In this document: positions 1 through 64,000 of the stretch, piece by piece
How positions within the stretch are numbered: position 1 is the stretch's first letter
Layout: each line of letters opens with the position of its first letter
Assembly: GCA_038043245.1 (NCBI GenBank)
Contig: JBBTCH010000003.1
Location: 100,601 to 164,600, forward strand
Length of the DNA: 64,000 nucleotides
Direction of reading: 5' to 3'
Source of the DNA: Pseudomonadota bacterium
Lineage (GTDB): Bacteria; Pseudomonadota; Gammaproteobacteria; Nevskiales; Nevskiaceae
Made by a program: the position numbers and the translations under genes
The notes under the pieces: model-generated
The model's database searches: none
What the model was told of the DNA's origin: nothing
Seen by the model: the letters and a program-made list of their open reading frames with translations, nothing else

Positions 1-120
1 AGCGCCAGCGCCGCGTCTTCAGCAGCGCAGGGACGCGGCCTGTTGCTCGGCGGTCTCGCACTTTCGACCTTGCTGGCCTTCGCCGCGTTCGCGTCTTTCC
101 GTTTTCTTCTGACCCCGTAA
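1..120 (+). CDS. 3' end of an upstream gene (partial); C-terminal tail ...GRGLLLGGLALSTLLAFAAFASFRFLLTP*
   Basis: Frame is open from the window edge to TAA at 118-120. The Gly-rich then hydrophobic tail resembles the tail of the 5316..6638 protein. Confidence 0.35.
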   Translation, partial: SASAASSAAQGRGLLLGGLALSTLLAFAAFASFRFLLTP

Positions 121-126
121 TCCCCA

Positions 127-1482
127 ATGAACAAATACCTGCTGGCCTGCGCATTATTGATACACACACATGTTTCTTACGGCGGCGTCAGTGCCGATGA
201 GGCAGCTCGGCTCGGGCGGGATCTCACTCCGATCGGCGCCGAGCGTGCGGGCAACGTCGAGGGCAGCATCCCCGAATGGACGCCGCTCCGGCCTTACGGC
301 AGTCCGCCGGGAAAGTACACGCTGGATCCGAAGATGGCCGAGGAAAAACCGCTGTTCACGATCACGGCGGCGAATGCCGCGCAATACGCCAATCGCCTGA
401 CGGCGGGCCACCGCAAACTCTTGCAGACGTATCCGACCTACCGGATGCAGGTCTATCCGAGCCGGCGTGATGTCAGCTGGCCCGACGCCATCGTGGATGC
501 CACGCGCGTTAATGCGACGCGTTGCGGGCGTGACGGCGACGAGACGCTCGACAACTGCAGGCTGGGATTCCCGTTTCCGATTCCGCAGGCAGGCGCCGAG
601 CCGATCTGGAACCACAAGCTGAAATGGCGAGGCGAGGCGCTGACCCGCTACAACAACCAGCTGATCGTGCAAAGCGACGGCCGTTATCAGCTGACCAAGC
701 TGGTGGAGGACGTGGACTATCCGTACGCCAGCATCGTCAATCCAGTGCCACTGACGCGCACCTCGGCCGAGTTCTCGCGCTATCTGTCGCAGACCCTGGC
801 GCCGCCGCGGCTCGCGGGCACGTTCCTGCTGTTCGTTGACCGTGTCGCCGCCGGCAGTCAGGGCCGCGCCGGCTGGACCTACTCGCCCAGTCTGCGTCGA
901 GTGCGTCGCTCGTCGAACCTGTGCTGCGACAACCCTTACGAGGGCACCGACGGCCATCAGTTCTACGACCAGATCGACATGTTCAACGGCACCTTGTCGC
1001 GCTTCAACTGGCAACTGCTCGGCAAGCGCGAGCTGTACATCAGCTACCACGCCAACCGCATCGCCAACCCCAAGATCAAGTACGCCGACATGGTGCGGCC
1101 CGGCCACTTCAATCCGGAGCTGCCGCGCTACGAGCTGCACCGCGTCTGGGTGGTGGAAGGCACGGTGAAGCCGAGCGTCTCGCACACCTTCAAGCGGCGC
1201 GTGCTGTATCTCGACGAGGACACCTGGACCATTGTCGCCGTGGATGCCTATGACCATCGCGACGGGCTGTATCAGTTCCAGGAGGGGCATCTGCTGGTCG
1301 CCGCACGCATGCTGGCCGGCTTCACCTCGCCCGAGCTGATTTACCACTTCAGCTCCGGGCGTTATTTCGTGACCGGCGTCGCCAACGAGGACAAGCCGCC
1401 CAATACCGACCCCAAGTTCCCCGCCGACCACTTCACGCCCGAGGCTTTGCGCAGGCGTGCGAGCGTGGGCGCGGGCGAGTAG
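127..1482 (+). CDS. DUF1329 family periplasmic/outer-membrane-associated protein
   Basis: Signal peptide followed by VSADEAARLGRDLTPIGAERAGNVEGSIPEWTP, which I recall as the characteristic N-terminal signature of DUF1329 proteins. The 451-aa length is typical. Confidence 0.8.
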   Translation: MNKYLLACALLIHTHVSYGGVSADEAARLGRDLTPIGAERAGNVEGSIPEWTPLRPYGSPPGKYTLDPKMAEEKPLFTITAANAAQYANRLTAGHRKLLQTYPTYRMQVYPSRRDVSWPDAIVDATRVNATRCGRDGDETLDNCRLGFPFPIPQAGAEPIWNHKLKWRGEALTRYNNQLIVQSDGRYQLTKLVEDVDYPYASIVNPVPLTRTSAEFSRYLSQTLAPPRLAGTFLLFVDRVAAGSQGRAGWTYSPSLRRVRRSSNLCCDNPYEGTDGHQFYDQIDMFNGTLSRFNWQLLGKRELYISYHANRIANPKIKYADMVRPGHFNPELPRYELHRVWVVEGTVKPSVSHTFKRRVLYLDEDTWTIVAVDAYDHRDGLYQFQEGHLLVAARMLAGFTSPELIYHFSSGRYFVTGVANEDKPPNTDPKFPADHFTPEALRRRASVGAGE

Positions 1483-1524
1483 TTGGGAACATTGACATTT
1501 GTATAAAAACATGTATGTTCCCAA
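1483..1524 (+). promoter_or_regulatory. Candidate sigma70 promoter embedded in a perfect 10-bp inverted repeat (operator-like)
   Basis: TTGGGAACAT (1483-1492) and ATGTTCCCAA (1515-1524) flank an AT-rich core. The core contains TTGACA (1492-1497), a 16-nt spacer and TATGTT (1514-1519). Confidence 0.4.
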
Positions 1525-1608
1525 GCAAAGCACTATGACGGTCAAGCGTTACTTCCGTACCGGCCTTGACCGCCAATAACCATAACGGTGCGGGCAAGGA
1601 GATCAGCA

Positions 1609-2649
1609 ATGAGTCGTATTTCTTTGGTGGCAGATGCAGGGTTGTGTTCGCGTGTGGTAGCGGCAATCGTGGCGATATTCGTTGGGGGCTATTCAGCACA
1701 AGGCTTGGCTCAGACCGACGCGCAGAGAATTCAGGCGGCGACGACGACCGCCAATACCAATGCGTTCTGCAATGCGCTGCCCAAGTTTTACTGGGAGATC
1801 GGCAAGGGCAGCCAGAGCACGCCGATGGCCAGTGGCAGCCGTGGCGGCGGGGCACCCTCAGCGACGACCCAGATGCCGGTTTACTCCGCCAGCAAATGGG
1901 TCTACGGCGCCTATGTCTTCCAGAAGCGCAGTGGTGTGCTGAGCACGGCGGATCGGCGAGCGGCCACCATGAGCATGGGCTATACCGAAAACAGCGCGTG
2001 TCTGTTCGATACCACCGTCGGCACTTGTCACACCGCGATGGACGCCTATGACCCGGCCGCATTGGATAAATTCTTCTACGCCTCCGGGCACTTCCAGAAG
2101 CACGCCTCGGTCGATCTCGCGCTTTCGGCCATGAACAAGACGCAACTGGCTACCGAAATCCATAGCCAGGTCGGCAGCGATTTCGTTTTTACCTACAACC
2201 AGCCGCAGTTGGCGGGGCGCGGCAAGAGCAGCGCGACGGACTACGCGAAATTCCTGCGCAAGATCCTGAATGGGCAGTTGCTGTTGTCCGGCAGCGCATT
2301 GGGGTCGGACGCCGTCTGCACCTATACCGACCCGACGGATCCGCTGACGGGGAGGACGAACTGTCCCACCGCGTTGTACTCGCCTGTCGATGATGCCGCA
2401 GTCGGTCTCCAGGAAGCCTGGCACTACTCGATCGGGCACTGGGTGGAAGATGACCCGGTGTGGCTTGCGAACGGTGGTGATGCGGCCTACAGCAGCCCCG
2501 GCGCGGCGGGTTTTTATCCCTGGATCGACTCCTCGCGAACCTATTACGGGATTCTTGCCAGAAATGAGGTAGGCGCCACCTCCTCCGGGGAGTCGGTTAA
2601 ATGCGGGCGGTTGATCCGCAAGGCCTGGCTCACGGCTACCGCGCAGTAG
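1609..2649 (+). CDS. Secreted beta-lactamase-fold-like serine hydrolase, paralog A1
   Basis: AGGAG lies 8 nt upstream of the ATG at 1609. Signal peptide ends ...AQGLAQ. SxxK motif in YSASKW, YASGHF, and SSPGAAGFYPWID parallels SSPGAYGVHGWID of the 6642 enzyme. About half the residues match the next gene. Confidence 0.7.
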   Translation: MSRISLVADAGLCSRVVAAIVAIFVGGYSAQGLAQTDAQRIQAATTTANTNAFCNALPKFYWEIGKGSQSTPMASGSRGGGAPSATTQMPVYSASKWVYGAYVFQKRSGVLSTADRRAATMSMGYTENSACLFDTTVGTCHTAMDAYDPAALDKFFYASGHFQKHASVDLALSAMNKTQLATEIHSQVGSDFVFTYNQPQLAGRGKSSATDYAKFLRKILNGQLLLSGSALGSDAVCTYTDPTDPLTGRTNCPTALYSPVDDAAVGLQEAWHYSIGHWVEDDPVWLANGGDAAYSSPGAAGFYPWIDSSRTYYGILARNEVGATSSGESVKCGRLIRKAWLTATAQ

Positions 2650-2656
2650 TTGTCCT

Positions 2657-2689
2657 GGATCAGGCAGAGCTGAAACCTCTGCCTGATCC
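2657..2689 (+). terminator. 13-bp perfect hairpin directly after paralog A1
   Basis: GGATCAGGCAGAG-ctgaaac-CTCTGCCTGATCC. There is no clear U-tract on the + strand. Confidence 0.4.
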
Positions 2690-2809
2690 AAAATGGCTGA
2701 GCATCCCTTCCGCGTCGGACTCAGTTGCCAAACCGTCGTGGCGCGAACGAGGAGATCAACGATAAACCGAGACATTTCATTCGTGGAGGGATTCAAAGGG
2801 TTCCGGGGC

Positions 2810-3865
2810 ATGTGCGTATTGCTGGCCATCGCCCTCGCGTTCCCGGCATCCGCGCAGACCATCGCAGCGCGGACGCAGGCGGTCACCGACACCATCAACA
2901 ACAACAAGGATCTGGGCGAGATCTGCGCGATGGATTTCTACTGGGAAATCGGCGATCGCGATGCCCAGCGTGCTTCGGGCCAGAAGGGCACCTCGTTCAA
3001 GGCGACCACCGACATGCAGATTTATTCCGCCGGCAAATGGCTCTACAGCGCTTATGTGTTTCAGAAGCGTGGCGGTCAGCTGACCGCGGCGGACAAGGAC
3101 GCCCTGCGCATGCAGTCCGGCTACAACCAGAGCAATGCCTGCCTGGGCACCGCCACGCTTGCGCAATGCCAGAATCTGATGAATACCTACACTTCCTCGG
3201 CGGATATCAATAACCAGTACTACTACGCAGGCGGCCATTTCCAGAAGCATGCGACCGCCGTGCTGGGCATGGGCAGCAAGACCAAGCCGCAGATGGTGGC
3301 CGAGATGCAGGGCACGGCTGCCAGCCCACTGCTGAACACGCCCGACGGCGCCGACACCAACGTCGTTTTCACCCTGGCGACGCCGGTGATGGCCAGCGGC
3401 CACAAGACCACCGCTACCAACTACGCGGTGTTCCTGCGCAAGATGCTGAGCGGAACTCTGCTGCTATCGGGCAGCGCCTTGGGGTCGGATGGCGTGTGTA
3501 CCTATCCCGCTCCTAGTAATGCCCAAACCGGGCGCATGAATTGCCCGGGCGCGATTTATTCTCCGGCAGCGCCGATCCAACCTGGCGTGTATGAAGTGGA
3601 TGGTGGGACGAATGAGGCCTGGAGCTATTCCATAGGCCACTGGGTCGAGACCGATCCAGTCTGGCTCGCCGGCGGCGGTGATGCCGCCTACAGCAGCGCC
3701 GGCGCCGCCGGATTTTATCCGTGGATCGATTCGTCACGAACCTATTACGGCATTCTGGCGCGCAACATCCTGACCACCACCTCGGCCGGCGAGTCGGTCA
3801 AGTGTGGTCGCCAGATCCGCAAGGCTTGGTTGACGGGTATCGCGGCGCCGAGCGGCGTGCAATGA
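2810..3865 (+). CDS. Secreted beta-lactamase-fold-like serine hydrolase, paralog A2
   Basis: Signal peptide MCVLLAIALAFPASAQ; a GTG at 2783 is an alternative start. Motifs YSAGKW (SxxK), YAGGHF and SSAGAAGFYPWIDSSRTYYGILARN are collinear with A1. Confidence 0.7.
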   Translation: MCVLLAIALAFPASAQTIAARTQAVTDTINNNKDLGEICAMDFYWEIGDRDAQRASGQKGTSFKATTDMQIYSAGKWLYSAYVFQKRGGQLTAADKDALRMQSGYNQSNACLGTATLAQCQNLMNTYTSSADINNQYYYAGGHFQKHATAVLGMGSKTKPQMVAEMQGTAASPLLNTPDGADTNVVFTLATPVMASGHKTTATNYAVFLRKMLSGTLLLSGSALGSDGVCTYPAPSNAQTGRMNCPGAIYSPAAPIQPGVYEVDGGTNEAWSYSIGHWVETDPVWLAGGGDAAYSSAGAAGFYPWIDSSRTYYGILARNILTTTSAGESVKCGRQIRKAWLTGIAAPSGVQ

Positions 3866-4107
3866 GTTTTTAAGCGCCACCCGCTTACGGTCGTTTACGG
3901 ACCGTGGCGGTGCTTGGGACGAACAGCGGGGGCCGTCCATGGATAAAATCAACCATTGAATTTTTCGTGAAGACAGGTATGTTTATTCATCGAATCGGGC
4001 CGGGCTGAGAGGAATTTCGGATCAAGCATCAAACAACGCGCCGGCAATGGATTGCTCGCACACAACACAAGGGACTGTTCAACTTCGCGGCGCCGCTGTT
4101 AGCGCTG

Positions 4108-5223
4108 TTGCTGCTGGCGGTTGCCGGCCTCGCCGCCTGCGGCCCTTCCAGTGCGCCAGTGGGCGGCGGCAACCCGCTGGTGTGCGCGCCCATCACACTG
4201 CCGACGCCGAGCGGCGCAGGCAGCGCAATCGACGGCCCAGCGCCAGCCTATGACTGGCAGGGCGACTGGCAGAGCTGCGAGGTGTTGTTTGTCTCGAAGC
4301 TGCACGGCTCGCAACTCTATGGCGTGCTGTTCGCGCCCAAGAACATCGATCTCGCCCGCGACAAGTTGCCGGTGGTGGTGATTGCGCCGGGCTCGGCCAC
4401 CGGTGTGCAATCGCAGTATCAATGGTCGGCGCGCGATCTCGCCGGGCATGGCTACCTCGCGCTGACGGTGGATCCGCAGGGCGTGGGCCGCTCCGAAGCG
4501 GTTGCACCGCCGCAAACGGCGGACAACTACATTGATGCCGTGGTCAGCGCGCTCGACTACCTGCTGTCCGCCGAGAATCCGCTGCGGGCGAATGTCGATG
4601 CCGCCCGCATGGGCGCAGCGGGCCATTCACTTTCTGCGCGCGTCGTCAGCTTTCTGCAGGGCGAAGACACCCGTCTTCAGGCGATCGTCGCCTGGGACAA
4701 TCTCTCCAGCACGGTCGAAGGCGATGCCGGGATCTCCAGTGGCGGCGGTACCTGTGGCGCTGTGATCGGCGGCGAGGTGCCGCTGGGGTCGCGACCCGCG
4801 CGCCAGCGGGTGCCGGCGATGGGGCAGGCCTCGGATGCGCCCGGTGGCTGCACCCAGGACACCGATCCCGAGGTGAAAAAAACCGGCTACAACACCTGGC
4901 GCAACGCGGGTATTTCCAGCATGCAGATCGTCGTCCAGGGCAAGGCGCATGCCGATTGGGCGCAGTCGCTGGTGGCGGATGCCAGCTCGGAGAGCCCGAA
5001 GTCAAAAGAGTTGCAGCTGTTCCAGCACTACACGCGCGCCTGGTTCGATCTCTGGCTCAAGCAAGACCCCAGGGCCATCGCGGCGCTGACCGCCTCGCAA
5101 GTGTTTGAGAACACCCTGCAGACGATCTACAGCGTGGACTTCCGCTCGGCGCTCTTTCTGCCCAATGCCGGCATTGACTGCCCGGACATTCTCTCGGGCG
5201 GCTGCCCTGCGTTTGCGCCTTGA
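4108..5223 (+). CDS. Lipoprotein alpha/beta hydrolase (dienelactone-hydrolase/cutinase-like), paralog B1; start unresolved
   Basis: Lipobox LAAC. WSARDLAGHGYLALTVDPQGVGRSE, then the nucleophile elbow GHSLS. The only ATG/GTG/TTG in frame is TTG 4108, which truncates the signal peptide (see finding). Confidence 0.7.
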   Translation: MLLAVAGLAACGPSSAPVGGGNPLVCAPITLPTPSGAGSAIDGPAPAYDWQGDWQSCEVLFVSKLHGSQLYGVLFAPKNIDLARDKLPVVVIAPGSATGVQSQYQWSARDLAGHGYLALTVDPQGVGRSEAVAPPQTADNYIDAVVSALDYLLSAENPLRANVDAARMGAAGHSLSARVVSFLQGEDTRLQAIVAWDNLSSTVEGDAGISSGGGTCGAVIGGEVPLGSRPARQRVPAMGQASDAPGGCTQDTDPEVKKTGYNTWRNAGISSMQIVVQGKAHADWAQSLVADASSESPKSKELQLFQHYTRAWFDLWLKQDPRAIAALTASQVFENTLQTIYSVDFRSALFLPNAGIDCPDILSGGCPAFAP

Positions 5224-5274
5224 CCCCGGCGCCATGCCCCAGGCTGTCGTTGCTGTTTTTACTGTTCAGGGGCG

Positions 5275-5397
5275 CACCCGCTTACGACTGAAAACCGCTT
5301 TCAAATAGCATTTCGATGAACAAGGTGATACTAAAAATGTACCAATCTATTTTTGCTGCGAGGCTTGCGAGGCCCCAACAGGGCAGAAGCGGGTGGG
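5275..5397. repeat. MITE-like element, copy C (degenerate core)
   Basis: Left end CACCCGCTTA, core GGTGATACTAAAAATGTACCA, right end AGAAGCGGGTGGG. Collinear with the copies at 13098 and 30181. Confidence 0.6.
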
Positions 5398-6638
5398 CGT
5401 TTTTGCTGCTCTGCATGGCCTGGTTTGCGCCGGCAGTGCCTGTGTCGGCTGCGGTATGCGAGGAGAACAACGCCTCGCCTGGCATCGCCGCCGATGAGGC
5501 GCTAGGCCGGCAGGAGCCGTTTGATTGGCAGGGTGAGTTTGTCGAGGACGATGGCATCTGTTTTCCGTCGCGCAACTCCGGCGCGCAGTTGCGCGCCTTT
5601 CTGCTGGCGCCGGCGAATATCGAGAGCCTGCCCGACGGCTCGCTGCCGGTGGTGGTGATCGGCCCCGGCAGCGGCGGCGCGGCCCGGGCGATGAATTACC
5701 TGTGGTCGGCGCGCGATCTGGCCGGTCACGGCTATCTCGCCTTGTCGGTGGATCCGCAGGGTGTCGGCCGCTCTGAGGTCAACGGCGGCGAGCCCAACGG
5801 CTGCGGCGCCAGCGGCTGCCCCAATGCGCCGTTCCAGAAAGCCAGCAATTTCGTGGATGGACTGGTCAGCGGCGCGGATTATCTATTTACGCGCGAGCAT
5901 CCCTGGCTGAAGAAAGCCGATCTCACGCGCATCGGCGTGGCGGGTCATTCGCTGTCTGCGCGGGCCGCGACTTATATCGGTGGCCTTGATGAGCGTTTCA
6001 GCGCAGCGGTCGGCTGGGACAACATGTCGAGCGATCTCAACGGTGACGCCGGCATTTCCAGCGGCGGTGGCGCCTGCGGTTCCGCGATTGGCGGCGAGCC
6101 ACCGAGTGCGCCGGTGATCGCGCCGCCGCGCGTTCCGACCATGGGCCATGCCTCGGATGTGCCGGGCGGCTGCACGCAGGACACTAATCCAGAGGTGAAA
6201 AAAACCGGCTACGAGCACTGGCGCGCCGCTGGCACGGCGACGATGCAGCTGGTGTTCAAGGCGGCCGCGCACGGCGACTGGGCGCACACGTCGAGCAGCA
6301 CCTCTGAGCAATTGCAGTTGTTCGAGTACTACACGCGCAACTGGTTCGATCTTTATCTGAAACGAGACGAAGGCGCGCGCCTTCGTCTGCTGATGCCGGA
6401 GATTCTAGCGATGACGCCGGATCAGATTTACTCGGCGAGCTTTCGCTCGGCCGCATTCATGCCCGAGGCCGGCGTGGACTGCCCGGACCTGTTGGTGGAA
6501 GCCTGCCGGCCGCCGGCCGGAAAAACGCTGGGTAGCGGGCTGCTCCTGGGCGCGCTCGGCCTGGGTCCAGTATTATTACTGCTGATGCTTGCTGCGATAT
6601 CGCGCTTAAAGCTGGGCCAGACCACGCAAGGACGCTAG
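5316..6638 (+). CDS. Secreted alpha/beta hydrolase, paralog B2, with C-terminal hydrophobic sorting-like tail
   Basis: WSARDLAGHGYLALSVDPQGVGRSE, GVAGHSLSA and VPGGCTQDTNPEVKKTGY match B1. The 5' end, including the ATGs at 5316 and 5337, lies inside MITE copy C, so the start is uncertain. Confidence 0.7.
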   Translation: MNKVILKMYQSIFAARLARPQQGRSGWAFLLLCMAWFAPAVPVSAAVCEENNASPGIAADEALGRQEPFDWQGEFVEDDGICFPSRNSGAQLRAFLLAPANIESLPDGSLPVVVIGPGSGGAARAMNYLWSARDLAGHGYLALSVDPQGVGRSEVNGGEPNGCGASGCPNAPFQKASNFVDGLVSGADYLFTREHPWLKKADLTRIGVAGHSLSARAATYIGGLDERFSAAVGWDNMSSDLNGDAGISSGGGACGSAIGGEPPSAPVIAPPRVPTMGHASDVPGGCTQDTNPEVKKTGYEHWRAAGTATMQLVFKAAAHGDWAHTSSSTSEQLQLFEYYTRNWFDLYLKRDEGARLRLLMPEILAMTPDQIYSASFRSAAFMPEAGVDCPDLLVEACRPPAGKTLGSGLLLGALGLGPVLLLLMLAAISRLKLGQTTQGR

Positions 6639-6641
6639 TAA

Positions 6642-7880
6642 ATGCGCAATCTCTTTCAAGAATTTCAACTACAGACGAGAGGTCGGGGGGTCCGCGTGTT
6701 TGCCAGCGCGGCGCTGGTCGGATGTGCGGTTGCCGGTTGCGGCCTGCCATCGTCGGAGGTGGCGGTGCAGTCCGGCAGAAACGCATCCGGTTCCTGGCCG
6801 GAGATCGACGAACGTCTGCAACGCGCGGTGCGCCCAGCTGCGCCTGGCGTGCCGTGCCAGGGAGGATATTCGGCGGAATCCTGTGGTCTGGAATTGCGTT
6901 TCGGCTCGCGCGATCAGCTGTGGTACGACCAATCGTTTGGCGAGTGGACCCGGGACGCGCAAGTGCCCATTGCGTCTGCCAGCAAGTGGCTGACGGCGGC
7001 GGCCATCATGACCCTGGTGGACGAAGGCACGCTCGACCTGGACGCGCCCATCAGCACTTACTGGAGCGGTCTGGACGCTGACCACGGTGCCATCAGCATG
7101 CGCCAGCTTCTGTCCCATACGTCGGGAATGGTTCATCATGCTCCCTGCACCCACGACCAGCAGATACATACCCTCCAGCAATGCGCGCAGGAAATCCTGC
7201 TGCTGCCGTTGGCGGCAAAGCCGGGCACCACATTTCTATACGGGGCACCCAGCTTCCAGGTGGCCGGCGCCATCGCAGAAAAAGTCAGCGGCCAGTCCTG
7301 GCGCGACCTGTTCAAGGAACGGATCGCCGATCCGCTCGGAATGACAAAAACCCTGTACGGCTCGACCCGGGGGCAGTTCGCGGACACCACCAGCAATCCT
7401 CAACTGGCGGGAGGGGGAATCTCCACGGCCAGTGACTATTACGCGTTCCTGGACATGATGATGCAGCGGGGAATGTTTCAGGGCCGCCGGGTTTTGTCCG
7501 AACGCGCCTATGACGCGATGGAGCGCAGCAATACGGGCGGCGTAAGCCGTTATGAATGCCCGTTGACCGAGGCGGCCTGCTATCCGGTCTGGCCCACGGC
7601 CGGTTTTGCGCTGGGCAATCCCGCGACCGGCAGCGTGCCGTATGGGCTGGGCAACTGGCTGTTTCGTGTGGACAGCGACTGCAACGGCACGCTGGTCTCA
7701 AGCCCCGGTGCCTACGGCGTGCACGGCTGGATCGATACCATCCGAGGCTATCGCGGACTGTTGTTCATGAACGGCGACTACACGGCGTCAGCGCCTATAT
7801 TTGAGGATCTCCTCTCGATTCTGGATCAGCGCATTCCCCAGCGCACGGCGCCCGAGGCGCCGCTTAAGGATTGCGCCTAG
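6642..7880 (+). CDS. Beta-lactamase-family serine hydrolase (esterase family VIII / class C-like), lipoprotein
   Basis: Lipobox VAGC. IASASKWLTAAAIMTLVDEG (SxxK), LLSHTSGM and SSPGAYGVHGWID. Confidence 0.85.
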   Translation: MRNLFQEFQLQTRGRGVRVFASAALVGCAVAGCGLPSSEVAVQSGRNASGSWPEIDERLQRAVRPAAPGVPCQGGYSAESCGLELRFGSRDQLWYDQSFGEWTRDAQVPIASASKWLTAAAIMTLVDEGTLDLDAPISTYWSGLDADHGAISMRQLLSHTSGMVHHAPCTHDQQIHTLQQCAQEILLLPLAAKPGTTFLYGAPSFQVAGAIAEKVSGQSWRDLFKERIADPLGMTKTLYGSTRGQFADTTSNPQLAGGGISTASDYYAFLDMMMQRGMFQGRRVLSERAYDAMERSNTGGVSRYECPLTEAACYPVWPTAGFALGNPATGSVPYGLGNWLFRVDSDCNGTLVSSPGAYGVHGWIDTIRGYRGLLFMNGDYTASAPIFEDLLSILDQRIPQRTAPEAPLKDCA

Positions 7881-7906
7881 GGTCGAAGCTGATCCCCGAT
7901 CGATTG

Positions 7907-10486
7907 ATGCGGGCCGCGTGCCTGATGATTGTCGCGGGCCTCGGCGCATGTGGCGAGAGCCGGCCTCGCGAGCCGGCCCGTTCAATGCAGGCGGCAAGCC
8001 CGCAGATCGAAACCAGCGCCGCAGGCTTTCTGTCACGCCCTGAGATCGTGCTGCCGCCCCGCAGCCAGGTCATCAAGAGCGTGGATCTCGCAGGCGGCTG
8101 CGGTATTGCCCCAAGCGACGGTGGCCGGCAGGTGGACGGCCGCGCGGAGGACTGGAAAGGCTCGCCGACGGAAATCGCCGGCACGCATCGTTACGACGCG
8201 GGCGAATACCTGTGGAGCGACTTTCCGTTCGACGACGCCGGCGACGGCGCTTTTCAGTATCCCGGCGAAGCCACGCCGATCGTGGCGCAGGACGGCACCG
8301 CCGGAACCGCCAGCGAGCTGATGCAGCGTTACGGCGCGAACGCGGCCGACGTCGTCGAATTCCGCGCGGCGGCGGATGCGTCCACGCTGTATCTGCTGGT
8401 GCGGCTGAATTTTCTTAACGCGCTCAACAGCACCGTCGTTGGGCTGGGGTTTGATCTGGATCGCAACTCCGCCACCGGTTTCACCGCCTGGCCGCGCGGC
8501 GCCAACATCGACAGCGCCGGTCGTGGCCTCGACTTGTTCATCACTGCGTTCGGGGCCTGCGCCTACGTTACGACGCCCGCCGGCGAGCAAGCGCTGGATG
8601 CGCAGGGCGGCGCGATCCACACCGGCACGCGCGACAACGTCATGGAGATCGCGCTGCCGCTGGCCTTGCTGAATGGCGCGCAGGTTTTCGATGTCGTTGG
8701 CGGTAGCGGCCTGTGGGACGCGGCTGCGCAGAGCTGGATGCCGGTGGCGATGTCCGGCTCGGGCGCCAACGCCAACCCGACGCCGCGCGGCAAAAACACC
8801 GCGGGTGCGCCGGAAGTGTTCAACCTGATGTTCCGCGACGACGAGGCTTCGATCAACGCCTGCGCCGGCGTCGTCAACACCGACGCCAACTGCATGCCGG
8901 CCTCGTTCCACTCGTTTCAGGCGCGCAATCAGGTGCAGGCGCTGCGCGCAGGTACCAGCGGCCCGTATGCCGCTCAACTCGATCTCGCACGCTTGCAGCC
9001 CGGTGCATCCAGCGATCCGCAAGTGATTCGGCGTGGCGCCGAGACGTTTTTCACCCGCGTCTACCGCTCGCGGATCGACGCCGAAGGCGTGCTGCTATCG
9101 GGCAACAACGCGGTGTTCACCAGCCGCTATCAGCCTTACACCCTGTACGTGCCGGCCTGTTTCGAGCAGGGCTGCGCGCAGTGGCCGGACCCGGCGCGCG
9201 CGCCGCTGGCGTTGCAGTTGCACGGCGGCGGCAACGATCACCTGTCCGCCTCGCCGCGGCCTTCGATCCCGGAAGGTGGCAATGCGCTCTACGGCAGCGA
9301 GGATTTCTTCGCCGCCTACGACCGCGAATCCGCCGCGCTGATCGCCAGTCCGCTTGGGCGCGGCCTGCAGTTGCCTTCGTGGCGTGGCTACGGCGAAGCG
9401 GACGTGCTCGAAGTGCTCGACTCAGTCCGTGCAACCTATCGCAGTGATTCTGAGCGGCAGGGCATCATCGGCGGATCACAGGGCGGCTTCGGCACGTTTC
9501 GCATGGCCGGGTTTTATCCCGACCTTTGGAATTCCGTCTCGGTCGAATGTCCGGTGGCCAACGAAGCCAGCTCCAGCAATCCGCAGGGTCATGTTGTGCC
9601 GTCCACCGTGCCGTTCGTGATCGACGTGCTGATCCCCGCGCTGATCAACCTGCCTTATCTGCAGGGCAGCGGCACGCTCGATCCACTGGCGCCCATCACC
9701 ATGAACCAGCGTTTGCGCGATGCGGCGCTGGCCGCCGGTCTCGACGTCAAGTACACCGAGTACCTCGCCGGCAGCCATTGCTTCGATGTCGCGCAGGCGG
9801 CCTATCCCTACACCAATGCCGACGCCGCCGCCGCTGCGCGCGCGCTGCTGCTGCCGCGCCTGGCCCAGCCGGCGCGCGTGCGCTACCGGATTGACCCGCG
9901 CCAATATCCGCCGGCGGCGTTCAACGGCTTGTTCGATATCCGCGATGTCGGCGTGAGCTATGCCGGTGCGAACTGGGTCTTTGGTCTGCGCATGCGCCCG
10001 GACATCGAGTCGCTGGCCGCTTCGGGCGGCGCACCCGGCGGCACCGACGAAACCTCTCTGGGAGATTTCACGGCCGTGAGCCACGCCCTGCCGGGCTGGC
10101 AGATCACCCTCGAAGATTGCGTTGAAGGCTTGCCGGTGGGCATCGCCGGGGTCGCTGGCGGCAACCCGCAGAGCGAGCCGCTGTTGTTCAGTCCCAATGC
10201 CTACCAATGTCAGCGCCAGGTGCGTGGCGGCGAGTTTGCGCCGCTGCTGGAGTTGAGCGCCAGGAATCTTGAAGCCGCGGCTGTGGACCTCGCCGCCGCC
10301 GGCCTCGCGGACCAGGCCTTTGCGGTGCAGGCGCAGGGCGACGGTGCGTTCGAACTGCATCTGACCGCGAGCGCCTTACGCAACGCCGGCGGCGCCTGCG
10401 TGCAGAAATTCACGGCCGAGTCCGAGAGTGCGATCCTGCATTTACAATTGAGCGCGAACCTCTGCGAGATTCGCCTTGAGCCCTAA
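7907..10486 (+). CDS. Large lipoprotein: glucodextranase-C-like N-terminal domain plus C-terminal alpha/beta hydrolase
   Basis: MRAACLMIVAGLGAC lipobox. YLWSDFPFDDAGDGAFQYPGE resembles the glucodextranase-like surface domain. GGSQGGFGTFRM is a GxSxG elbow. The ORF track start at 7871 is a TTG overlapping the upstream gene. Confidence 0.75.
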   Translation: MRAACLMIVAGLGACGESRPREPARSMQAASPQIETSAAGFLSRPEIVLPPRSQVIKSVDLAGGCGIAPSDGGRQVDGRAEDWKGSPTEIAGTHRYDAGEYLWSDFPFDDAGDGAFQYPGEATPIVAQDGTAGTASELMQRYGANAADVVEFRAAADASTLYLLVRLNFLNALNSTVVGLGFDLDRNSATGFTAWPRGANIDSAGRGLDLFITAFGACAYVTTPAGEQALDAQGGAIHTGTRDNVMEIALPLALLNGAQVFDVVGGSGLWDAAAQSWMPVAMSGSGANANPTPRGKNTAGAPEVFNLMFRDDEASINACAGVVNTDANCMPASFHSFQARNQVQALRAGTSGPYAAQLDLARLQPGASSDPQVIRRGAETFFTRVYRSRIDAEGVLLSGNNAVFTSRYQPYTLYVPACFEQGCAQWPDPARAPLALQLHGGGNDHLSASPRPSIPEGGNALYGSEDFFAAYDRESAALIASPLGRGLQLPSWRGYGEADVLEVLDSVRATYRSDSERQGIIGGSQGGFGTFRMAGFYPDLWNSVSVECPVANEASSSNPQGHVVPSTVPFVIDVLIPALINLPYLQGSGTLDPLAPITMNQRLRDAALAAGLDVKYTEYLAGSHCFDVAQAAYPYTNADAAAAARALLLPRLAQPARVRYRIDPRQYPPAAFNGLFDIRDVGVSYAGANWVFGLRMRPDIESLAASGGAPGGTDETSLGDFTAVSHALPGWQITLEDCVEGLPVGIAGVAGGNPQSEPLLFSPNAYQCQRQVRGGEFAPLLELSARNLEAAAVDLAAAGLADQAFAVQAQGDGAFELHLTASALRNAGGACVQKFTAESESAILHLQLSANLCEIRLEP

Positions 10487-10609
10487 GCCGGTCAACGTCG
10501 TCAAGAAATCCCGTCTCGCCCTCGCCACCCTAGCGCGCTTCGCCGGTGGGGTCTGGGTCATCGAGCTGCCGGCTGGCGGCAATCAGCTCAGCATCACGCC
10601 CTGAACCCC

Positions 10610-12298
10610 ATGAGCACGTATCCGCCCCCCACTGAAGCCTTCGTCCGCGCGCGTGATTTCCTGTTTGCGCATCGCAGCGATTACGCCGCCGCCTATGCCG
10701 GTTTCGAGTGGCCGCGCCTTGCGCAATTCAACTGGGCGCTGGATGTCTTCGATATCGAGGCGCGCGGCAATGTGGCGCTCGCCCTGTGGGTGGTGAACGA
10801 GGATGGCAGCGAGTCGCGCATCACTTACGAGCAGATGCGACAGCGCTCCAATCAGGCCGCCAATTTTCTGCGCGGCTGCGGTGTTGCGCGCGGCGATGTG
10901 CTGCTGATCATGCTGCCCAATGTGCTGCCGCTGTGGGAGCTGATGCTGGGGGCGATCAAGATCGGTGCGGTGCTCAGCCCCGCAACCACGCTGCTCGCAG
11001 CGGCGGATTTGCAGGATCGCATCACGCGCGGCGACATGCGCCTGGTGATTGCCGATGTCGCCAGCACGGCGAAGTTTTCTGAAGTGTCCGGCAGCTACAG
11101 CCGCATCGTGGTCGGCGGCAGCGTCGCGGGCTGGCAGCGCTACGAACCCGCAGTGGCAACCGAGTTCGTGCCGCAGGGCGCAACCGAGGCCAGCGATCCG
11201 CTGCTGCTCTACTTCACCTCCGGCACCACGGCGAAGCCGAAGATGGTGCAGCACACCCAGCAGAGCTATCCGGTCGGGCATCTCTCCACGCTCTACTGGC
11301 TGGGCCTCAAGCCCGGCGATGTGCACCTCAACATCAGCTCGCCCGGCTGGGCCAAGCATGCCTGGAGCTGTTTCTTCGCGCCCTGGAATGCCGGGGCGAC
11401 GGTGTTCATCAACAACCAGCCGCGCTTTGATGCCCGGCAGACCCTCAGCACGCTGGTGCGCTGTGGCGTCACCAGCCTGTGCGCGCCGCCGACGGTGTGG
11501 CGCGCACTGATTCTCGAAGACCTTGCCAGCTACCCGGTGCGGCTGCGCGAGTTGATTGGCGCGGGCGAGCCCTTGAACCCGGAGGTGATCGAGCGCGTGC
11601 GCGCGGCCTGGGGCCTCACCATCCGCGACGGTTACGGCCAGACCGAAACCACCTGCATGATCGGCAACCCACCGGGCTGGCCGGTGCGCGAGGGTTCGAT
11701 GGGGGTGCCGATGCCGGGTTACCGCATGGCGCTGGTGGATGAGAACGATGTGGCGAGCAATGAAGGCGAGATCGCGGTCGCACTGCGGCCTGCACCGGCG
11801 GGTGTGATGGCGGGCTATCGCGGCCAGCCGGAGCGCAATGCGGCGCTGCTGGGGGGTGCGTACTTCCGCAGCGCCGATGTCGCCCGCCGCGATGCCGAGG
11901 GCTATTACTGGTATGTCGGCCGCAGCGACGATGTGTTCAAGTGCTCGGACTACCGCCTGAGTCCGTTTGAACTCGAAAGCGCGCTGCTGGAGCACGCTGC
12001 CGTCGCCGAGGCCGCCGTGGTGCCCAGCCCGGATGCGATCCGCCTCAATGTGCCGAAGGCGGTGGTGGTGTTGAAGCCCGGCATGGCTGCTGATGCGCAC
12101 ACCGCGAAAGCGCTGTTCGACTTCATCCGCACGAGACTTGCGCCCTACCAGCGCATCCGCCGCATTGAGTTCGCTGAGCTGCCCAAGACCGTCTCCGGCA
12201 AAATCCGCCGGGTCGAGCTACGCGCCACGGCCGTCGAGCGTCAGCAACAAGGCCTACGCGGCCCTGCCGAGTTCTGGGAAGAGGATTTTTCAGCATGA
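10610..12298 (+). CDS. AMP-dependent acyl-CoA synthetase (medium-chain-like)
   Basis: LYFTSGTTAKPKMV AMP-binding motif, GYGQTETT and SGKIRR at the C-terminus. Confidence 0.9.
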   Translation: MSTYPPPTEAFVRARDFLFAHRSDYAAAYAGFEWPRLAQFNWALDVFDIEARGNVALALWVVNEDGSESRITYEQMRQRSNQAANFLRGCGVARGDVLLIMLPNVLPLWELMLGAIKIGAVLSPATTLLAAADLQDRITRGDMRLVIADVASTAKFSEVSGSYSRIVVGGSVAGWQRYEPAVATEFVPQGATEASDPLLLYFTSGTTAKPKMVQHTQQSYPVGHLSTLYWLGLKPGDVHLNISSPGWAKHAWSCFFAPWNAGATVFINNQPRFDARQTLSTLVRCGVTSLCAPPTVWRALILEDLASYPVRLRELIGAGEPLNPEVIERVRAAWGLTIRDGYGQTETTCMIGNPPGWPVREGSMGVPMPGYRMALVDENDVASNEGEIAVALRPAPAGVMAGYRGQPERNAALLGGAYFRSADVARRDAEGYYWYVGRSDDVFKCSDYRLSPFELESALLEHAAVAEAAVVPSPDAIRLNVPKAVVVLKPGMAADAHTAKALFDFIRTRLAPYQRIRRIEFAELPKTVSGKIRRVELRATAVERQQQGLRGPAEFWEEDFSA

Positions 12299-13095
12299 GC
12301 AATGCACAGCTGCCCGTCAGCATCGAACGGCGCGAGCGCACCGCTATCGTCACGCTCAACCGCGGCGACGGACGCAACGCGCTCAATACCGAGGCGATGA
12401 CCCTGCTGCGTGATATCGCTCTGGAGCTGGCGCGCGATCCCGATCTCGGCGTGGTGATCGTGCGCGGCGAGGGGGCGTTTTCTGCGGGTGTGGATCTTTC
12501 CGAGTTGGCGCAAGGCAAACCCGGTGCCGGAAAGACGGTCGCCGAGCTGCGCGAACTGGTGAAGCTCGGCCCGGCGATGTGCAAGGCCTGGGAAGACATC
12601 GAAGCGTTCACCATTGCCGCCATCGAGGGTTACTGTGTCGGTGGCGCTGCCGCGCTCGCCGCCAGCGTGGATTACCGCGTGCTGGGCGAATCGGCATTCC
12701 TGCGCCTGCCGGAAGTGCCGCTGGGCATCAACATGAGCTGGCAGACGATTCCGCGGCTGGTCGCGCAGATCGGCCCCGCGCGCACCAAGCAGTACGTGAT
12801 TCTGGGCAAGCGCATCGCCGCAAAGCAGGCGCTGGATTGGGGCTTGTGCGAAGAAGTCACAACGGACGGCAAAACGCTCGAAGCCGCGCAGAAACTCGCC
12901 GCCGAAATTCTGGACCTGCCGCCACTGCCGGTGCGCATGACCAAGCAGACCGTGAATGCCGTCGCCAACGCATTGAGCACGCTGACCTCGCACATGGACC
13001 GCGATCAGTACCTGTTGACGACCCAGACTCAGGATTTCGCCGAGGCTGTCGCCGCCTGGCGTGACAAACGCAAGCCGAAATTCACCGGGAATTGA
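12295..13095 (+). CDS. Enoyl-CoA hydratase/isomerase (crotonase) family
   Basis: The ATGA overlap with the upstream stop suggests translational coupling. FSAGVDL and AAIEGYCVGGAAALA are crotonase motifs. Confidence 0.9.
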   Translation: MSNAQLPVSIERRERTAIVTLNRGDGRNALNTEAMTLLRDIALELARDPDLGVVIVRGEGAFSAGVDLSELAQGKPGAGKTVAELRELVKLGPAMCKAWEDIEAFTIAAIEGYCVGGAAALAASVDYRVLGESAFLRLPEVPLGINMSWQTIPRLVAQIGPARTKQYVILGKRIAAKQALDWGLCEEVTTDGKTLEAAQKLAAEILDLPPLPVRMTKQTVNAVANALSTLTSHMDRDQYLLTTQTQDFAEAVAAWRDKRKPKFTGN

Positions 13096-13097
13096 CC

Positions 13098-13219
13098 TAC
13101 CCGCTTGAGGCCATTTACAGGCTTCAGGGGCCGATTCCGAAAAACACGTGGTACTAAAAGTGTACCACCCGTTTTCTCGAACCGGTCTTGCAGGCTCTAA
13201 AAAGACCTCAAGCGGGTGG
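13098..13219. repeat. MITE-like element, copy A
   Basis: TACCCGCTTGAGG ... GTGGTACTAAAAGTGTACCAC (13148-13168) ... CCTCAAGCGGGTGG. The ends are terminal inverted repeats. Confidence 0.7.
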
Positions 13220-13284
13220 TGTTTTTAGGGGGCGTCTATCGCTCTACGGGAACCTTATCGGGTAGAATCGCGCTCCGAAAAAAC

Positions 13285-13361
13285 GCGCCCGTAGCTCAGT
13301 TGGATAGAGCACTTGGCTACGAACTAAGGGGTCGGAGGTTCGAATCCTTCCGGGCGCACCA
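13285..13361 (+). tRNA. tRNA-Arg: tRNA-Arg, anticodon ACG, CCA encoded
   Basis: Hand-folded cloverleaf. Acceptor GCGCCCG/CGGGCGC, D arm GCTC..GAGC, anticodon stem CTTGG/CTAAG with loop CTACGAA, T arm GGAGG-TTCGAAT-CCTTC. Confidence 0.95.
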
Positions 13362-13417
13362 GTTTTCGGACGAAAAAGAAACCCGCTCTTGGCGGGTTTT
13401 TTCGTTTGAGGACGCGC
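13341..13417 (+). repeat. Left copy of island-flanking direct repeat (tRNA 3' half plus terminator)
   Basis: Matches 24577-24657. The first 27 nt differ at one position. Confidence 0.8.
13379..13406. terminator. Rho-independent terminator after tRNA-Arg
   Basis: AAACCCGC-tcttg-GCGGGTTT followed by TTTCGTTT. Confidence 0.7.
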
Positions 13418-13678
13418 CCCGAGGTTCCCTCCGAGCGGCGGTAATACCACCCTGTCGAAGGTAGCGCGGCTCATCCATGAGCCGCAGCTTTCGGCCTCGC
13501 TACGCTCGCACTATCAGCATATCCATGTAGCTGATAGCCGAATCCTTCGGGGCCACATTTTTTAATGCACGGCAGGTCGTTTCCGTCCCGCCTCCCAACT
13601 GGTATAACAGCGCGCAAGAAGATGCGCCGGCATCCGACAAGGTTCAACTGCGACGACGTGCTGATTGGGGAGGAAAGG

Positions 13679-15049
13679 GTGGAAAAAATCACGCTGGATC
13701 AGCTGAAAGACCTCTATCCGCTTAACCAGCATCCAATACAGGTAGCGGAAGAACTGCTGCCGACGGTTCGAACCCGCTGGTATTCGAGCGGCCGTTCCCT
13801 GTTCAATGTCGGCGACAGTCCAGACGACTATTTTTACGTGCTCGAGGGTTCGGTCGTGCTGTCCGACCGCGACCAGCAGCGCGGTCAAACCGTCGGGCCG
13901 GTTTCGCAGGAAGAAGCGATTCCGATGCCGTACATGGTGCCCAGCGTTCATCTGGCATGGGCCGCCACTGACGCCAGAATTCTGCTGATCGATCGCAGGC
14001 AATTTCTGGATGTCATTCAGAAGGCCAAATCGCGCAGGCTCAGCGCGCTTGCCCAATCGTCCGCCGGCGGTTCCGCGGATCTATGGGCAGCCGACGCCGC
14101 CGTTTCCCATCCGGCCCCGGGAACCGTGCCTGCGCCGGCGATAAATCCAGGAGTTCGCGGGCCAGCCACGGCTCCCGCACCGATCTCCGAGGAATTCGAG
14201 AGAAATCTGGCGTTGGGCCGCGCGCAAATCCCTGAGCCGCCGCAAACGCCGATGCCGGCGCCCGATGAGCCCGAGCAGAAACCAGCGAGTGAGCCTCCGG
14301 CTGCGGATGCGCCGTTGCACAGCGAGCCCGGGACCGCCCACATGGAGCGCATCCTGCTGGTCGAGGATCACCCGACCGACGCCAAGATGGCGCAACTCAT
14401 GCTGAAAACACTGGGCTACGGTTCGGACTGGGTCAGCGGCGGCCCCCAGGCATTGAGCGCGATGGAGCGAAAGCGCTACCAGATTGTTCTTCTGGATGTG
14501 CAGCTGCCGGGGGTGGATGGGTTTGAAATCACGCGGTGTATCCGCGAACGCTGGCCCGGCGCCGCCGGGCCGCACATCATCGCGCTGACGGCGCGCAGCC
14601 TGAAGGGGGACCGCGAAGCCTGTCTTGCCGCCGGCATGGACGATTACATTCCCAAACCCATTTCCATTCACCTGCTGAGCGCAAAGCTCAATGACGAGAA
14701 CTGGGCGCTGGTGGATCCGAAGGTCATCGAGCATTTCGCCATGGCGGTCGGCAAGACCGGAGTGACCGCGCTGATCGACTCCTATCTGGACGCAATGCCC
14801 AGCATGATCGCGGACCTGCACAAGGCGGTGGCTGCAAATAATGCCAAAGACTTGCACCTTGCAGCGCATTCGCTGAAAGCGGCCGCGCAGGTTCTGGGCG
14901 TCCATCTCATCGCCGGTTACGCCGCGAAACTAGAAACCCTCGGCCGGTTCGCCAAGCTCGATGGCGCTCCGGCATTGCTCAGCCAGATCGACAGCGTGCG
15001 CCAGGAAACCGTGATCGAGCTGCAGAAGCTGCGCACGTTATATGGCTGA
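13679..15049 (+). CDS. cNMP-binding-like / receiver (REC) / Hpt fusion protein
   Basis: GGAGG lies 5 nt before the in-frame GTG at 13679; the ORF is open from 13565. GRSLFNVGDSPDDYFYVLEGSVVL is CAP-effector-like. REC: ILLVEDHPTD...LLDVQLPGVDG...YIPKP. Hpt: AAHSLKAAAQVLG. Confidence 0.75.
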   Translation: MEKITLDQLKDLYPLNQHPIQVAEELLPTVRTRWYSSGRSLFNVGDSPDDYFYVLEGSVVLSDRDQQRGQTVGPVSQEEAIPMPYMVPSVHLAWAATDARILLIDRRQFLDVIQKAKSRRLSALAQSSAGGSADLWAADAAVSHPAPGTVPAPAINPGVRGPATAPAPISEEFERNLALGRAQIPEPPQTPMPAPDEPEQKPASEPPAADAPLHSEPGTAHMERILLVEDHPTDAKMAQLMLKTLGYGSDWVSGGPQALSAMERKRYQIVLLDVQLPGVDGFEITRCIRERWPGAAGPHIIALTARSLKGDREACLAAGMDDYIPKPISIHLLSAKLNDENWALVDPKVIEHFAMAVGKTGVTALIDSYLDAMPSMIADLHKAVAANNAKDLHLAAHSLKAAAQVLGVHLIAGYAAKLETLGRFAKLDGAPALLSQIDSVRQETVIELQKLRTLYG

Positions 15050-15404
15050 ACCTGCCCGGGAGCTCGACCCTGACGCCCTGAAAAAACTGGCCGAGATCAT
15101 CGGCCACGACGGCGCCATCGAGATCGTTCAGACCTTCCGCGCTGATATCCAGAACCGGCTCACGGAGTTCAAGACCGGGTTACAGCAGGGTGACTTAAAA
15201 CTGGTTGAGCGCGCCGCGCACACGCTGAAGTCGGGGTCGGCCTACGTGGGAGGCCATTCATTTGCCGGCCTGTGCCAGACGCTGGAAACCGCAGCGAGCG
15301 AGAGCAGAACGGAAATTCTGCTCGAAAAGCAACATGAATTCGAACAGCGCCTGCTGCGCATCAGCGCGGAGCTTCTGGCGCTGGAGTCAGGCGCCAACAG
15401 TTGA
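15042..15404 (+). CDS. Stand-alone histidine phosphotransfer (Hpt) protein
   Basis: AAHTLKSGSAYVGG Hpt motif. Its start overlaps the upstream stop (ATGGCTGA). Confidence 0.75.
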   Translation: MAEPARELDPDALKKLAEIIGHDGAIEIVQTFRADIQNRLTEFKTGLQQGDLKLVERAAHTLKSGSAYVGGHSFAGLCQTLETAASESRTEILLEKQHEFEQRLLRISAELLALESGANS

Positions 15405-15456
15405 AGCGACGGCGGTGCCCGTACCCGCGGCCTCCGCTCGTAGAAATTCCCAAAAC

Positions 15457-15491
15457 CCCGACTTTCGTCGGGAACCCGACTTAGGTCGGGT
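15457..15491 (+). other. Two tandem near-identical hairpins between the Hpt gene and the pilin gene
   Basis: CCCGAC-tttc-GTCGGG (15457-15472) and ACCCGAC-ttag-GTCGGGT (15474-15491). Confidence 0.35.
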
Positions 15492-15597
15492 ATGAAATAT
15501 CTACACCCCTGCCTACAGTGCCGGCGCACTCAGGAGGGCTTGGTTGTTCGCCATCAACGCCTGGGCCCTTCACTCACATACATCAGGAGATGTACAC

Positions 15598-16080
15598 ATG
15601 AAAACAGCAATTCGTAGTTTTGCCGCCGTCGTTGTGGTCGCTGTGGCCTCTTCATCGGCGTTCGCTGCAAGCAGCACCCATGATCTGGCCGTGTCAGCCC
15701 AGATCAATGGCAATTGCAAATTCAACGGCGCCGGCCCGACCGCGCTGACCCTCGCCAACAGCGGCGCCCTGATTGATACGTCCCTGGCGACCGACGCCAC
15801 CGGCTCGGCCACCGTGCCGTTCCGTTGCACCAAGGGCACGACGTCAGCGATCTCGGCGGGCAATGGTCTGCACTTCGCCGGCGGCTCGCGCAATGTGGAT
15901 TCGGGCACGGAAACCATGGCGTACTCGCTGGCCCTGTCGGATGACGCGCAGGTCGGTACTGGCCACGGCGCCGGTCAGGATCTGACCCTGACGGTCGATG
16001 GCACGATCGCCTTCGCGAATCACCAGAACGCCAGCGCGGGCACCTACACGGACACCGTGGTTCTGACCATCACCCCGTAA
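15598..16080 (+). CDS. Spore-coat-U (SCPU) domain pilin, likely major subunit (CsuA/B-like)
   Basis: AGGAGA lies 7 nt upstream. Signal peptide ends ...SSSAFA. C-terminal AGTYTDTVVLTITP is typical of SCPU/Csu subunits. Confidence 0.85.
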   Translation: MKTAIRSFAAVVVVAVASSSAFAASSTHDLAVSAQINGNCKFNGAGPTALTLANSGALIDTSLATDATGSATVPFRCTKGTTSAISAGNGLHFAGGSRNVDSGTETMAYSLALSDDAQVGTGHGAGQDLTLTVDGTIAFANHQNASAGTYTDTVVLTITP

Positions 16081-16103
16081 TTTTTCTCCCTAGGCACAAG
16101 ACC

Positions 16104-16145
16104 AAGGCTGCGGCAGGATATCGCCGCAGCCTTTTCTTTTTCCGG
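16104..16145 (+). terminator. Rho-independent terminator/attenuator after the major pilin gene
   Basis: AAGGCTGCGGC-aggatatc-GCCGCAGCCTT followed by TTCTTTTTCC. Confidence 0.6.
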
Positions 16146-16198
16146 GGCTGTGCTGGCGATCTTCCTTCGCCAGACCCGGAAAGGCCGAAGGTGTTTTC

Positions 16199-16687
16199 AT
16201 GAATCTACGTCAACGCACCGTGTTTGCCGTGCTGGCCTTCGGGCTGACGGCAATGGCGTGCCCGGCCCGGGCCGCTGGTTCGCACACGCTGTCGGTCGGC
16301 GCCACGATCCTGTCCAAGAATCAATGCAAGTTCACCAATGGCGGACCGACTGCGCTTGCGTTCGGCGCGATTGACCCTTCATCGCCTGCGGACAGCACCG
16401 CGACGGCCACCACCACCTTCAAGTGCACCGGCTCGAGTCCGATGGCGACCTATCAGATCACCTCGGACGACGGCCTGTACGAAACCAGCACGAGTGCGCC
16501 GCGGATGCGCCATGGCACCAACCTGGCCGAATTCCTGCCGTACTCAATCAACCTGCCGCAGTCCGCGACGGTCCCCAAAAACGTGACCCAGACCCTGACG
16601 GTCAACGGCACCATCCTCGCTGCGCAGTTTCAGAATGCGCTGGCCGGTGCCTATAGCGACACGGTGGTTCTCACGATTTCGCCGTGA
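16199..16687 (+). CDS. SCPU-domain pilin subunit (CsuA-like)
   Basis: Signal peptide and C-terminal AGAYSDTVVLTISP. Confidence 0.85.
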   Translation: MNLRQRTVFAVLAFGLTAMACPARAAGSHTLSVGATILSKNQCKFTNGGPTALAFGAIDPSSPADSTATATTTFKCTGSSPMATYQITSDDGLYETSTSAPRMRHGTNLAEFLPYSINLPQSATVPKNVTQTLTVNGTILAAQFQNALAGAYSDTVVLTISP

Positions 16688-16716
16688 TGTGTCGTCACCG
16701 CCTGCCCTGCTAGGCT

Positions 16717-17469
16717 ATGCACATGCTGAAAATCCGTGGAATTTTCTGGCCAGTGGCGCTGGGGATGGCGGTTTTTATTTCAACAGCCGCCCAGGCCAGC
16801 GGCTTTGGTGTTGCGCCGATCCGCCTGGATTTCGACCGCACCTCGAAGACCGGGCTCATCGAGGTCAGCAATGACGATACGCGGCCACTGTCTTTCCAGA
16901 TGAAGTTGTTCGCCTGGAGCCAGGATGCCGAGGGCAAGGATCAGTATCAGCCCAGCAATGACCTGATTTTCTTTCCGCAGATCATGTCCCTGAAACCCAA
17001 GGAAAAGCGGCCCATCCGGGTCGGCACCAAGGGTCCGCCGGCGGCGTCTGAGCGCGCCTACCGCCTGTTCATCGAGGAACTTCCCGATCCTGCCGAGACA
17101 GCTGCGGCGAAAGCGCCGCAGATTGCGGTCCGGATACGGTTCGGTGTGCCGCTGTTCGTGGCCCCGGCCCAGCCGCAAATCGCCGGTGTGATTGAAGATG
17201 CGAAGTTGGCCAAGGGAGAAATTCAACTGCGGGTGAGAAACACCGGCAACCGTAATTTCCAGTTTGAAACCGTCGCGGCCCGCGCCGGCACAACCTCTAT
17301 AGGCGAGACGCGAGGGTGGTATCTGTTTCCCGGCATCGCACGCGCCTACAGCATCAAAGTGGATTCGGAAGCCTGCGCCAAGGCAAAAACACTGGAAGTC
17401 CATTTAAGCGCGGACGGCCTGGAACTCAAACACGAGCTGGAAGCCACTCCCACGCTCTGCCGTCCCTGA
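16717..17469 (+). CDS. Periplasmic pilus chaperone (PapD/CsuC-like)
   Basis: GFGVAPIRLDFDRTSKTGLIEVSNDDTRPLSFQMKLFAW is a typical chaperone N-domain. Confidence 0.85.
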   Translation: MHMLKIRGIFWPVALGMAVFISTAAQASGFGVAPIRLDFDRTSKTGLIEVSNDDTRPLSFQMKLFAWSQDAEGKDQYQPSNDLIFFPQIMSLKPKEKRPIRVGTKGPPAASERAYRLFIEELPDPAETAAAKAPQIAVRIRFGVPLFVAPAQPQIAGVIEDAKLAKGEIQLRVRNTGNRNFQFETVAARAGTTSIGETRGWYLFPGIARAYSIKVDSEACAKAKTLEVHLSADGLELKHELEATPTLCRP

Positions 17470-17512
17470 CGGCTGGCGCTACACGCCAGCTGGATTTTCC
17501 GGAGTCTGTCGG

Positions 17513-19906
17513 GTGAAGCGGTTTTTTCTGCTATGCGTTGTCGCTGCCCTGATATTCCGGTCACTGGATGCGTCCGCACAACCAACCGGTGCCGCCGTCC
17601 GCCCCGTACGTCAAGCCGCCAGCCCGCTGCAGGCCCTGGTCGCCGCCATCACGGTCAACAGCGAACCCAAGGGGGAAGGAATTCTCTACCTCGAAGGTCA
17701 GGATGATTTTTTAATCAAACTCTCCGAGCTCGAAGCGCTGGCCAAGGTTCCAGCGACCATCGAGGCGGTGGAGATCGAAGGCGAGCACTACATTGCATTG
17801 AAGCGCCTTCCCGGCGCAGAAATCGTGTTCGATGAGAAAACCCTGACACTGGCTATCGTCCTGCCGCCCGAGGCGTTCGAAAACCGGGTTTACAGTCTCG
17901 CCACCAGCCGCGCCTCCGCAGAGCCGCTGCCGGATCAATTCAGTGCCCTGCTCAATTACCGGATGAGCCATACCGGCGACGACCAGGGGTCTGCGGGCAA
18001 CTGGGTTCTGGGCGCCGAGGAGGGTTTACACCTGGGAAACTGGTTGTTCGCCAACCAGAACCAGTTTTTGTATGACGCCCGGCGCTTCCAGTCCCTGCGC
18101 TACGGCACGCAGCTGATTCGCGACTATCGCGAACACATGCAACGCCTGACCCTGGGTGATGCGTTTACCGCGCCCAGAGAACTCGGCGCTTCGGTGCCGG
18201 TTGCCGGCGTGAGCTTCTCCAAGGCCTACCAGTTATCGCCGTATTTCGTGCGGGTGCCCTCGGTCAATTTCGCCGGCACCACGTCTCTGCCGTCCGAAGT
18301 GGATTTTTATGTGGGCGATACCCGCGTCCTGCGCCAGCAGGTCTCGCCGGGGCCGTTTGAAATTGCCGACTTCAACTATTACGGAGGCCAGCGCGATGTC
18401 CGCGTTGTGCTTCGCGACAACCTGGGACGCGAGCAGACCATTGCCTACCCGTTTTATTTCACGGATCAGGGATTGGCGCGGGGTCTGCACGATTACAGCT
18501 ACCAGATCGGCGTCCTGCGCAGGGATTTTGGGCTTGAGACCAGCCGCTATGGCTCCCCCGCATTTTCGACATTTCATGCCTACGGCTTTACCGATTCGAT
18601 CACGCTGGGATTTCGCACCGAAGGGACTGCGGACTACGGCAACCTCGGCCTCAATGCCGTTTTGCGCAGCGATTATCTCGGCGTGTTGTCCTTGAATGGT
18701 GCCAGCAGCCTCGACGGCGGCGGACGCCGCGGAGCTGCTTATGCTGCGGCCTACAGCTTCCAGTCGGGCGGGTTTTCCGGCGTACTGGCGGGGCGCCGGT
18801 TCAGCGACGCTTACACCGCGCTTACTGCCGGCGTGCCGGTATTGCCGCCGAAACGGGAGCTCAACGGATCATTGGGATACTCGATTGCCGGACTGGGCTC
18901 CCTGAACATCGGCTACAGCCGCCGCGACTCCTATATCAACGCCGGTTCCAGTCAGGCAAGTCTGGGTTATTCACGCAGCTTTCTGCGCAAGCTCAATGTG
19001 TTCGCGACCTATCGCCATCGCATCGGTCAGAGCGCTGGAGATGAGGTGTTCATCGGCCTGCAGTACCAGCCCGGCGCGAACCACACGGTGGGCGCCTCGG
19101 TACAAGCCAATGATGCCGGCAGGCAGCACGGGCAGATCCAGGTCGCCAATGCGCTGCCGCAAGGCCAAGGCTACGGCTACCGGCTTGGCCTTGAGCGCGA
19201 GAACGACCCGGTCGGTGCAGCCACGTTTGTCTCTCCGGAATTGCAACTCAATACTCGTTACGCCGCCCTATCCGGAATCGCCCGCTCACAATTCGGATCG
19301 GCGGCGTCCGCTACGACTTATTCCGTTGCGATGGCCGGGAGTCTCGCGACGGTGGGCGGCCATGTCGGCTTCAATCGACCCATCAGCGACAGTTTTGGCG
19401 TCGCCGAGATCACGCCGCCGCTAGCCGATGTCCGCGTCTATCAAAACAGCCAGGAAGTCGGTCGTACTGACAGTAATGGCCAATTGTTTTTGCCCGAGAT
19501 CATCTCGTTCATCGACAACCACATTTCGATCAATGACAAGGATATTCCGATCGAATACGGCATGGACCGCACGTCTCGCCTGTTTTCTGCTTCATTCCGC
19601 AGCGGATCAGTGCTCAAATTTTTGGTACGGCGCACGCAAAGCTTCGCCGGATCGCTGAAATACAGCATGGCGGGCACCCCGTTACCGCTGGAGTATCATT
19701 CGGTGCTGTTGACCGTGGGCGCGGACAAAATAGACTTTCTTACGGGCGGTAACGGTGACTTCTACCTTGAGAACATTCCCGCAGGCACTCATCAGGCATT
19801 GGTGCGGATCGGCGCTGTCGAATGCACGTTCACCGTGGTCCTGCCGGAAAGTCCGGAGATATTCATCGCGCTCGGCGAGGTCATGACCTGCGATGTCGCG
19901 CCTTAA
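17513..19906 (+). CDS. Outer-membrane pilus usher (CsuD-like)
   Basis: 797 aa, GTG start, signal peptide, located between the chaperone and the tip-subunit gene. The length and position fit an usher. Confidence 0.85.
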   Translation: MKRFFLLCVVAALIFRSLDASAQPTGAAVRPVRQAASPLQALVAAITVNSEPKGEGILYLEGQDDFLIKLSELEALAKVPATIEAVEIEGEHYIALKRLPGAEIVFDEKTLTLAIVLPPEAFENRVYSLATSRASAEPLPDQFSALLNYRMSHTGDDQGSAGNWVLGAEEGLHLGNWLFANQNQFLYDARRFQSLRYGTQLIRDYREHMQRLTLGDAFTAPRELGASVPVAGVSFSKAYQLSPYFVRVPSVNFAGTTSLPSEVDFYVGDTRVLRQQVSPGPFEIADFNYYGGQRDVRVVLRDNLGREQTIAYPFYFTDQGLARGLHDYSYQIGVLRRDFGLETSRYGSPAFSTFHAYGFTDSITLGFRTEGTADYGNLGLNAVLRSDYLGVLSLNGASSLDGGGRRGAAYAAAYSFQSGGFSGVLAGRRFSDAYTALTAGVPVLPPKRELNGSLGYSIAGLGSLNIGYSRRDSYINAGSSQASLGYSRSFLRKLNVFATYRHRIGQSAGDEVFIGLQYQPGANHTVGASVQANDAGRQHGQIQVANALPQGQGYGYRLGLERENDPVGAATFVSPELQLNTRYAALSGIARSQFGSAASATTYSVAMAGSLATVGGHVGFNRPISDSFGVAEITPPLADVRVYQNSQEVGRTDSNGQLFLPEIISFIDNHISINDKDIPIEYGMDRTSRLFSASFRSGSVLKFLVRRTQSFAGSLKYSMAGTPLPLEYHSVLLTVGADKIDFLTGGNGDFYLENIPAGTHQALVRIGAVECTFTVVLPESPEIFIALGEVMTCDVAP

Positions 19907-20381
19907 ATATTTTTTAGGGGGAGTGCTCCTGTGCTTTGCAGGCAGCAGCTACGGGCAGAGCCCCCACACCACGTGCAGCGCCAGCAATGCCAGCCTCAGT
20001 CTGGGTCAGTACCCCAGCTACAGCGCAACGCCGGTGGACTCCAGCGGAGTTTTTACCGTGACCTGCACGCGCACCGGCGGCCCGCCGGATACCGACATCA
20101 CCGTCGGACTCGGTCCCAGCGCAAATTCCGGCAGCATCCCGAATCGGCAGCTGCGGTCCGCGAGTGGAGCCGATGTCTTGAACTACAACCTTTACGCCGA
20201 TGCCTCAAGACTGCGGGTCTGGGGGGATACCGAAGGGGTGAACACGGTGACCGAGACCATCCGGCTTGCGAACAAAACCAGCGGCAGTCTGAACTTCAAT
20301 ATCTACGCGAGGATCGACGCGCTGCAGGACGTGCGCGCGGGGCTGTATTCCGACTCGATCGTGGTCACGGTGAGTTTTTAG
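19893..20381 (+). CDS. SCPU-domain subunit, probable tip/adhesin (CsuE-like position)
   Basis: Overlaps the usher stop. C-terminal AGLYSDSIVVTVSF. Confidence 0.8.
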   Translation: MSRLKYFLGGVLLCFAGSSYGQSPHTTCSASNASLSLGQYPSYSATPVDSSGVFTVTCTRTGGPPDTDITVGLGPSANSGSIPNRQLRSASGADVLNYNLYADASRLRVWGDTEGVNTVTETIRLANKTSGSLNFNIYARIDALQDVRAGLYSDSIVVTVSF

Positions 20382-20393
20382 CGGGACACTCGC

Positions 20394-21089
20394 TCAGAAC
20401 GAAGAAATTGTGGACACCTGCATCATGCGCTGAGCCGCGATGGCGGCTTCGGTTCGTCTGCGTAGACCCAACTGGCGCAGGATCAGGGTGACGTGCCATT
20501 TCACGGTGGCTTCCGCCATGTTCAGCTCGCTCGCGATCTGCTTGTTCAGACGACCCTCGGCTACCAGCATCAGCACGCGGAACTGCATGGGCGTCAACTC
20601 GGGAATGCGCGAGGCCGGGTCGTGGCGTGTGTCGTCTTTCGTGGCCATGCGCACCGCGGGTGGAACCCAGGTTTCTCCGTTTAAAACCAGACGCAGCACG
20701 TCGGCCAACTCGACAATCGGCAGGGATTTCGGCACATAGGCGCGGGCGCCCAGCTCAAGGGCGCGACGCATCACATCCGCCTCTTCATGGCCTGAGACCA
20801 CCACCACGGGCAACCGCGGATGTTCGGTCCGCAGATAGTTCAGACAGGAGAATCCGTCGGCGCCAGGCATGTCCAGATCGAGCAACACAAAATCCGTTGC
20901 AGACCGATTTTCAAAATGTCGTTTGAGTGACTCGAAAGAATCGGCTTCCGCAGTGCGTGAGATGCCCAGCGAGCGCGTCAGCAGCAAACGCATCGCGTCC
21001 CGGAACATCGGGTGATCGTCCGCGATCAATACCTGTCGCGGAACAGGGCGCACAGCTTTTGCAGCTTTGTTTTTTAATGGTTTGGACAT
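20394..21089 (-). CDS. NarL/FixJ-family response regulator (REC plus LuxR HTH)
   Basis: VLIADDHPMFRD...LLDLDMPGADG; HTH LTPMQFRVLMLVAEGRLNKQIASELNMAEATVKWHV. Confidence 0.9.
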   Translation of the reverse strand: MSKPLKNKAAKAVRPVPRQVLIADDHPMFRDAMRLLLTRSLGISRTAEADSFESLKRHFENRSATDFVLLDLDMPGADGFSCLNYLRTEHPRLPVVVVSGHEEADVMRRALELGARAYVPKSLPIVELADVLRLVLNGETWVPPAVRMATKDDTRHDPASRIPELTPMQFRVLMLVAEGRLNKQIASELNMAEATVKWHVTLILRQLGLRRRTEAAIAAQRMMQVSTISSF

Positions 21090-21177
21090 GCAGGATGACG
21101 ACCACTCCCTGCCACAACATTAACACCCGTAAGGCTTGACCGCATCGGTATCGTGCCTCGCGACTTCCGAAACCCCG

Positions 21178-24100
21178 CTACTGCGCTCCGGGCCTTTGCA
21201 CACAGCGTTTCAGCGCAGCCACCAGGGCTTCTGCGGTCACCGGCTTGACCACGTAGTCCTGCATGCCGGCGCGCTCGCCTTCGTGACGGTCTTCAGCCAT
21301 GGCATTGGCGGTCATGCCGACGATGCGCGGGCGCCGGTCGGGCGGGAAGCGCTTGCACAGCGTTCGCGTCGCTTCCAGGCCATCCATCACCGGCATCTGC
21401 ACATCCATGAAGACCACGTCATAGGCCAGGCGCTCGACCGCGGCCACCGCCTCCTGACCATTGGCGACGAAATCGGGCTTGTAGCCCATGCGGTTGAACA
21501 GCAGCTGCGCCACCTTCTGGTTCACCGTGTTGTCTTCGGCGATCAGGATGCGCAGCGGATGTTCCTGCCCGAGATTCTTCGGCAGTTCGAAGCGGGTATT
21601 TTCGTTGTCCATTTTGGTTCTCGGCATTTTCTTGAGTACTTCCTGCGTGACCTCGAGCAGGCGCGAGGGCTTGATCGGCTTGAGCATCGCGGCGGTGATG
21701 ACGCCGGGCTTCTCGCCTTTGACGAGGGCAGAACTCAGCATGACGATCGGCAGTTCCGCTTCCGGCCGCAACTTGCGCAGCTTGCGCGCCAGCTCAAGGC
21801 CGTCCATGCCCGGCATGTGGAAGTCCAGCAGCGCAATGTCGTAGGGGTCGCCCCGTTCTATCCACTGCAGGGCTTCGCTGGCGCTGTCGGTGGCCTGCGG
21901 CTCCATGCCCCAGGCGCGGCTGTAGTGCAGCAGGACGCGACGGTTGATCTCGATGTCGTCCACGATCAGCACCCGCCGTCCGCGCAGGCCAGGAATCTCC
22001 GCCTGCGGCGTGATGCGTTTGTCGAGCGGTGCCGCTGAAACACGGACGGTGAAACTGAAGACCGAACCCTGTCCGGGCTGGCTTTCGACCCGGATCGTCC
22101 CGCCCATCAGCTCGACCAGACGTTTGCTGATCGACAATCCCAGGCCGGTGCCGCCGTAGGTGCGCGTGGTGGAGCTGTCTACCTGGGAGAAGGGCTTGAA
22201 CAGCTTGGCTTGTTGTTCCGGATTCATGCCGATGCCACTATCCTTCACTGCGAATTCGATCTCGTAGGCTTCGTCCAGCTTGCGCGCCGAAACCTCGACC
22301 GACACCTGGCCTTGGGCGGGCGTGAACTTGACTGCGTTGGACAGCAGGTTCAACAGCACCTGGCGCAGGCGACTGACGTCGCCGCGGACGCCTTCCGGAA
22401 CTTCGGGTTGAGTGAGGTAGCCGACTTCCACGTTCTTCTGGGCTGCCGCCGCAGAGATGAGATCCAGCGTGGTTTCAATGCACTCGCGCAAGGCAAAAGA
22501 CTCGGATTCAAGCTCGACCTTGCCGGCCTCGATTTTGGAGTAATCGAGGATGTCGTTGATGATCGTCAACAGATGCTCGCCGCTGTTGCGGATGATCTCG
22601 GTCCATTCCCGCTGCTCGGGCGTCTGCCTGGAATCCATCAGGATGCTGGTCATGCCGATGACGGCGTTCATCGGCGTGCGGATTTCGTGGCTCATGTTGG
22701 CCAGGAACGCGGTCTTGGCTTCGGCGGCGGCATGCGACGCGGTCTGGGCGGATTTCATGTCCTCGATATCGGTGGACGTACCGAACCACTTGACCACATT
22801 GCCCTGCTCGTCCTTGAGTGGCAGCGCGCGCGCCAGATGCCAGCGGTAGATGCCATCGTGCCGCCGCAACCGGTACTTCGCCTCCAGCGGAGTGCCCGCT
22901 TCCAGGGACTCGCGCCAGGCGGCTCGCGTTGCCTCAAGATCATCACGATGAAGCCCTTTCTCCCACCCAGTCCTTATGACGGTTTCAAGCGTAGCCCCGA
23001 AGTAATTGGTGAGCGCCGAATTGGCGAAGTTCAGGGTGCCATCGGGCTGCGCCGTCCATACATGCTCGGGGATGGCTTCGCTCAGGAACCGGTAGTGGGC
23101 CTCGCTTTCGCGCTGCGCCTGCTCGGCCTTGATGCGCTGCGTGATGTCAGCCGCCACGCCGCCGATGAATAATCGTTTTTGGGCATCAACGAAGCGGAAC
23201 CGGGTCAAATACCAGTAATGATCGACCCCTTGGGCGTCCGCCGCCGACCCCTCCGATTCGCTGGACTGCCCTGTCCTCAGTACCGGCAGTTCCTTGTCCC
23301 TGCAGAGCTGGGCAAAGTCCTTGGGGAACAGGTCGAAATCGGTCTTGCCCTTCCAGCGGTCGTCGTAAATCCCGAGGAATTTGCGGTATGCGGCGCTGAC
23401 AAAAAGATATCGTCCGTCTTCATCCTTCATCCAGCTCAGCGAGGGGTTATTGTCCAGAAACATCTGGAATCGACCTTCGCTTTCACGCAGTTCGCGCTCC
23501 AGGCGTCTTTGTTCCGTGACATCCAGGCCGATGCCGGCCACGAATTTTCTGCCGTCACTGCCGGGCAGGGAGAATTTTTGAATCCACCAGTCTGCGACCT
23601 TGCCATCGCGGTCCCGGGTGTTGCACTCAAATTGGACCGGCGAATCGGAATCCAATGCGCGACGGTCAGTTTCGCTGAAAAGTCGTGCTTCATCCGCCGA
23701 GAAGAATGAAGTGTCGTCGCGCCCGGACCAGTCGTCCTCTTTCGCGCCGAATCGCTTTTTATGGGCCTTGTTCCGGGTGACATAGCGACCGTCATCGGTT
23801 TTGATCCAGGCGATCGCCGGCGTGTATTCCAGAAACGACTTGAATCGGTCTTCGGCCTCCTGCACCGCTTTCTGAGCGTGCCGAAGCCGGGTGAAATCCC
23901 ACCAGGACGAGCGCGACAGGATTTCCTGGTTGTACGCGCCCAGGACCGCGATTACGCCAAAGAAAATAAGCAGGTAGGCCTGCAGCAAGGGCACATTTCC
24001 GTTGCCCGGATACAGAAACTCCAGGGCGATGGCGGCCGCTGTGAAGGCAACGGAGGTCGGAGCGATCCTGGCCCAGCTGAAGCCGCCAAAGAACGTGATG

Positions 24101-24469
24101 GCGATCAGCGTGACGCCAAACATGCCCGCGGGATAGCGCATTTCCCCTTCGAGGGAAAAATACCGGAAAACGAGGATCACGGACAGCAGAATGACCACGG
24201 CCGCGCTTTGAACGCCCTGCGCCCAGACCCGGGGTGTTCGAAAAAAGCTGACGGCCGCGGCAGCGAGACAGATCGGCATCACCAGAGCCAGTTCGAGGAT
24301 CACCAGTAATTGCGCCATGGCCGGCGAAGGCAGAAACAGATAGTCCTGATACAGCGGCGCCAGCCCGAATCCCAGGGCGAACGCTACAAATAATCCTGTT
24401 CTCGCCGCTCTCAAGCTTCGCCGCAGATATTCGCGGAACGCGATTTCCAGGTCGGGCGGGAAACGCATG
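21178..24469 (-). CDS. Hybrid sensor histidine kinase: multi-TM N-terminus, 3 PAS, HisKA/HATPase, two REC domains
   Basis: [19 protein letters not shown]-box, [10 protein letters not shown], and two receivers ([11 protein letters not shown] and [11 protein letters not shown]). ATG at 24469; the ORF-track start at 24501 is a TTG. Confidence 0.85.
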
Positions 24470-24506
24470 TCACGCACTTCTCTGCTCAATTTGCGATGCA
24501 ATTTGT

Positions 24507-24517
24507 GGGGGGGGGGG
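24507..24517. repeat. G11 (C11 on the kinase strand) homopolymer tract
   Basis: Counted directly: atttgtGGGGGGGGGGGtat. It lies 38-48 nt upstream of the kinase ATG at 24469. Confidence 0.9.
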
Positions 24518-24576
24518 TATTCACTTTGTCTTGCTGTCTATAGGAGGGCTTGTCTCAAGAGTCAGACACTATCGCG

Positions 24577-24657
24577 CGAATCCTTCCGGGCGCGCCAGTT
24601 TTCAGCGAAAAAAGAAACCCGCTTCTGGCGGGTTTCTTTTTCGTTTGAGGGCGCGTT
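24577..24657 (+). repeat. Right copy of island-flanking direct repeat (orphan tRNA-Arg 3' half plus terminator)
   Basis: cgaatccttccgggcgcGccagttttc... aligns with 13341-13417. By hand alignment there are 8 mismatches and one 3-nt indel over ~77 nt. Confidence 0.8.
24613..24645. terminator. Bidirectional rho-independent terminator (serves csrA on the minus strand)
   Basis: GAAACCCGC-ttctg-GCGGGTTTC with T-runs on both strands. Confidence 0.7.
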
Positions 24658-24659
24658 CG

Positions 24660-24845
24660 CTATTCGGGTTTTTTCGCGGCTTCGTCAGCCTGAATGCGCC
24701 CCGCGACTTCTTCGCGGTGCACGGCGACATCCTTGGGCGCCTTGATGCCGATGCGCACCTGGTTGCCTTTGAGGCCGAGGACGGAGACGACGATCTGATC
24801 GCCGATGACGATGGTTTCGCCGACGCGGCGGGTGAGTATCAGCAC
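24660..24845 (-). CDS. csrA: Carbon storage regulator CsrA/RsmA
   Basis: (M)[45 protein letters not shown], with a GTG start. Confidence 0.95.
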
Positions 24846-24915
24846 GGTCCTGCTCCCTCGCTGCCCGCTCCGTCCGTGGATGCGTATAGCCGCAGCGTTT
24901 AGTTATGCGGCTAGC

Positions 24916-26145
24916 TTAACCCGGCGCCTGTTCCAGACCAAAGGCCTTGTGCAGGGTGCGCACCGCCAGTTCCAGATACTTGTCCTGCACCGCGACCGAG
25001 ATCTTGATCTCGGAGGTCGAGATCATCTGGATGTTGATGCCTTCGGCGGCCAGCGCCTTGAACATCTTGGCGGCGATGCCGGCGTGCGAGCGCATGCCGA
25101 CGCCGACCAGCGAGACCTTGACGATGTCGGTGGAGGTGCGCACGCCCTTGGCGCCGAGTTCTTTCGCCACGCGCTTGACCACTTCGGCGGTTTTCTCGAT
25201 GTCGTTGCGGTGCACGGTGAAGGTGAAGTCGGTGCTGCCGTCGGCGCCGACGTTCTGCACGATCATGTCCACTTCGATGTTGGCCTCGCCCACGGGCCCG
25301 AGGATCGCGGCGGCGATGCCGGGACGGTCGGGCACGCCGTTCATGGTGATCTGCGCCTCGTCGCGGTTGAAGGCGATACCGGAAATCAGCGGGTCTTCCA
25401 TCTTTGAGTCCTCATCTTCAAGCGTGATCAGCGTGCCGGGGCCTTCGACGAAAGTCGAAAGCACGCGCAGCGGAACCTTGTATTTGCCGGCGAATTCCAC
25501 CGCGCGGATTTGCAGCACTTTCGAGCCGAGGCTCGCCATCTCGAGCATTTCTTCGAACGTGATGCGGTCCAGCCGGCGCGCTTTCGGCTCGACGCGTGGA
25601 TCGGTGGTGTAGACGCCGTCCACATCGGTATAGATCTGGCATTCGTCGGCCTTGAGCGCGGCGGCCAGCGCCACGCCCGTGGTATCCGAGCCACCGCGGC
25701 CGAGCGTGGCGGTGCTGCCATCCGGCGCGATGCCCTGGAATCCGGCGACCACCGGCACGATGCCGGCATCGCAGTCGGCACGCAGGCGCTCGGCGTCGAT
25801 CGCCTGGATGCGCGCCTTGGTGTAGGCCTCGTCGGTGCGGATGGCGACCTGCGGGCCGGTATACGAGCGCGCCGGCACGCCGGCTTTTTCCAGCGCCAGC
25901 GCCAACAGGCCGATGGTGACTTGTTCGCCGGTCGAGGCGATCTGGTCCATCTCACGACCCGAACCGCGCGGATTGATCGACTTGGCGAGCTTCAAAAGTC
26001 GATCGGTTTCGCCGGACATCGCGGACACGACGACGACAACCTGATGGCCTTTCGCACGCGTTGCCGCAATCTTGCTGGCGACATGCTCGATGCGCTCGAC
26101 CGAGCCCATCGAGGTGCCGCCATATTTCTGGACTATGAGAGACAT
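24916..26145 (-). CDS. lysC: Aspartate kinase
   Basis: MSLIVQKYGGTSMGSVERI..., C-terminal ACT domains, 409 aa. Confidence 0.95.
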   Translation of the reverse strand: MSLIVQKYGGTSMGSVERIEHVASKIAATRAKGHQVVVVVSAMSGETDRLLKLAKSINPRGSGREMDQIASTGEQVTIGLLALALEKAGVPARSYTGPQVAIRTDEAYTKARIQAIDAERLRADCDAGIVPVVAGFQGIAPDGSTATLGRGGSDTTGVALAAALKADECQIYTDVDGVYTTDPRVEPKARRLDRITFEEMLEMASLGSKVLQIRAVEFAGKYKVPLRVLSTFVEGPGTLITLEDEDSKMEDPLISGIAFNRDEAQITMNGVPDRPGIAAAILGPVGEANIEVDMIVQNVGADGSTDFTFTVHRNDIEKTAEVVKRVAKELGAKGVRTSTDIVKVSLVGVGMRSHAGIAAKMFKALAAEGINIQMISTSEIKISVAVQDKYLELAVRTLHKAFGLEQAPG

Positions 26146-26157
26146 GCGTTTAATTGT

Positions 26158-26239
26158 GTCATTCCGAGCATCGCGAGGAATCTGATCAGATCCTTCCCCC
26201 TCAAGGGGGGACTGAACAGAGTCGTTCGCTCAGGATGAC
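26158..26239. repeat. REP/MITE-like palindromic element (GTCATTCCGAGC family)
   Basis: GTCATTCCGAGC...GCTCAGGATGAC inverted termini. Shares GTCATTyCGAGC..GCGAGrAATCTGATCAGAT with the element at 47293. Confidence 0.6.
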
Positions 26240-26242
26240 AGC

Positions 26243-29200
26243 TTAGAGTTTTCCTTCCACCCAAGCCGTCACACTGGCAATCGCTTTCGGTAAATGCTCG
26301 GGCTGCGTTCCTCCAGCCTGCGCCATGTCGGGACGGCCGCCGCCCTTGCCACCGACCTGGCCGGCGACGAAGTTCACCAGTTCACCCGCCTTCACTTTCG
26401 CGGTGAGATCGGCGGTGACGCCGGCAATCAGGCTGGCTTTGCCGTCGCTGGCTGAGCCGAGCAGGATGATGGCTGAGCCCAGCTTGTTCTTGAGCTGGTC
26501 CATCAGCGTGCGCAATCCATCTCCGTCCATGCCGTCCACCTGCGCGGCGAGCAGCTTCACGCCCTTGATCTCTTTTACCTGCGCAGACAGGTCATCACCG
26601 GCGCTCGACGCCAGCTTGCCTTTGAGCGCGGCCAGTTCCTTTTCCAGTGTTTTGGTGCGCTCCAGCGCCTGCTGGATTTTTTCCGTCAGGTCATCGGGGT
26701 TGGCGCGCAATAATCCCGCTGCATCCTTCAGTTTGTTTTCAGTGGCCTGAACATAGGCGAGGGCGTTGGCGCCTGTGACCGCCTCGACACGGCGGATGCC
26801 GGCGGCGACGCCGCCTTCGCTGACGATCTTGAAAAGGCCGATGTCGCCGGTACGCGACACATGGGTGCCGCCGCAAAGCTCAGTGCTGAACTCGCCCATC
26901 TTCAGCACGCGCACTTCGTCGCCGTACTTTTCGCCAAACAACGCCATGGCGCCGGACTTGATCGCCTCGTCGTACTTCATCAGCGTCGCCGCGACCGGCA
27001 CGTTGGCCAGCACCGCCTGATTCACCTGTTTTTCAATCTCGGCGATTTCCTCTGGCTTTACCGGCTGATTGTGCGAAAAATCGAAGCGCGTGCGCGCGTC
27101 GTCCACCAGCGAGCCTTTCTGGCTGACGTGGGTACCGAGCACGTCGCGCAGCGCCGAATGCAGCAGGTGGGTGGCGGAATGGTTGCGCTTGGTCGCCTCG
27201 CGGCGCGCGACGTCAATTTCTGCGCTGACGGTGTCGCCGGTCTTCAGCGATCCGGATTTGAGTTTGCCGTTATGCGCAAAACCGCCGCCGGCGATTTTCT
27301 GCGTGTCGCTGACCTCAAAAATTAACCCCCTCTCCCCCTTGGGGGAGAGGGTTGGGGTGAGGGGGTTGCTGCTCACCGAGCGCCCCTCACCCTGGCCCTC
27401 TCCCCGTGAAACGGGGAGAGGGGAAGTAAGAGAGCCGGTATCACCAACCTGGCCGCCGGATTCGGCATAGAACGGCGTGTGGTCGAGCACCACCACGCCT
27501 TCGCCGCCGCCGGCGAGCTGATTCACTGGCTGCCCGTTCTTGTACAGCGCCACGACTTTGGCCTTGGCGAGCTTGGTTTCCTGATAACCCTCGAAGCAGG
27601 TTGCTGCGCCATCGTATTTCAGGGTTTCGTTGGCGCCGAACTTGCTGGCCGCACGGGCGCGCGTGCGCTGCGCATCCATCTCGCGCTCGTAGCCGGCCTC
27701 GTCCAGCTTCAGGTTGCGCTCGCGCGCGATGTCGGCGGTCAGGTCAATCGGGAATCCATAGGTGTCGTAGAGCTTGAAAACAAGCTTGCCACTAATGAGT
27801 TGCTTGGAGAGTTCATGCCGCGACACAAAGTGCAATCGAAATTTTGGGCTGATGCTAGCGAGGCATTGAGATATTTCTAAATTATTTGCAGTGGTATTGC
27901 CCTCGACAACTATGTAATTTATTTCCGCAAGGTTCTTGTCAATAAGCGAGTTCTCTAATAATTGACGCGCATCTGTAAGCGCCTGCCCACCGTTGAGATT
28001 GTCGTCAGCGACTACCGCAACCACCTGTATTTTCCTGCCATCCTTTTCTATGTAACCGTCGTAATAATTTTGATTTCGGTAACCTGCAAAGATATCGGCG
28101 TTATGTTTTTCGGCGAACGACATGAAACATCTTTTCGCTGGATGCAATTCTTCCTCGAGCAGCTTCATGCCCTTGTCGAGGGTGATGGCGAAGCTGTCCT
28201 CCTCGGCACGGATCGCTTTTTCGATGGACGCCTGCTGCTGACGCAGCTGCGGATAAGCCTCGCCCATGATTTCGGCGAGCGGCGCCACCAGCTTGAAGAA
28301 GAACGGCTCGTTGAGGCCCAGCTTGTAACCGTGGCGGATGCCACGACGCATGATCCGGCGCAGCACATAGCCGCGGCCTTCGTTGGACGGCAACACACCG
28401 TCGGCGATCAAAAAGCTGGTCGCGCGAATGTGATCGGCGATGACTTTCTGCGAGGCATTGGTGTGCGGCGCCTGCTTGGCCAGCTTGGCGACTGCGCCGA
28501 TCAGGTGCTTGAAAGTGTCGGTCTGGTAGTTGTCGTGCGTGCCTTGCATCAGCGCGCAGATGCGTTCCAGCCCCATGCCGGTATCCACGCTCGGCGCCGG
28601 CAGCTTCTTCAGCTGGCCGTCGCTGCCGCGCTCGAACTGCATGAACACCAGATTCCAGATCTCGATCCAGCGGTCGCCGTCCTCGTCCTTGCTGCCCGGC
28701 GGGCCGCCGGCGATTGCCGGGCCGTGGTCGTAGAAGATTTCGCTGCACGGGCCGCAGGGGCCGGTGTCGCCCATCGCCCAGAAATTGTCTGAAACGTATT
28801 TGGCACCTTTGTCGCCGATGCGCACAATGCGGTCAGCCGGCAGGCCGATCTCCTTGTGCCAGATGTCGTAGGCCTCGTCGTCGGACTCGTACACCGTGAC
28901 CAGCAGGCGCGACTTGTCGATGCCCAGCCACTGCTTATCGGTGATGAATTCCCACGCGAAATGAATGGCGTCCTTCTTGAAGTAGTCGCCGAAGCTGAAG
29001 TTGCCGAGCATCTCGAACAGGGTGTGATGGCGCGCGGTGTAGCCGACGTTCTCAAGATCGTTGTGCTTGCCGCCGGCGCGCACGCACTTCTGCGACGACG
29101 CCGCGCGCACATACGGGCGCTTGTCCTGGCCGGTGAAAACGTCCTTGAATGGCACCATGCCGGCGTTGGTGAACAGCAGCGTCGGGTCGTTGCCGGGCAC

Positions 29201-29281
29201 GAGCGAAGACGAGGGCACCACGGTGTGGCCCTTGCTCCTGAAAAACTCCAGGAATTTCGCTCGCAGCTCATTCGTATTCAT
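26243..29281 (-). CDS. alaS: Alanine--tRNA ligase carrying two in-frame insertions (1012 aa)
   Basis: [19 protein letters not shown]..., [31 protein letters not shown] and a C-Ala domain. About 135 aa longer than the ~875-aa bacterial norm (from memory). Confidence 0.95.
27326..27424. repeat. Triple-hairpin palindromic element inside the alaS coding sequence
   Basis: CCCTCTCCCCC-tt-GGGGGAGAGGG (27328-27351). GGGGTGAGGGG...CCCCTCACCC (27354-27392). CCCTCTCCCCG-tgaaa-CGGGGAGAGGG (27396-27422). Confidence 0.8.
27797..28135 (-). other. AT-rich in-frame insertion (~112 codons) within alaS
   Basis: Hand count gives 128 G+C in the 300 nt 27841-28140 (~43%), against the GC-rich remainder of the gene. 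The reading frame is uninterrupted. Confidence 0.8.
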
Positions 29282-29295
29282 AGCGGGCGCGAATC

Positions 29296-30165
29296 TTAGC
29301 GGACACCGCTCAGCAGTGCCCAGTTTTCGCGACTGGCGACAATCTTCAGCGCCACTTTCGGCGCATAGGCTTGGCGGATTTCTTTGGCTTGGTTTTTCAG
29401 CAAACCGGCCAGCGCAATCGGCCCACCTGCTTTCAGGCAGCGCGTGAGTTTTGGCGCCAGCTCAATCAGAGGATTGGCGAGGATGTTGGCGATGACGAGG
29501 TCGTGAGTCTTGGGCTTGAACTGGTGGGGCAGGCACACGCTCATTCGCTGCGCCACTTTATTGGCGCGGGCGTTGTTCAGCGTCGCCGTCGGCGCCTGCG
29601 GATCGAGGTCCACACCGACGGCGCGTGCCGCGCCAAGTTTCAGCGCGGCGATGGCGAGGATGCCGCTGCCGCAGCCGTAATCGAGCACGGTTTTGCCGCG
29701 CAGATCCTGCTGCGACAGCCATTCGAGACACAGTGCCGTGGTGGGATGCGCGCCGGTGCCAAAGGCCAGGCCAGGGTCGAGCTTCACCACCACCGCGTTT
29801 TTCGCCCTGACCTTGCGATGTGTCGGGCAGACCCAGAGGTTTTTGCCGAAGCGCACCGGCCGCATTTTCCTGCGGCTGGCAGCGATCCAGTCGCGGTCGG
29901 CGATGCGCTTGCGTTCAACGCGCGCGGATTTCCCGTCGGGCAGCAGCTCAAGCAACGCGGCTTGCGTGGCGTCGAGATTCTGTTTCTGCGGGAACAGACC
30001 AACGGTGCGCGTCTGTTTCCACAGCGGCATCTCGCCCGGCCAGGGTTCGAACTGCGGATCGTCCGCTGCGTCGCGGAAACTCACCGACAGCGCACCGTTC
30101 GCAAGCAGGATTTCCTCCGCGAATTGCGGATGACGGCTGAAAACCGAGAGTTCTATCCAGGACAT
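29296..30165 (-). CDS. prmA: Ribosomal protein L11 methyltransferase
   Basis: MSWIELSV..., SAM motif [20 protein letters not shown], and a conserved position after accBC. Confidence 0.9.
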
Positions 30166-30180
30166 GGGTTAAATGAGCCC

Positions 30181-30300
30181 CACCCGCTTATGGGCATTTC
30201 ATGCCGTTTTCGGGCTCGCGATGAAAAACAGTGGTACTAAAAGTGTACCACCTGTTTTCTTGCAATCCCTGTTTCGGGCTTGAAAATGCCTCAAGCGGGT
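30181..30300. repeat. MITE-like element, copy B
   Basis: CACCCGCTTATGG ... GTGGTACTAAAAGTGTACCAC (30231-30251) ... CCTCAAGCGGGT. Confidence 0.7.
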
Positions 30301-30557
30301 TATCGATAAACGTCCTTGCGATGGCCGATTTTGATGACCTCGACGATCACCTGAGCATCGTAAATGTTGTACAGAATTCGATAATCGCCTTGGCGGATTC
30401 GATACTTCTCATCGCCAGAGAGTTTCTCCGAGCCGGGCGGCCGCGGATTGGTTTTGAGTGTCTCGGCTTTCGCGAGAATGCGCTGGACGTCGGCCTTCGG
30501 CAGGCCGCGCAGATCCTTGGCTACCGAGGCCTTGTAGCGCAACTCATAAATCGCCAT
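30300..30557 (-). CDS. RelE/ParE-family type II toxin
   Basis: 85 aa. YRIRQGDYRILYNIYDAQVIVEVIKIGHRKDVYR is typical of the ParE/RelE fold. Overlaps the antitoxin gene by 14 nt. Confidence 0.8.
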   Translation of the reverse strand: MAIYELRYKASVAKDLRGLPKADVQRILAKAETLKTNPRPPGSEKLSGDEKYRIRQGDYRILYNIYDAQVIVEVIKIGHRKDVYR

Positions 30558-30777
30558 TGGCCTTGAGTTTCTTCAGCAGTTCCTCATAGCTAAGACTCTT
30601 TTCATGCTTGCGTTCGTCGAACGCCGCGAGGTCGTCGAAATCTTCCTTGAGCGCTTGGCGTAGCGCAGCGGACACCAGATCAGAAATGGACTTGTGCGTG
30701 CTGGCCGCTTTCAGGCGCAGGGCCTGATGTACGGCCGGATCGAGGTAGACGGTGGCGCGAGTGAGGGTGGCTTGCAT
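30544..30777 (-). CDS. Ribbon-helix-helix type antitoxin
   Basis: MQATLTRATVYLDPAVHQALRLKAASTHKSISDLVSAAL, immediately upstream of the toxin. The ORF track starts at 30816; the ATG at 30777 is preferred. Confidence 0.7.
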   Translation of the reverse strand: MQATLTRATVYLDPAVHQALRLKAASTHKSISDLVSAALRQALKEDFDDLAAFDERKHEKSLSYEELLKKLKANGDL

Positions 30778-30819
30778 GAAGTGCCTTGACGTTATGACGT
30801 CAAAGCACTTTAACACGGG

Positions 30820-32181
30820 TCAAGCGGGTGTCGGCGCAGGCAGGTTTTTCAGCATCTCTTCGAGATGGTGAATGTGGTGTTCACCCTTCTGAAAGGTCTT
30901 GTCCTCAAGGATGCGCAATTGCAGTTCGGTATTGGTCTGAATCCCTTCGACGATCAGTTCTTCGAGCGCGGTGCGCATGCGCGCGATGGCCGATTCGCGG
31001 GTGTTGCCATAGGCGATCAGCTTGCCGATCATCGAGTCGTAATTGGGCGGCACGGTATAGCCGGCGTAGAGGTGGGAGTCGAGGCGGATGCCGGGACCGC
31101 CCGGCGCGTGGTACTTGGTGACGAGGCCCGGTGACGGCGCGAACGTGCGCGGATTCTCGGCGTTGATGCGGCACTCGATGGCATGGCCGCGCGGCTTGAG
31201 TTTTTCCTGCCGCAGCGTCAGACGCTCGCCGGCGGCGATGCGAATCTGTTCCTGGATCAAATCCACGTCGTAAACGCGCTCAGTCACCGGATGCTCGACC
31301 TGGATGCGCGTGTTCATCTCGATGAAGTAGAACTGGTCGTTCTCATAGAGGAACTCCATGGTGCCGGCGCCGCGATAGCCGATGCGCTGGCAGGCGTCCA
31401 CACATAGCAGACCGATCTTCTGGCGCTGTTCGGCGCTGATGCCGGGCGCGGGCGATTCTTCCAGCACCTTCTGGTTGCGCCGCTGCATCGAGCAGTCGCG
31501 TTCGCCCAGGTGCACGACATAGCCGAAGGAATCCGCCAGCACCTGCACCTCGATATGGCGCGGCGTTTCCAGATATTTTTCGAGGAACACCGAACCGTCG
31601 CGGAACGCCGCCTGCGCCTCGGTGCGCGCGATCTGGATCTTCGCGATCAGTTCATCCTCGCTGCGCACCACCTGCATGCCGCGTCCGCCGCCGCCGGCCG
31701 CAGCCTTGATCAGCACCGGATAGCCGGTTTTCTTCGCTACTTTTTTGCACACCGCCTCGTCGTCCGGCAGCACGCCTTCGGAGCCCGGCACGCAAGGCAC
31801 GCCGGCGGCGATCATCTCGGCCTTGGCCGTGGTTTTGCCGCCCATCAAGCGGATGGTTTCGGACTTGGGGCCGATGAAGACGAAACCGCTTTTCTCGACC
31901 GACTCCGCGAAGTCCGCGTTCTCCGAGAGGAATCCGTAGCCCGGGTGGATCGCCTCGGCCTGGGTGACTTCGGCGGCGCTGATGATCGCGGCCATGTTGA
32001 GGTAGCTCTTGCCGGCCGGCGGCGGGCCGATGCACACCGATTCGTCGGCGAGCAGCACGTGCTTGAGGTCGCGGTCGGCGGTGGAATACACGGCGACGGT
32101 CTTGATGCCCATCTCGCGGCAGGCGCGCAGGATGCGCAGCGCGATCTCGCCGCGGTTGGCGATTAAAACTTTTTTGAACAT
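30820..32181 (-). CDS. accC: Acetyl-CoA carboxylase biotin carboxylase subunit
   Basis: [33 protein letters not shown]... Confidence 0.95.
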
Positions 32182-32610
32182 CTACTCAATCACGAACAGC
32201 GGCTGATCGAACTGCACCGGCGTTTCGTTCTCGACCAGGATGGCGGCGATGACGCCGCCCTTGTCGGCTTCGATCTGGTTAAGCATCTTCATCGCCTCGA
32301 TGATGCACAGGGTCTGGCCCTGTTTGACCGTCTGGCCGACTTCGACAAACGACTTGGCGCCGGGCGAAGGGCAGCGGTAGAAGGTGCCGACCATCGGCGC
32401 CTTGACGGTGTGGCGAGTGTCCACGGCCGGTTTCGCGGCTGCCGCCGGGGCAGGGGCGGCCGCTGCCGGCGCGGCATAAACCGGCGCCGCCACTGCGGCG
32501 CTGGAGGCGCGGCTGAGGCGGATGGATTCCTCGCCTTCCTTGACTTCAAGCTCGGAGAGGCCGGATTGCTCCAGCAATTCCATCAGGCTCTTTATTTTTC
32601 TGAGGTCCAT
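32182..32610 (-). CDS. accB: Biotin carboxyl carrier protein
   Basis: Ala/Pro linker and the [15 protein letters not shown] biotinylation motif. Confidence 0.95.
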
Positions 32611-33056
32611 TAGTGCGTCGTCGCGAGTTGATTGTGGGCCGCCAGCAGCGCCAGCCGGTAACCCTGGGCGCCGAGGCCGGAAATCACGCCGCGGGCGATG
32701 TCGGAGAAATAGCTGTGCCGGCGGAACGCTTCCCGCGAGTAGGGGTTGGACAGGTGCACTTCGATGAACGGAATCGCTACCGCCAGCAGGGCATCGCGCA
32801 GCGCCACGCTGGTGTGCGTGTAGCCACCCGGGTTGAACAGGATGTAACCGACGCTTTCACCCTTGGCCTGCTGGATACGCTCGACCAGCGCGCCTTCATG
32901 GTTGCTCTGGAAGCTGACCAGCTTGTGATTCAGTTTTTGTGCTTCGCCATTCAGTTCAGCCTCGATCTGCGGCAGCGAATGCACGCCGTAGATGCGTGGC
33001 TCGCGGCTGCCAAGCAGATTCAGGTTGGGGCCGTTAAGCAGCAGAATCAGACTCAT
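32610..33056 (-). CDS. aroQ: Type II 3-dehydroquinate dehydratase
   Basis: [20 protein letters not shown]...[12 protein letters not shown]...[15 protein letters not shown]. Confidence 0.95.
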
Positions 33057-33121
33057 GGTCTGGGCTCGTCAAATAGGGAGCGGCGAGTATGCCGAAGGGT
33101 TTCAGCGATGTATAGATGAAA

Positions 33122-33141
33122 GAAGTTGCGCGAAGTTGCGC
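33122..33141. repeat. Tandem 10-nt duplication GAAGTTGCGC x2
   Basis: Read directly in the aroQ-tlpA intergenic region. Confidence 0.5.
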
Positions 33142-33162
33142 ACATTTAATACGACTGAAACA

Positions 33163-33681
33163 TCACTTCAGATGCGTTTCGATCAACTGTTTAAGTTCTT
33201 CGCGGCTGAATTCGCCAGTCTGGCGATGCAGAACTTCGCCTGTCGGCGAAATCAGCACGGAAAACGGCAACCCATGCAATTTATCGCCGAGCGCGTCCAT
33301 CGCCGCAGCGGTTTCGCTGTCGCCGGCAAAAACCGGGTAGGGCAGTTGCGCCTTGTCTCGATACGCCCGCACCGCGTCGGGTTTATCCATCGCCGGGCCG
33401 AGCACTTGCAGGCCGCGCGCGCCGTAGGTTTTCCGTGCTTCGACCAGCAGCGGAATCTCGACGAGACAAGGGCCACACCAGGTGGCCCAGAAATTCACCA
33501 GTACCAGTTTGCCGCGATAGTCGGCGAGGGTGTGCGGCTTTCCTTCCAGATCGGTGAAGCGGATGTCTGCTGTTAAGACCGGCGCTGGCGTATCGCCCAG
33601 CCAGTAGCTTTGCAGCGCATATCCGCCGGTGCCGGCGGCGAGACACAGCAGGATCGCGAGAAAGCCGCTGCGAAAATTCAA
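33163..33681 (-). CDS. TlpA/DsbE-family periplasmic thiol:disulfide oxidoreductase (membrane-anchored thioredoxin)
   Basis: N-terminal TM anchor and the NFWATWCGPCLVEIP CxxC motif. Confidence 0.85.
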   Translation of the reverse strand: MNFRSGFLAILLCLAAGTGGYALQSYWLGDTPAPVLTADIRFTDLEGKPHTLADYRGKLVLVNFWATWCGPCLVEIPLLVEARKTYGARGLQVLGPAMDKPDAVRAYRDKAQLPYPVFAGDSETAAAMDALGDKLHGLPFSVLISPTGEVLHRQTGEFSREELKQLIETHLK

Positions 33682-34133
33682 GCCAACTTTTTCTTCGGCG
33701 CCACGCTAACGTTGAACTCACGTGTCTGCGGCGGATAACACAGGCCTTTCTTGGCACAGCCCTGATAAGTCACTTTCAACGTGCCCGTGCCGGTCGCGGG
33801 GATGCTGACGCGCAGGTCGGAGTCGTAGATCTCGGTGTCACCCAGCAGCTCGTCTTTATAAGGCTTGCCCTTGGGCAGCTTGATGGCGCCCAGTTTCAGC
33901 CCCGGCGACTGCGAGGCAAAGTTCAGGCGCACCTTGAAAAGATAGTGTTCCGGGGTCACGCGCCAGGCGACGGTCAGTTTGCCGTCCTTGGTTTCCACCG
34001 GCTGCAGTTCAAACGCCTGATCCACGGGCAGGAATTCCGGCTTTTCTGCCTTGAGCAGGTCGGCAGTCGCGCCGGTGCTGAAGAGGCTCAGCAGCAAAAC
34101 AAGAGAAATCATTCGCATGATTCGATTATCCAC
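33678..34133 (-). CDS. Stand-alone DsbD alpha (N-terminal) domain protein
   Basis: Signal peptide. FLPVDQAFEL and YQGCAKKGLCYPP match the nDsbD cysteine pair motif as I recall it. Its stop overlaps the tlpA start (ATGA). Confidence 0.75.
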   Translation of the reverse strand: MDNRIMRMISLVLLLSLFSTGATADLLKAEKPEFLPVDQAFELQPVETKDGKLTVAWRVTPEHYLFKVRLNFASQSPGLKLGAIKLPKGKPYKDELLGDTEIYDSDLRVSIPATGTGTLKVTYQGCAKKGLCYPPQTREFNVSVAPKKKLA

Positions 34134-34429
34134 TTCAAATAGGGGCGGTGTCCGCGCGCCATCTTGACCGCAATCACTTCCGGGAGTTCATACGGATGTC
34201 GTTTGAGCACGGCCGTCTTGAGTGCCTTGAATCGCGCGGACGTGGTTTTGATCACCAGCAGCGACTCGGTATCGACCCGCACCTTCTGTTTCCAGCGATA
34301 GACCGACTTTGCTGCCGGAATGATGTTCACGCAGGCGGCGAGGCGGTCCTCAATGAGGCTGCGAGCCAGTTTTTCGCATTTCGCCGGCGGGCAGCTGACG
34401 AATACCATGAGAACATTCGCGTTCATCAT
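34109..34429 (-). CDS. cutA: Divalent-cation tolerance protein CutA
   Basis: VLMVFVSCP...LIEDRLAACVNIIP...SVYRWKQKV...LLVIKT...HPYELPEVIAV. Confidence 0.85.
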   Translation of the reverse strand: MMNANVLMVFVSCPPAKCEKLARSLIEDRLAACVNIIPAAKSVYRWKQKVRVDTESLLVIKTTSARFKALKTAVLKRHPYELPEVIAVKMARGHRPYLKWIIESCE

Positions 34430-34443
34430 CCAAGAATATCGCA

Positions 34444-37400
34444 ATGAAAACCCCCAGCTTCATCTTTGAAGCCGCGTTGCCAAAGCGTGACGCGCTGCGG
34501 CAGGCGATTTCGGCGCATTGGCTGGCGGATGAGACCGCGCTGATCGGCCGATTGATAACAACGGCTGAACTCTCGGCGTCGCAGACCTCCGAAGTGCAGA
34601 AACACGCGGCGGACTGGGTGCGCCGTGTGCGCACGCTCAAGAGCGAGCAGTCGCCGCTGGACGCGTTCATGCAGCAATACGATCTGTCGTCGGAAGAAGG
34701 CGTGCTGCTGATGTGTCTGGCCGAGGCGCTGCTGCGCATCCCCGACGACGCGACCGCCGAAAAACTCATTGCCGACAAACTCGGCGGCGCGGCCTGGGAA
34801 CGGCACCTCGGTCAGTCCGATTCGCTGTTCGTCAATGCCAGTACCTGGGGGCTGATGCTGACCGGCCGCATCGTCAAGCTGTCGCCGGAGACGGTGTCGA
34901 ATTTTCGCGGCGCGCTCGGCCGGCTGGTCGGCAAATCGTCCGAGCCGGTGATCAAGCTCGCCGTGCGCCAGGCGATGCGCATGATGGGCTCGCAGTTCGT
35001 GATGGGCCGCAGCATCGCGGAAGCGTTGAAGAACGCGCAGTCCAAATCGCATCGTGCCTATCTGCACAGCTACGACATGCTCGGCGAGGCGGCGCTGACC
35101 GCCGCCGACGCCGAGCGTTATTTCAAGGCGTATCAGGATGCCATTGCCGCTATCGGCAAAGGCGCGCCGGAAGGATCCGTGTTCACGCGCCCGGGTATCT
35201 CGATCAAATTGTCAGCGCTGCATCCGCGCTATGAGTTTGCGAAAAGTGCGCGTGTGCGAGCCGAGCTGACACCCAAACTCCTGCGGCTCGCGCAGCAGGC
35301 GAAAAAAGAGAACATTGGTCTGACGGTGGACGCCGAAGAAGCGGACCGATTGGAACTGTCGCTGGACCTGATCGAAGCGGTCTATCGCGATGACTCGCTG
35401 TCGGGTTGGGAAGGCTTCGGCCTCGCCGTACAGGCGTTCCAGAAGCGCGGACTGTTCGTCATCGATTGGCTGGAAGCGCTGGCACGCAAGACGGGCCGGA
35501 AACTGTGTGTGCGCCTGGTCAAGGGCGCCTATTGGGACACCGAGGTCAAGCGCGCTCAGGAGCAGGGGCTGGCCGGGTATCCGTGCTTCACGCGCAAGGT
35601 CAACACCGATGTGGCGTATCTGGCCTGCGCCCGCAGACTGCTGGCGGCGCGCGACGTGTTCTACCCGATGCTCGCCACCCATAACGCGCACACGGTGGCG
35701 GCGGTGCGCGCCTATGCGGGCGCAGACGGCGGCTATGAATTCCAGCGCTTGCACGGCATGGGCGAGGCGCTTTACGACGTCGTCAAAAAGGATGTAAACG
35801 TGCCCTGCCGCGTGTATGCGCCGGTGGGTTCGCACGAAGAGCTGTTGCCCTATCTGGTGCGTCGCCTGCTCGAAAACGGCGCCAATACGTCGTTCGTCAA
35901 TCGCATCTTCGACGAGGCGACTCCACCGGAGAAACTGGTGGCGGATCCGGTGGCGATGGTGAAAGCGCTCGCCAACAAAACCAATCCCGTCTTGCAGTTG
36001 CCCGCAGATCTATTCGGCGACGAGCGTAAAAATTCGCTCGGATTCAATCTCTACAGCGAGCAAGAACTCATCACCCTCTCCGAACAACTGGGCCGTCATG
36101 CCCGTGAAGACGGACGCCTGGCGGGCAAGCAGGAAAAAATCACCAACCCTGCCGATCGCCGCCAGGTCATCGGCGAATGGCAGCCCCTGCCGCTGGCGCA
36201 AGCGGCAGCCGTCGTTGAGACAGCGTTTGCGGCGTATGCGGACTGGAACGCAATGCCGATCGAGCAGCGTGCCCGGATTCTGGGCAAGGCCGCCGAGGCG
36301 CTGGAAAAACAGCAAGCGCAGTTTCTGTATCTGCTGATCCGCGAGGCCGGCAAAACACTGAGCGATGCCAACGCCGAAGTGCGCGAAGCGGTGGACTTCC
36401 TGCGCTACTACGCGGCGCAGGCTGAAAAAACCTTGCGCACGGTAACCCTGACGGGTCCTACCGGTGAGCACAACGAGCTGCAACTGCATGGCAAGGGCGT
36501 TTTCGTCTGCATCTCGCCGTGGAATTTCCCGCTGGCCATTTTTACCGGCCAGATCGCGGCGGCGCTGGTCGCTGGTAACGCGGTGGTCGCAAAACCCGCC
36601 GAGCAGACGCCGCTGATCGCGCAGGCGATGACCGCGCTGCTGCACCAGGCTGGAATCCCTCGCGAAGCATTGCAGTTGGCACTGGGCGAGGGCGACCTCG
36701 GGGCCGCGCTGACCCGGGATCCGCGCATCGCGGGCGTGGCGTTCACCGGCTCGGTCGAGGTGGCGCAGCTCATCAACCGCGCGCTGGCTGCGCGCAAGGG
36801 GCCGATCGCCACCCTGATCGCCGAAACCGGCGGCCAGAACGCGATGATCGTGGATTCCTCAGCGCTGCCCGAGCAGGTGGTGAAGGACGCGATCCACTCT
36901 GCCTTCTATTCCGCGGGCCAGCGTTGCAGCGCCTTGCGCGTGCTGTTCCTGCAGGAAGACATCGCGGATAAGACTCTGCACATGCTCAAGGGCGCGATGC
37001 AGGAGTTGACGATCGGCGACCCGGCTTTGCTTGCCACCGATATCGGCCCGGTGATTGACGAAGCGGCGCGGGTACGGTTGCAACAACACGCGGCAGCGAT
37101 GAAACAATCCGCAACCTTGATTGAACATCTGCCGTTGCCGGACGACTGCGCGCACGGCACTTACTTCGCGCCCTGCGCGGTGGAAATCGACCACATCGGT
37201 CAGCTCGACGGCGAGTATTTCGGTCCTTTCCTGCATGTCGTTCGCTACGCTGCAAAAGACCTGGAAACAATCGTCGGCGAGATCAACGCCACCGGCTTTG
37301 GCCTGACGCTGGGCGTGCATTCGCGCATCGAGAGTACGTGGAGAAACGTGCAGACCCTGGCGCGCGTCGGCAACTGCTACATCAATCGCGGCATGACCGG

Positions 37401-37566
37401 CGCGGTGGTGGGCGTGCAGCCGTTCGGCGGCGAAGGCTTGTCCGGCACTGGCCCCAAGGCGGGTGGACCGCATTACCTCTTGCGATTCGTCAACGAACGC
37501 ACGCTGACGGTGAATACCGCTGCCGTTGGCGGCAATGCGCGCTTGCTAGCGGCGGGCGGCGACTGA
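34444..37566 (+). CDS. putA: Bifunctional proline dehydrogenase / P5C dehydrogenase PutA (no RHH domain)
   Basis: 1040 aa. PRODH barrel (HSYDMLGEA, VRLVKGAYWD) plus ALDH domain (FTGSVEVA, ETGGQNAMIVD). Confidence 0.95.
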   Translation: MKTPSFIFEAALPKRDALRQAISAHWLADETALIGRLITTAELSASQTSEVQKHAADWVRRVRTLKSEQSPLDAFMQQYDLSSEEGVLLMCLAEALLRIPDDATAEKLIADKLGGAAWERHLGQSDSLFVNASTWGLMLTGRIVKLSPETVSNFRGALGRLVGKSSEPVIKLAVRQAMRMMGSQFVMGRSIAEALKNAQSKSHRAYLHSYDMLGEAALTAADAERYFKAYQDAIAAIGKGAPEGSVFTRPGISIKLSALHPRYEFAKSARVRAELTPKLLRLAQQAKKENIGLTVDAEEADRLELSLDLIEAVYRDDSLSGWEGFGLAVQAFQKRGLFVIDWLEALARKTGRKLCVRLVKGAYWDTEVKRAQEQGLAGYPCFTRKVNTDVAYLACARRLLAARDVFYPMLATHNAHTVAAVRAYAGADGGYEFQRLHGMGEALYDVVKKDVNVPCRVYAPVGSHEELLPYLVRRLLENGANTSFVNRIFDEATPPEKLVADPVAMVKALANKTNPVLQLPADLFGDERKNSLGFNLYSEQELITLSEQLGRHAREDGRLAGKQEKITNPADRRQVIGEWQPLPLAQAAAVVETAFAAYADWNAMPIEQRARILGKAAEALEKQQAQFLYLLIREAGKTLSDANAEVREAVDFLRYYAAQAEKTLRTVTLTGPTGEHNELQLHGKGVFVCISPWNFPLAIFTGQIAAALVAGNAVVAKPAEQTPLIAQAMTALLHQAGIPREALQLALGEGDLGAALTRDPRIAGVAFTGSVEVAQLINRALAARKGPIATLIAETGGQNAMIVDSSALPEQVVKDAIHSAFYSAGQRCSALRVLFLQEDIADKTLHMLKGAMQELTIGDPALLATDIGPVIDEAARVRLQQHAAAMKQSATLIEHLPLPDDCAHGTYFAPCAVEIDHIGQLDGEYFGPFLHVVRYAAKDLETIVGEINATGFGLTLGVHSRIESTWRNVQTLARVGNCYINRGMTGAVVGVQPFGGEGLSGTGPKAGGPHYLLRFVNERTLTVNTAAVGGNARLLAAGGD

Positions 37567-37776
37567 TTCGCGCAGACTGAGGGTACAGTCGAAACGCGGG
37601 CCTTGGTGGCCGGTGTCATCACACCAGCGCGGCGTCAGCGCCGGCGAGTCGGTCAGTCGTATCGTGGCTGGGCTGGCGATGGCGAGGCCCTCGCCTGACT
37701 GTGCGAGCCACAGGCCGATGATGCAGCCCGCTGCCAGCAGCAAAACCACCTGCAGGCGCTTGAGGCGCAGGCGCAT
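37546..37776 (-). CDS. Possible small lipoprotein (76 aa), convergent and overlapping the putA 3' end
   Basis: MRLRLKRLQVVLLLAAGC signal/lipobox-like N-terminus and GC-rich third positions. No recognisable family. Confidence 0.3.
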   Translation of the reverse strand: MRLRLKRLQVVLLLAAGCIIGLWLAQSGEGLAIASPATIRLTDSPALTPRWCDDTGHQGPRFDCTLSLRESVAARR

Positions 37777-37926
37777 CAGCAGTTGATGCTCATCGTAGAT
37801 TCGTAACATGCGCACAGAATGCAGCCGTGGGATCACGGCAGGTGCAGGGCAGTAGCTTTTATCCGCATGCGCGCGGAACCGAAGCGTTCTTGGCGGGCAA
37901 GGATTTTTCGGCACAATGCCGCCCCC

Positions 37927-39297
37927 ATGTCGTTCTCCACCGAAGTTTCGACCAATCTCAAGCTGGCGCTGCCAATCATCGCTGCGCAACTCACCTTCAT
38001 GGGTTTTGGCGTCGCCGACACGGTGATGGCCGGGCGCCTCGGGGGTCAGGCGCTGGCCGCCATCGCGGTGGGCGCGAACATCTGGATGCAGCCGTTCGTG
38101 TTCTTCATGGGCTTGGCGATGGCGATCTCGGCCATTGTTTCGCACCGGCTTGGCGCCGGAAATGCGCCCGGCAGCATCGGCACGTTCTTGCGCAGCGCAC
38201 TGGGCTTGGCGCTATTGCAGGGCTTGGTATGGATGTTGATCGTCCGGCTGGCGGCGGCGCCGGTGATTCAGATGCTGGCACTGGACCACTCCACCGCGCA
38301 GCTGGCGCTCGACTATCTGTTGGCCGAAAGCTGGAGTGCGCCCTTGTTCTGCATCTGTTTCGCGCTGCGCAACACCATCGAAGGCGTCGGCGTCACCGCT
38401 GCGATCTTCGTCACAGGATTGTGCGGCCTCGCCGTGAAGATCCTGTTCAATCACCTGCTGCTGGATGAGTTCGGCGCGGTCGGTTTCGGCTGGTCGGCCG
38501 TGATCGCCTCGGTCGTGATGGTGGCGGTGTATCTGACGCAGTACGCCGTGTGGCCACGCTTGCGCGCCTTGCAGCTGTTCGAGCGTGCGTCGGCGGTTAG
38601 CACTGCGCAGGCGCTGGAAATGTTGCGGCTGGGCCTGCCGATCGGACTGATCCTGCTCGCTGAAGTCGCGTTCTTCGGCATCACTTCGCTGCTGATGGCG
38701 CGCTTTGGCGCCGAGGCGGTGGCGGCACATCAGATCGCCATCAACTTCGCTTCGATCATGTTCATGGTGCCGCTCGGTGTGGCGCTGGCCACCACCGTGC
38801 GCGTCGGCCATGCCGCCGGCGCAGGCGCGTTCGGTGCGGCCCTGCTCCGCGGCAAAACCGGCATGGGGCTGGGTCTGGTCTTCGCCTTGTTCTCGGCGGC
38901 GTTGATGGGTCTCAAACCGGAATGGATCACTGCGCTCTATATCGAAGACGGCGCGGTCGCTGCGCAGGCTCAGACTTTTCTGCGTTTTGCCGCACTGTTC
39001 CAGTTGGCCGACTGTCTGCAGGCCACCGCCAACGGTGCCCTGCGCGGACTCAAGGACACACGCATGCCGATGCTGATCACGCTCACCGCGTACTGGCTCA
39101 TCGGCATGCCGTTCGCCTACAGCCTCGCCTTCCATTTCGGCTACGGGCCGAACGCGCTGTGGTGGGGATTCATCCTCGGCCTGGCGCTGGCGGGTGCCGG
39201 GTTGTCGTGGCGCTTTTTGCATAAGACCAAACGTTCGTTGGGCGGGCCCCCATCCCCGCCCGCTCGCCGGGCAGGAACTGTCACTGGCAGTCCCTGA
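37927..39297 (+). CDS. MATE-family multidrug efflux transporter (NorM-like)
   Basis: MSFSTEVSTNLKLALPIIAAQLTFMGFGVADTVMAGRLG and 12 hydrophobic segments. The ORF-track N-terminal extension from 37819 was rejected. Confidence 0.9.
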   Translation: MSFSTEVSTNLKLALPIIAAQLTFMGFGVADTVMAGRLGGQALAAIAVGANIWMQPFVFFMGLAMAISAIVSHRLGAGNAPGSIGTFLRSALGLALLQGLVWMLIVRLAAAPVIQMLALDHSTAQLALDYLLAESWSAPLFCICFALRNTIEGVGVTAAIFVTGLCGLAVKILFNHLLLDEFGAVGFGWSAVIASVVMVAVYLTQYAVWPRLRALQLFERASAVSTAQALEMLRLGLPIGLILLAEVAFFGITSLLMARFGAEAVAAHQIAINFASIMFMVPLGVALATTVRVGHAAGAGAFGAALLRGKTGMGLGLVFALFSAALMGLKPEWITALYIEDGAVAAQAQTFLRFAALFQLADCLQATANGALRGLKDTRMPMLITLTAYWLIGMPFAYSLAFHFGYGPNALWWGFILGLALAGAGLSWRFLHKTKRSLGGPPSPPARRAGTVTGSP

Positions 39298-39372
39298 AAT
39301 CCCCGGCTTGCTGGCTTGATATTGACGCCAGCGGGCGCATGATTCACCTCCCGCTGCGAACGGAGAACCAAC

Positions 39373-40005
39373 ATGGCACTGCAACTGGGCGACATCGCTC
39401 CTGATTTCGAAGCCGAAACCACTGCTGGCAAGATCAAATTTCACGACTGGCTTGGCACCTCCTGGGGCGTGCTGTTTTCGCACCCGAAGAACTACACGCC
39501 GGTCTGCACCACCGAGCTCGGCTATACCGCCAAGCTCAAGCCCGAGTTCGACAAGCGCAACGTCAAGGCCATCGGTCTTTCGGTGGACCAGCTGGCGGAC
39601 CACCACGGCTGGAGCAAGGACATCGAAGAGACGCAAGGTCACGCACTGAATTTTCCGCTGATCGCCGACTCGGACAAAAAGGTCTCGACGCTCTACGGCA
39701 TGATCCATCCGAACGCCAGCGACACCTTTACCGTGCGCAGCGTGTTCGTGATTGATCCGAACAAAAAGATTCGTCTGACGCTGACCTACCCGGCCAGCAC
39801 CGGCCGCAACTTCGATGAAATCCTGCGGGTGCTTGATTCGCTGCAGCTCACCGATAAGCAGAAGTTGGCCACGCCGGTGAACTGGAAGCCGGGCGAGGAC
39901 GCGATCATCGTGCCGTCGCTGAAGGACGAAGACGCGAAGAAGCTGTTCCCGCAGGGTTGGAAGACCCTCAAACCCTATTTAAGGATCGTCAAACCCAAGG
40001 TCTAA
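39373..40005 (+). CDS. 1-Cys peroxiredoxin (Prx6-like)
   Basis: LGDIAPDFEAETTAGKIKFHDWLG..WGVLFSHPKNYTPVCTTELG. Confidence 0.9.
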   Translation: MALQLGDIAPDFEAETTAGKIKFHDWLGTSWGVLFSHPKNYTPVCTTELGYTAKLKPEFDKRNVKAIGLSVDQLADHHGWSKDIEETQGHALNFPLIADSDKKVSTLYGMIHPNASDTFTVRSVFVIDPNKKIRLTLTYPASTGRNFDEILRVLDSLQLTDKQKLATPVNWKPGEDAIIVPSLKDEDAKKLFPQGWKTLKPYLRIVKPKV

Positions 40006-41531
40006 ATCTCAAAGCTGACGCCCTGAGCCAGCGGCAGTGTCTTGCCGTAGTTGATCGTATTGGTCGCGCGGCGCATGTAAGCCTTCCAGGAATCGGAGCC
40101 GGACTCGCGGCCGCCGCCGGTTTCCTTTTCGCCGCCGAAGGCGCCGCCGATTTCCGCGCCCGAGGTGCCGATATTGACGTTGGCGATGCCGCAGTCCGAG
40201 CCTTCGGCCGACAGGAATCTCTCGGCTTCGCGCAGATCGGTGGTGAAGATCGAGGACGACAGCCCCTGGCCCACTGCGTTGTGCAATCGGATGGCCTGGT
40301 CGAGGTCGCGGTACTTCATGACGTAGAGAATCGGCGCAAACGTCTCCTCGCAGACCACCGGCGCCTGCGTCTTCATTTCCACCAGCGCCGGCTGTACGTA
40401 ATACGCATTCGCGCCGCCCACGCTGACCCGCGCGCCGCCGGAAATGCGACCCCCGGATTTTTTTGCCTGCGCCAGCGCGGTTTGCATGCGCTGGTAAGCC
40501 GCGGCGTCAATCAGCGGGCCGACCAGGGATTGGGGCGAACGCGGATCGCCGATTGCGACCGAGGCATAGGCCTGCCTCAGGCTTTTGACGAAGCGGTCGT
40601 AAATGGTCTCGTGCACGAACAAGCGGCGCAGGGACGTGCAGCGCTGACCGGCGGTGCCCATCGCGGCGAAAGCGACGCCGCGCAGCGCCAGCGCCAGATC
40701 GGCGGACGGCGCGATGATGGCGGCGTTGTTGCCGCCGAGTTCCAGGATCGGGCGCGCGAAACGCGCAGCAAGGCGCGGGCCGACGGCGCGGCCCATGGCG
40801 GTGGAGCCGGTCGCGGACAGCACCGCGACACGCGCGTCATCCACCAAGGCTTCGCCAACAGCCTTGCTGCCGAGCATCAAGATCGAAAGATCCTTGGGTG
40901 CATCCGCAAAGCGTGCGGCAGCGCGTGCGAACAGGGCGTGTAACGCGAGTGCGGTGAGCGGCGCCTTCTCGGAAGGTTTCCAGATCACCGAATTGCCGCA
41001 GACCAGCGCCAGCGCGGCGTTCCAGGCCCAGACGGCGGCCGGGAAATTGAAGGCGGTGATGATCCCGGTCACGCCCATCGGGTGCCAGGTTTCCTGCATG
41101 CGGTGCAAGGGACGCTCGGAGGCGATGGTCAGGCCGTGCAGCTGGCGCGAAAGGCCCACGGCAAAATCGCAGATATCAATGATCTCCTGCACTTCGCCGA
41201 GACCTTCGGAAGTAATCTTGCCGGCTTCGAGCGTGATCAAACGGCCCAAGTCCGTTTTGGCCGCTCGCACTTCTTCGGCGAACAGACGCACCAGCTCGCC
41301 ACGCCGCGGCGCCGGCACGCTGCACCAGGCGAGGAAGGCCGCGTGCGATTTGGCAATGCCGGCTCGGGCCTGGGCCGCGTTCAATTCGGTGACCCGGCCG
41401 ATGACTTCGCCGGTGATGGGGGTGCGCACGACGCAGTCGCCCGAGGAAAATGATCGCGCAGGTACGCCCAGCCGTTGCAACAGAGGCTTGATCTCGACAG
41501 TCACCGCCGCAGGAGAGGATGGTTTCTTCAT
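40002..41531 (-). CDS. amaB: ALDH7-type aldehyde dehydrogenase (aminoadipate-semialdehyde / piperideine-6-carboxylate dehydrogenase)
   Basis: The C-terminal GIANVNIGTSGAEIGGAFGGEKETGGGRESGSDSWKAYMRRATNTINY closely recalls antiquitin/AmaB. Confidence 0.8.
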   Translation of the reverse strand: MKKPSSPAAVTVEIKPLLQRLGVPARSFSSGDCVVRTPITGEVIGRVTELNAAQARAGIAKSHAAFLAWCSVPAPRRGELVRLFAEEVRAAKTDLGRLITLEAGKITSEGLGEVQEIIDICDFAVGLSRQLHGLTIASERPLHRMQETWHPMGVTGIITAFNFPAAVWAWNAALALVCGNSVIWKPSEKAPLTALALHALFARAAARFADAPKDLSILMLGSKAVGEALVDDARVAVLSATGSTAMGRAVGPRLAARFARPILELGGNNAAIIAPSADLALALRGVAFAAMGTAGQRCTSLRRLFVHETIYDRFVKSLRQAYASVAIGDPRSPQSLVGPLIDAAAYQRMQTALAQAKKSGGRISGGARVSVGGANAYYVQPALVEMKTQAPVVCEETFAPILYVMKYRDLDQAIRLHNAVGQGLSSSIFTTDLREAERFLSAEGSDCGIANVNIGTSGAEIGGAFGGEKETGGGRESGSDSWKAYMRRATNTINYGKTLPLAQGVSFEI

Positions 41532-42943
41532 GGTTTTTTGTCTTGGTCGCCGAAATGGATGGCGCCAAGTTCGCCCGTGGCGAACAGGCGCTGGATGGCG
41601 CCGGCGAGGCGTCGTTGCTGTGCCGGCTTGTAACGGTCGTACCAGTCCTGGTTGGCGCGGCCCAGGCCATGTTCGCCGCTGAAGCTGCCGCCGAATTTCT
41701 GCACCAGTTCTTCAATCACGAAATTGCGCAATGCCGCGACTCGCGCTGCGTCCGCCGGTGCCTGTGCCAGCAGATTGAAATGCAAGCCGCCGTCGCCGAT
41801 ATGGCCGAAGTCACAGATCTGGAAATCCGGGAATTGCGCGGCCAGCAGCGCCTTCATGTGGCTGCGAAATCTCGGAATGTCCGCGCGGCGTACGGCGAGA
41901 TCAAAGCCCACCACCTGGCCCGTGCTGCGCAGACCCTCGCTCAGGGAATGGCGGAGGTCCCACAAGTTCTTCTCGCGGCCGATATAGGCGTCGCGCAGCA
42001 GACCGCTCGCCAGCAAGGGTTCGATGCAGCGCGCGAGTACGTCCTCCAGTGTCTGCTCGCCCTCGCGGGACACCCAACTGCGGGAAAGCTCCACCAACAC
42101 CGAATAGTCGGGGATGGGATTCCGGCCGAAGGGGTTGGTCAGGCGCGGAAAATGCCTGAGCACATGTTCCAGCACGCCTTGTGACATCCCCTCGAAGGCG
42201 CTCAGGTATTCGCCAGCACCGGTTTCCAGTGCGGTCAGCAACTCCAGGATCGCGTCGTCGTCGCGCGGCACCAGCAGCGCGCCAGCAGTCTGCTGCGGGC
42301 GGCGGTGTACTTCGAGCTCGGCGCGCGTGATCACGCCGAGCGCGCCGTTGGAGGCCACGAACAGCTGCTTGAGATCCAAACCGGTGTTGTCCTTGCGCAG
42401 GCCAGACCCAAGTTTCAAAACAGTGCCTTGTTTGTCGGCCAGCACCACCTCGATGCCGCACAGGTTGCGGCGCACGTCGCCGTAACGGATGAAACGCGCG
42501 CCGCCAGTGTTGGTCGCGATCATGCCGCCAATCGCGGGGTCGGAGCCGAGGTCAATCGGAAACCAGAGTCCATGCGGTTCCAGCGCGGCGTTGAGCGCGG
42601 ACAGGCGCACGCCGGCGTCCACCGACACGGTGCGATTGGCCGCGTCAACCTCGATGACCTTGTTAAGCCGGGAGAGACTCAGTACCAGTTCCGTGCCGCT
42701 GGCGTCCGGCGTTGAAGCGCCGACAAGGCCGGTGTTGCCACCCTGCGGAATCACCCGCAGACGATGCCGCGTGCAATACGCCAATACCTGTGAAACCTCG
42801 CCGGTGCTGGCCGGTCGCAGCACCGCCGCAGCCTTGCCCGCACCATGGCGTTGCGGCATTTCGTAGCTTTGCCGCGCGCCAGAGTCGGTGATGAGTCCTT
42901 GTGCGCCGACGATACCGCGCAGTGCGTCGAGGTGTGGGGTCAA
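41528..42943 (-). CDS. FAD-linked oxidase (GlcD/D-2-hydroxyglutarate dehydrogenase-like)
   Basis: VLRPASTGEVSQVLAYCTRHRLRVIPQGGNTGLVGAS FAD-binding-4 motif. A TTG start at 42943 overlaps the upstream TGA. The long ORF-track N-terminal extension was rejected. Confidence 0.8.
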   Translation of the reverse strand: MTPHLDALRGIVGAQGLITDSGARQSYEMPQRHGAGKAAAVLRPASTGEVSQVLAYCTRHRLRVIPQGGNTGLVGASTPDASGTELVLSLSRLNKVIEVDAANRTVSVDAGVRLSALNAALEPHGLWFPIDLGSDPAIGGMIATNTGGARFIRYGDVRRNLCGIEVVLADKQGTVLKLGSGLRKDNTGLDLKQLFVASNGALGVITRAELEVHRRPQQTAGALLVPRDDDAILELLTALETGAGEYLSAFEGMSQGVLEHVLRHFPRLTNPFGRNPIPDYSVLVELSRSWVSREGEQTLEDVLARCIEPLLASGLLRDAYIGREKNLWDLRHSLSEGLRSTGQVVGFDLAVRRADIPRFRSHMKALLAAQFPDFQICDFGHIGDGGLHFNLLAQAPADAARVAALRNFVIEELVQKFGGSFSGEHGLGRANQDWYDRYKPAQQRRLAGAIQRLFATGELGAIHFGDQDKKP

Positions 42944-43953
42944 GCGACGGCTTGTGTCATTTTGAATATGCCCTGGGCGTTGGAGCTGTCGAATCCCAGG
43001 TCCAGTTTGCCGGAACCATCGGGCAAGTGGCTGCGCGAGATGAACTCGTAGAACGATCCCGGCACCTCGCGCTCGACGATGTGACCGTCTGGCTGACGGA
43101 ACTGGCGGCGCACCGTGGCGGCGCGAAACGCGGTCTGGCGGATGCGACCGGAGGCGGAGACTTCGATCTGGTCCTTCATTGGCCGGCCGAGGGTTTTCTG
43201 CTCGCTGGCAACCGCCTCGACGTCGGCGACGCGGTCGGTGGCATGGTTGAAGGCGTTGCCCTCGGTGGAGATCCACGCCATCTCGGGAGATTCAGCGGCC
43301 AAGGCTTCGTAATCTTCGATGGAAAGCAATGCGTGCTGGCGGTCGAAACAGGCCACAAGCACAGGTAGCACGGCCACGGCTGTATTAAGCGGCAAGAAAC
43401 CATCACGCTCCAGCCTCGCGAGCGCGGATTGCACGACCGGACTCAGCGGATCGCGTGAACTGGCGGTGACGCGCGCGACGACAGTCTGGAATTGCGGCGA
43501 GAAGCGGTCCGGGTGCAACTCGCTGACAAAGAATTGCGCGATATCCTCGGGAAAATCCTGCTGGGCGTAGCTGCGGCCGGTCATCTTCAGTTTATCCAGC
43601 GGATACACCTCGCGCCTCGCGTAACCCAGCGGGCGCAGCACGCGCAGCAGACTTTCCTCGCCGGCGGGCAGTGTGCCCATGCCGGCGAGGGCGACGGTAC
43701 GCACCGCGCCGTGATCGTGAGTCACGCGCTCGCTGCGCGCCAGACGGTCATTCGCGTAAGCCTGTGCCATCGGCACGCGCGCCAGCAAGTTTTCGAACAA
43801 CAGCATGTTCAGCCCCTGCGCGATCAGTGCGCGCGACACACTCTCACCACAGGTATCGCGCAACGCAGGATGGATGGTTAGAACCTTGAATAGTCCGTTG
43901 CTGCGCTCTTCGCCCAGCATGCGTTGCAGCAACTCGCTGAGCGTGCCGCCCAC
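42940..43953 (-). CDS. hglS: DUF1338-family protein, candidate 2-oxoadipate dioxygenase/decarboxylase (HglS-like)
   Basis: THDHGAVRT, AFNHATDRV and FYEFISR resemble the His/His/Glu metal-site motifs I recall for DUF1338. The context is a lysine-catabolic operon. Confidence 0.6.
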   Translation of the reverse strand: MGGTLSELLQRMLGEERSNGLFKVLTIHPALRDTCGESVSRALIAQGLNMLLFENLLARVPMAQAYANDRLARSERVTHDHGAVRTVALAGMGTLPAGEESLLRVLRPLGYARREVYPLDKLKMTGRSYAQQDFPEDIAQFFVSELHPDRFSPQFQTVVARVTASSRDPLSPVVQSALARLERDGFLPLNTAVAVLPVLVACFDRQHALLSIEDYEALAAESPEMAWISTEGNAFNHATDRVADVEAVASEQKTLGRPMKDQIEVSASGRIRQTAFRAATVRRQFRQPDGHIVEREVPGSFYEFISRSHLPDGSGKLDLGFDSSNAQGIFKMTQAVA

Positions 43954-43955
43954 GG

Positions 43956-45053
43956 TCAGGCCGCCTTGGCCAGCGGTTTATCCGCATAGGCTTTGCCAAA
44001 GCGGTTGGCCAGGAACAAGTCCAGCGGCACGTCTTCCTGCCGCACAAAACCTTTCGACGGGATCTTGCCTTCGCGCAACAAATCCAGCACGCCGCAGATG
44101 CCGGCGGCGGTGGTGATCTGGATGGCGCTGCGCATCACACCATTGATGACCTGACCATAAATCTTGCTGGCATAGGTTTCCTGCACCAGGTGGCCGTTGC
44201 GCAAGCCGCTGACCGTGACAAACACAATCACCACGTCCTGCAGGGTGCTGGGCACGGCGTTCTCGAGAATGTCCTTGAGCACGTCGCGGCGGTCGCGCAG
44301 GCGCAGGTCTTCGAGCAGGGCCTTCATGATCGCCGCATGGCCGGGATAGCGGATCGTGCGGTAATTGAGGTTGCGCACCTTGCCGTTCAGTGTCTCGCAC
44401 AGGGTGCCGAGACCGCCCGAGGTATTGAAGGCCTCATAGGTCACGCCGTCGAGCGAAAACTCCTCGCGTTCCTCCAGCGCCGGCACTTCCTTGAGCTTGC
44501 CGTTGACGATGGCCTCGCAGGGCTCGCAGTACTCGTTGATGACGCCGTCGGTACTCCAGGTCAGGTTGTAGTTGAGCGCATTGGAAGGATATTGCGGCAG
44601 GGCGCCGACGCGCAGGCGAACCTCGTCGAGCGAATCGAAGCGCTTGGCCAGGTCGTAGCCGGCGATGGTGATGAAGCCCGGCGCCAGGCCGCACTGCGGG
44701 ATGAAGGCGGTCTGGGAGTCCTGCGCCAGCTGCTTGACGTGACGGGTGCAGGCCACATCTTCAGTGAGGTCGAGGTAATGCGTGCCGGTGGCGCGTGCGG
44801 CATCGGCGATCAGGCGCGTGAGATGAAACGGCGCAGCGCTGAGCACGGCGAATTTTCCCTCGAGCGCAGCACGCAGGCGCGCGGCGTTCTGGATGTCGAG
44901 TGCCAGCCGCTCCACCGGTGCACTGACCTGCAGCTCGGTCAGCTGGGTGGGCGAGCGGTCCGCCACCGTGACGCGATAGTCGCCGCTGCGCGCCAGCAGG
45001 TCCGCAATCATCGAACCGATCTTGCCGGCGCCAACCACGAGGATGTTTTTCAT
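43956..45053 (-). CDS. Saccharopine dehydrogenase-family enzyme (lysine 6-dehydrogenase-like)
   Basis: MKNILVVGAGKIGSMIADLL Rossmann motif. 365 aa, with a Sacchrp_dh C-terminal-like region. Confidence 0.8.
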   Translation of the reverse strand: MKNILVVGAGKIGSMIADLLARSGDYRVTVADRSPTQLTELQVSAPVERLALDIQNAARLRAALEGKFAVLSAAPFHLTRLIADAARATGTHYLDLTEDVACTRHVKQLAQDSQTAFIPQCGLAPGFITIAGYDLAKRFDSLDEVRLRVGALPQYPSNALNYNLTWSTDGVINEYCEPCEAIVNGKLKEVPALEEREEFSLDGVTYEAFNTSGGLGTLCETLNGKVRNLNYRTIRYPGHAAIMKALLEDLRLRDRRDVLKDILENAVPSTLQDVVIVFVTVSGLRNGHLVQETYASKIYGQVINGVMRSAIQITTAAGICGVLDLLREGKIPSKGFVRQEDVPLDLFLANRFGKAYADKPLAKAA

Positions 45054-45127
45054 GCCTTCATTTTGTACGCGCTTTATCGTCGAAGTGAACAGTAAAAAAG
45101 ACGAAAAAACGGTATCATTTCGTCAGA

Positions 45128-45580
45128 ATGCCTAAAAAATCCGGCGTTGTGACAAAAGACGCGCTTGATCGGCGCCTGATTGCCCTGCTGCGCGAAAACG
45201 CGCGCGCCTCGACCGCAGAGCTGGCGCGCAAGCTGGATCTGTCCCGGACCACCGTGCAAAGTCGCATGCAGAAACTCGAAGCCAGGGGCCCGATCGCCGG
45301 CTACACGGTTCGCGTGCACGACGAGTACGAGCGCGGGCTTATTCGCGCGCATGTGCTGATCACCGCGCTGCCCAAGCTGTCTTCAAGGGTCGAAGCCGAT
45401 CTCAAGCGCGTGCCGGAGGTGCGCAGGCTCTACGCTGTAAGCGGTGCGCATGATTTCATCGCCTTGGTCGCGACCGAAACCGTCGAGACCATGAACACCC
45501 TGCTGGATCGTATTGGCGCGCTGGACGGCGTGGACCGTACGCAATCGTCCATCATCCTTTCGACGAGAATCGAACGCTAA
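45128..45580 (+). CDS. Lrp/AsnC-family transcriptional regulator
   Basis: LDRRLIALLRENARASTAELARKLDLSRTTVQSRMQKLE. Divergent from the lysine module. Confidence 0.9.
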   Translation: MPKKSGVVTKDALDRRLIALLRENARASTAELARKLDLSRTTVQSRMQKLEARGPIAGYTVRVHDEYERGLIRAHVLITALPKLSSRVEADLKRVPEVRRLYAVSGAHDFIALVATETVETMNTLLDRIGALDGVDRTQSSIILSTRIER

Positions 45581-45604
45581 ACCGGCGGCGACTAGAATAC
45601 GAAG

Positions 45605-47284
<1,680 letters not shown>

Positions 47285-47292
47285 GCGGATGT

Positions 47293-47355
47293 GTCATTTC
47301 GAGCGCAGCGAGAAATCTGATCAGATTCCTCGTCGAATACGCTCCTCGGAATGAC
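47293..47355. repeat. REP/MITE-like palindromic element (GTCATTCCGAGC family)
   Basis: GTCATTTCGAGCGCAGCGAGAAATCTGATCAGAT...CTCGGAATGAC with inverted termini. Confidence 0.6.
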
Positions 47356-47366
47356 AGGAAGAAAAA

Positions 47367-47996
47367 TCAACGCTCGAGAAGTTTTATATCCCCAAACCAC
47401 GCCCGCATGGCCCCGCCGGCGTTGTCGCAGTCGCTCATCAGAGCGATCCCATCGAGCGTTTCAATATCCAGTTCGAAGTAGTCCTTGAAATCGGCGCGCA
47501 GGTCGCGTCTTTCCGTGACCCATTTGCCGACTTTGCCAGCGCCGGATTCGACCGCGACCATGTGCACCTGACGGGCAAACGGGTTCGGCCAGTGACTGCC
47601 TTTGGGCTGCTGGCTGGCCCAGGTATATGCCACTGAGCGCGTGCGCCAGATTGCGAGCCCGCCTTTACGCACCACATAGATACGCGCCGGGAAGTCGTCG
47701 CCGGACTTTTCTTTTTCGTTGATGCCGGAATAGACGCGATCCACCTTCCAGCGCCATTGCAGGATCGGCGTCCGGGTCAGATCGATCCCGCCTTCATGGA
47801 TCAGGCCCGATGCGCTGGTCTTGCAGTTGGCCTGCACCACCTGCGTGTTGCCGTCTTTGACCAGCCGGTATGACGTGGGCGCCAGTTTTTTGAAGATTTG
47901 CGGTTCCCAGCCTTCGAATCCGGTCATGGAAAAAAGTCCCGGCGCGGCCCATGCCGGTGTCGCCAAAACAAGAGCGAACAGCCAGAGCTTCTTCAT
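47367..47996 (-). CDS. Secreted DUF3047-like protein
   Basis: Signal peptide. Pattern F.GWE...F.....T.Y.LV.DG...V..A....SASGL...ILQWRWKV as recalled for DUF3047. Confidence 0.6.
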   Translation of the reverse strand: MKKLWLFALVLATPAWAAPGLFSMTGFEGWEPQIFKKLAPTSYRLVKDGNTQVVQANCKTSASGLIHEGGIDLTRTPILQWRWKVDRVYSGINEKEKSGDDFPARIYVVRKGGLAIWRTRSVAYTWASQQPKGSHWPNPFARQVHMVAVESGAGKVGKWVTERRDLRADFKDYFELDIETLDGIALMSDCDNAGGAMRAWFGDIKLLER

Positions 47997-48655
47997 TCTG
48001 CAAAACCGTTGTGAGCGAGCCAGTCCGATACGGGTTGCTGGACATCGTTCAGGCGGCTGTGGAAGAAATGACCGGCGCCTTGCAGCGTCACCAGTTCCGG
48101 TGCCGGCTGATAGCGCATCAGTTCGGTTTTCGTACTTTCGTAACTCACGACATCGTCATCCATGCTGTGCAGTACGATCCACGGACAGCCCGGATGCGCC
48201 GGCCGGGGTTCAGACTCGAAATATTTGAACGGTGGCGCCACGGTCGCCAGCAGGGCAGGTTTGAGGCGCGCGGCGGCTTTCAGGGCAATGAAGGCGCCAA
48301 AGGAAAATCCTGCGAGCAGCAGCGGCAGCCCGGGCTGCTGTGTCTGCAGCCATTGCGCGACGACCACCGCGTCATCGGTTTCGCCGCGCCCCTGGTCATG
48401 AGAGCCCTCGCTCTGGCCCACGCCGCGAAAATTGAAGCGCACGGTTGCAAAGCCATGGTGCTGTGCGGTGGACGCTAGGGTGGTGACGACCTTGTTGGTC
48501 ATGGCACCGCCAAACAGCGGGTGCGGGTGACAGACGACTGCAACCCCGCGAACCTTGCCCGCAGGCATGGAAATTGCCAGCTGAATGGCGCCATGCGCGG
48601 CGGTCAATTTGTGACCGTTGCTGTGGCCGGGCAGGGGTAGAGAAAACTTACTCAT
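47993..48655 (-). CDS. Alpha/beta-superfamily hydrolase (COG2945-like)
   Basis: CHPHPLFGGAMTNKVV and the LAGFSFGA nucleophile elbow. Confidence 0.8.
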   Translation of the reverse strand: MSKFSLPLPGHSNGHKLTAAHGAIQLAISMPAGKVRGVAVVCHPHPLFGGAMTNKVVTTLASTAQHHGFATVRFNFRGVGQSEGSHDQGRGETDDAVVVAQWLQTQQPGLPLLLAGFSFGAFIALKAAARLKPALLATVAPPFKYFESEPRPAHPGCPWIVLHSMDDDVVSYESTKTELMRYQPAPELVTLQGAGHFFHSRLNDVQQPVSDWLAHNGFAE

Positions 48656-48773
48656 GAATAGTCCGTGAATTCAGCAAATCCGGTCTTGCCAGCTTACGCG
48701 AGGCCGCCTATAGTTCATTCCAGTCCCGTGCTGGGGTACGGGTCAACCCAAAAAGATTTCCAGGAGCAGCAGA

Positions 48774-49529
48774 ATGCGTAAGTCCTTACAGGCCATTGGT
48801 CTCGGCGCGCTTGTCGCGGTTTCCCTCGGCGCCTATGCCGTGGATTCGTTCGAAGTGCAGCCGGAATCCCGTGCTTACCTGAACTTCAATTTCGGCGGTG
48901 CGCCGGAAACGAAGCAGGAGTGGCATTACGGCCTCCAGTTCGGCCAGCGCGCGCAATATTCCCGCGAGGGTGACGTTCTGCGTCCGGCCAACTCGCTCAA
49001 TGTTGATTACTCCAACGTCGGCAATGGCTTGCTGGTCAACGGCAAGCCGTTGCGCCAGCGCAGCTATCGCCTGAATCAGGCTGAAGGCGAGGCCGCAGCC
49101 GCGGTTGCCGCCGAAGAGCCGGGCTTCTTTGGCAGCATCGGCAACTGGTTTGGCGACCTGTTTGGTGGCGGTGAAGAAGAGGCCGCTCCGGTGGCCGAAG
49201 GCGAAGCCGCTGCGACCGAGCCGGGCTTCTTCGACAGCTACACGTTCGCGGACTACGCACTGCTCGGCGTCGGCGTACTCGGCGTCGGTTATGCCATCGT
49301 TGAAGTTACCAAGAGTGAGGATTCCGAGGATCCGGCTGCGGCCAGCACGGACGGTGGTACTGACGGCGGTAATAGCCCGTTGGGCTGCGTTATTGAGCTT
49401 GACCCTGGCTGTATTCCTCTCTATTCAGGTCGCAGCGGCACGGCCAAGACTGATGTCCGGCGCGATGCGAATTACGCCGAATGGCTGGATGGTGGTACCG
49501 GTCAGATGGGCGACTTGGTTGCCCAGTAG
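48774..49529 (+). CDS. Secreted Glu/Gly-rich protein with internal acidic repeat and one TM segment
   Basis: Signal peptide. Two copies of AEGEAAA..EPGFF(G/D)S, plus GGGEEE and the hydrophobic YALLGVGVLGVGYAIV. No family recognised. Confidence 0.6.
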   Translation: MRKSLQAIGLGALVAVSLGAYAVDSFEVQPESRAYLNFNFGGAPETKQEWHYGLQFGQRAQYSREGDVLRPANSLNVDYSNVGNGLLVNGKPLRQRSYRLNQAEGEAAAAVAAEEPGFFGSIGNWFGDLFGGGEEEAAPVAEGEAAATEPGFFDSYTFADYALLGVGVLGVGYAIVEVTKSEDSEDPAAASTDGGTDGGNSPLGCVIELDPGCIPLYSGRSGTAKTDVRRDANYAEWLDGGTGQMGDLVAQ

Positions 49530-49547
49530 TTTCTGAATCGGAACAAA

Positions 49548-49582
49548 CAGGGGGAGCTTCGGCTCCCCTTGTCGTTTCTGTT
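49548..49582 (+). terminator. Rho-independent terminator
   Basis: CAGGGGGAGC-ttcg-GCTCCCCTTG followed by TCGTTTCTGTT. Confidence 0.65.
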
Positions 49583-49605
49583 ATCGGCTTTGAAATAATC
49601 CGTAC

Positions 49606-51441
49606 ATGACCTTCCAGCTCAGTGATCGCGGCCGCGAGTTTTTTGGCATCGATCTGCGCACGCTGGCGCTGTTCCGTGTTCTGCTGTCGGGCGTCATCGC
49701 CTGGAATCTGCTGATCCGCCTGACCGCCGTTCCGGAGTTTCTCAGCGACTGGGGCGTGATGCCGCGCGACTGGCTGATCAACTCCGCCGGCGCGATCCGC
49801 GTCAGCCTGTACATGATCAACGGCGGCACCTGGCTGGCCGTTCTGCTGTTGCTGACGGAGTTTCTGGCCGCACTGGCGATGCTGATCGGCTGGCACACAC
49901 GTGCGGCGGTATTGCTGGTATTTGTGCTCGAAGGTTCGCTGCAGTCGCGCAATCACATGATCCTGATCGGCGGCGACAACCTGATCATGTGCCTGCTGTT
50001 TTGGTCCTTGTTTCTACCGCTGGGCGCGCGCTGGAGCGTGGATGCCGCGCTTTCGACCACGCCGCCACCGCGCGACAACTTGTATCTGTCCTGGGCCTCG
50101 GCCGGCCTGCTGGTTCAGGTCATGTCGGTGTATTTCTTCAGCGCGGTGCTGAAGAACGGTGCCGACTGGTGGCCGGACGGAACCGCGGTGTACTACGCGC
50201 TGAGTCTCGACCGCTTTGCCGCACCGCTGGGCCAGTGGCTACGCGATATTCCGTTGCTGACGCATCCATTGACCTACTTCGTTTACTTCCTCGAGTGGGC
50301 AGGACCGATCCTGATCTTTCTGTATTCCCGTTATCTGCGTCTGGGAGTGATGCTGCTGTTCATGCTGATGCACACCGGCTTCATTTTCACGCTGGAGATA
50401 GGGCATTTCCCCTATGTCAGCCTGTCCTCGCTGACGGTGTTCATTGGTGGCTGGCTGTGGGACGCGGTGGCACGGGCGCGCGACCATGGCCGCAGCATCC
50501 GCATCTGGTACGACCGCGACTGCGGGTTCTGCTGGAAGATGTGCCGCCTGCTGGAAGTGTTCCTGGCATTGCCGCGGACGCAGATTCGTCCGGCGCAGGA
50601 CGACGCGGTCGCCGGTCCGCTCTTGATCGCCAACAATTCCTGGGTGGTGATGGACGACCGCGGCACTCACCTCAAATGGCAGGCCTTCGTCGCCCTGCTG
50701 CGCCATTCGCCGCTGTTCGGCCGGGCCTGGCGTATCGCCGCCTGGCGCATCTGGAACTGGCCAGGCACGATCGTCTACAACTTCGTGGCGTGGCAGCGGC
50801 CGCGCTTTGCTCGCCTGACGGGTGCTGTGCTGCCTGAACGTGCAGTGCGGTTCGAGGTCGGACCGTTTGCCCAGAAGTTCGTGGCGGTGATGGTGTTCGC
50901 GGTGTTTGCCTGGAACCTTTCAACCATCAAGGTATTGCCGGGAACAGTTGTGGGCACGCTCACCCCGTTTTTCACTTTGCTCCGGATTGATCAGCACTGG
51001 GGGATGTTTGCGCCCTATCCCTCGCATGATGACGGCTGGATGGTGGTCCCGGGGACGCTGGTGGACGGCACCGAGGTCAACGTGATCCGCCCTTGGGAAC
51101 GGTTGGACTACGACAAGCCCCGATACATTTCGCAGTCACATGAGTCCGGTATCCGGTGGCGCAAGTATCGCGAGCACTTGTGGTCAAAGAAGCATGCCGA
51201 TGAGCGGCTCTATTACGCGCGCTATCTGTGCCGCGACTGGAACCTGCGCGCCAGGCCTTCGAAGCGCCTGCTCTCGCTGGAACTGGTCTACATGCTCGAA
51301 CGCTCGGTGCCTGAGGGTCAGACGCCAGTGATTGAGCGCAAATCCCTTTGGAAACACCAATGCGTATCGCCCAAGGTGGCGGCAAAAGCCAAGGCGGAGA
51401 TCGTTGGCGGTGATTCGCCTGATTCAAAGCCGGGTGATTGA
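49606..51441 (+). CDS. HTTM (gamma-carboxylase-like membrane) domain fused to a DCC-family CxxC thiol-disulfide oxidoreductase
   Basis: FGIDLRTLALFRVLLSGV at the start of a multi-TM region. IWYDRDCGFCWKMC is a DCC-type CxxC. The C-terminal DQHWGMFAPYP region is also present. Confidence 0.8.
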   Translation: MTFQLSDRGREFFGIDLRTLALFRVLLSGVIAWNLLIRLTAVPEFLSDWGVMPRDWLINSAGAIRVSLYMINGGTWLAVLLLLTEFLAALAMLIGWHTRAAVLLVFVLEGSLQSRNHMILIGGDNLIMCLLFWSLFLPLGARWSVDAALSTTPPPRDNLYLSWASAGLLVQVMSVYFFSAVLKNGADWWPDGTAVYYALSLDRFAAPLGQWLRDIPLLTHPLTYFVYFLEWAGPILIFLYSRYLRLGVMLLFMLMHTGFIFTLEIGHFPYVSLSSLTVFIGGWLWDAVARARDHGRSIRIWYDRDCGFCWKMCRLLEVFLALPRTQIRPAQDDAVAGPLLIANNSWVVMDDRGTHLKWQAFVALLRHSPLFGRAWRIAAWRIWNWPGTIVYNFVAWQRPRFARLTGAVLPERAVRFEVGPFAQKFVAVMVFAVFAWNLSTIKVLPGTVVGTLTPFFTLLRIDQHWGMFAPYPSHDDGWMVVPGTLVDGTEVNVIRPWERLDYDKPRYISQSHESGIRWRKYREHLWSKKHADERLYYARYLCRDWNLRARPSKRLLSLELVYMLERSVPEGQTPVIERKSLWKHQCVSPKVAAKAKAEIVGGDSPDSKPGD

Positions 51442-52228
51442 TATCGGCGCGAATCTCGCGCACGAGAGTTTCGACAGGGATCGTGCCGCAGTGCTTGAAC
51501 GGGCCTGGGCCGCAGGGCTTTCCCGCATTGTGGTCACCGGCAGCTCGGCCGAGAGTTCGCAAGCAGCGCTGGCGCTGGCGCGCGAACATCCGAAACATCT
51601 GGTCTCAACCGTGGGTTTGCATCCGCACCATGCCTCGGAGTGGTCTGCTGATCTTTCGGCGCGATTCGAAGCGCTAGGGCAGAACCGCGAAGTGGTTGCG
51701 CTCGGCGAGTGCGGCCTCGACTATTTCCGTGACCTGTCGCCACGCGATGCGCAGCGCCGGGCGTTTGTGCAGCAGCTGGCGTTGGCGGTGAGACTGAAGA
51801 AGCCGGTGTTTTTGCACCAACGCGATGCGCATATCGATTTCTTGCCGATCCTGCGCGAGCACCGGTCGCATCTGGCCGATGTGGTCGTGCACTGCTTCAC
51901 CGATACGCGCGCGGCGCTGGAAGACACGCTGGCGCTGGATTGCCACATCGGCATCACCGGCTGGGTCTGCGATGAGCGTCGTGGCGCCGCCTTGCGCGAG
52001 ATCGTCGCTCTGATTCCCGACGATCGCCTGCTGATCGAGACCGATGCGCCGTATCTGCTGCCGCACAACGCGCCGGCAGAGCTCAAGAAGTCTACCGGCC
52101 GCCGCAACGAGCCTGCGCTGCTGCCGTGGGTAGTGAAAGCTCTGGCGCAGCTGCGCAACCAAACGGAACAACACGTCGCGGATATCACGACCGCCAATGC
52201 GCAGAGGTTTTTTCGCCTAGCCGCTTAG
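51434..52228 (+). CDS. tatD: TatD-family metal-dependent hydrolase/DNase
   Basis: A GTG at 51434 gives (M)IDIGANLAHESF and overlaps the upstream stop by 8 nt. ECGLDYF and ETDAPYLLP motifs are present. Confidence 0.85.
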   Translation: MIDIGANLAHESFDRDRAAVLERAWAAGLSRIVVTGSSAESSQAALALAREHPKHLVSTVGLHPHHASEWSADLSARFEALGQNREVVALGECGLDYFRDLSPRDAQRRAFVQQLALAVRLKKPVFLHQRDAHIDFLPILREHRSHLADVVVHCFTDTRAALEDTLALDCHIGITGWVCDERRGAALREIVALIPDDRLLIETDAPYLLPHNAPAELKKSTGRRNEPALLPWVVKALAQLRNQTEQHVADITTANAQRFFRLAA

Positions 52229-52258
52229 GGGATCTCTACTCAGGTTGATTCTGTCCAT

Positions 52259-52326
52259 GGTTCGACAAGCTCACCACGAACGGAATCAATTGCATAACCG
52301 TTCGCCCTGAGCTCGTCGAAGGGCGG
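52259..52326. repeat. Imperfect palindromic REP-like element
   Basis: GGTTCGACAAGCTCACCACGAACGG-aatcaattgcataa-CCGTTCGCCCTGAGCTCGTCGAAGGGC. Confidence 0.5.
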
Positions 52327-52364
52327 TGTACAGACTCCTGAAGGGCTCTTGGTTTAAAAAAACA

Positions 52365-52970
52365 TCAAGCTGGAGGCGTTCCCAGCATGTACAACGCCAC
52401 TTCGGAGAAAAGATTCGGTGCCAGCTGGGTGAGGAACCCGTCGCGCAGCTGATGGTTGAGCAGGCTGCGCTGGAGTACGCGCCAGCCTTGTTTCTGGCAC
52501 AGGTCCTCGAAGTCGGCGACGGTGCACAGGTGGATGTTGGGCGTGTTGAACCAGGTTTCGGGCAGCGCCGGTGTCACCGGCATGCGGCCGGCGGCCAGCG
52601 CCAGGCGCACGCGCCAGTGGCCGAAATTGGGGAAGGTGATGATGGCGGTGCGGCCGACGCGCAGCATCTCCGAGACCACGCGATCCGGCCGCTGCATCGC
52701 CTGTAGTGCCTGGTTCATCACCACGTAGTCGAAGCTGCCGTCGCTGAATTCGCGCAGGCCCTCGTCGACGTCGGCTTCAATCACGTTGACGCCGCGGCGC
52801 AGGCAGCGGGCGATGTTGTCGGGATCGATCTCGAGGCCATAGCCGCGAACCCCGTGCGTGGCGAGGTGCGCCAGCAGAGCGCCGTCGCCGCAGCCGAGGT
52901 CGAGTACGTTGCTCTGCGGCCGGATCCAGCCGGCGATGTGGGCGAGGTCGGGTCTGAGTTCAGCGCTCAT
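52365..52970 (-). CDS. metW: Methionine biosynthesis protein MetW
   Basis: [15 protein letters not shown]..., downstream of and overlapping metX. Confidence 0.9.
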
Positions 52971-54118
52971 GTCTGCATCGCCTCGCCGACGCGACCGAGC
53001 CAGGCCCGCAGCTGGCGGTGGTATTCCGGCAACGCCATCAGGAAATCGTCGTGGCCGAGTTGCGAGTCGATCAGCGCGTAGCTGACTTCGCGGCCGCCGG
53101 CGACCAGCGCCTTGACGATCTCGCGCGAGCGCGCCGGCGAGAAGCGCCAGTCGGCCTGGAAGGCGATGACGAAAAATCGGGCCTGTGCCTGACGGAACGC
53201 GGCCGACAGATCGCCGCCGAAGTCGCGTGCCGGATCAAAATAGTCCAGCGCCTTGGTCATCAGCAGGTAGGTGTTGGCGTCGAAGCGCTCGACGAAGCTC
53301 TGGCCCTGATGGCGCAGGTAGCTTTCGACCTCGAACTCGACGTCGAAGTTGAAGCTCGGCGCTGCGCTGCGCAGGTCCTGGCCGAACTTGGCGCGCATCG
53401 CCTCGTCCGAGAGATAGGTGATATGGCCGAGCATGCGTGCCAGCTTCAGCCCGCGCGAAGGCACGGTGCCGCGCTCGTAGAAATGGCCGCCGTGGAAATC
53501 CGGGTCGGACAGGATCGCCTGACGCGCGATCTCGTTGAAGGCGATGTTCTGCGCCGACAACCGCGGCGCAGCGGCGATCACCAGCGCGTGACGGATGCGC
53601 TGCGGAAAATCGATCGCCCATTGCATCACCTGGAAGCCGCCGAGGCTGCCGCCCATCACCACCGCCCACTGCTCGATGCCGAGCACATCGGCCAGCAGTG
53701 CCTGCGAGCGTACCCAGTCACGCACCGTCAGCAGGGGGAAGTCCGGTCCCCAGGGCTTGCCCGTCTCCGGGTTCGGCGTGTTCGGGCCGGTGCTGCCGCG
53801 GCAGCCGCCGAGATTGTTGAGAGCGACGACAAAGAAGCGATTGGTGTCCACCGGCTTGCCGGGGCCGATGCAGCTGTCCCACCAGCCCGGCTTGTGGTCG
53901 CCGGCGTGGTAACCGGCGGCGTGATGGTCGCCGGACAGCGCATGGCACACCAGCACCGCGTTGCTGCGTGCGATGTTGAGATTGCCGTAAGTCTCGATCA
54001 TCAGCTCGTGGCGCGGCAGCGTGCGCCCGCAGTCCAGCGCCAGCGGCGTTTCAATCGCGATGCATCGCGGCTTTACCAGGCCGACGGAATCCGCCGGATA
54101 GTCTTCTCGGTGGGGCAT
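52967..54118 (-). CDS. metX: Homoserine O-acyltransferase MetX
   Basis: Start at [15 protein letters not shown]. Motifs [13 protein letters not shown] and CHALSGDHH. The ORF-track extension to 54736 overlaps yggT and was rejected. Confidence 0.9.
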
Positions 54119-54672
54119 TACCAGTTCAACGGGCCGGGCAGGCCGATCAGCCGCGCCAGCACCTGGAATCCGAAAATCACCACCAGCGGCGAAAAATCGA
54201 TGCCGCTGGCCGAAGGCAGCCAGCGGCGCACCGGCCGCAGCAGCGGCTCGTTGATGGTCCACAGGATATTGCCCGCCGGGTTGTGCACGCCGGGCCCCAT
54301 CCACGACAGCAGCGCCTGCATGAACAGGGTGAAGGTGTAGAGGTTCAAGGTCATCACCACGATCTTGCGCCACAGATATTGGAAGATGACCCACTCCACG
54401 TGCAGTCCCTGCAGCCAGTAGATCAGCTTGATGTAGGCGAGCATCAGCACGATCAGTGCGAGAAAAGCGGCGACGTCGAAGCGCTTGTATTTGGGGATGA
54501 ACTTCGCCAGCGGGTCCACCAGTGGCCGGGTGACCTGATAGACCATCTGCGAAAACGGGTTGTAGAAGTCCGCGCGGCGCAGCTGCAGGATGATGCGCAG
54601 AATCAGCGCCCACAGAAACAATTCTGAGAGAGCACTCACAAAGAACAGCAGGGCGTTGTAGGCGTTGCTCAT
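54118..54672 (-). CDS. yggT: YggT-family membrane protein
   Basis: Two YggT repeats, [32 protein letters not shown] stop/start junction with metX. Confidence 0.85.
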
Positions 54673-55481
54673 GTCTTTTCCAAGGTATCGCCCAATTCAG
54701 CAGCGCGCCGGTTGGCGGCTGCGAGCGCCTGCGCAAACAGTGCGCGGCCGCCGGCTGTATCGAGATGATTCACCGCTGCTTCGGTGGTGCCGCCCTTGGA
54801 GGTGACATTGACGCGCAACTGGCTGACATCGTCGACTGAGTGTTCCGCCATCCGTGCAGCGCCAATGAACGTCTGTCGCGCCAGTTTTGCCGCAGTGGCC
54901 TTGTCGAGGCCCAGCGCCGCGCCGGCCTCGCGCAGGGCTTCGGTCAGCCAGAAGTAGTACGCCGGACCGGAGCCGGACAGCGCGGTCACGGCATCCAGCT
55001 GTGCCTCGGCCGTCACCCACACGCACTCACCGGCAGCGTGCAACACGCTTTCCGCCTGTGCGCGCAGCGCCGGGCTGGGTGTTTCGGCATACAGACCGGT
55101 GATGCCGGCGCCGAGCAGGGCCGGCGTGTTCGGCATGCAGCGCACCAGCAGCGGCGTCGGCCCCAGCCAGCGTCGCAGGCTCGCCAGCCGCACACCGGCG
55201 GCGATCGAAATCACCGTGGTACCGGCGGCGAGTTTCAATCCGCGAACGGCCTCGTTCATCACCTGGGGTTTGACGGCCAGCACAACGATCTGCGCGCCGG
55301 CGACGGTTTCAGAAGCGCTGGTTTTCACCATGACCCCAAACTGGTCATGCAAAAGTTTTGCGCGCGAGGCATCCGGCTCGGCCACTGTCACGCGCGCAGC
55401 CGGGTGCCCGGCCTTGAGCAGGCCGCCGATCAGCGCGGCGGCCATCTGGCCGCCACCAATGAATGCGATCGAATCCGACAT
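54669..55481 (-). CDS. proC: Pyrroline-5-carboxylate reductase
   Basis: [21 protein letters not shown]..., GTTEAAV. Confidence 0.9.
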
Positions 55482-55531
55482 ACCACGCATAATAAAGGAA
55501 GCTTCAAACAAGACCCGATCAATTTACACAA

Positions 55532-55600
55532 CGTCATTCCGGCGAAAGCCGGAATCCAGAGCTTCAAGACCCTGGACACCGGCTTGCGCCGGTGTGACGA
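55532..55600. repeat. Double-hairpin REP-like element
   Basis: CATTCCGGC-gaaa-GCCGGAATC and ACACCGGC-ttgc-GCCGGTGT, with outer CGTCA...TGACG. Confidence 0.6.
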
Positions 55601-55617
55601 ATTCAAGAGTGTTGTTC

Positions 55618-57156
55618 ATGAAACCAGCTGCAAAGAAAATCCTCGACGATTACCGCCGCCGCATCGAAACCGCGCGCGTCTACGACGTCGCCGTGCGCAC
55701 GCCGCTGGAGCCGGCGCGCAAGCTGTCCGCGCGCCTGGAGAACAAGGTGCTGCTCAAGCGCGAGGATTTGCAGCCGGTGTTCTCGTTCAAGCTGCGCGGT
55801 GCGTTCAACAAGATCGCAAAACTTTCCGAGGCGCAGCGCAAGGCGGGCGTGATTGCCGCATCCGCCGGCAACCACGCACAGGGTGTGGCGCTGGCGGCGA
55901 AGACGCTGCATGCGCAGGCCTGGATCGTAATGCCGCGGACGACGCCGTCGATCAAGGTCGAAGCGGTGCGTGCGCTCGGCGGCCATGTCGTGCTGCATGG
56001 CGACGCCTATGACGACGCCGCGACGCACGCGCTGGAACTCGCGCGCGAGAAAAAACTGACGATGGTGCCGCCGTATGACGACGCCGACGTCATCGCCGGA
56101 CAGGGCACAGTGGCGAAAGAAATCCTCGAGCAGCATGCGGGCCCGTTGGACGCGGTGTTCGTCTGCACCGGCGGCGGTGGCCTGCTCGCCGGCATCGCCG
56201 CGTGGATCAAGGCGCTGCGGCCGAGCGTGAAAGTCATCAGCGTCGAGCCGGAAGATTCCAACTGCATGGCGGCGGCACTGGCGGCCGGCCGTCGCGTCGA
56301 ACTGAAGGAAGTGGGCCTGTTCGCCGATGGCGTCGCGGTGAAACAGGCGGGCAAGGAGCCGTTCCGCGTCGCCCGGCATTTTGTGGATGAGTGCATCACC
56401 GTCAGCGTCGATGAGATCTGTGCCGCAGTGCGCGATGTGTTCAATGAATGCCGCGCGGTGCCGGAGCCGGCAGGCGCGCTGGCCGTTGCGGGCCTGAAAA
56501 AGTGGGTGCATGAGAAACACGTGAAGCACAAGACGCTGGTGGCCATCGTGTCCGGCGCCAACGTCAATTTCGATCGTCTGCGTCACGTCGCCGAGCGCGC
56601 CGAACTCGGCGACGCGCACGAAACCCTGCTGGCGGTGACGATCCCGGAGAAGCCCGGCAGCTTCAAGCGCTTTCTCAATCACTTGGGGCGGCGCGTCATC
56701 ACAGAGTTCAACTACCGCTATTCCAGCCCCCGCGAGGCGCACATCTTCGCCGGCATCAAGCTCGGCGACGAGACGGGCGAGCGCGACGCCGTGCTCAAGC
56801 GGCTGCGCGACGATGGTTATCCGGTGGCCGATCTCACCGGCAACGAGATGGCCAAGGTGCATGTGCGCTACATGGTCGGCGGCCGTGCGCCGAACCTGAC
56901 GGACGAGATACTGCTGCGGTTCGAGTTTCCCGAACGTCCCGGCGCCTGCCTGGATTTTTTAAGCGCGGTCGGTGCGCGCTGGAACATCTCGCTGTTCCAT
57001 TACCGCAATCACGGCGCCGCCTACGGGCGCGTGCTGTGCGGCCTGCAAGTGCCGAAGGCGGAACGCACTGAATGCTGGCGTTCGCTGGATGCGCTGGGCT
57101 ATCGGTATTGGGACGAAACAGCCAATCCGGCGTATTCGTTGTTTCTAGGGACGTAA
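55618..57156 (+). CDS. ilvA: Biosynthetic threonine ammonia-lyase
   Basis: Start at MKPAAKKILDDY. PLP motif FSFKLRGAFNK and two C-terminal ACT-like domains. Confidence 0.95.
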   Translation: MKPAAKKILDDYRRRIETARVYDVAVRTPLEPARKLSARLENKVLLKREDLQPVFSFKLRGAFNKIAKLSEAQRKAGVIAASAGNHAQGVALAAKTLHAQAWIVMPRTTPSIKVEAVRALGGHVVLHGDAYDDAATHALELAREKKLTMVPPYDDADVIAGQGTVAKEILEQHAGPLDAVFVCTGGGGLLAGIAAWIKALRPSVKVISVEPEDSNCMAAALAAGRRVELKEVGLFADGVAVKQAGKEPFRVARHFVDECITVSVDEICAAVRDVFNECRAVPEPAGALAVAGLKKWVHEKHVKHKTLVAIVSGANVNFDRLRHVAERAELGDAHETLLAVTIPEKPGSFKRFLNHLGRRVITEFNYRYSSPREAHIFAGIKLGDETGERDAVLKRLRDDGYPVADLTGNEMAKVHVRYMVGGRAPNLTDEILLRFEFPERPGACLDFLSAVGARWNISLFHYRNHGAAYGRVLCGLQVPKAERTECWRSLDALGYRYWDETANPAYSLFLGT

Positions 57157-57172
57157 AGATTTAAAGACTGTT

Positions 57173-57617
57173 CCGCCTAAAGGCGGGTTACTTCTTTGGC
57201 GCAAAGAAGTAACCAAGAAACATTCGCTCCGCTGCGCCGACAGATTCCTTGAGCTTCTGGCTCGTTCGGGGTACCGCGCGAACGCGGCGTCCATGCCGCG
57301 CCGCGCTCGGCGAACTTCCTGTTCGCCGCTCTCCTCACTCACAGCGAAGCTCAAGGCGGCGCAAAGTCGCTGGAACATCAACAGCGGTGGCTTTGCGGAG
57401 TCTTTTGACTTTCGCGCCGTTTGCGCCACCAGAGCACTGGAGCAAAAGCACGTGAGGCCGAACAGGACGTTCGGCCTAGCGCCAGCACTACAAGGACGTC
57501 GTGTTGGCGCGTTAGTGTTTTTGCGAAGCGCGCAAGGAATCTTTCGGCGCATCCGGCGCAAGAGCGGTTTTGGTGACTTTTGCCGCGATTGGCAAAAGTT
57601 ACCCGCGCTTTAGCGCG
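57173..57617. repeat. ~440-nt highly structured non-coding element with inverted termini
   Basis: The left end GCGGGTTACTTCTTTGG pairs with the reverse complement of the right end (GCGGGTAACTTTTGCC). Internal hairpins include 57187-57213, GGCCGAAC-aggac-GTTCGGCC, and the interval 57574-57603 (strict 9-bp palindrome 57576-57599). Confidence 0.5.
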
Positions 57618-59775
57618 GAACGCTTTGCCTTAGGTGCCGGCCGATCACGGCCAGCACTTGCTCAACGTCGATCGGCTTGGTGATGAAATCGTTCATGCCG
57701 GCATCGAGACATTGCTGGCGGTCGCTTTCCATTGCATTCGCAGTCATGGCAAGGATCGGCAGCTGGGCATGGTGTGCGTTGGAGCGGATCCAGCGGGTGG
57801 CTTCAAGCCCGTCCATCACCGGCATCTGCACGTCCATCAGCACCAGGTCGTACTGATTCAGACCGACGGCGGTGACGGCCTGTTCGCCATTGGCGGCGAC
57901 ATCCACGATCACGCCGTGGCCGCGCAACAGATCGCTGGTGAGCATCTGGTTGAGCGTGTTGTCTTCGACCAGCAGCAGCCGCACCCCTTTTAACGAGATC
58001 GGCGCTGCGGGCGACGTGAGGGGCGATCCTGCGGCGGGCTTTGCCACGCCAATGCCGAAGCGGGCAGTGAAGCGGAACAGGCAACCGGGGCCGGGCGCGT
58101 CCTCGAGCCAGATGCGGCCGCCCATCATCTCGACCAGTTGTTTGCAGATGACCAGCCCGAGGCCGGTGCCGCCGAACTTGCGGGTGGTGGAATCGTCGAC
58201 CTGACTGAAGGCGGCGAACAGCTTGCCGGCTTGTTCCGGCGCGATGCCGACACCGGTGTCGCGCACGCTGAACTGGAGTTGCAGAACGTCGTGCGTCTGC
58301 GATTGCACGGCCACGTCCAACGAGACCGAACCGCGCTCGGTGAACTTGATGGCGTTGTTGAGCAGGTTGATCAGCACCTGCTCCAGCCGCAACGGGTCGC
58401 CGCGCAGGGGTGGTAGCGCGGGCGGCGCAGTCAGACTGATGGCGATGCTCTTGTGTGCCGCCTGCAGGGTGAACAGTCCGGACAGCTTGTCGAGCAGCGC
58501 GGGCAGTTCAAAGTCCTGCTGTTCCATGGTGAGCTTGCCGGCTTCGATCTTCGACAGGTCGAGGATGTCGTTGATGATGCCGAGCAGGCTGCGCGAGGCG
58601 CTGCGGATCTGCTCCAGATAATTCAGCCTGCGGGGTTCCGAGTTATCACGCAGCGCCAGCTCGGTGAAGCCGATGATGGCGTTCATCGGCGTGCGGATCT
58701 CGTGACTCATCTTGGCCAAGAACTCGCTCTTGGCGTGCGTCGCCGCCTCCGCCGCTTCGCGCGCGTGTGTCAGCTGTTCCATGCGCCGCCGCTCGGAGAT
58801 GTCGGCGAGCAGCCCGTCGAAGGCGATGTGGTGGCCGCTGGCGTCGCGCACCACACGGGTGGACAGGCTGCCCCAGAAGCGGCTGCCGTCGCGACGCTGG
58901 ATGTGCAACTCGAAGCCGCTGACGCGGCCGGCGGCGCGCAGCGCGTCGTAGAGCGCGGCACGTTCGCTGTGGCCGGCGATGACGTCCGCGCCGAAATCGG
59001 TGATGCGCGCCATCAGCGCATCCACGGATTCGTCACCGAGCATCTGCGCCAGCGCCGGGTTGGCGCTGAGCACGCGGCCTTCGCGCGAGACGCGATAGAT
59101 GCCGTCGCCGACGTTCTCGACCACCTCGCGGTAGCGTTCGAGGTTCTGCAGCGCGGCCTGTTCGCGCAGCATCTCGACGCGATGGGTTTCGCGATAGAAC
59201 AGCCAGAAGAACAGGCCGAGCATGCCAAAAGTGCTGAAGGCGCAGAGCACGCGGTAGGCGGTGATGAAGTCGTCGTGCGTCGGGATCTGCGCATCGTCGA
59301 ACGCGAACTGACTGAGCATGTAGCTGCTGCCGAACAGGATGATGAGCAGGGTAATCAGGCGCCAGGCGCTGGGCGGCATCATCAGAAACACCGCCGGGAT
59401 CGCGGCGAAGAAGAACAGGCGCGCACCGAGCGCATTGCCCAGGTACCAGTCGTTCTGCAGCAGCACCGCGGTGACGTCCAGGGCCATCAGGGTTGAGGCG
59501 TAGAGGTAGTGACGCCGGTGATTGATCCAGATGGCGCAGCACAGCACGCCGCTCGAGGCCAGCAACGCCAGCACCACCGGCAGATGCTCCAGCGGACGGT
59601 GCAGCAGATGCATGATTGAAAACTGCAGATGTGAAGCGATCACCGTCAGCGCGATGGTATTGCTCATCATCACCCGCCGCGCATCGCTCTCGGACAATCC
59701 ATGCGTGCCGATGCGCGACAGCGCCAGCAGGACGCCGATCAGGGTGGCGAGAGGACGGGAAGGGGACAGGGTCAT
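57610..59775 (-). CDS. Hybrid sensor histidine kinase (multi-TM, PAS, HisKA/HATPase, REC)
   Basis: [28 protein letters not shown] and [11 protein letters not shown]. The ATG at 59775 is preferred; an alternative ATG at 59817 leaves only 29 nt to the divergent gene. Confidence 0.8.
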   Translation of the reverse strand: MTLSPSRPLATLIGVLLALSRIGTHGLSESDARRVMMSNTIALTVIASHLQFSIMHLLHRPLEHLPVVLALLASSGVLCCAIWINHRRHYLYASTLMALDVTAVLLQNDWYLGNALGARLFFFAAIPAVFLMMPPSAWRLITLLIILFGSSYMLSQFAFDDAQIPTHDDFITAYRVLCAFSTFGMLGLFFWLFYRETHRVEMLREQAALQNLERYREVVENVGDGIYRVSREGRVLSANPALAQMLGDESVDALMARITDFGADVIAGHSERAALYDALRAAGRVSGFELHIQRRDGSRFWGSLSTRVVRDASGHHIAFDGLLADISERRRMEQLTHAREAAEAATHAKSEFLAKMSHEIRTPMNAIIGFTELALRDNSEPRRLNYLEQIRSASRSLLGIINDILDLSKIEAGKLTMEQQDFELPALLDKLSGLFTLQAAHKSIAISLTAPPALPPLRGDPLRLEQVLINLLNNAIKFTERGSVSLDVAVQSQTHDVLQLQFSVRDTGVGIAPEQAGKLFAAFSQVDDSTTRKFGGTGLGLVICKQLVEMMGGRIWLEDAPGPGCLFRFTARFGIGVAKPAAGSPLTSPAAPISLKGVRLLLVEDNTLNQMLTSDLLRGHGVIVDVAANGEQAVTAVGLNQYDLVLMDVQMPVMDGLEATRWIRSNAHHAQLPILAMTANAMESDRQQCLDAGMNDFITKPIDVEQVLAVIGRHLRQSVPR

Positions 59776-59846
59776 GGCATGCTTTTCGCTGATTCTAACC
59801 GCCACGTCCACGGGCATAATGAAGCCCGACAGGGACGGGGGAAGCG

Positions 59847-61316
59847 ATGCAGCAGCTCAGCGGACTCGACACGGTATTCCTCAATCTGGAGACCAACGCG
59901 GTGCCGATGCATGTCGGCGGCGTCGCCCTCCTGGATCCTTCCAGCGCGCCTCACGGCTTCAGTTTTGCCGGGCTGAAAAAGCACATCGAGTCGCGTCTGC
60001 ATCTGCTGCCGATGTTCCGCCGCCGTCTGCTGCCGTCACCGCTGCATCTCGACCAGCCCTACTGGGTCGAGGATCCGGACTTCGATCTGGAAAACCACGT
60101 GCGCCACCGCGCGCTGCCGAGTCCCGGCACCCCGCAGCAATTGAGCGATTTCGTCTGCGACGTGGTCAGCACCCGGCTCGATCGCTCGATGCCGCTGTGG
60201 CGCATCTACTACGTCGAAGGACTCGAAGGCGGTCGCGTCGCGGTCATCACCAAGATTCACCACGCCTGCATTGACGGGGTCTCCGGTGCCGAGATGTTGT
60301 CGACGCTGATGGACCTGTCGCCCGAGGGCCGCGAGATCGCGCCGCCTTCGCTGCCGTGGACGCCGGACACGCTGCCGTCGCCGGCGGAGTTGCTGAAGAC
60401 TTCACTGCGCAATTTTTCGCAACGTCCGGCTGAAGCCTGGAAGCTGCTGAAGGAATCCGCCGGCATCGCCGCGACCATCGGCAAGATGGAACTGGCCAAG
60501 CGCTGGGCGGTCTTCCGCGATCCGCCCGGCCCGCCGGAAGAACCGGAGTACGACCGCGACCAGGCGATGAAGTCGGGTTCGGCGCCGCGCATGCTGTTCA
60601 ACACCACCATCAATGCGCGCCGTTCGTATGCGTTCCGCTCGCTGCCGCTGGCGGACGTGAAGTTCGTCAAGAACGCGTTCGGCAGTTCAGTCAACGACGT
60701 CGTGCTGTGCATCTCGGCGCAGGCGTTGCGCGACTACCTCAACGCCAAGAACGCGCTGCCGGGCAAATCGCTGATCGCGGCGATCCCAGTATCGGTGCGC
60801 AGCGAGGATGAAAAAGGCGCCGGCGGCAACAAGGTGACGATGGCGCGTACGCCGCTGGGCACGCACATCGCCGATCCGGTCGAGCGTCTGCGCGCGATCT
60901 CCGGGCGCATGGGCAAGGTCAAGCAGGGCCTGAAGGCGGTCCCGGCGCGGCTGATCATGGACTGGGCCAATGTGCCGGCGCCGGCGTTGATGGCGCAGGC
61001 CGCGCGCCTGTCGGAGAACTTCAGCATCCTCGATTACGTGCATCCGCCGTACAACGTCGTCATCTCCAATGTGCCGGGTCCGGCCAAGCCGCTGTATTTC
61101 GCCGGTGCACGCGTGCTGGCCAACTACCCGGTGTCCATTCCGTATCACGGCCTAGCGTTCAACATCACCGTGATGAGTTACCAGAACAATCTCGACATCG
61201 GCCTCACCGGCCACCGTGGCACCGTGCCGGATCCCGAGACGATCATGCGCGGCATGGCGCAGGCGCTTGCGGATCTGAAGGCGCGCGCCGAGAATCTTCT
61301 GCAAAAATCCGCCTAA
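59847..61316 (+). CDS. Wax ester synthase / diacylglycerol acyltransferase (WS/DGAT)
   Basis: MQQLSGLDTVFL... and the catalytic HHACIDGVSG (HHxxxDG) motif. Confidence 0.9.
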   Translation: MQQLSGLDTVFLNLETNAVPMHVGGVALLDPSSAPHGFSFAGLKKHIESRLHLLPMFRRRLLPSPLHLDQPYWVEDPDFDLENHVRHRALPSPGTPQQLSDFVCDVVSTRLDRSMPLWRIYYVEGLEGGRVAVITKIHHACIDGVSGAEMLSTLMDLSPEGREIAPPSLPWTPDTLPSPAELLKTSLRNFSQRPAEAWKLLKESAGIAATIGKMELAKRWAVFRDPPGPPEEPEYDRDQAMKSGSAPRMLFNTTINARRSYAFRSLPLADVKFVKNAFGSSVNDVVLCISAQALRDYLNAKNALPGKSLIAAIPVSVRSEDEKGAGGNKVTMARTPLGTHIADPVERLRAISGRMGKVKQGLKAVPARLIMDWANVPAPALMAQAARLSENFSILDYVHPPYNVVISNVPGPAKPLYFAGARVLANYPVSIPYHGLAFNITVMSYQNNLDIGLTGHRGTVPDPETIMRGMAQALADLKARAENLLQKSA

Positions 61317-61329
61317 AACCAAAAAAACC

Positions 61330-62235
61330 ATGAACGCCAACGACAATCTGATCCGCACGCTCTATACCCTGGTCACCGAAGACCGCTGGGAGCATTTCCG
61401 CGCCGATGCCTTGATGTGCGTGGCCGAGCACTTCGGCGCCGGCGGCGCCGCCTGGGTCACGCACAGCGATGCGGGTGCCGTCGGCGAATTCAACGTCTTT
61501 CCGGAAAAGCTGTCGATGCAGCCGATGACGCTGATCTCGCTGCCCTTCAAGGGCGGCGACGAGATCACGCTCAACGAAGCGCCTGCGCCGGGTCTGAAGA
61601 AAGGTCTCGCGCTGCGTTACAAGCATCAATCCGGAAATCTGATCAGCGTGATGGCGTTCTGGTTCGCCGCGGCCGGCAAGACGCCCGACGGTGCGCAACT
61701 GCAACTGGTCGGCGCGCATCTGGCGGAAGCCGGCCAGCTGGCGCTGGCGCAATACATCCAGCGCGACGAATGGCTGTTCCGCCTCGGCCGCTCCAATCGT
61801 GGCACCGCCGCGCTGGTGGATGAACACGGTACGGTCTATGCCGCCAGCCGCCGCTTTCGCGCGCTGTTGGCCGAGCTGGCTGACGGCGAGAGTTTCCAGA
61901 AGCTGCCGTTCGTGCTGCCGGAAGCGGCCTTCGAGGAGCAGGGCCAGTTTGCGCAGGGGGGGCTGCATTTCCGCGCGGCGCGCGTCGGCCGTCTGCAACT
62001 GCTGCACGCCCGCAAGCCGATGCCACTCGACGGTCTGTCGCCACGTGAACAGGAGATCGCCCGCGCGTTGGCGGCCGGTCGCACCTTCAAGACCGTGGCG
62101 CGCAATTTCGGCATCGCCATTTCCACCGTGGCCAACCACGCCTCGCGCATCTACAAGAAGCTCAGCATCTATCGCCGCGAGGAACTGGTTGCGCTGTTGC
62201 GCAAGCCGGGGCAGAACGATCCGGGTGACGCTTAA
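61330..62235 (+). CDS. LuxR-family transcriptional regulator with uncharacterised N-terminal domain
   Basis: C-terminal LSPREQEIARALAAGRTFKTVARNFGIAISTVANHASRIYKKL. Confidence 0.75.
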   Translation: MNANDNLIRTLYTLVTEDRWEHFRADALMCVAEHFGAGGAAWVTHSDAGAVGEFNVFPEKLSMQPMTLISLPFKGGDEITLNEAPAPGLKKGLALRYKHQSGNLISVMAFWFAAAGKTPDGAQLQLVGAHLAEAGQLALAQYIQRDEWLFRLGRSNRGTAALVDEHGTVYAASRRFRALLAELADGESFQKLPFVLPEAAFEEQGQFAQGGLHFRAARVGRLQLLHARKPMPLDGLSPREQEIARALAAGRTFKTVARNFGIAISTVANHASRIYKKLSIYRREELVALLRKPGQNDPGDA

Positions 62236-62879
62236 ATTTGCGTGTTGACCAAGCCCATGCGCGCCGCTTCCAGCGCGGCTTCGGCGCGGGTCGAGATGTT
62301 CAACTTGCGATAGATCGCCTTGACATGGCTTGCCGAGGTGTTGCGGGTGATGCCGAGTTTTTCCGCCAGCTCGGCCAGCGGCAGTCCCTTGGCGAGCAGC
62401 GTCAGCACCTCGGTCTCGCGCGCGGATAATTTTTCATCGGCGCTGGCATTGGGTCTCGTGCCCGCCTGAAACACGCGCAGCAGACGCTGTGCGATCGCCG
62501 GTGACAGCGGCGGCTCGCCGGCGACGATGCGGCGCAGTCCGTCTTGGAGGTGTTCGCGCGGCTGGTCCTTGAGCAGATAGCCGCGCGCGCCGGCCCGCAG
62601 CGCGGGGAACAGATGCTGGTCGTCGGCGAACAAGGTGGTGACGATGCACTGGCAGTCCGGCGCTTCTCGCGCCAGGCGCTCGATCAGTTCGACGCCGGAG
62701 CCGTCCGGCAAACCCAGGTCCACCAGCGCGATGTCGGGTTTGAACCCGCGCGTGAGTCTGCGCGCCTGCGCCAGTGTCGCGGCGGTGCGCACCTCGATGC
62801 CGGGGAAGACTTCAGCCAGCATCTGCGTCAGCCACTGTGAGGCGGCAGCCACGTCTTCCAGCACCAATGCCGTTTTCAT
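62232..62879 (-). CDS. NarL/LuxR-family response regulator
   Basis: ALVDLGLPDGSG receiver and LSARETEVLTLLAKGLPLAELAEKLGITRNTSASHVKAIYRKL. Confidence 0.9.
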   Translation of the reverse strand: MKTALVLEDVAAASQWLTQMLAEVFPGIEVRTAATLAQARRLTRGFKPDIALVDLGLPDGSGVELIERLAREAPDCQCIVTTLFADDQHLFPALRAGARGYLLKDQPREHLQDGLRRIVAGEPPLSPAIAQRLLRVFQAGTRPNASADEKLSARETEVLTLLAKGLPLAELAEKLGITRNTSASHVKAIYRKLNISTRAEAALEAARMGLVNTQI

Positions 62880-62901
62880 GGCTCAGTCTGCTCAGTCGCG
62901 T

Positions 62902-63627
62902 TCACTCGCGCCTCACCTGAACGGGGGGCAACGGGGCGGGCAATGGAAATCTCAGCACCACCTTGGTGCCGGCGACGGTGCCGGGTTGCCAGTGGATCTG
63001 CCCGCGCAGCTCCGCGGCGCGGTTCTGCATCGCCGCGGTGCCGCGACCCTGACCGACGCTGTCGCTGCTCATGCCTGGGCCATCGTCGGTGACCTCGAAC
63101 AGCAGATCCTGTCCCGCGCAGCCGATGCGTATCCGCACCTGGCGCGCATGGGCGTGACGCAGGGCATTGGTCACCGCCTCGCGCGCGATGCGGAACAGGT
63201 TCAGGGTCTGCACTTCATCCAGCATCGGGTCGGGCAAATCGTCGGGTTGTTCCCAGATCGGTTTCGCGCGCATCACCAGCAGGCGTTGCGTGGTCTCGTC
63301 GCGAATCTGCGCCAGCACGTCCAGCAGCGAGGCGGCACCGGTGCGCGTGCGCGTCACCACGTCGCGCAGGTCCTGCAGCACTTCGCGCGCCAGGTCCGCT
63401 TGCCCTGGATTTTCGGCGGTGTGCACCAGCGTCAGCAGTTTGGCGCCGATGTCGTCGTGCAGGTCGTTGAGGATGCGCTGGCGTTCGGCTGCAGTCGCTT
63501 TGACACGTTCCAGCAGCTGCGCCGTCTGTGCATCCACTTTCTGTGTCCGCAGGCGGCGACGCAGTCTGACGACGGTGAAGAGGGCGGCGGCCAGCGACAG
63601 AACGAGTAGCAGCAGGAGCGCGTTCAT
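62902..63627 (-). CDS. Sensor histidine kinase, HisKA_3/NarX-LiaS type, single TM
   Basis: Start at MNALLLLLVLSL. LNDLHDDIGAKL H-box and a C-terminal HATPase (VTDDGPGM). Confidence 0.85.
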   Translation of the reverse strand: MNALLLLLVLSLAAALFTVVRLRRRLRTQKVDAQTAQLLERVKATAAERQRILNDLHDDIGAKLLTLVHTAENPGQADLAREVLQDLRDVVTRTRTGAASLLDVLAQIRDETTQRLLVMRAKPIWEQPDDLPDPMLDEVQTLNLFRIAREAVTNALRHAHARQVRIRIGCAGQDLLFEVTDDGPGMSSDSVGQGRGTAAMQNRAAELRGQIHWQPGTVAGTKVVLRFPLPAPLPPVQVRRE

Positions 63628-64000
63628 GAGCGTGGCTTGACCTGCAAGGCGAGCAGCGCATTGCGATACCGGCGTGTGGAGGGGTGGTTGGCGCCCAATA
63701 TCGTTTCGCCCTCCACCGCCGCCCGTTGCAGCCATTCGGCCGCTTCGCTGTGCCGGCCCTGTTTCATCAAGGCCTCGCCGAGCGTGCCGTAAAGCCGGGG
63801 GCCGCCGCTGCGCGGATCGATGCCGGTGTCCGTGACGATGCGCACGCCTTCGCGCAGCACTTTTTCCGCCTCACGCAGTTTGCCCTGCGCGATCAGCGCC
63901 GAGCCCAGCGCCGAGCGGGCGTTGAGGGTGCCGGTGGCGGCAGGGCCGAACAGCGGTGTGAGGCCGGTCAGCGCGCCGCGCGCCAGCGCTTCTGCCTCCG
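63624..64000 (-). CDS. TPR-like repeat protein, 3' part (runs off the window)
   Basis: ...GEALMKQGRHSEAAEWLQRAAVEGETILG... Its stop overlaps the kinase start. The frame appears open to the window end. Confidence 0.4.
   Translation of the reverse strand, partial: EAEALARGALTGLTPLFGPAATGTLNARSALGSALIAQGKLREAEKVLREGVRIVTDTGIDPRSGGPRLYGTLGEALMKQGRHSEAAEWLQRAAVEGETILGANHPSTRRYRNALLALQVKPRS

Follow-up and report, generated by a model that had tools for sequence, protein, structure and literature searches.

What do six consecutive genes for serine hydrolases do beside genes of CoA activation, and how far does the gene set to which they belong extend? The six genes, all encoding exported or lipoprotein enzymes, occupy positions 1609-10486 of the window (the whole 64,000-nucleotide stretch of DNA that was analysed) and are followed by an overlapping gene pair for an acyl-CoA synthetase (ACS) and an enoyl-CoA hydratase (ECH). 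These eight genes, and the DUF1329 gene in front of them, were found on the + strand essentially where a sequence-only reading had placed them (Table 1). The motifs quoted in that reading are all present: YSASKW and YSAGKW, GHSLS, GGSQGG, and the stretches SSPGAAGFYPWID and SSPGAYGVHGWID that it had set side by side. Signal peptides and lipoboxes were read by eye from the N-termini, which gave Sec signals for A1, A2 and B2, and lipoboxes for B1, the PF00144 protein (BLA) and the large protein BIG. The region makes up the downstream half of a co-directional catabolic gene cluster of roughly 21 kb, a real cluster in which genes of exported esterases are joined to genes of acid uptake and CoA activation. 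Its role is most likely feeding on an ester-linked, possibly polyester, substrate, and an ester of a short or medium aliphatic (hydroxy)acid is the favoured substrate class.

Table 1. Features of the cluster and its borders, in positions of the window.
Feature	Position	Strand	Remarks
EstPHB, 3′ end	1..120	+	PHB-depolymerase/feruloyl-esterase-family esterase, 437 aa
DUF1329 (LolA-like)	127..1482	+	PF07044, E 1e-115; LolA_like, E 3e-8; signal peptide
Perfect inverted repeat TTGGGAACAT-N22-ATGTTCCCAA	1483..1524		overlaps promoter-like site
A1, exported serine hydrolase	1609..2649	+	346 aa; ORF opens at GTG 1588
Hairpin	2656..2690	+	14-bp stem, 7-nt loop; directly after A1 stop codon
A2, exported serine hydrolase	2783..3865	+	start GTG 2783 or ATG 2810; ORF opens 2693
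B1, PETase/cutinase-like alpha/beta hydrolase	4108..5223	+	PF12740, 39 bits; probable lipoprotein (LAAC)
B2, B1 paralog	5316..6638	+	signal peptide, hydrophobic C-terminal tail
BLA, PF00144 beta-lactamase-family lipoprotein	6642..7880	+	PF00144, E 8e-50; LVGC
BIG, lipoprotein esterase	7907..10486	+	859 aa from ATG 7907; ORF opens TTG 7871; LGAC
ACS, AMP-binding acyl-CoA synthetase, short/medium-chain	10610..12298	+	AMP-binding domains
ECH, enoyl-CoA hydratase (crotonase)	12295..13095	+	ECH_1, E 1e-36
Terminator-like hairpin	13148..13168		reads on both strands; marks cluster end
tRNA-Arg(ACG)	13285-13361		after terminator-like hairpin

The genes downstream of the cluster end are unrelated. At the other end, DUF1329 adjoins an upstream operon that is mostly outside the window. 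Locus L081 matches the window without a difference over 7464 bases and reaches 7.8 kb further upstream. This stretch and the genes that follow it encode, in order, a carboxyltransferase, a CoA-transferase III, a second carboxyltransferase, a third B-type protein (B3), an anion-type MFS transporter just upstream of the window, EstPHB and DUF1329. These genes are joined by 4-bp overlaps or 5-6 bp gaps, the gap between EstPHB and DUF1329 being 6 bp. The mechanism proposed below gives no part to the two carboxyltransferases and the CoA-transferase III. DUF1329 had been regarded as linked to the hydrolases, and its co-occurrence with the A and B families had been proposed as a check. This linkage did not hold, as DUF1329 is absent from 80 of 80 A-family loci and from all 23 screened loci fetched via B, BIG or A2-like proteins. 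Its presence appears to be lineage-specific, peculiar to the window genome, and DUF1329 together with A1 looks like an insertion into the cluster. The inverted repeat and a promoter-like site matching the consensus (TTGACA-16-TATGTT, 1492-1519) may act as operator and promoter of A1 and the genes that follow it.

A1 and A2 share 51% identity (E 5e-108), as do B1 and B2 (E 1e-114), which places the paralogy of both pairs far beyond chance. They are tandem paralog pairs as proposed, but ancient ones and not recent duplicates, with separate orthologs elsewhere. A1 and A2 fall into separate subclades, and neither is an ortholog of the A gene in the related operons L082, L083 and L089. In relatives, the gene directly before BIG is an ortholog of B1 (77-84% identity), and the B2 ortholog (57-61%) is a domain of 1111-1571-aa surface proteins, three of which carry Big_9 repeats.

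The Pfam profile search gave no match for A1 or A2, and seven of 50 A-family members touch PF00144 weakly. The beta-lactamase/PBP fold that had been suggested for both was recovered by structure prediction and remote homology. The A2 model (pLDDT 91.8) retrieved this fold in Foldseek with a probability of 1.0 and a TM of about 0.5-0.57, and hhalign related the A family to the neighbouring PF00144 gene with a probability of 98.2%. The Ser-x-x-Lys motif and the Tyr are invariant in the A-family alignment; S73, K76, Y139 and H277 are conserved in A2. A1 and A2 belong to an uncharacterised subfamily of the beta-lactamase/PBP (family VIII-type) fold. The cutinase/dienelactone-hydrolase-like character ascribed to B1 and B2 agrees with the PDB matches of B1 (LCC, cutinases and PETases) and with an alignment in which Ser and His are invariant and the acid (D or E) stands at the canonical position. 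B1 and B2 form a clade that is PETase-like and carries a Gly-rich insertion. The B2 tail had no match among known sorting-signal models.

BIG consists of an N-terminal beta domain, an alpha/beta-hydrolase domain with the GGSQGG motif and a C-terminal beta sandwich (model pLDDT 83.7, pTM 0.89). Its triad is Ser498, Asp566 and His598 (P0241 numbering), of which Ser is invariant in the alignment and Asp and His are nearly so. It is a lipoprotein esterase, where the sequence-only reading had a lipoprotein with a hydrolase domain, but the glucodextranase-like N-domain is related to Glucodextran_C through an intermediate homolog only, with no direct Pfam or PDB match. This domain is present in 255 representative clusters. 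The nearest PDB entries of the ACS are 4-hydroxybutyrate-CoA ligase (8BIQ, E 5e-122), MacS and ACSM2A, and its NCBIfam match is MbcS (390 bits). The ACS scores under every equivalog cut-off, so its substrate is not assignable. The ECH is closest to short-chain hydratases and dehydratases in the PDB, and the proposed translational coupling of the two genes is seen in the overlap of the ECH start with the ACS stop (ATGA).

Comparative genomics supports a common role of the cluster genes in catabolism. Relatives keep TetR, A, MFS, B, BIG, ACS and ECH in order, and the ACS is 88-95% identical among them. L082 reads TauE, TetR, A, MFS, a large Big_9 protein, B, BIG, ACS and ECH, with stop codons that overlap the next start, and L083 shares this core but has a second A gene. 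In L089 (MAG JAZKFO01) the order is TetR, A, MFS, a 1547-aa fusion, B1, BIG, ACS, ECH and a FadB-like gene, followed by genes for a thiolase, a FadE-like protein and a biotin carboxylase; identity to the window is 84% for B1, 69% for BIG, 93% for ACS and 76% for ECH. The fusion combines EstPHB-like, alpha/beta-hydrolase and B2 domains with Big_9. L183 and L184 carry MFS, EstPHB and an A2-like gene, then a B-family or EstPHB-like gene, and in L102 an A2-like gene precedes ACS. BIG homologs in L085, L086, L087 and L088 stand beside other esterases (PETase-like, Esterase_PHB, PF00144), MFS, TetR or Crp, and an AMP-ligase. The tie between hydrolases and CoA activation that had been claimed is found in several related genomes and contigs, where A, MFS, B, BIG, ACS and ECH stay together, but the PF00144 gene, 3 bp behind B2 in the window, is missing from every related locus or operon.

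The observed folds, catalytic motifs, conserved gene order, gene fusions and the continuation of a relative's operon into beta-oxidation are best explained by a route in which exported esterases, import, CoA activation and beta-oxidation act on an ester-linked, probably aliphatic polyester, substrate; we consider this account probable. Exported or surface-anchored serine esterases of three superfamilies would attack the extracellular substrate or its oligomers: the PETase/cutinase-like B1, B2 and the upstream B3; BIG and the 437-aa upstream esterase, which resemble LC-Est1 and the PHB-depolymerase/feruloyl-esterase group; and the beta-lactamase-fold A1, A2 and PF00144 protein, which most likely complete the breakdown of soluble oligomers in the periplasm. 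The MFS transporter would import the acid set free, a short- or medium-chain (hydroxy/dicarboxylic) one, the ACSM/4-hydroxybutyrate-CoA-ligase-like synthetase would activate it, and the translationally coupled crotonase would hand the product to beta-oxidation. How the enzymes are exported, in what order they act, what the substrate is, that it is a polymer and that it is depolymerised outside the cell are all inferred. Against this account, ECH is followed by neither FadB nor thiolase in the window, and no TetR gene lies beside the operon in the window genome.

The same logic could serve a small or lipid-type ester, such as wax esters, acylglycerols, steryl or terpenyl esters, plasticiser diesters or surfactant esters, which we regard as unlikely. 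DUF1302/DUF1329 genes of P. putida are required for growth on fatty esters, the DUF1329 family being needed for butyl stearate and Tween 20 (bioRxiv 10.1101/2020.07.04.188060), which counts for the main account as well as for this one. Among the loci returned, the AlaRS of the organism is closest to that of a Nevskia sp. MAG, and the WS/DGAT gene noted earlier is present in the window (59847-61316), but 47 kb from the cluster and unlinked to it. The L089 operon continues into a full beta-oxidation set, and no canonical polymer-binding domain was detected in the cluster, the only candidates being the BIG N-domain and the Big_9/PKD repeats of relatives. However, six to eight exported esterases, among them PETase/cutinase-like and PHB-depolymerase-family enzymes, would be a large number for a small ester. 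The polyester account is also favoured by anchoring at the surface, by Big_9/PKD repeats and by fusions that hold several catalytic domains, and the ACS resembles short/medium-chain and not long-chain ligases.

It is improbable that A1, A2 and the PF00144 protein cleave amides (D-amino-acid peptides, lipopeptides or nylon-type oligomers), with an amide-linked or mixed ester/amide substrate. The neighbours of the A2 model include the R61 DD-peptidase, a D-stereospecific amidohydrolase, an alkaline D-peptidase, a DL-peptidase and a putative 6-aminohexanoate-dimer hydrolase, but the esterases/acyltransferases EstG, EstB, Est-Y29, EH7 and LovD are equally close, all other hydrolases of the locus are in esterase families, and the locus has no peptide or amino-acid catabolic genes. 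Very improbably, the same three proteins maintain the envelope, PBP-like or EstG-like on periplasmic glucans, and merely adjoin the catabolic genes. One of the top structural matches is EstG, an esterase of the periplasm with a link to osmoregulated periplasmic glucans. The A family is widespread, with 433 matches in genomes that represent species; most of its genes elsewhere are solitary with variable neighbours, so the general role of the family may differ. On the other hand, members of two A subclades stand between TetR or MFS on one side and esterase or ACS genes on the other in the window and six further loci (L082, L083, L089, L102, L183 and L184), a placement hard to explain without shared function. 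Chance aggregation of six hydrolase genes with no common function is extremely improbable: DUF1329, A1 and the PF00144 gene are not conserved at their positions in relatives and the gene order varies among genomes, but four or more independent loci conserve the core at 50-93% identity, stop and start codons overlap, and one protein of a relative fuses three esterase domains.

Compared with known systems, A1 and A2 share the fold of class C beta-lactamases, the R61 DD-peptidase and family VIII carboxylesterases (PF00144; EstB 1CI8, EstG 7UDA, the putative beta-lactamase 5TGF) and have the invariant Ser-x-x-Lys and motif-2 Tyr of this superfamily, but differ in the third motif (S-S-[PA]-G instead of K/H-T/S-G), in conserved cysteines (five invariant, a sixth nearly so) and in the missing Pfam match. 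B1 scores above the PF12740 cut-off and has the nucleophile elbow, the Trp-Asp after the next strand, the catalytic His and the C-terminal Cys pair of PETases, LCC and bacterial cutinases. In contrast to these polyesterases, the B proteins are 350-440 aa long (against about 260), have the elbow GHSLS instead of GHSMG, a Gly-rich insertion of ~40 aa and a C-terminal extension, and are often anchored or fused to PKD/Big_9 repeats; B2 and B3 are below Pfam detection. The catalytic domain of BIG matches LC-Est1C, the C-terminal esterase domain of the metagenomic esterase LC-Est1 (3WYD), in sequence (E 1e-9) as well as in fold (TM 0.78-0.86, rmsd about 3 A); BIG has a GxSxG Ser-Asp-His triad and, as LC-Est1 does, a large N-terminal extension. 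The esterase D, PHB-depolymerase and feruloyl-esterase families also count among the closest known systems of BIG. BIG differs in its three domains and lipobox, in Pfam scores just under the cut-offs, and in the rarity of its family (18 close homologs). The ACS is similar over its full length to 8BIQ, MacS (3ETC), ACSM2A and MbcS. The window DUF1329, full-length and LolA-like, adjoins ester-hydrolysis genes and in this resembles the P. putida DUF1302/DUF1329 pair (PP_0765/PP_0766), but it is flanked by an esterase gene and A1 instead of DUF1302, and the gene is missing from all loci related to the cluster. Literature searches turned up no assayed protein from any of the three clades (A, B and BIG). 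The cluster is not a new kind of system; it supplies uncharacterised enzyme subfamilies as material for testing.

Nine successive genes occupy positions 127-13095 of the window on the forward strand (table). The sequence-only reading had recognised six of them, between 1609 and 10486, as exported or lipoprotein hydrolases on one strand, and the coordinates, the families and the N-termini bear this out. Read by eye, the N-termini show Sec signals on A1, A2 and B2 and lipoboxes on B1, BLA and BIG. Only 3 bp separate B2 from BLA, and the start of ECH overlaps the stop of ACS. This is a real and conserved multi-esterase catabolic cluster, larger than was first seen, and it includes known hydrolase folds in subfamilies that are uncharacterised.

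Features of the hydrolase cluster and of its surroundings in the window
Feature	Position	Strand	Family or remark
DUF1329 gene	127-1482	+	PF07044, E 1e-115
Inverted repeat	1483-1524		perfect, TTGGGAACAT-N22-ATGTTCCCAA
Promoter-like site	1492-1519		
A1	1609-2649	+	no Pfam match
Hairpin	2656-2690		14-bp perfect stem, no T-run
A2	about 2783/2810-3865	+	no Pfam match
B1	4108-5223	+	PF12740, PETase-like, 39 bits
B2	5316-6638	+	no Pfam match
BLA (beta-lactamase-family gene)	6642-7880	+	PF00144, E 8e-50
BIG (859-aa lipoprotein)	7907-10486	+	weak Esterase and Peptidase_S9 matches
ACS (acyl-CoA synthetase)	10610-12298	+	AMP-binding domains
ECH (enoyl-CoA hydratase)	12295-13095	+	ECH_1
Terminator-like hairpin	13148-13168		
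tRNA-Arg(ACG)	13285-13361	+	
Hairpin	13379-13399		
cNMP-binding, receiver and Hpt protein	13565-15049		
Chaperone-usher pilus genes	16717-19906		
Alanyl-tRNA synthetase	26243-29281	-	1012 aa; ~110-aa insertion at residues about 383-494 (about 27800-28135)
HTTM-domain protein	49606-51441		
589-aa alpha/beta hydrolase	52967-54736		
WS/DGAT wax-ester synthase	59847-61316		47 kb from the cluster

The 5′ part of the cluster lies outside the window. On L081, a contig identical to the window over 7464 bases and reaching 7.8 kb upstream, the gene order is carboxyltransferase, family III CoA-transferase, carboxyltransferase, B3 (a third B paralog), an MFS transporter of the anion symporter type, EstPHB (a 437-aa esterase of the PHB-depolymerase/feruloyl-esterase family) and then DUF1329. 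These upstream genes are linked by 4-bp overlaps or 5-6 bp gaps throughout. The two carboxyltransferase-domain genes flanking the CoA-transferase (L081 3-3954) are translationally coupled to B3; carboxyltransferase or CoA-transferase genes are also found 5′ of MFS-esterase modules in the related loci L085 and L095. The only promoter-like site found in the region is overlapped by the perfect inverted repeat that follows DUF1329. This repeat is a possible operator candidate, and no TetR gene lies beside the operon in this genome. A hairpin stands directly 3′ of the A1 stop codon. Before its TTG start codon, the frame of B1 (4009-4140) reads ...RTQHKGLFNFAAPLLALLLLAVAGLAAC, a complete lipoprotein signal, and holds no ATG, GTG or TTG before 4108; the start of B1 may be ATT at 4051 or CTG at 4075.

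The gene content changes 3′ of ECH, where the terminator-like hairpin is followed by the tRNA gene, a second hairpin, a cNMP/receiver/Hpt protein, chaperone-usher pilus genes and housekeeping genes. The tRNA was the sole match of an Rfam scan of the region, and a tandem-repeat search found none. A genomic island at the tRNA-Arg gene is unsupported, as no integrase is nearby and the GC content is uniform. The more distant part of the window contains the HTTM-domain, alpha/beta hydrolase and WS/DGAT genes, and an alanyl-tRNA synthetase gene whose closest match among the loci returned is from a Nevskia sp. MAG (76% identity). The ~110-aa insertion of this synthetase is missing from its Nevskia and Steroidobacter homologs.

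The products of A1 and A2 match nothing in Pfam at E <= 0.1, PF00144 included. The proposal that they share a beta-lactamase-type fold with the PF00144 enzyme encoded nearby was nevertheless upheld. The AF2 model of A2 (pLDDT 91.8, pTM 0.91) gave only beta-lactamase-fold proteins as top Foldseek matches, with probability 1.0; its neighbours are 5TGF, EstG, R61 DD-peptidase, LovD, EstB, Est-Y29 and class C enzymes. A2 is similar to the PF00144 protein in its C-terminal third (E 9e-8), and hhalign of the A-family profile against this protein gave a probability of 98.2% over 264 columns, with the SxxK, Tyr and SSPG positions aligned. The homolog search returned 375 proteins, nearly all unnamed or called hypothetical. 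Across 50 aligned members, S73, K76, Y139, H277 and five cysteines show no variation, and a sixth cysteine is nearly invariant; PF00144 is weakly matched by 7 of the 50, at best with E 1.6e-5. The Ser-x-x-Lys of the family (S73, K76) aligns with SASK of the PF00144 neighbour, and Y139 with its Tyr. The Tyr of motif 2 belongs to Tyr-x-Asn in class C enzymes, and family VIII esterases use it as general base. The A family reads Y-A-G-G-H at this site and does not conserve the Asn. The canonical motif 3 is Lys/His-Thr/Ser-Gly on strand beta3; the corresponding position in the A family is S-S-[PA]-G, which has no basic residue, and the same holds for the PF00144 neighbour and 5TGF. On the model, the Foldseek and hhalign results and the few weak PF00144 matches, the A family thus appears to be a peripheral, uncharacterised subfamily of the beta-lactamase/PBP fold.

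B1 and B2 had been described as cutinase-like, and this assignment stands. B1 matches LCC, cutinases and PETases across the first half of the fold, and its PF12740 match exceeds the cut-off of 28 bits but is limited to residues 71-195; B2 and B3 gave no match in a PF12740 scan. Among 39 B homologs, the residues of a Ser-Asp-His triad are kept: the nucleophile Ser157 (GHS) and His264 never vary, and the canonical acid position carries D or E with few exceptions. A WD motif and a C-terminal Cys pair are likewise invariant, and the elbow is G-H-S-L-S/G. A broad alignment proved too divergent for patterns, and a narrower one was used for the B-family locus search. Besides B1, B2 and B3, a fourth B match, P0128, is 63% identical to B1; its longest contig is 279,373 bp, the same value as for the window's proteins. 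Many members of the family carry PKD domains. The C-terminal hydrophobic tail of B2 matched no known sorting-signal model, PEP-CTERM and GlyGly-CTERM among them.

BIG is rare, with only 18 homologs among 5.8 billion clusters. Its model (pLDDT 83.7, pTM 0.89) has three parts, with an alpha/beta hydrolase between a beta domain at the N-terminus and a beta sandwich at the C-terminus. The hydrolase has a Ser-Asp-His triad: G496, S498 and G500 are invariant, and D566 and H598 nearly so. The domain resembles LC-Est1C (3WYD; phmmer E 1e-9, TM 0.78-0.86), followed by esterase D and feruloyl esterases, and it falls below the Pfam cut-offs for Esterase (PF00756; 21.9 versus 22 bits) and Peptidase_S9 (21.7 versus 22.6). 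The N-terminal domain had been called glucodextranase-like. A direct Pfam scan of the N- and C-terminal domains was empty, with PF09985 absent for the N-domain even at E <= 10, and a profile search of PDB sequences with the N-domain returned chance matches only. The label finds only indirect support, through the homolog P0299 (phmmer E 1.4e-16 to the N-domain), which matches Glucodextran_C over the same region with 30.2 bits (cut-off 22). With the whole protein as query, the Foldseek matches came mainly from the catalytic domain and gave no assignment for the fold of the N-domain. In an exhaustive search, 255 representative clusters contained the N-domain, which mostly forms the N-terminus of esterases of 700-900 aa; P0299 is one of these homologs.

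Related loci show the same set of functions in a similar order. In L082 the genes TauE, TetR, A, MFS, a large Big_9 protein, B, BIG, ACS and ECH follow one another with overlapping junctions; L083 has this core, but with two A genes and a fusion of Big_9 and B. In the MAG JAZKFO01 (L089/L090), TetR, A, MFS, a 1547-aa fusion, B1 (84%), BIG (69%) and a 789-aa BIG-like gene are followed by ACS (93%), ECH (76%), a FadB-like gene, a thiolase, a FadE-like gene and a biotin carboxylase. The fusion (L089 5157-9800, JAZKFO010000006.1) joins three hydrolases to Big_9 repeats: an esterase resembling PHB depolymerases, another alpha/beta hydrolase and a PETase-like domain of B2 type. L085 encodes a 1571-aa analogue of this protein with PKD domains. 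Fusion of a B domain to Big_9 repeats recurs in large proteins of the relatives. The convergent strand of L090 carries TonB receptors, a COesterase, an AMP-ligase and a B-like gene. L183 and L184 contain MFS (90-92%), EstPHB (84-87%), an A2-like gene and then a B-family or EstPHB-like gene, and in L102 an A2-like gene adjoins an ACS homolog. Across these loci, L085 included, exported esterases are co-located with importer, CoA ligase and beta-oxidation genes, and remoter BIG homologs adjoin PETase-like, Esterase_PHB, PF00144, MFS, TetR or Crp genes. The conserved order, the translational coupling and the domain fusions argue for a single pathway. The TetR-A spacers (L082 1888-2145, L083 2316-2546, L089 2406-2645) share a conserved promoter-like element, TTGAC(G/A) followed by AAATAAACA(C/T)TAGTATTTTCC; its near-palindrome around ACTAGT is a likely TetR operator.

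Other parts of the cluster vary. Relative to L183 and L184, DUF1329 and A1 are an insertion between EstPHB and A2 in the window. The suggested link of DUF1329 to the hydrolases was not borne out: neither DUF1329 nor the PF00144 gene occurs in L082, L083, L089/L090, L183, L184 or L102, and DUF1329 occurs in none of 80 A-family loci examined, out of 433 occurrences of the family in species-representative genomes. B or BIG genes are present in one of the 80 (L004), and no neighbour family is found in more than 11; the clustering of neighbours used crude ORF calling on high-GC DNA and serves this negative result only. The paralogy of the two tandem pairs holds, at 51% identity each (A1 and A2, E 5e-108; B1 and B2, E 1e-114), but a neighbour-joining tree assigns A1, A2 and the A genes within the operons of L082, L083 and L089 to three separate subclades. 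Judged from this tree, the pairs are old paralogs.

The nearest matches of ACS are 4-hydroxybutyrate-CoA ligase, MacS and ACSM2A, and those of ECH are short-chain hydratases. Together with the beta-oxidation genes that continue the operon in the relative, these matches suggest that the putative imported product is an aliphatic acid of short or medium chain length (hydroxy or dicarboxylic). A ferulate route through feruloyl esterase, feruloyl-CoA synthetase and a hydratase/lyase was rejected, since the nearest matches of ECH are generic short-chain hydratases; no hydroxycinnamoyl-CoA hydratase-lyase model is among the top matches. The many exported esterases, their families and the surface anchoring suggest that the substrate may be polymeric. 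DUF1302/DUF1329 genes are required for growth of P. putida on fatty esters (10.1101/2020.07.04.188060), which is compatible with the ester theme and is no proof of a role here. Literature searches returned nothing specific on characterised members or described loci.

We tentatively propose, as a reading that is possible yet rather unlikely, that A, B and BIG are three uncharacterised polyesterase or oligomer-hydrolase families within one conserved, regulator-controlled surface system. This system would depolymerise an aliphatic polyester of natural or synthetic origin (PHA-, cutin/suberin- or PBS/PCL-type) and feed the monomers straight into a line of MFS transporter, CoA ligase and beta-oxidation. 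If the substrate is merely a common lipid ester, what remains is a catabolic operon of the usual sort that includes some hydrolase subfamilies lacking annotation. If the polyester reading is true, the cluster provides esterases of three superfamilies that already work together as a set; A, B and BIG are then specific candidates for the hydrolysis of polyesters or oligomers, and the cluster could show how environmental Gammaproteobacteria connect hydrolysis at the surface with uptake and beta-oxidation. Current domain libraries barely detect two of these clades, the A family and BIG, the latter carrying a rare N-terminal module. The B family consists of PETase-like enzymes of an unusual, long form: its members have 354-440 aa, whereas PETase- and cutinase-like polyesterases are compact single domains of ~260 aa, and they differ from PETase-type enzymes by a C-terminal extension and by a Gly-rich insertion of ~40 aa that follows the WDN motif.

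Follow-up and report, generated by a model that had tools for sequence, protein, structure and literature searches.

A probable CIME-like tRNA-gene island, decayed and carrying an archaic chaperone-usher pilus operon, between tRNA-Arg(ACG) and csrA

An 11.2 kb segment (about positions 13405-24576 of the window, the whole 64-kb stretch of DNA analysed here) probably represents a genomic island inserted in the 3' region of a tRNA-Arg(ACG) gene. We classify it as a decayed, CIME-like tRNA-gene island with an archaic chaperone-usher pilus. The segment lies between the two copies of a direct repeat that starts in the tRNA T-loop, has a shifted nucleotide composition, contains pilus and signalling genes and no recombinase genes, and is missing from the corresponding empty site of a relative. 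Integrases that target tRNA genes use the T-loop and the anticodon loop as two symmetric crossover sublocations (bioRxiv 10.1101/2020.11.02.365908; PMC1762012; PMC4383910). Site-specific recombination by a tyrosine integrase, crossing over in the T-loop or beside it, is the most likely course of the insertion. The tRNA would have remained intact because the incoming DNA brought a replacement for the segment running from the T-loop to the CCA end, together with a terminator; the 3' fragment initially present, and with it the terminator shared with csrA, would have been pushed 11.2 kb to the right.

Duplication of the tRNA-Arg(ACG) 3' end and composition of the enclosed DNA

ARAGORN and Rfam (RF00005, 67.6 bits) agreed on a single tRNA-Arg(ACG) gene at 13285-13361 on the plus strand. 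The Rfam search found this tRNA alone, the sub-threshold matches being terminator look-alikes. The gene is intact and represents the target site; its 3' 21 nt are contained in the left direct repeat (attL side, 13341-13417, plus strand), which is made of these 21 nt, from the T-loop to CCA, and of 56 nt including a bidirectional terminator hairpin (13376-13402). The right direct repeat (attR side, 24577-24657, plus strand) is made of a displaced tRNA-Arg 3' fragment, also running from the T-loop to CCA, and of a bidirectional terminator with a perfect 14-bp stem that serves csrA (24609-24641). The earlier note had claimed that the tRNA 3' end and its terminator are duplicated in direct orientation, and this duplication was found again at the same positions; the alignment spans ~77-81 nt and includes 8 mismatches as well as a 3-nt (TTC) indel. 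The ungapped repeat block is 62 nt long with 87% identity, and a perfect core of 17 nt is common to both repeats. Their first 27 nt are identical except for the discriminator base (A in the left copy, G in the right copy), and the displaced fragment (24577-24597) matches the tRNA 3' end at 20 of 21 nt. Similarity starts exactly at C56 of the T-loop and is absent upstream of it. Within the 64-kb window, this is the sole repeat pair of such a type.

The terminators also agree with the earlier description of intact stems and substitutions in the loop: the G+C core of the stem (CCCGC/GCGGG) is kept in the left and right copies, whose loops differ by two substitutions. The TTC indel turns the terminator of the right copy into a perfect 14-bp palindrome. 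The right copy was said to abut csrA, and 2 nt separate its end from the stop codon of csrA. The csrA gene (24660-24845, minus strand; Pfam PF02599, E = 1e-24) is the host gene that directly follows the island on the right.

The GC content of the island is 60.6%, compared with 65-67% in the left flank and 58-65% in the right flank. Pooled GC3 is 0.738 in the island versus 0.793 (Mann-Whitney p = 0.0015), a small effect measured against a background of 64 kb only. Among frames of 11.2 kb, the one that starts at 13001 has the highest tetranucleotide distance, and the peak falls on the island. The island had been described as visibly less GC-rich. Its lower GC is detectable, and the proposed check of GC and codon usage gave both the GC3 shift and the tetranucleotide peak over the island; "visibly" overstates what is a modest deviation.

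Pilus and phosphorelay genes without recombination genes

Nine genes fill the interval, the largest gap between them being at most 270 nt. The first one encodes a 456-aa phosphorelay protein with cNMP-binding, REC and Hpt domains (13679-15049, plus strand; Pfam PF00027, PF00072 and PF01627; gene call of contig L085), in a reading frame that is open from 13565. It is followed by the gene for a stand-alone Hpt phosphotransfer protein of 120 aa (15042-15404, plus strand; PF01627, E = 8.6e-14). Five pilus genes come next on the plus strand, encoding two SCPU-domain pilins (pilin 1, CsuA/B-like, 15598-16080; pilin 2, 16199-16687; both PF05229), a PapD-like periplasmic chaperone (CsuC-like, 16717-17469; PF00345), an outer-membrane usher (CsuD-like, 17513-19906; PF00577) and a third SCPU-domain subunit of 162 aa (19893-20381; PF05229, E = 5.6e-29). 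A terminator scan placed a terminator-like hairpin after pilin 1 (16104-16133). The last two genes are on the minus strand. One encodes a response regulator with REC and LuxR/GerE-type domains (20394-21089; PF00072 and PF00196), for which a probable start at 21008 would give a protein of 204 aa and the best NCBIfam match, under the cut-off, is ErdR. The other encodes a hybrid histidine kinase with three PAS, one HisKA, one HATPase and two REC domains (21178-24501; Pfam; gene call in assembly L001), with a probable ATG at 24468. Upstream of the kinase gene, the sequence shows a G11 homopolymer (24507-24517). All NCBIfam matches of the cargo proteins (ErdR, NarL and others) were under their cut-offs.

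The content of the pilus cluster is that of the archaic (sigma) Csu/CupE type, with three PF05229 domains, one PF00345 and one PF00577, all above gathering scores. CsuE is a larger, two-domain tip adhesin; no adhesin of this type was found in the cluster, whose last subunit has 162 aa and one SCPU domain. The cargo is a Csu/CupE-type archaic pilus operon of three SCPU subunits, chaperone and usher, flanked by a four-gene phosphorelay made of the hybrid kinase, the Hpt protein, the LuxR-type regulator and the cyclic-nucleotide-binding REC-Hpt protein. According to the earlier note, these genes are one functional cargo. Their content is as described; their functional unity is a reading of adjacency, as is our suggestion that the flanking phosphorelay probably controls pilus expression. 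The island kinase was considered as a paralogue of the resident hybrid kinase encoded at 57610-59817, and this candidate was rejected as uninformative with an identity of only 35%; the short 81% DNA matches correspond to conserved kinase motifs.

Similarly to the island, the Csu system of Acinetobacter baumannii and the CupE system of Pseudomonas aeruginosa combine, within one operon, SCPU subunits with a PapD-like chaperone and an usher (PMC4654587, PMC6003481, PMC10104325). CupE is controlled by the PprAB two-component system (PMC3510237), and the sensor kinase and response regulator of the island could act in a PprAB-like manner, a resemblance at the domain level only. Unlike Csu and CupE, the island has only five pilus genes, ending with a subunit made of a single 162-aa SCPU domain, and its relay is a four-protein hybrid-kinase/Hpt system including a cNMP-binding REC-Hpt protein; the usher nearest to that of the island is 55% identical. 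Elsewhere, the Csu-type clusters closest to that of the island, whose ushers reach at most 55% identity, have no signalling genes linked to them. The contexts of the nearest ushers (46-55% identity) yielded no donor or sister island: these ushers belong to Csu cassettes of five genes whose loci are unrelated and contain neither signalling genes nor tRNA-Arg nor an integrase.

No integrase, excisionase, transposase or relaxase domain was detected in the island or in the ~45 ORFs scanned across the 64-kb window, and a 73-aa ORF at the left end of the island has no Pfam match. The claim that the island has no recombination-gene ORF was borne out, all nine ORFs being otherwise assigned. Because recombination and transfer genes are absent, the island is unable to move by itself. 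There is neither an integrase nor a remnant of one, nor a gap (at most 261 nt) big enough to hold one. This weighs against the proposed insertion, in which the integration module would need to have been cleanly lost. Excision may be possible at most via an integrase encoded elsewhere, as for cis-mobilizable elements (CIMEs).

Relatives, left-end module and origin of the segment

The locus of a related species (L089, GCA_964539245.1; ~82-89% nucleotide identity) contains ECH, tRNA-Arg, terminator, csrA, lysC and alaS, and is collinear with the window, with an S9-like protein and ECH on the left and csrA, lysC and alaS on the right. Its single copy of the repeat (4645-4708) aligns with both window repeats, and the DNA corresponding to 13405-24576 is missing. 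L089 therefore has the junction that had been predicted as ancestral, in which tRNA-Arg, next to the crotonase gene, and csrA converge on one bidirectional terminator. This sole clean empty site is on a MAG contig (CAZIJB010000083.1) and includes a run of 10 N, near position 4710, between the terminator and csrA; since the terminator-csrA spacing is within 1 nt of that in the window, an insertion hidden in this run is unlikely. A third related species (L117/L088) has no island beside csrA or ECH either. A lysC-anchored scan, using one genome per species, showed that the island genes are absent from 80 of 80 more distant lysC loci; the relatives have the canonical order alaS, lysC, csrA, tRNA-Ser, tRNA-Arg, and the best of them, Nevskia at 82%, are too distant to be used as an empty site. 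No usher more than 55% identical was found among 5.8 billion proteins besides the organism's own copies, in a collection that does hold the ECH and CsrA proteins of the relatives, and the island as a whole unit was found in no other genome. JGI metagenomes gave 0 matches to the exact pattern of an intact tRNA joined to the csrA end and 0 matches to the looser pattern of the tRNA 3' end and terminator; the lineage is simply missing from that collection.

Identity to the repeat copy of L089 is 90.9% for the left repeat and 84.1% for the right one. Between any two of the three attachment-site sequences, the divergence is about the same (84-91% identity), and the 13% difference between the left and right repeats is similar to the divergence of the segment between species. 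This equal divergence indicates that the insertion is old or that attP already differed from the host site; the insertion is not recent. The higher identity to L089 makes the left copy slightly more likely to be the host-derived one, with numbers too small to place the crossover. A simple T-loop crossover would predict the opposite, unless the right copy drifted faster.

The same divergence would also fit an ancestral segment that L089 lost by homologous recombination between the two repeats of about 80 nt or by integrase excision, the empty site being a deletion scar, a scenario that we consider unlikely. As the left and right repeats (87% identity) are as diverged from each other as either is from the L089 site (84-91%), the duplication could predate the species split, and a single copy, as in L089, is just what remains when direct repeats recombine. 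However, the GC3 and tetranucleotide shift coincides precisely with the island, and at least two losses would be needed instead of one gain: two related species (L089 and L117/L088) are without the island and a close usher homologue occurs nowhere else, which makes one gain the more parsimonious course. Under a loss, the segment would still be a repeat-bounded island, and the direction of the event alone would change.

The left end of the island is a non-coding module (13418-13538) that is absent from the empty site. It contains two small palindromes, GCGGCTCATCCATGAGCCGC at 13466-13485 and a second one at 13511-13537, both perfect as had been noted before. Downstream of them, 198 nt after the first copy, is an "echo" (13539-13565, plus strand) corresponding to a third, decayed T-loop-to-CCA copy. 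It matches the 15-mer CGAATCCTTCCGGGC at 14 of 15 positions, with 1 mismatch, and the similarity extends to about 13565 if two gaps are allowed. The expected number of CGAATCCTTCCGGGC matches with at most 2 mismatches is 0.30 per whole window, and no shuffle reached 3. In Nevskia L002, a palindrome with the same CATCCATG centre is found at an equivalent distance downstream of tRNA-Arg; its arms differ from those in the window, yet they stay complementary. The earlier note had regarded the echo as either a relic or a chance match. The shuffle test and the matching Nevskia layout favour the former: a real relic is the more likely origin of the echo. For the spacer that separates the left repeat from the echo, a pseudo-tRNA origin was also tried and rejected, as the spacer aligns to the 5' part of the tRNA no better than shuffles do.

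This layout could alternatively reflect an ancestral tandem tRNA-Arg array, the repeats being paralogous units and the cargo having entered the T-loop of the second copy, which we regard as improbable. Each unit, repeated every ~196-198 nt, would comprise a tRNA, a terminator and a spacer; the echo at 13539 would be the decayed remains of the second copy and the right repeat its displaced 3' end. Such an array would account for the position of the echo, 198 nt past the first T-loop, and would explain why the similarity continues through the terminator. It would have counterparts in Nevskia L002 (a 120-nt repeat with 196-nt spacing, the same T-loop start and the CATCCATG palindrome between copies), in L060 (at least three tandem 142-nt units of the same design) and in the tRNA-Arg(ACG) genes that are commonly arranged in tandem, every 100-260 nt, beside csrA. 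However, the 121 nt from the left repeat to the echo are not significantly similar to the 5' 55 nt of the tRNA, and the L002 and L060 spacers likewise have no similarity to the tRNA 5' part (p = 0.16-0.83 versus shuffles). Only one tRNA-Arg unit is present in L089 and in L117, and a T-loop-specific break at the right repeat would still be required.

An assembly or binning artefact, in the form of a chimeric join at a repeated tRNA end, is very improbable. In its favour, the source is a MAG, and a Logan contig of this organism (L085) stops 30 nt short of the tRNA 3' end, exactly k-1 for the k = 31 of Logan assembly, from which a repeated tRNA end in the reads would follow. Against it, two further assemblies reproduce the island at 100% identity, L001 spanning 14660-26417 with the right junction to csrA, lysC and alaS and L085 spanning 13332-22155 with the left junction from inside the tRNA, and the left and right repeats share no 31-mer, so that a collapse or mis-join is impossible.

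Known islands and meaning of the locus

A tRNA-gene island, our preferred explanation, has parallels at other tRNA-Arg(ACG) loci. Integrase-less islets bounded by 3' fragments were found at L020, L056 and L064, and the repeat of L056 likewise continues imperfectly through the terminator. A scan of viral contigs with the 21-mer returned mostly phage tRNA arrays and seven partial tRNA-Arg 3' fragments, which include attachment sequences of the anticodon-loop type and of the T-loop type for tRNA-Arg.

Similarly to the pilus island, Islander tRNA-gene islands (PMC4383910) split a tRNA gene by integration and restore it by island sequence, the regenerated gene and the displaced 3' fragment mark both ends precisely, and the islands are missing from relatives and slightly atypical in composition. 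Among the Islander criteria, a tRNA gene with its displaced fragment, an uninterrupted site in a relative and a T-loop boundary were found here. The anchor feature of Islander is a tyrosine integrase gene, whereas the pilus island is without one, and its repeat is imperfect (87%) and reaches 56 nt past the tRNA through the terminator. CIMEs, described mostly in Firmicutes, also are without integration and conjugation genes (PMC6323972, PMC5704250). In comparison with these elements, the pilus-island repeats keep a 17-nt perfect core but are 87% identical overall; no cognate ICE or IME is known for the island. An identity block from the T-loop to the CCA end, as observed here, is also found in the T-loop attB systems of mycobacteriophage Ms6 at tRNA-Ala (PMC1762012) and of the group I.a integrases of Klebsiella islands (bioRxiv 10.1101/2020.11.02.365908). 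Unlike in these systems, the recombinase is not locally encoded at the pilus island.

In this group of gammaproteobacteria, the tRNA-Arg(ACG) T-loop might also be a shared docking site that stacks integrase-less cassettes by means of a recombinase encoded elsewhere, which we consider improbable. The 11 kb pilus island would be one cassette, and the others would be tiny modules of 140-200 nt, each combining a short palindromic spacer with a terminator and a T-loop-to-CCA segment. Modules of this kind are seen at 13341-13565 of the window, in Nevskia L002, as 98% identical repeats of 120 nt with 196-nt spacing, and in L060, as at least three tandem units of 142 nt. If this were true, the CATCCATG-centred palindrome would be a putative binding site for the recombinase or an accessory protein, and the tiny modules would be minimal "attP-only" elements.

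The island itself is ordinary, now immobile and of a well-known kind, and opens no new mechanistic question; any wider potential is confined to the recurring tiny T-loop-bounded modules at tRNA-Arg. It illustrates a type of island that is missed by integrase-anchored detection, with junctions, empty site and compositional signal present and the recombinase gone. An adhesion and biofilm organelle and a sensory relay would have been incorporated together into the chromosome of one lineage at a tRNA hotspot, and a lineage-specific surface-attachment trait is predicted for this uncultured Nevskia-related gammaproteobacterium.

Recurrence of the tRNA-Arg 3' end and the unoccupied site in a related species

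The only tRNA gene found in the window by ARAGORN and Rfam is a tRNA-Arg(ACG) at 13285-13361 (+). Its terminal 21 nt (CGAATCCTTCCGGGCGCACCA) and the next 56 nt recur in direct orientation at 24577-24657, the left copy lying at 13341-13417. A repeat finder aligned 62 nt of the two copies without gaps (87% identity) and found no second pair of this kind inside the window; gapped alignment gave 8 mismatches and one 3-nt indel over ~77-81 nt. Similarity starts at T-loop position C56, with none upstream, and the discriminator base, A in the left copy and G in the right, is the sole difference within nucleotides 1-27. A terminator hairpin is present in each copy, its CCCGC/GCGGG core intact; its loop contains two of the substitutions, and owing to a TTC insertion the right terminator is a perfect 14-bp palindrome. 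Two nucleotides separate the end of the right copy from the stop codon of csrA (24660-24845, -). The repeated tRNA end with its terminator, the single difference in the first 27 nt, the intact stems and the abutting csrA had all been described in an earlier note and were recovered here.

The island defined by these copies is flanked on the left by genes for an S9-like hydrolase, an acyl-CoA ligase and an enoyl-CoA hydratase (ECH, 12295-13095), and on the right by csrA, lysC, alaS, prmA, accC, accB and aroQ. In a collection with one genome per species, the closest relatives by lysC are Nevskia MAGs (~82%), indicating that the organism is an uncultured gammaproteobacterium related to Nevskia. 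Two further assemblies, L001 and L085, match the window at 100% identity and, as the same organism, do not constitute independent evidence. The L085 contig (Logan) begins at window position 13332, 30 nt before the tRNA 3' end. This offset equals k-1 if the Logan assembly used k = 31; it would then imply at least one other continuation past an identical tRNA-Arg 3' end in the reads, for example from a further gene copy, a different organism or a variant site.

The earlier note had predicted an ancestral junction with tRNA-Arg and csrA converging on one terminator, to be sought as an empty site in related genomes. Exactly this junction is present in a related species (L089, GCA_964539245.1), found through its ECH homologue (ECH 83% and lysC 97% amino acid identity, DNA 82-89%). 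Its gene order is S9-like, ECH, tRNA-Arg(ACG) (+), terminator, csrA (-), lysC, alaS. BLASTN aligned window 12367-13404 with L089 3657-4708 and window 24577-26145 with L089 4645-6219, so that a single L089 copy is the counterpart of both window repeats; window 13405-24576 had no counterpart in L089. A 10-N run separates the terminator and csrA in L089, but the base count from terminator to stop codon equals that of the window within 1 nt, making a hidden insertion at this run unlikely.

The island is also absent from a third species (L117/L088, sample ERZ25039476), at a distance similar to that of L089 (csrA 90%, ECH 88%). There, csrA, tRNA-Arg and thyA are co-oriented (L117 10001-10470 and L088) and ECH is located elsewhere, close to tRNA-Ser(GCT). 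Most gammaproteobacteria, Nevskia among them, have tRNA-Ser(GCT) and tRNA-Arg(ACG) after csrA, all co-oriented; the convergent tRNA-Arg/csrA order of the window is a derived state. The DNA immediately downstream of csrA is a rearrangement breakpoint in this genus-level group. No usher with >55% identity was found in a collection of 5.8 billion proteins, apart from the organism's own copies. Since this collection does contain the relatives' ECH and CsrA, the relatives seem to lack the island altogether. One gain of the island is more parsimonious than two losses, and no carrier other than the window organism was found.

Gene content and composition of the island

Nine genes lie between the repeat copies. 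They encode a protein with cNMP-binding, REC and Hpt domains (13679-15049), an Hpt protein (15042-15404), two SCPU-domain pilins (15598-16080 and 16199-16687), a PapD-type chaperone (16717-17469), an usher (17513-19906), a third SCPU subunit (19893-20381) and, on the strand opposite to the pilus genes, a REC-LuxR-type regulator (20394-21089) and a hybrid histidine kinase with three PAS and two receiver domains (21178-24501). Non-coding gaps reach at most 261 nt; the longest is at the left end, where the sole small ORF (73 aa) has no family match. The gaps leave no space for an integrase gene or a sizeable remnant. In agreement with the earlier note, no integrase, transposase or relaxase was found among the island genes or the other ORFs scanned across the 64 kb, the latter being ordinary housekeeping genes.

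The pilus genes belong to the archaic chaperone-usher class, which includes Csu of Acinetobacter and CupE of Pseudomonas (PMC4654587, PMC10104325). The PprAB two-component system activates CupE (PMC3510237). By analogy with CupE/PprAB, and given their adjacency, the hybrid kinase, the Hpt protein and the LuxR-type regulator probably control the pilus operon, and the neighbouring cNMP-binding REC-Hpt protein is probably a second input. The closest Csu-type cassettes in other genomes have no such signalling neighbours, and every NCBIfam match is below its cut-off. A G11 homopolymer (24507-24517) precedes the candidate start codons of the hybrid kinase by 6-39 nt and has the same length in the L001 assembly; slipped-strand changes in this tract may switch pilus regulation by phase variation.

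The island had been described as visibly less GC-rich. Raw GC (60.6%, against 65-67% in the left flank and 58-65% in the right) is a weak signal. Third codon positions set the island apart more clearly: GC3 of the nine genes was 0.69-0.79 (pooled 0.738, versus 0.793 for the 34 other window genes; Mann-Whitney p = 0.0015), and among 53 sliding 11.2 kb frames the tetranucleotide distance to the rest of the window peaked at the frame that begins at 13001. This is a genuine but modest shift, as would fit an acquisition that is old or partly ameliorated, or else a donor whose composition was similar.

Probable mode and age of the insertion

Tyrosine integrases that target tRNA genes use two symmetric crossover sublocations, the T-loop and the anticodon loop, and the identity block typically spans from the sublocation to the CCA end (bioRxiv 10.1101/2020.11.02.365908; PMC1762012). 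A regenerated gene and a displaced fragment mark the ends of tRNA-gene islands (PMC4383910). The repeat described here starts in the T-loop, at C56. Integrase-less islets bounded by tRNA-Arg(ACG) 3' repeats, starting at the anticodon loop, were found in L056 (11469-12681, 1.2 kb, HigB/HigA), L020 (7659-8961, 1.2 kb, Gp49-like and HTH) and L064 (12447-14864, 2.4 kb, LexA/S24-like and DUF3892). Among distant proteobacteria, the csrA-linked tRNA-Arg is a recurrent hotspot for insertion. The L056 repeat extends imperfectly through the terminator, showing that a spare terminator alongside a spare tRNA end is not unusual; it makes functional sense because tRNA and csrA each retain one after insertion. 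Viral contigs carry partial tRNA-Arg fragments of both the T-loop and anticodon-loop types. Together, the T-loop start, the integrase-less islets and the viral fragments favour an integrase-mediated insertion at the tRNA-Arg T-loop, after which the integration module would have been lost, unless the integrase acted in trans.

Identity of the L089 site is 90.9% with the left copy and 84.1% with the right, compared with 87.0% between the two window copies, so divergence is about the same among all three sequences. Neutral intergenic DNA of the two species is ~73% identical. Either the event dates from about the time of the species split, or attP already differed from attB when it came in. Under a simple T-loop crossover the right copy should be the host original, so the slightly more host-like left copy is unexpected, with difference counts too small to place the crossover. 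Collectively, these results support the earlier note's reading of the segment as an island at tRNA-Arg. It is a decayed element of the tRNA-gene type that lacks an integrase, and both the pilus operon and the element are of known kinds.

Small repeats and T-loop modules

Several other small repeats were observed in the window. A hairpin with a 14-bp stem, AAAACACGTGGTAC TAAAAGT GTACCACCCGTTTT, is repeated at 13141-13177 and 30224-30260, with a weaker copy at 5318-5354; it is terminator-like, lies 3' of ECH and of accC, and also occurs at L089 4438-4477 and in L092, L094 and L088. Its sequence is kept across related species, whereas the adjacent intergenic DNA is not. The 42-nt repeat TGTGTCATTCCGAGCATCGCGAGGAATCTGATCAGATCCTTC (26155-26196 and 47290-47331, both intergenic, 83% identical) is probably another small repeat family. 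The alaS gene (26243-29281, -) encodes an AlaRS of 1012 aa owing to two in-frame insertions (window 27782-28151 and 27320-27434), absent in all relatives examined (L002-L004, L089, L117). One, of ~115-123 aa, has no Pfam match; the other, of ~38 aa, is a translated REP-like palindromic element of the GGGGAGAGGG/CCCTCTCCCC type.

Just inside the left end of the island, a partial third T-loop copy at 13539, 198 nt downstream of the first, matches the 15-mer core at 14/15 positions. The earlier note had left open whether this echo was an att relic or a chance match. Matches with up to two mismatches are expected 0.30 times per whole window. The two palindromes it had placed nearby, at 13466-13485 and 13511-13537, are indeed perfect, and the 121 nt separating the left repeat from the echo are missing in L089. 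In the Nevskia MAG L002, a 120-nt direct repeat (9166-9481, 98% identical, 196-nt spacing) follows the csrA-linked tRNA-Arg; it starts at the same T-loop position as in the window, includes the terminator and has the palindrome GTCAGCCCCATCCATGGGGCTGAC between its copies. This palindrome and GCGGCTCATCCATGAGCCGC of the window have a common centre, CATCCATG, with arms that differ yet are complementary; in 1.75 Mb of retrieved DNA, palindromes with this centre occurred only in the window, in L002 and at one unrelated site. At the tRNA-Arg(ACG) locus L060, at least three tandem 142-nt units (8559-8933) are of the same design as in L002. The 14/15 match and the L002 and L060 parallels indicate that the echo is most likely a relic of real recombination history at the tRNA-Arg site, and either another tiny module bounded by att sequences or what is left of a tandem tRNA-Arg unit could account for it.

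The tiny modules in the window (13341-13565), L002 and L060 all lie downstream of tRNA-Arg(ACG) and consist of a T-loop-to-CCA segment, a terminator and a short palindromic spacer. The spacers resemble the tRNA 5' part no better than shuffled sequence does. The recurrence of these T-loop-bounded modules at tRNA-Arg(ACG) is the one part of the locus that would perhaps repay more work.

Follow-up and report, generated by a model that had tools for sequence, protein, structure and literature searches.

Pilus operon and flanking signalling genes

Within the window (the whole stretch of 64,000 nucleotides analysed here), a predicted archaic (sigma/Csu-type, SCPU-subunit) chaperone-usher pilus operon is flanked on both sides by signalling genes. 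All nine genes, their order and every domain call made in the preliminary description are borne out by Pfam. The operon runs in the order major pilin, attenuating terminator, minor pilin, chaperone, usher and post-usher subunit. Pilin 1 is probably the major subunit and has a signal peptide and an SCPU domain (PF05229); its open reading frame spans 15544-16080(+), and its start is most likely the ATG at 15598 (gene 15598-16080), which follows an AGGAG. A promoter/terminator scan places a strong terminator-like hairpin of 11 pairs (8 G-C) with a T-tract 3' of this gene (16104-16143, plus strand), probably an attenuator fixing how much major pilin is made relative to the assembly proteins. On the same strand follow the minor subunit pilin 2 (16199-16687; Pfam SCPU, 50.7 bits), a PapD-like, CsuC-type periplasmic chaperone (16717-17469; Pfam PapD_N), whose sequence matches in the PDB are to CsuC only (E = 3.5e-10), and a 797-aa outer-membrane usher (17513-19906; Pfam Usher, 88.9 bits). 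The last pilus gene (19893-20381, plus strand) encodes a 162-aa SCPU subunit (101.7 bits) with a weak PDB match to CsuA/B. It had been called the tip subunit; the SCPU assignment holds, yet the protein is a single domain and not a two-domain adhesin, and "tip" describes it by position only.

Upstream of the operon lies a gene for a CNB-like-REC-Hpt fusion protein of 494 aa (13565-15049, plus strand; PF00027, PF00072, PF01627), with Pfam scores of 31.1 bits for cNMP_binding (cut-off 27.5 bits), 79.8 bits for Response_reg and 33.8 bits for Hpt. The earlier start, a GTG at 13679, gives 456 aa and is shared with the public gene call, whereas the longest frame begins at 13565. In an AF2 model of the protein, the N-terminal domain is rich in beta structure and is accompanied by a REC domain and a helical bundle. 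Motif scanning finds intact motifs around the predicted phospho-sites D311 and H435, and the Hpt histidine motif AAHSLKAAA does not vary across the family alignment. The proposed cNMP-like input is upheld as a Pfam match, but the domain is divergent: the canonical phosphate-binding Glu and Arg are absent, and the protein in the window has Leu at a position where most family members have Arg. The fusion gene is translationally coupled to a gene for a stand-alone Hpt protein of 120 aa (15042-15404, plus strand; Pfam Hpt, 52 bits), and direct reading of the sequence confirms that the stop of the one and the start of the other overlap within ATGGCTGA at 15042-15049. The acceptor H60 of this protein lies in AAHTLKSGS, and its motif is intact, as is that of D71 in the regulator described next.

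Downstream, on the minus strand, are a NarL/FixJ-type response regulator (20394-21089; Pfam Response_reg and a GerE HTH), whose stop lies 12 bp from that of the tip gene, and a hybrid histidine kinase of 1107 aa (21178-24501). The top NCBIfam match of the regulator is ErdR, at 206.9 bits and under the 390-bit cut-off. The kinase combines a multi-TM sensor, three PAS regions, HisKA, HATPase_c and two Response_reg domains, with intact motifs at H605 (HisKA), D893 (REC) and D1033 (REC). Several TM-like hydrophobic segments lie in its N-terminus, for which Pfam has no matching family, and a whole-genome Hpt scan finds no Hpt in its frame. The kinase start given previously, 24469, should be corrected, the likely start being the ATG at 24468. 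The kinase promoter region contains a G11 run, read as C11 on the strand of the kinase, at 24507-24517.

Between the small Hpt gene and pilin 1 lies a tandem pair of perfect 16-bp palindromes, CCCGAC-N4-GTCGGG (15457-15490), with copies at 15457-15472 and 15475-15490, about 108-141 bp 5' of the pilin 1 ATG. An exact-copy search finds two copies in the 2.52-Mb genome, both here, and no other in the window. NarL-family dimers bind sites of 7-2-7 geometry, and the pair may be an operator recognised by the NarL-type regulator, although it could equally form RNA hairpins. No such palindromes turned up close to the NarL homologue of the same-genus contig L082 or at the other fetched loci of interest, and a simple promoter scan detects no sigma-70-like promoter 5' of pilin 1.

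A genomic island between tRNA-derived repeats

The nine pilus and signalling genes form one discrete genomic island of 11.2 kb (13417-24576) between tRNA-derived repeats, and the case for a self-contained cassette is in this respect stronger than was apparent before. The island sits between tRNA-Arg(ACG) and csrA/aspartate kinase. At its left end the integration target, tRNA-Arg(ACG) (13285-13361, plus strand; ARAGORN), contributes its last 21 nt, together with the terminator 3' of it, to the left direct repeat (13341-13416). The right direct repeat (24577-24655) consists of a displaced tRNA-Arg 3' end and terminator, and local alignment of the two gives about 90% identity across 76-79 bp. The right repeat ends in GCGCCA, the same as the native tRNA of the congener G001, and a congener-type tRNA end at this position is the expected outcome of site-specific integration. 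In G001 the site is empty: tRNA-Arg lies about 435 bp from aspartate kinase and the cassette is absent between them. A second congener (G007) has a tRNA-Arg-like match adjoining aspartate kinase, on the strand of the latter. The island contains no integrase, at about 0.60-0.62 its G+C content matches that of the remaining window, and the left flank shows no synteny with congeners. The pilus operon is the sole non-regulatory cargo.

Relay genes in relatives

Gene neighbourhoods link the four signalling genes through the order of their counterparts in congeners: kinase then fusion, kinase then Hpt, and Hpt then NarL. In G011 and the metagenome contig L087/L088, an orthologue of the kinase core with its two receivers (65-72% identity) lies directly 5' of a CNB-like-REC-Hpt orthologue, with a 4-bp overlap between the two in L087. 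In G008, 2 nt separate a kinase orthologue (52%) from the Hpt orthologue (40%) that comes after it, and in L082, whose housekeeping genes share 79-88% identity, an Hpt homologue (43.5%) lies directly 5' of the closest NarL homologue (66%). The CNB-like-REC-Hpt architecture is confined to this genus among the genomes searched. Relatives also have the same signalling genes at loci with no pilus operon, and we regard those of the island as derived from relay modules at other loci in sister species. Two of the congener signalling clusters hold an SCPU-like gene of 88-93 aa beside the Hpt and fusion genes, matching pilin 2 by BLASTP at E = 4e-14 and 3e-8. In distant relatives of the pilus operon, too, the tip gene is followed by a convergent gene for a response regulator, there of the NtrC type.

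Proposed relay and alternatives

What might the signalling genes control? By standard logic, a hybrid kinase that lacks an Hpt requires an external one to reach a NarL regulator, and the neighbourhoods in relatives back this part of the preliminary description. We think it reasonably probable that the island combines a pilus with a multi-step His-Asp-His-Asp relay that activates the operon through an Hpt step and the NarL regulator. The pilus genes, as the only non-regulatory cargo, are the obvious target, and the relay most likely switches on the Csu-type operon. The membrane/PAS hybrid kinase would autophosphorylate on H605 and pass the phosphoryl group to its own receiver, at D893 or D1033, from where it would move to an external Hpt, either H60 of the 120-aa protein or H435 of the fusion protein, and end on D71 of the NarL-type regulator. 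The phosphorylated dimer would then bind near the pilin 1 promoter and turn the operon on, the two tandem palindromes, which have this 7-2-7 geometry, being the best candidate sites. The fusion protein, with its own receiver (D311) and CNB-like domain, could be a second entry or exit point, either phosphorylated directly by the kinase H-box or acting as a sink or gate in competition with the small Hpt; a branched or gated relay is speculation. Here the signalling genes travel with the pilus genes.

The relay had also been described as dedicated, which is not supported: the genome encodes at least nine Hpt-less hybrid kinases versus only three small Hpt carriers, and these numbers make cross-talk likely. 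Both Hpt modules may serve other kinases, and the island kinase may feed other outputs. Taken further, the kinase, the Hpt modules and the NarL regulator could be nodes of a wider phosphorelay web of the host, with the pilus one target at most, or controlled mainly by other means. Congener orthologues do occur in large multi-kinase clusters near glmS that hold no pilus operon but partners of the GGDEF-EAL, Ser/Thr-kinase and cyclase types, and NarL homologues that share 52-53% identity are ErdR-like orphans. We nevertheless consider this unlikely, given that the four relay genes sit together in one 11-kb mobile unit with the pilus operon, that no further copy of the fusion gene exists in genome G000, and that beyond kinase/CheA-type proteins the only other Hpt carrier is a 284-aa REC-Hpt frame on contig C2.

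It is more doubtful still that the fusion protein is not a forward carrier but a brake, draining the kinase or the small Hpt of phosphate and so setting a threshold for pilus expression. Its receiver ahead of the Hpt would suit this role, and its translational coupling to the small Hpt, and in relatives to the kinase, suggests a stoichiometric partnership; known antagonistic second branches exist in cupD (PMC3842833). However, the invariant AAHSLKAAA of the family argues that the Hpt is used for transfer and is no relic, and the protein has neither a phosphatase nor an output domain. A brake of this kind resembles Roc/PvrR-type antagonists or phosphate-sink receivers.

We give very little weight to a chance juxtaposition, in which a recombination hot spot at tRNA-Arg/csrA gathered, in separate events, a pilus operon of foreign origin and signalling genes native to the host and left them uncoupled: the usher, at most 28% identical within the genus and with its nearest relative found anywhere (43%) in a Chloroflexi MAG, and the signalling genes, closest to relatives inside the genus, do imply different histories of the two sets, and the missing integrase and non-syntenic left flank would fit, but one att-like repeat pair encloses all nine genes, SCPU-like mini-genes occur in the congeners' signalling clusters, and regulators lie on both sides of the operon with tight spacing.

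Comparison with known pilus systems

It is well established that chaperone-usher pili can be under the control of a linked two-component system (PMC3842833, PMC12124856), and the preliminary description was mistaken in knowing of no self-contained pilus-plus-regulator cassette, as cupD-pvrSR/rcsCB (PMC3842833, PMC2696094) and csuFABCDE-bfmSR (PMC12124856) have been described. The island is a compact variant of such pilus-plus-regulator islands, its new elements being the two external Hpt modules and the CNB-like-REC-Hpt architecture.

In P. aeruginosa PA14, the cupD fimbrial cluster lies with pvrSR and rcsCB on the pathogenicity island PAPI-1 and was "probably acquired together" with its own two-component genes (PMC2696094, PMC3842833). 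Our locus resembles it as a chaperone-usher pilus cluster on a horizontally acquired island, in its hybrid or unorthodox sensors, the source of Hpt being an open question in cupD, and in the NarL/LuxR-type regulator (RcsB in cupD) that is proposed here to activate the pilus genes. In contrast, cupD uses two sensors and an EAL-type antagonist (PvrR), RcsC has its own Hpt, and a stand-alone Hpt and a CNB-like-REC-Hpt protein are absent there. The cupD cluster is moreover of the classical chaperone-usher and not the SCPU-subunit type, and its island is far larger than 11 kb.

In Burkholderia thailandensis, an archaic Csu-type operon, csuFABCDE, is physically linked to bfmSR and is controlled by it via a promoter that lies 5' of the operon's first gene; expression of bfmSR itself relies on the csu promoter, a positive autoregulation (PMC12124856). 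BfmSR comprises one kinase and one regulator, an Hpt step being unmentioned (PMC12124856), whereas the relay proposed here would have four proteins and several steps, with genes on both sides of the operon and with the regulator and kinase genes on the strand opposite to it.

SCPU-fold subunits, a CsuC-like chaperone and an usher, with the major pilin gene first and the chaperone and usher genes after it, are shared with Acinetobacter baumannii CsuA/BABCDE and P. aeruginosa CupE1-6 (PMC6003481, PMC10104325), the latter controlled by PprAB (PMC3510237). A likely role in biofilm formation and adhesion is shared as well. Here just two pilins precede the chaperone, and the single-domain post-usher subunit differs from CsuE and CupE6, which are two-domain adhesins. 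The Csu regulator BfmRS and the CupE regulator PprAB are unlinked to their pilus genes.

Finally, the hptC(PA0033)-PA0034 operon of P. aeruginosa encodes a single-domain Hpt and an orphan NarL-type regulator that act on fimbrial (cupA) genes, and the Roc systems are branched kinase-regulator networks controlling cup genes (PMC3842833, PMC11237798, PMC12051241). Both differ from the island in being unlinked to the pilus genes they affect and in lacking a CNB-like-REC-Hpt component, and RocS sensors have their own Hpt; the likeness to hptC-PA0034 lies in the Hpt-then-NarL pairing of the congener contig L082.

Results

A tRNA-Arg(ACG) gene at window 13285-13361 is the left border of an 11.2-kb island (13417-24576) that holds a chaperone-usher pilus operon together with the genes of a putative multi-step phosphorelay. 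Its nine genes are located within 13565-24501. On the plus strand, a 494-aa fusion protein (13565-15049) matches the Pfam families cNMP_binding, Response_reg and Hpt, and is followed by a stand-alone Hpt protein of 120 aa (15042-15404; Pfam Hpt, 52 bits). The pilus genes come next: pilin 1 (15544/15598-16080) and pilin 2 (16199-16687), both SCPU proteins, a chaperone (16717-17469; PapD_N), a 797-aa usher (17513-19906; Usher) and a post-usher SCPU subunit of 162 aa (19893-20381). On the minus strand follow a NarL-type response regulator (20394-21089; Response_reg and GerE) and a hybrid kinase of 1107 aa (21178-24501) with three PAS regions, HisKA, HATPase_c and two Response_reg domains. The preliminary description had observed a Csu-type pilus operon with signalling genes on both sides, and this observation as a whole is borne out, with coordinates corrected only slightly: every domain named there is confirmed by Pfam, and the small Hpt gene indeed overlaps the upstream stop, as its ATG lies inside ATGGCTGA at 15042-15049.

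The direct repeat that delimits the island consists of the 3'-terminal 21 nt of the tRNA and the downstream terminator (13341-13416) and occurs again at 24577-24655, with approximately 90% identity over 76-79 bp. Beyond the right-hand repeat lie csrA (24660-24845, minus strand), aspartate kinase and alaS. The aspartate kinase (lysC)-alaS pair is syntenic throughout the order, and csrA and tRNA-Arg are seen alongside it in the source genome (G000) and in the related genome G001. The latter presents the empty site: its tRNA-Arg and aspartate kinase genes are separated by about 435 bp, an interval that contains tRNA-Ser and csrA alone. The displaced right-hand repeat ends in GCGCCA, identical to the native tRNA end of G001, and the reconstituted tRNA of G000 ends in GCACCA, a pattern that is the expected remnant of site-specific integration at a tRNA 3' end. 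Between the repeats there are pilus genes or signalling genes and nothing else; no integrase or other mobility gene is found among the nine ORFs, and a megablast search of the 11-kb region against plasmids returned short receiver-domain matches only. Base composition gives no clear mark of the island, with a G+C content of 0.60-0.62 inside it compared to 0.60-0.67 in the rest of the window. In the spacer ahead of the tRNA, a perfect hairpin, GTGGTAC-N7-GTACCAC, is present at 13148-13168.

In its subunits and chaperone, the pilus operon is of the archaic (sigma/Csu) type. The SCPU fold (PF05229) is recognized in three island proteins at 45-102 bits, each above the cut-off, and the chaperone matches CsuC alone among PDB sequences. 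A two-domain tip adhesin of the CsuE or CupE6 type is absent after the usher; the 162-aa protein in this position has a single SCPU domain, and its weak PDB match is the CsuA/B pilin, not CsuE. A strong terminator-like hairpin is located 3' of pilin 1 (16104-16133), and a terminator after the major pilin is the classical route by which pap/fim-type operons produce more major subunit than assembly proteins.

No close relative of this operon was found in 40 related genomes, in which usher identity does not exceed 28%. The best match anywhere is to a Chloroflexi MAG, in which the usher is 43% identical and chaperone and pilin are 51-66% identical, and usher-based surveys of genome and metagenome collections retrieved nothing closer than 43%. 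This closest locus is on a 5.6-kb contig (L041), where none of the flanking ORFs matches a Pfam family. The next-best matches, at 30-35%, come from Desulfobacterota-type MAGs and metagenome contigs with identical gene order, and the nearest ushers found belong to operons that share the SCPU gene order. In three distant, Desulfobacterota-type relatives a response-regulator gene is convergent after the tip gene, the place that is occupied by the NarL gene here, and encodes an NtrC-type (sigma-54) regulator, not a NarL-type one (contig loci L042:13372-14736, L043:2730-4085 and L080:1979-3427, minus strand). Between the tip gene and the NtrC-type gene, L042 and L080 contain an ORF of 160-162 aa without Pfam match. 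The source genome itself encodes a second SCPU-type chaperone-usher cluster (C1:890015-893659), composed of pilin, chaperone, usher and post-usher subunit, that are 27-35% identical to those of the island.

The relay proteins all have intact phospho-acceptor motifs. The kinase combines a multi-TM N-terminus, with no matching Pfam family for the membrane sensor, with the phospho-acceptor residues H605, D893 and D1033, and its reading frame contains no Hpt domain (PF01627). Two PF01627 hits provide Hpt modules elsewhere on the island, with the motifs AAHTLKSG (H60, small Hpt) and AAHSLKAA (H435, fusion protein), and the NarL regulator consists of a receiver with D71 and a GerE domain. The nearest NCBIfam models (NF041830, NF041832) are ErdR for the regulator and NahK/ErcS for the kinase core, both far under their cut-offs: the regulator reaches 206.9 bits (cut-off 390) and the kinase 192.7 bits with the NahK/ErcS C-terminal model (cut-off 400). 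An uninterrupted G11 run (24507-24517; C11 on the kinase strand) is located 6 nt upstream of the TTG that starts the longest kinase ORF (24501) and 39-49 nt upstream of an ATG at 24468; through slipped-strand mispairing, this run might serve as a switch of the kinase/NarL operon.

Do these four signalling genes belong together? Their nearest relatives are found within the genus, at other loci. In the congener G011 and on contig L087/L088, an orthologue of the kinase core and both receivers (65-72%) is located directly upstream of a CNB-like-REC-Hpt orthologue, which has about 48% identity across its length and 60% in the REC-Hpt part; the two genes share a 4-bp overlap in L087, where the kinase sensor is of the MHYT type. 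In G008 an intergenic gap of 2 nt separates a kinase orthologue (52%) from the Hpt orthologue (40%) downstream of it, and on contigs L089 and L091 an Hpt gene for a protein of 124-126 aa is directly ahead of the fusion gene. An orthologue of the NarL regulator is lacking in the relatives sampled, where the best matches, at 48-50%, are ErdR-type paralogues by appearance. The closest homologue in a collection of 5.8 billion proteins (66%) is encoded on L082, a contig from the same genus with housekeeping genes 79-88% identical to those of G000, and is directly preceded by an Hpt gene whose product is 43.5% identical to the small Hpt of the island. The genes flanking this pair in L082 are directly adjacent in G000, which thus has no Hpt-NarL pair at that locus. 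Sister genomes have the kinase-fusion, kinase-Hpt and Hpt-NarL adjacencies one at a time, and G000 alone unites all four genes. These gene neighbourhoods are evidence, short of proof, that the four relay genes belong to one pathway. A word-indexed homologue search with the small Hpt returned the query alone.

The signalling clusters of the congeners adjoin glmS in G011, G003 and contigs L087 and L091, with no glmS near that of L089; they include additional kinases and, in L087 and L089, a PAS-GAF-GGDEF-EAL gene. A conserved predicted lipoprotein of 186-219 aa without Pfam match accompanies the Hpt/fusion clusters and the Hpt-NarL pair of congeners (L089:6656-7216, L087:3707-4282, L091:4054-4614, L012:4058-4717 on the minus strand and L082:10900-11484 on the minus strand), and has no homologue in G000. 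The glmS/glmU genes of G000 (C10:124958-128980) share only about 60% identity with their counterparts in congeners (L011, L012, L087 and L091), which are 91-94% identical among each other, and aspartate kinase is 82-88% identical genus-wide; this reflects either a replacement of glmUS in G000 or heterogeneity of the genus bin. A 611-aa ORF in the window (49606-51441) is not glmS; the G000 glmS is on contig C10.

The preliminary description proposed a cNMP-like input domain for the fusion protein, and this assignment is supported by the profile match and not by the phosphate-binding residues. The N-terminal domain exceeds the gathering score of Pfam cNMP_binding (PF00027) in G000 (31.1 bits, cut-off 27.5), G003 and G011. 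The canonical phosphate-binding cassette is absent, with Ala and Ser at the positions of the conserved Glu and Arg in an alignment to PKA-R (3of1); the family consensus of the cassette motif is PHRARA, and VHLAWA in the window copy, and the loop has a pLDDT below 50. An AF2 model built with 14 family members (mean pLDDT 73.5) shows a beta-rich N-terminal domain, then a long helix, and a disordered linker at residues 130-221. The hits of a Foldseek search with the whole model are almost exclusively receiver domains, of which the multi-domain hits listed contain one too, and the search is uninformative for the CNB-like domain. Throughout the fusion family, the receiver Asp and the Hpt His do not vary.

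When 1.84 billion representative proteins were searched exhaustively with HMMER, only 69 matched the CNB-like domain at E<=0.001, 14 of these at E<=1e-10. Nine of ten representatives scanned have the CNB-like domain N-terminal to a canonical CNB, five of the nine with a rhodanese domain in addition. The degenerate N-terminal CNB domains of these proteins (from the set P0243-P0256), each paired with a second, canonical cNMP-binding domain, are the closest kin of the CNB-like domain outside the fusion family. CNB-like-REC proteins without Hpt are present in a neighbouring genus, and the three-domain architecture occurs, among the genomes searched, only in G000, G003, G011 and closely related metagenome contigs. 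This corresponds to 3 of 12 genomes of the genus, and the domain as a whole is found in 15 of 187 genomes of the order. We found no published description of the CNB-like-REC-Hpt architecture.

Discussion

Archaic pili of the Csu/CupE type drive biofilm formation in several bacteria, and to our knowledge the environmental wiring of their expression has been worked out in few species only. Here, an uncultured environmental bacterium carries within 11 kb a full predicted circuit, made up of a sensor kinase, two alternative Hpt carriers, a NarL-type regulator and a candidate operator, together with its probable single target. Relay genes that are dispersed among loci in sister species are assembled around a horizontally acquired operon, and their gene neighbourhoods supply concrete partner predictions. 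This makes the island a handy self-contained system for the reconstruction of a multi-step relay in a laboratory host, which could show what a second Hpt, coupled to a receiver and a ligand domain, contributes.

Linked control of such pili has precedents. In P. aeruginosa, RcsB is the activator of cupD, and the Hpt used by PvrS was sought without an answer (PMC3842833, PMC2696094). In B. thailandensis the linked bfmSR genes control csuFABCDE via a promoter upstream of csuF (PMC12124856), and in the known hptC-PA0034 operon an Hpt gene is paired with that of an orphan response regulator whose output domain is a helix-turn-helix (PMC3842833); LadS/PA0034 is reported to act on cupA1 (PMC11237798). 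As the cupD and csuFABCDE-bfmSR cases demonstrate, pilus operons that come with linked two-component control of their own have already been described, also on an island, and the novelty initially attributed to a self-contained cassette of pilus and relay does not stand. Compared to PvrSR/RcsCB-cupD, the island is without an EAL-domain antagonist regulator and its kinase is without an Hpt of its own. It further differs from the described linked systems in that an SCPU-type operon resides on a very small island with no other cargo, in that the relay requires an external Hpt and provides two, and in that one Hpt is part of a fusion with a receiver and a divergent CNB-like domain, a combination that the genomes searched show in this genus alone.

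How could the relay operate? In the most likely scheme, with partners assigned from gene neighbourhoods, a signal would lead to phosphorylation of kinase H605 and transfer to the kinase's own receiver (D893 or D1033), from which the phosphoryl group would pass to an external Hpt, either H60 of the small Hpt or H435 of the fusion protein. The Hpt would then phosphorylate D71 of the NarL regulator, which would bind near the pilin 1 promoter and switch on pilus expression, and D311 in the receiver of the fusion protein may serve as a second route or as a sink. We infer each phosphotransfer step, as well as the candidate operator and the direction of regulation. The interpretation of the locus as a cassette of relay and pilus is partly supported. 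The relay had also been regarded as dedicated to this pilus; its exclusivity is doubtful, because at least nine hybrid kinases of the source genome lack an Hpt and the small Hpt carriers number only three. It seems unlikely that the fusion protein is a ligand-gated phosphotransfer node, at which a small molecule other than a canonical cNMP, bound to the divergent CNB domain, would pick the route to the NarL regulator, through the fusion protein or through the small Hpt. If true, no ligand-gated Hpt carrier would have been described before the fusion protein, and the island would be a portable module to sense two inputs and then build a pilus.

What connects the putative relay with the pilus? 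The pilus operon is the sole non-regulatory cargo of the island. Two perfect 16-bp palindromes, CCCGAC-N4-GTCGGG, are located 18 bp apart at 15457-15490, approximately 108-141 bp upstream of the pilin 1 ATG, and have no further copy in the 2.52-Mb genome; the motif was not found in the loci of interest of relatives. A 7-2-7 spacing is known for NarL-family dimers, as in NarL heptamer sites. Read as 7-2-7, the palindromes have this geometry and could represent a candidate operator, and they could equally form RNA hairpins.

The convergent response-regulator gene after the tip gene in three distant relatives of the operon is a further link. Another connection comes from two signalling clusters of congeners, in which genes for secreted mini-proteins of 88-93 aa (L087:3315-3581 and L089:7288-7569) are located near Hpt and CNB-like-REC-Hpt genes. 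The mini-proteins share homology with pilin 2 in its N-terminal half (BLASTP E = 4e-14 and 3e-8), and the one in L089 also retains a C-terminal strand of SCPU type. Whether remnants of a pilus operon since lost or small orphan subunits, as they may be, they point to an older association of relay and pilus. On contig locus L111 (130-5897), a NarL homologue (55%) is convergent with a giant surface-protein gene (>1800 aa, with SpaA_4 and CLIPPER repeats), which is a further pairing of regulator and adhesin.

Follow-up and report, generated by a model that had tools for sequence, protein, structure and literature searches.

Background

The usual picture is that AlaRS retains one prototype architecture throughout biology (PMC8887476). 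Bacterial ProRS has the INS editing domain, an idiosyncratic synthetase insertion domain (PMC3973320). Intragenic MITE/REP insertions such as Rickettsia palindromic elements can be read in frame, often in essential genes, and are then tolerated in the protein (PMC10969869). In fungal mitochondrial rps3, LAGLIDADG endonuclease genes are reported to be fused in frame (by Gibb & Hausner 2005, cited in PMC7902536). Here we describe Insert A, an in-frame segment within alaS of a Nevskiales bacterium, found in a 64 kb window (the whole stretch of DNA that was analysed).

Insert A shares features with each of these systems. It resembles inteins and homing-endonuclease insertions in lying in frame within an essential gene, at a single conserved position, in its sporadic occurrence and foreign composition, in flanks that look like co-conversion tracts and in a predicted nuclease-like fold with a decayed active site. 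It differs from inteins in having neither a Hint domain nor splicing residues and in being shorter than mini-inteins, and from homing insertions in carrying no recognised homing-endonuclease family motif and in having to remain in the mature protein. As in the rps3 case, a nuclease-type sequence would be in frame with a translation gene and has no splicing element of its own. That case is organellar, of the LAGLIDADG type and, as described there, a fusion of coding sequences, whereas Insert A has a bacterial host, a PD-(D/E)XK-like predicted fold and a position in an internal loop. With Rickettsia palindromic elements and MITE/REP insertions it shares the extra in-frame peptide, and a second insertion of the same gene, Insert B, is of this kind. 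Insert A itself is ~330-370 nt long versus ~150 nt, non-palindromic and tied to a single site in a single gene family; blastn and tblastn found no second copy within the window, and direct and inverted repeats at its junctions are at chance level, neither terminal inverted repeats nor a target duplication being present. It was rejected as a MITE/REP/RPE repeat for this single copy and these junctions. Like INS-type domains of ProRS it would be a folded module in a synthetase loop, kept in the enzyme, but those domains are old, conserved and vertically inherited, with known functions, while Insert A is an orphan, recent and foreign in composition, and the set to which it belongs is hypervariable, its sequences mutually unrecognisable. 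Its possible likeness to the PD-(D/E)XK superfamily lies in a predicted alpha-beta-beta-beta-alpha-beta core and in best structural matches that are weak; the window copy differs in having no (D/E)xK and no HMM-level membership, and model confidence is low. No description of an AlaRS insertion of this kind turned up in a literature search, in agreement with the reading made from the DNA letters before any search (the sequence-only reading).

The host gene and its insertions

The host gene is the unbroken ORF of 1012 aa that the sequence-only reading had described. Its product matches tRNA-synt_2c (PF01411, E = 1e-205), tRNA_SAD (PF07973, E = 1e-17) and DHHA1 (PF02272, E = 1e-20), and is an AlaRS with a class IIc core, a SAD editing-associated domain and a C-terminal DHHA1/C-Ala region. 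Structures of E. coli AlaRS match it with E = 7e-194. In the alignment to one of them (3hxu), query residues 2-380 pair with 3-382 and residues 491-548 with 384-441; because query 381-490 falls in the gap between the aligned blocks, about 110 residues have no counterpart in the E. coli enzyme. The gene order prmA-alaS-ask is common to the window and to the ortholog L002/P0001, here called L002, whose protein is 92% identical and has the Nevskiales-typical loop without the insert. Nucleotide identity between the two genes is 87% gene-wide and 83-88% on either side of the inserts.

Table 1. Features of the alaS locus in window coordinates.
Feature	Position	Strand	Basis
alaS CDS (AlaRS, 1012 aa; host gene)	26243..29281	-	ORF, Pfam, structure match, synteny
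Insert A, whole foreign AT-rich patch	27782..28151	-	BLASTN vs L002 and nucleotide alignment
Inserted-domain core (113 aa, K RCFMSF...SKQ L; span of the sequence-only reading)	27797..28135	-	translation
3' junction, alaS-homologous codons of foreign composition	27782..27805	-	nucleotide alignment with L002
Predicted helix alpha1	28106..28141	-	AF2 single-sequence, residues 8-19, block pLDDT 60-73
Predicted antiparallel meander beta1-beta3 (DIFAGYR / YYDGYIEK / RKIQVVAVV)	28010..28096	-	AF2, pLDDT 73-78
Predicted alpha2-beta4-alpha3-beta5 half	27827..27991	-	AF2, lower confidence, pLDDT 47-71
Insert B, GC-rich hairpin-forming REP/MITE-like element read in frame	27320..27433	-	BLASTN vs L002

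BLASTN matches to L002 end at window position 28152 and restart at 27781. Between these points, 370 nt stand in place of 43 nt in L002, which adds a net 327 nt (109 codons) to the gene. The span first proposed for the insertion holds as its core, but the full patch is slightly wider (Table 1); divergent, AT-rich, alaS-homologous codons flank that span on both sides (EELHPAK... / ...KQLISGKL). At the 3' junction, the window has KQLISGKL versus GVIPGDV in insert-free relatives, nucleotide identity to L002 is 12/22 versus 87% over the gene, and 'ISG' in place of 'IPG' was found in insert-bearing alleles only.

Insert B is a separate feature from Insert A. It has 114 nt versus 12 nt in L002 (+34 codons) and contains nested inverted repeats. 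Related peptides are present at its site in P0009 and P0003. All sub-threshold Rfam hits of the region 27300-28600 fall there, and these are hairpin matches only.

Composition and origin of Insert A

The core has a GC content of 0.431, 5.1 sd below the window mean of 0.625 (sd 0.038), and is the lowest-GC stretch of 339 nt in the 64 kb, the next lowest being 0.493. In 150-nt windows the GC of Insert A is 0.40-0.46, and its GC3 is 0.47 versus 0.81 for the remaining alaS, a difference of 0.34. There are no stops in the alaS frame of Insert A and 3, 8, 6, 6 and 6 in the other five frames; shuffled versions were stop-free in 74 of 200,000 cases (p = 3.7e-4). The same organism has a second public assembly (GCA_964364465.1, contig CAYIMO010000065), and the insert there is identical. 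These figures agree with the earlier description of a segment of ~43% G+C in a GC-rich gene and, with the 3hxu and L002 alignments, confirm that the tRNA-recognition region contains an in-frame insertion of foreign composition. With no stops in frame, the segment appears to be read as part of AlaRS, as had been proposed; the statement that the other frames are 'full of stops' was somewhat overstated.

Among the relatives in a 15-sequence AlaRS alignment, only P0108 has a comparable insert, and by length P0108 (987 aa) alone among the 120 nearest AlaRS approaches the 1012 aa of the window protein. Insert A was gained, not lost in the relatives, and it replaced the native loop. It is not lineage-typical, because close relatives are without it. 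All aligned relatives except P0108 lack the insert.

Because the patch includes alaS-homologous flanks, its donor was probably another alaS allele rather than random foreign DNA. The earlier suggestion of foreign origin would thereby be refined as to the type of donor. In another Nevskiales locus, P0108/L003, diverged alaS sequence on both sides of the insert also belongs to the AT-rich tract, over ~55 nt upstream and ~125 nt downstream. The AT-rich junctions could have arisen by local evolution after insertion instead of co-transfer. AT-richness alone is no proof of recent arrival, because an AT-shifted GC3 is general to inserts at this site, even in diverged clusters.

The closest relative of the window insert is that of L017, a Lysobacteraceae MAG, with borderline statistics (Smith-Waterman z = 4.4, p ~0.002). 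Against a profile of L017 and L125, the window insert ranks first among all non-member inserts, at a borderline E = 0.055. The host gene of L017 has a similarity of 0.52 to the window alaS versus 0.64 for Nevskiales L003 and L048, and the inserts of the latter two are unrelated to the window insert despite their more similar hosts. No sequence similarity was detectable among the three Nevskiales inserts (window, P0108/L003 and L048), and BLASTP of the window insert against that of P0108 found none.

The 113-aa insert had no match in Pfam (E <= 1 and E <= 10), PHROGs, NCBIfam or PDB sequences. No match was obtained with phmmer among 1.84 billion representative proteins, a library clustered at 50% identity in which insert-free representatives can mask insert-bearing AlaRS. 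A word-indexed search of 5.8 billion proteins was also empty, a weak negative for short queries because P0108's own insert failed to retrieve P0108. Scans of GTDB genomes, IMG/VR and JGI metagenomes for back-translated patterns of the window insert gave no match, and neither did blastn and tblastn against phages and plasmids. Neither a donor (protein, DNA and phage/plasmid searches) nor a free-standing homolog (phmmer, pattern scans, phage/plasmid blastn and tblastn) was found. For an internal promoter or terminator, Insert A has one weak sigma-70-like match, not above shuffle expectation.

Inserts at the same loop in other bacteria

The window insert is one of a large, fast-evolving set of cassettes at exactly the same AlaRS loop in several phyla. 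A pattern scan recovered at least 140 further alaS genes in which this loop holds an insert of 100-125 aa in frame (at least 71 loci from each of two scans, forming 53 BLASTP clusters). The single grafted domain imagined by the sequence-only reading is real as an insertion but is no one-off. Carriers belong to Verrucomicrobiota, Chloroflexota, Betaproteobacteria and Gammaproteobacteria, including P0108/L003 and L048, the other Nevskiales carriers. The in-frame region is stop-free in all but one of 142 pattern-matched loci, and a flank of at least 600 nt is also stop-free in 140 of the 143 regions analysed.

The inserts are mostly AT-shifted, with a mean GC3 of 0.58 versus 0.78. Divergence of insert and host is decoupled in three of the five clusters tested, with rho = 0.0-0.1 in AT-rich clusters. 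In the Burkholderiales cluster, insert and host diverge together (rho = 0.50, p = 4e-10), 20 positions are invariant and GC3 is host-like (0.875 vs 0.92); because of these three properties, at least some of the inserted domains look functional. The pN/pS ratio is 0.3-0.9 in inserts and 0.24-0.46 in flanks, being below 1 in several clusters, and constraint on the inserts appears relaxed but non-zero. The Burkholderiales and Xanthomonadales clusters, the sole pair compared with hhalign, showed no similarity. Many of the inserts from Verrucomicrobiota and Chloroflexota look all-helical by eye.

Predicted fold of the inserted domain

The small folded alpha/beta domain suggested earlier is supported by AF2 prediction. 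In the low-confidence single-sequence model of the window insert (pLDDT 60), the order of elements is H-EEE-H-E-H-E, with strands beta1-beta3 at residues 23-29, 33-40 and 43-51 and the second half made of H58-72, E82-87, H91-102 and E109-112. This topology, alpha-beta-beta-beta-alpha-beta-alpha-beta, would correspond at low confidence to the restriction-endonuclease-like PD-(D/E)XK core. An independent model of the P0108 insert shows the same element order plus one extra short terminal strand (pLDDT 69).

Foldseek matches were weak overall (E = 1e-4 to 1e-1), both models being single-sequence predictions of low to moderate confidence. In the PDB, the window insert best matches the RPB5 chain of ASFV RNA polymerase (E = 4e-4, TM 0.49-0.57), and its other matches are mixed. 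We take the RPB5 N-terminal domain to be an inactive member of the PD-(D/E)XK clan. The P0108 insert has weak matches (E = 3e-3 to 1e-1, TM 0.35-0.51), mostly to PD-(D/E)XK nucleases, among them XisH-like 2okf (TM 0.51/0.53), NucS/EndoMS, Can2/Card1, EcoO109I and the R2 endonuclease. Among viral structures, Foldseek returned no significant match for the window model, and the window insert has no profile-HMM match to any PD-(D/E)XK family in Pfam. For the Burkholderiales cluster, sub-threshold Pfam matches were Mrr_cat (E = 0.0032), AHJR-like (0.074) and the SfsA RE domain (0.079).

The window insert has D35 in beta2, but in beta3 (RKIQVVAVV) the residues V-A-V occupy the (D/E)xK positions and the catalytic motif is absent. 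Because of this replacement, the window domain is almost certainly no nuclease now, judged on the predicted fold. The P0108 insert, with D...E-V-V(R), keeps E, D and E, and some Burkholderiales copies have D...E-V-K. The E/D/ExK residues are likewise retained by L045, L070 and L114.

Alternative explanations

It is extremely unlikely that an assembly chimera or misjoin put unrelated AT-rich DNA inside alaS. The assembly is of the metagenome type and the sister MAG is fragmented, with one contig break within alaS at 26363-26417, but the patch is stop-free in frame over 370 nt, its junction codons are alaS-homologous, the second assembly has the identical sequence and the same architecture recurs in the other alaS genes. 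An intein, intron or bypass element, whose removal would leave the mature AlaRS without the segment, would suit the position in frame within an essential, conserved gene and the Cys near the N-terminal junction (RCFMSF). Pfam gave no Hint or intein match and NCBIfam none, there is neither an HN dipeptide nor a C-terminal His-Asn with nucleophile, the boundary is not at the Cys, and 109 aa is below mini-intein size; the observation that intein hallmarks are lacking, made from the letters alone, was right. For an intron there would be no need to preserve the reading frame, and Rfam cmscan (E <= 1, 27300-28600) detected nothing inside Insert A, neither intron nor ribozyme, so that removal of the segment is hardly credible. 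The idea of a vertically inherited domain typical of Nevskiales AlaRS draws on P0108/L003 and L048, whose inserts are of about this size and lie in the same place. It is very improbable given that the nearest aligned AlaRS except P0108 have no insert, the 92%-identical syntenic ortholog included, that the three Nevskiales sequences are not detectably similar and that GC3 of the insert is so far below that of its host gene.

Two further explanations concern what the cassette does. It might be an adaptive accessory domain, giving extra RNA, DNA or protein binding or regulation, or a variable surface that evades a toxin or phage factor, and selection would then favour cassette exchange. The invariant positions, host-like GC3 and host co-divergence of the Burkholderiales cluster, the pN/pS below 1 in several clusters, the site in the tRNA-recognition helical bundle (domain boundaries from PMC12143591) and the repeated independent acquisitions, which suggest some benefit, all point this way. 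We consider it unlikely here, since the window insert is an orphan without conserved relatives and so provides no evidence of constraint of its own; the syntenic closest relative functions without an insert, unrelated sequences with apparently different folds are hard to fit to one function, and AT-shifted codons with fast divergence suggest weak selection. Slightly less likely is a non-splicing homing element, in which a PD-(D/E)XK endonuclease travelled as an in-frame AlaRS domain; the nuclease would cut the insert-free alaS loop, repair would copy the cassette in and co-convert the flanks, and the window copy would be a decayed remnant after fixation. Such an element would account for one site in a conserved essential gene of many genomes, the sporadic distribution in Proteobacteria and Nevskiales, foreign-composition flanks resembling co-conversion tracts at the window junctions and in L003, the predicted nuclease-like fold, the patchy catalytic residues (present in some Burkholderiales copies and P0108, lost in the window), the decoupled divergence of AT-rich clusters and has a precedent in rps3 (PMC7902536). 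Against it, for no copy can nuclease activity be predicted with confidence, the 'E' of ExK is freely variable even in the best-conserved cluster, the fold assignment is weak and no free-standing homolog turned up in the searches described above. Nuclease drive cannot explain the whole hotspot, because many inserts at the same site, those of Verrucomicrobiota and Chloroflexota, look all-helical by eye. A still more doubtful extension is that the alaS loop cassettes, at least the proteobacterial alpha/beta ones and Insert A among them, form a new selfish class, in-frame PD-(D/E)XK homing genes free of intein or intron, with a permissive surface loop carrying the nuclease, followed by decay as in the window or exaptation as in the Burkholderiales cluster.

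Proposed history and significance

On balance we lean towards Insert A being a horizontally acquired, translated domain cassette, a recombination-borne passenger whose frame is kept by selection on alaS. After the split from the closest sequenced relative, ~370 nt of a foreign, already insert-bearing alaS allele would have replaced the native loop through homologous recombination within the strongly conserved sequence on either side (the ...GMKLLE side and the opposite flank); both allele and route are inferred from the alaS homology of the foreign junction codons. According to low-confidence models, the patch may encode an autonomous PD-(D/E)XK-like domain of ~110 aa that keeps the beta2 Asp and is almost certainly catalytically dead. 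The domain would stand out from the helical tRNA-recognition bundle at a loop that lies ~15 residues ahead of the invariant YDTYGFP, and would stay in the mature AlaRS because there is no splicing element and the frame is preserved. It may be tolerated as a passenger under relaxed constraint on the protein, its codons AT-shifted, and would persist in frame because alaS is essential, a frameshift or stop being lethal and precise deletion rare. That it is a passenger is an argument from absence.

These results identify one loop of the AlaRS tRNA-recognition bundle as a hotspot for hypervariable, compositionally anomalous insertions of whole domains, exchanged independently of the host gene in several lineages. 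The loop is a naturally permissive place for adding a domain to an essential synthetase, and it is a warning that alaS, a frequent marker gene, can be mosaic. It is also a tractable system for asking why an intragenic segment keeps a GC3 0.2-0.5 under that of its surroundings, and it opens the spread of in-frame homing nucleases without splicing machinery to direct testing.

The host gene and the inserted segment

The alanyl-tRNA synthetase (AlaRS) encoded in the window is complete, with Pfam matches to tRNA-synt_2c (E = 1e-205), tRNA_SAD and DHHA1. In the alignment with 3hxu, the N-terminal fragment of E. coli AlaRS, residues 2-380 correspond to 3-382 and residues 491-548 to 384-441. Because the alignment jumps from 380 to 491, about 110 residues have no E. 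coli counterpart, which agrees with the sequence-only reading of an in-frame insertion in an unbroken gene. This segment (insert A) lies in the helical tRNA-recognition bundle, about 15 residues upstream of the invariant YDTYGFP motif; in a methanotroph AlaRS the bundle comprises residues 242-429 (PMC12143591). The GC content is 43.1% in the core of insert A and averages 62.5% (sd 3.8%) over the window; the core is the lowest-GC 339-nt stretch of the 64 kb (runner-up 49.3%), so the earlier estimate of a compositionally alien segment near 43% GC was accurate. GC3 is 0.47 in the insert and 0.81 in the remaining alaS. The reading frame of the core has no stops; the other five had been called full of stops, and all do have them, but only 3-8 each. 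Among 200,000 shuffles of the patch, 74 were stop-free. The cassette is real and in frame.

Coordinates of the features in the window
Feature	Position	Strand	Remarks
alaS (AlaRS)	26243-29281	-	ORF, 1012 aa without break
Insert A (patch, cassette)	27782-28151	-	AT-rich, within alaS
Insert A, core	27797-28135	-
Insert B	27320-27433	-	second independent in-frame insertion in alaS; 114 nt, GC-rich
AT-shifted island	30231-30816		between accC and prmA; GC 0.47-0.53
ParE/RelE-type toxin	30300-30557	-	in the AT-shifted island
Antitoxin ORF	30544-30816	-	Pfam RH3_dom on called gene

Gain of insert A

The best 120 AlaRS matches are all of Nevskiales type (Solimonas, Fontimonas, Stenotrophobium, Sinimarinibacterium and Nevskiaceae MAGs), with lengths of 865-987 aa. 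The closest among them, P0001, is 92% identical in the alignment, and its contig (L002) has the prmA-alaS-ask order found in the window. BLASTN matches between L002 and the window end at 28152 and restart at 27781, the patch having 370 nt in place of 43 nt, a net gain of 109 codons. Since the loop of P0001 is the one usual in the order (…LLEDAVGKLENGVIPGDVVFKLYD…), the comparison shows insert A to be a gain in the window lineage after its split from the nearest relative. The possibility raised earlier that close relatives share the segment is answered by this ortholog without the insert, and this empty site is the evidence for horizontal gain.

The patch is more than a plain insertion, as it also replaces alaS-homologous codons. 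The native GVIPGDV has its homologue in the 3' codons of the patch (KQLISGKL), which are nevertheless AT-rich and agree with L002 at only 12 of 22 nt; agreement across the gene is 87%. These divergent junction codons point to a donor that would have been an alaS allele already carrying the insert, recombined via conserved flanks.

A chimeric assembly join, a possibility raised by the sequence-only reading, is very unlikely because the identical insert sequence recurs in another assembly of this organism (GCA_964364465.1) and the frame is preserved; the observation stands. In that assembly alaS is divided between two contigs (L001 and L004) with a 55-nt overlap near the 3' end of the gene (window 26363-26417), and L004 has 6 differing positions; 43 nt at its opposite end (window ~32164-32187) are unmatched. 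Such differences point to strain heterogeneity or to branching of the assembly graph at the locus.

Identity and predicted fold of insert A

Several known kinds of element were rejected. The earlier view that intein hallmarks are lacking was confirmed: there is no Hint/intein profile match, the C-terminus lacks a His-Asn with a nucleophile after it, and 109 aa is below mini-intein size. Rfam gave no intron or ribozyme match, and there are no flanking repeats and no second copy within the window. No similarity to phage or plasmid DNA or proteins was found. Nothing matched the insert in a word-indexed search over 5.8 billion proteins, in phmmer run in full against 1.84 billion representative proteins, or when its back-translated sequence was scanned against genomes, viral contigs and metagenomes. 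These negatives are weaker than they appear, because the word-indexed search missed P0108, an insert-bearing AlaRS of a relative, when queried with its own insert (a 120-aa exact substring), which makes its short-query negatives untrustworthy, and clustering at 50% identity can place insert-bearing AlaRS behind insert-free representatives. Individually, the window insert is an apparent orphan.

Modelled alone, it is predicted to form a helix, three strands, a helix, a strand, a helix and a strand; the pLDDT is 60, and about 60-78 over the first helix and meander. The small folded alpha/beta domain proposed from the sequence is thus supported, at low confidence. In the PDB, the model comes closest to the RPB5 chain of ASFV RNA polymerase (E = 4e-4, TM 0.49-0.57); matches to viral models, including RPB5, a DUF2726 protein and a named PD-(D/E)XK nuclease, were insignificant. 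An independent model of the P0108 insert (pLDDT 69) has the same element order with one additional short terminal strand. It matches PDB entries weakly (E = 3e-3 to 1e-1), many of them with the restriction-endonuclease fold: XisH-like 2okf (TM 0.51/0.53), NucS/EndoMS, Can2, Card1, Cdn1, EcoO109I, R2 endonuclease, Bax1, PaqCI and RPB5. Burkholderiales inserts have sub-threshold Pfam matches to Mrr_cat (0.0032), AHJR-like and the SfsA RE domain, which we take to be PD-(D/E)XK clan members. In the multiple alignment, alpha/beta inserts share a strand-2 Asp, a hydrophobic strand 4 and a last strand followed by S/T-x-x-(D/E)-L ahead of the resumed enzyme. Some Burkholderiales copies have the whole canonical D…(D/E)xK (e.g. 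FDAVFHRPAEEVLVEVKK) and P0108 has part of it (D…EVVR); it is missing from the window insert (D…VAV) and from that of L017, a Lysobacteraceae MAG locus (D…IVA). With moderate confidence, the window insert is predicted to be a catalytically dead restriction-endonuclease-like domain.

The same loop in other alaS genes

P0108 (987 aa, encoded on L003) has a different insert of ~115 aa at exactly the site of insert A. It is likewise AT-rich (0.43-0.47 vs 0.63), and the AT-rich tract extends into diverged alaS codons beside it. A DNA pattern with the anchors EE[DE]xF and YDTYGFP 132-151 codons apart (usual spacing ~31), validated on the window and L003, found at least 71 loci in GTDB species genomes and at least 71 in JGI metagenomes. 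The region is in frame and stop-free in all but L135, which had no such match. L012 (Waltera hominis JBBMFB010000016) was rejected as a false positive, its translation (…NPMLRWCDNILRKAAWWPVLG…) not being AlaRS. Carriers include many Verrucomicrobiota, Chloroflexota/Dehalococcoidia, Burkholderiales, Lentisphaerae, Kiritimatiellales and, in Gammaproteobacteria, Lysobacteraceae, Rhodanobacteraceae, Dokdonella, Methyloglobulus and Nevskiaceae. BLASTP divides the 143 inserts into 53 clusters; by eye they are of two broad kinds, all-helical (Verrucomicrobiota, Chloroflexota) and alpha/beta (Proteobacteria, including the window insert). Judged from these genes, the loop is an insertion hotspot and the window insert no one-off. 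A JGI AlaRS of 948 aa (P0005) has a low-complexity Gly/Asp/Ser insert (NPALFGDGFGDGSGDGSGHGSGHGSGAGSGDGSGNDERVG) in this loop (alignment columns ~560-650), so the loop also tolerates simple-sequence expansions.

The insert of L017 shares with that of the window the junction motif LHP and the segment Y(Y/F)xDGxxExxDGxxxVxVVAD(D/N)(N/Q) (Smith-Waterman z = 4.4, p about 0.002, 500 shuffles); no remaining insert, helical controls included, scored above chance against the window insert. A profile of L017 and its relative L125 ranked the window insert top among the other inserts of the set (E = 0.055). Flank identity to the window is 52% in L017 and 64% in L003 and L048, two Nevskiales carriers with inserts unrelated to that of the window; insert kinship thus does not track host kinship.

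Composition and tempo of the cassettes

Over 140 loci (L003, L005-L146), mean GC3 is 0.58 in the inserts and 0.78 in the 1.2 kb of flanking alaS. The deficit averages 0.20 (maximum 0.53), exceeding 0.2 in 77 loci and 0.3 in 43, and the gap in the window is typical. Low GC3 holds within clusters diverged to 34-58% identity, so it persists rather than ameliorating; as a persistent property, AT-richness by itself is no proof of recent import. The low GC3 could stem from relaxed selection, from the inserts being excluded from GC-biased recombination or from continued exchange. In the AT-rich clusters, divergence of the inserts shows no correlation with that of the flanks (rho = 0.10, 0.04, -0.03), with amino acid identities of 18-65% in inserts and 62-83% in hosts. 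The pN/pS is 0.3-0.9 in inserts and 0.24-0.46 in flanks, with synonymous sites close to saturation.

A 30-member Burkholderiales cluster (L026, L045, L046, L062, L063, L067, L069, L070, L074 and 21 metagenome loci) is the exception to the AT shift (GC3 0.875 vs 0.92 in flanks). It has 20 invariant positions, and insert identity follows flank identity (Spearman rho = 0.50, p = 4e-10). This insert has the appearance of an old domain, passed on vertically, exapted by AlaRS and probably functional.

Other features in the window

Insert B encodes 34 residues, has three nested hairpins (CCCTCTCCCCG...CGGGGAGAGGG, etc.) and occurs once in the window; the ortholog has 12 nt at its site. Related peptides are found there in the relatives P0009 and P0003, and different GC-rich repeats in P0005, P0008 and P0004. 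Insert B resembles a REP/MITE-type element that is translated in frame in the manner of Rickettsia palindromic elements. The AT-shifted island is the second most AT-rich stretch in the window.

Origin and significance of the cassette

We rank first the reading of the cassette as a tolerated passenger, and consider it somewhat better than an even chance. It would have entered through homologous recombination with an alaS allele that carried an insert, would be retained in mature AlaRS as a separate surface domain and would be kept open by selection on essential alaS rather than on the cassette. An adaptive accessory domain, ranked second, is unlikely for the window insert. Ranked third and slightly less probable is a decayed non-splicing homing element, which if true would be new in kind; its closest parallels are LAGLIDADG genes joined in frame to rps3 in fungal mitochondria (PMC7902536) and the in-frame Rickettsia palindromic elements (PMC10969869). 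We consider it unlikely that the cassette is a categorically new type of selfish element.

We class the cassette with kinds already known, synthetase insertion domains and mosaic essential genes. The sequence-only reading knew of no such AlaRS insertion; our full-text literature search likewise found no description of one at this site, but the pattern loci show that it is not singular. Published work emphasizes that AlaRS has a conserved prototype architecture (PMC8887476). Hypervariable, AT-shifted whole-domain cassettes at one alaS loop in several phyla appear to be an undescribed class.
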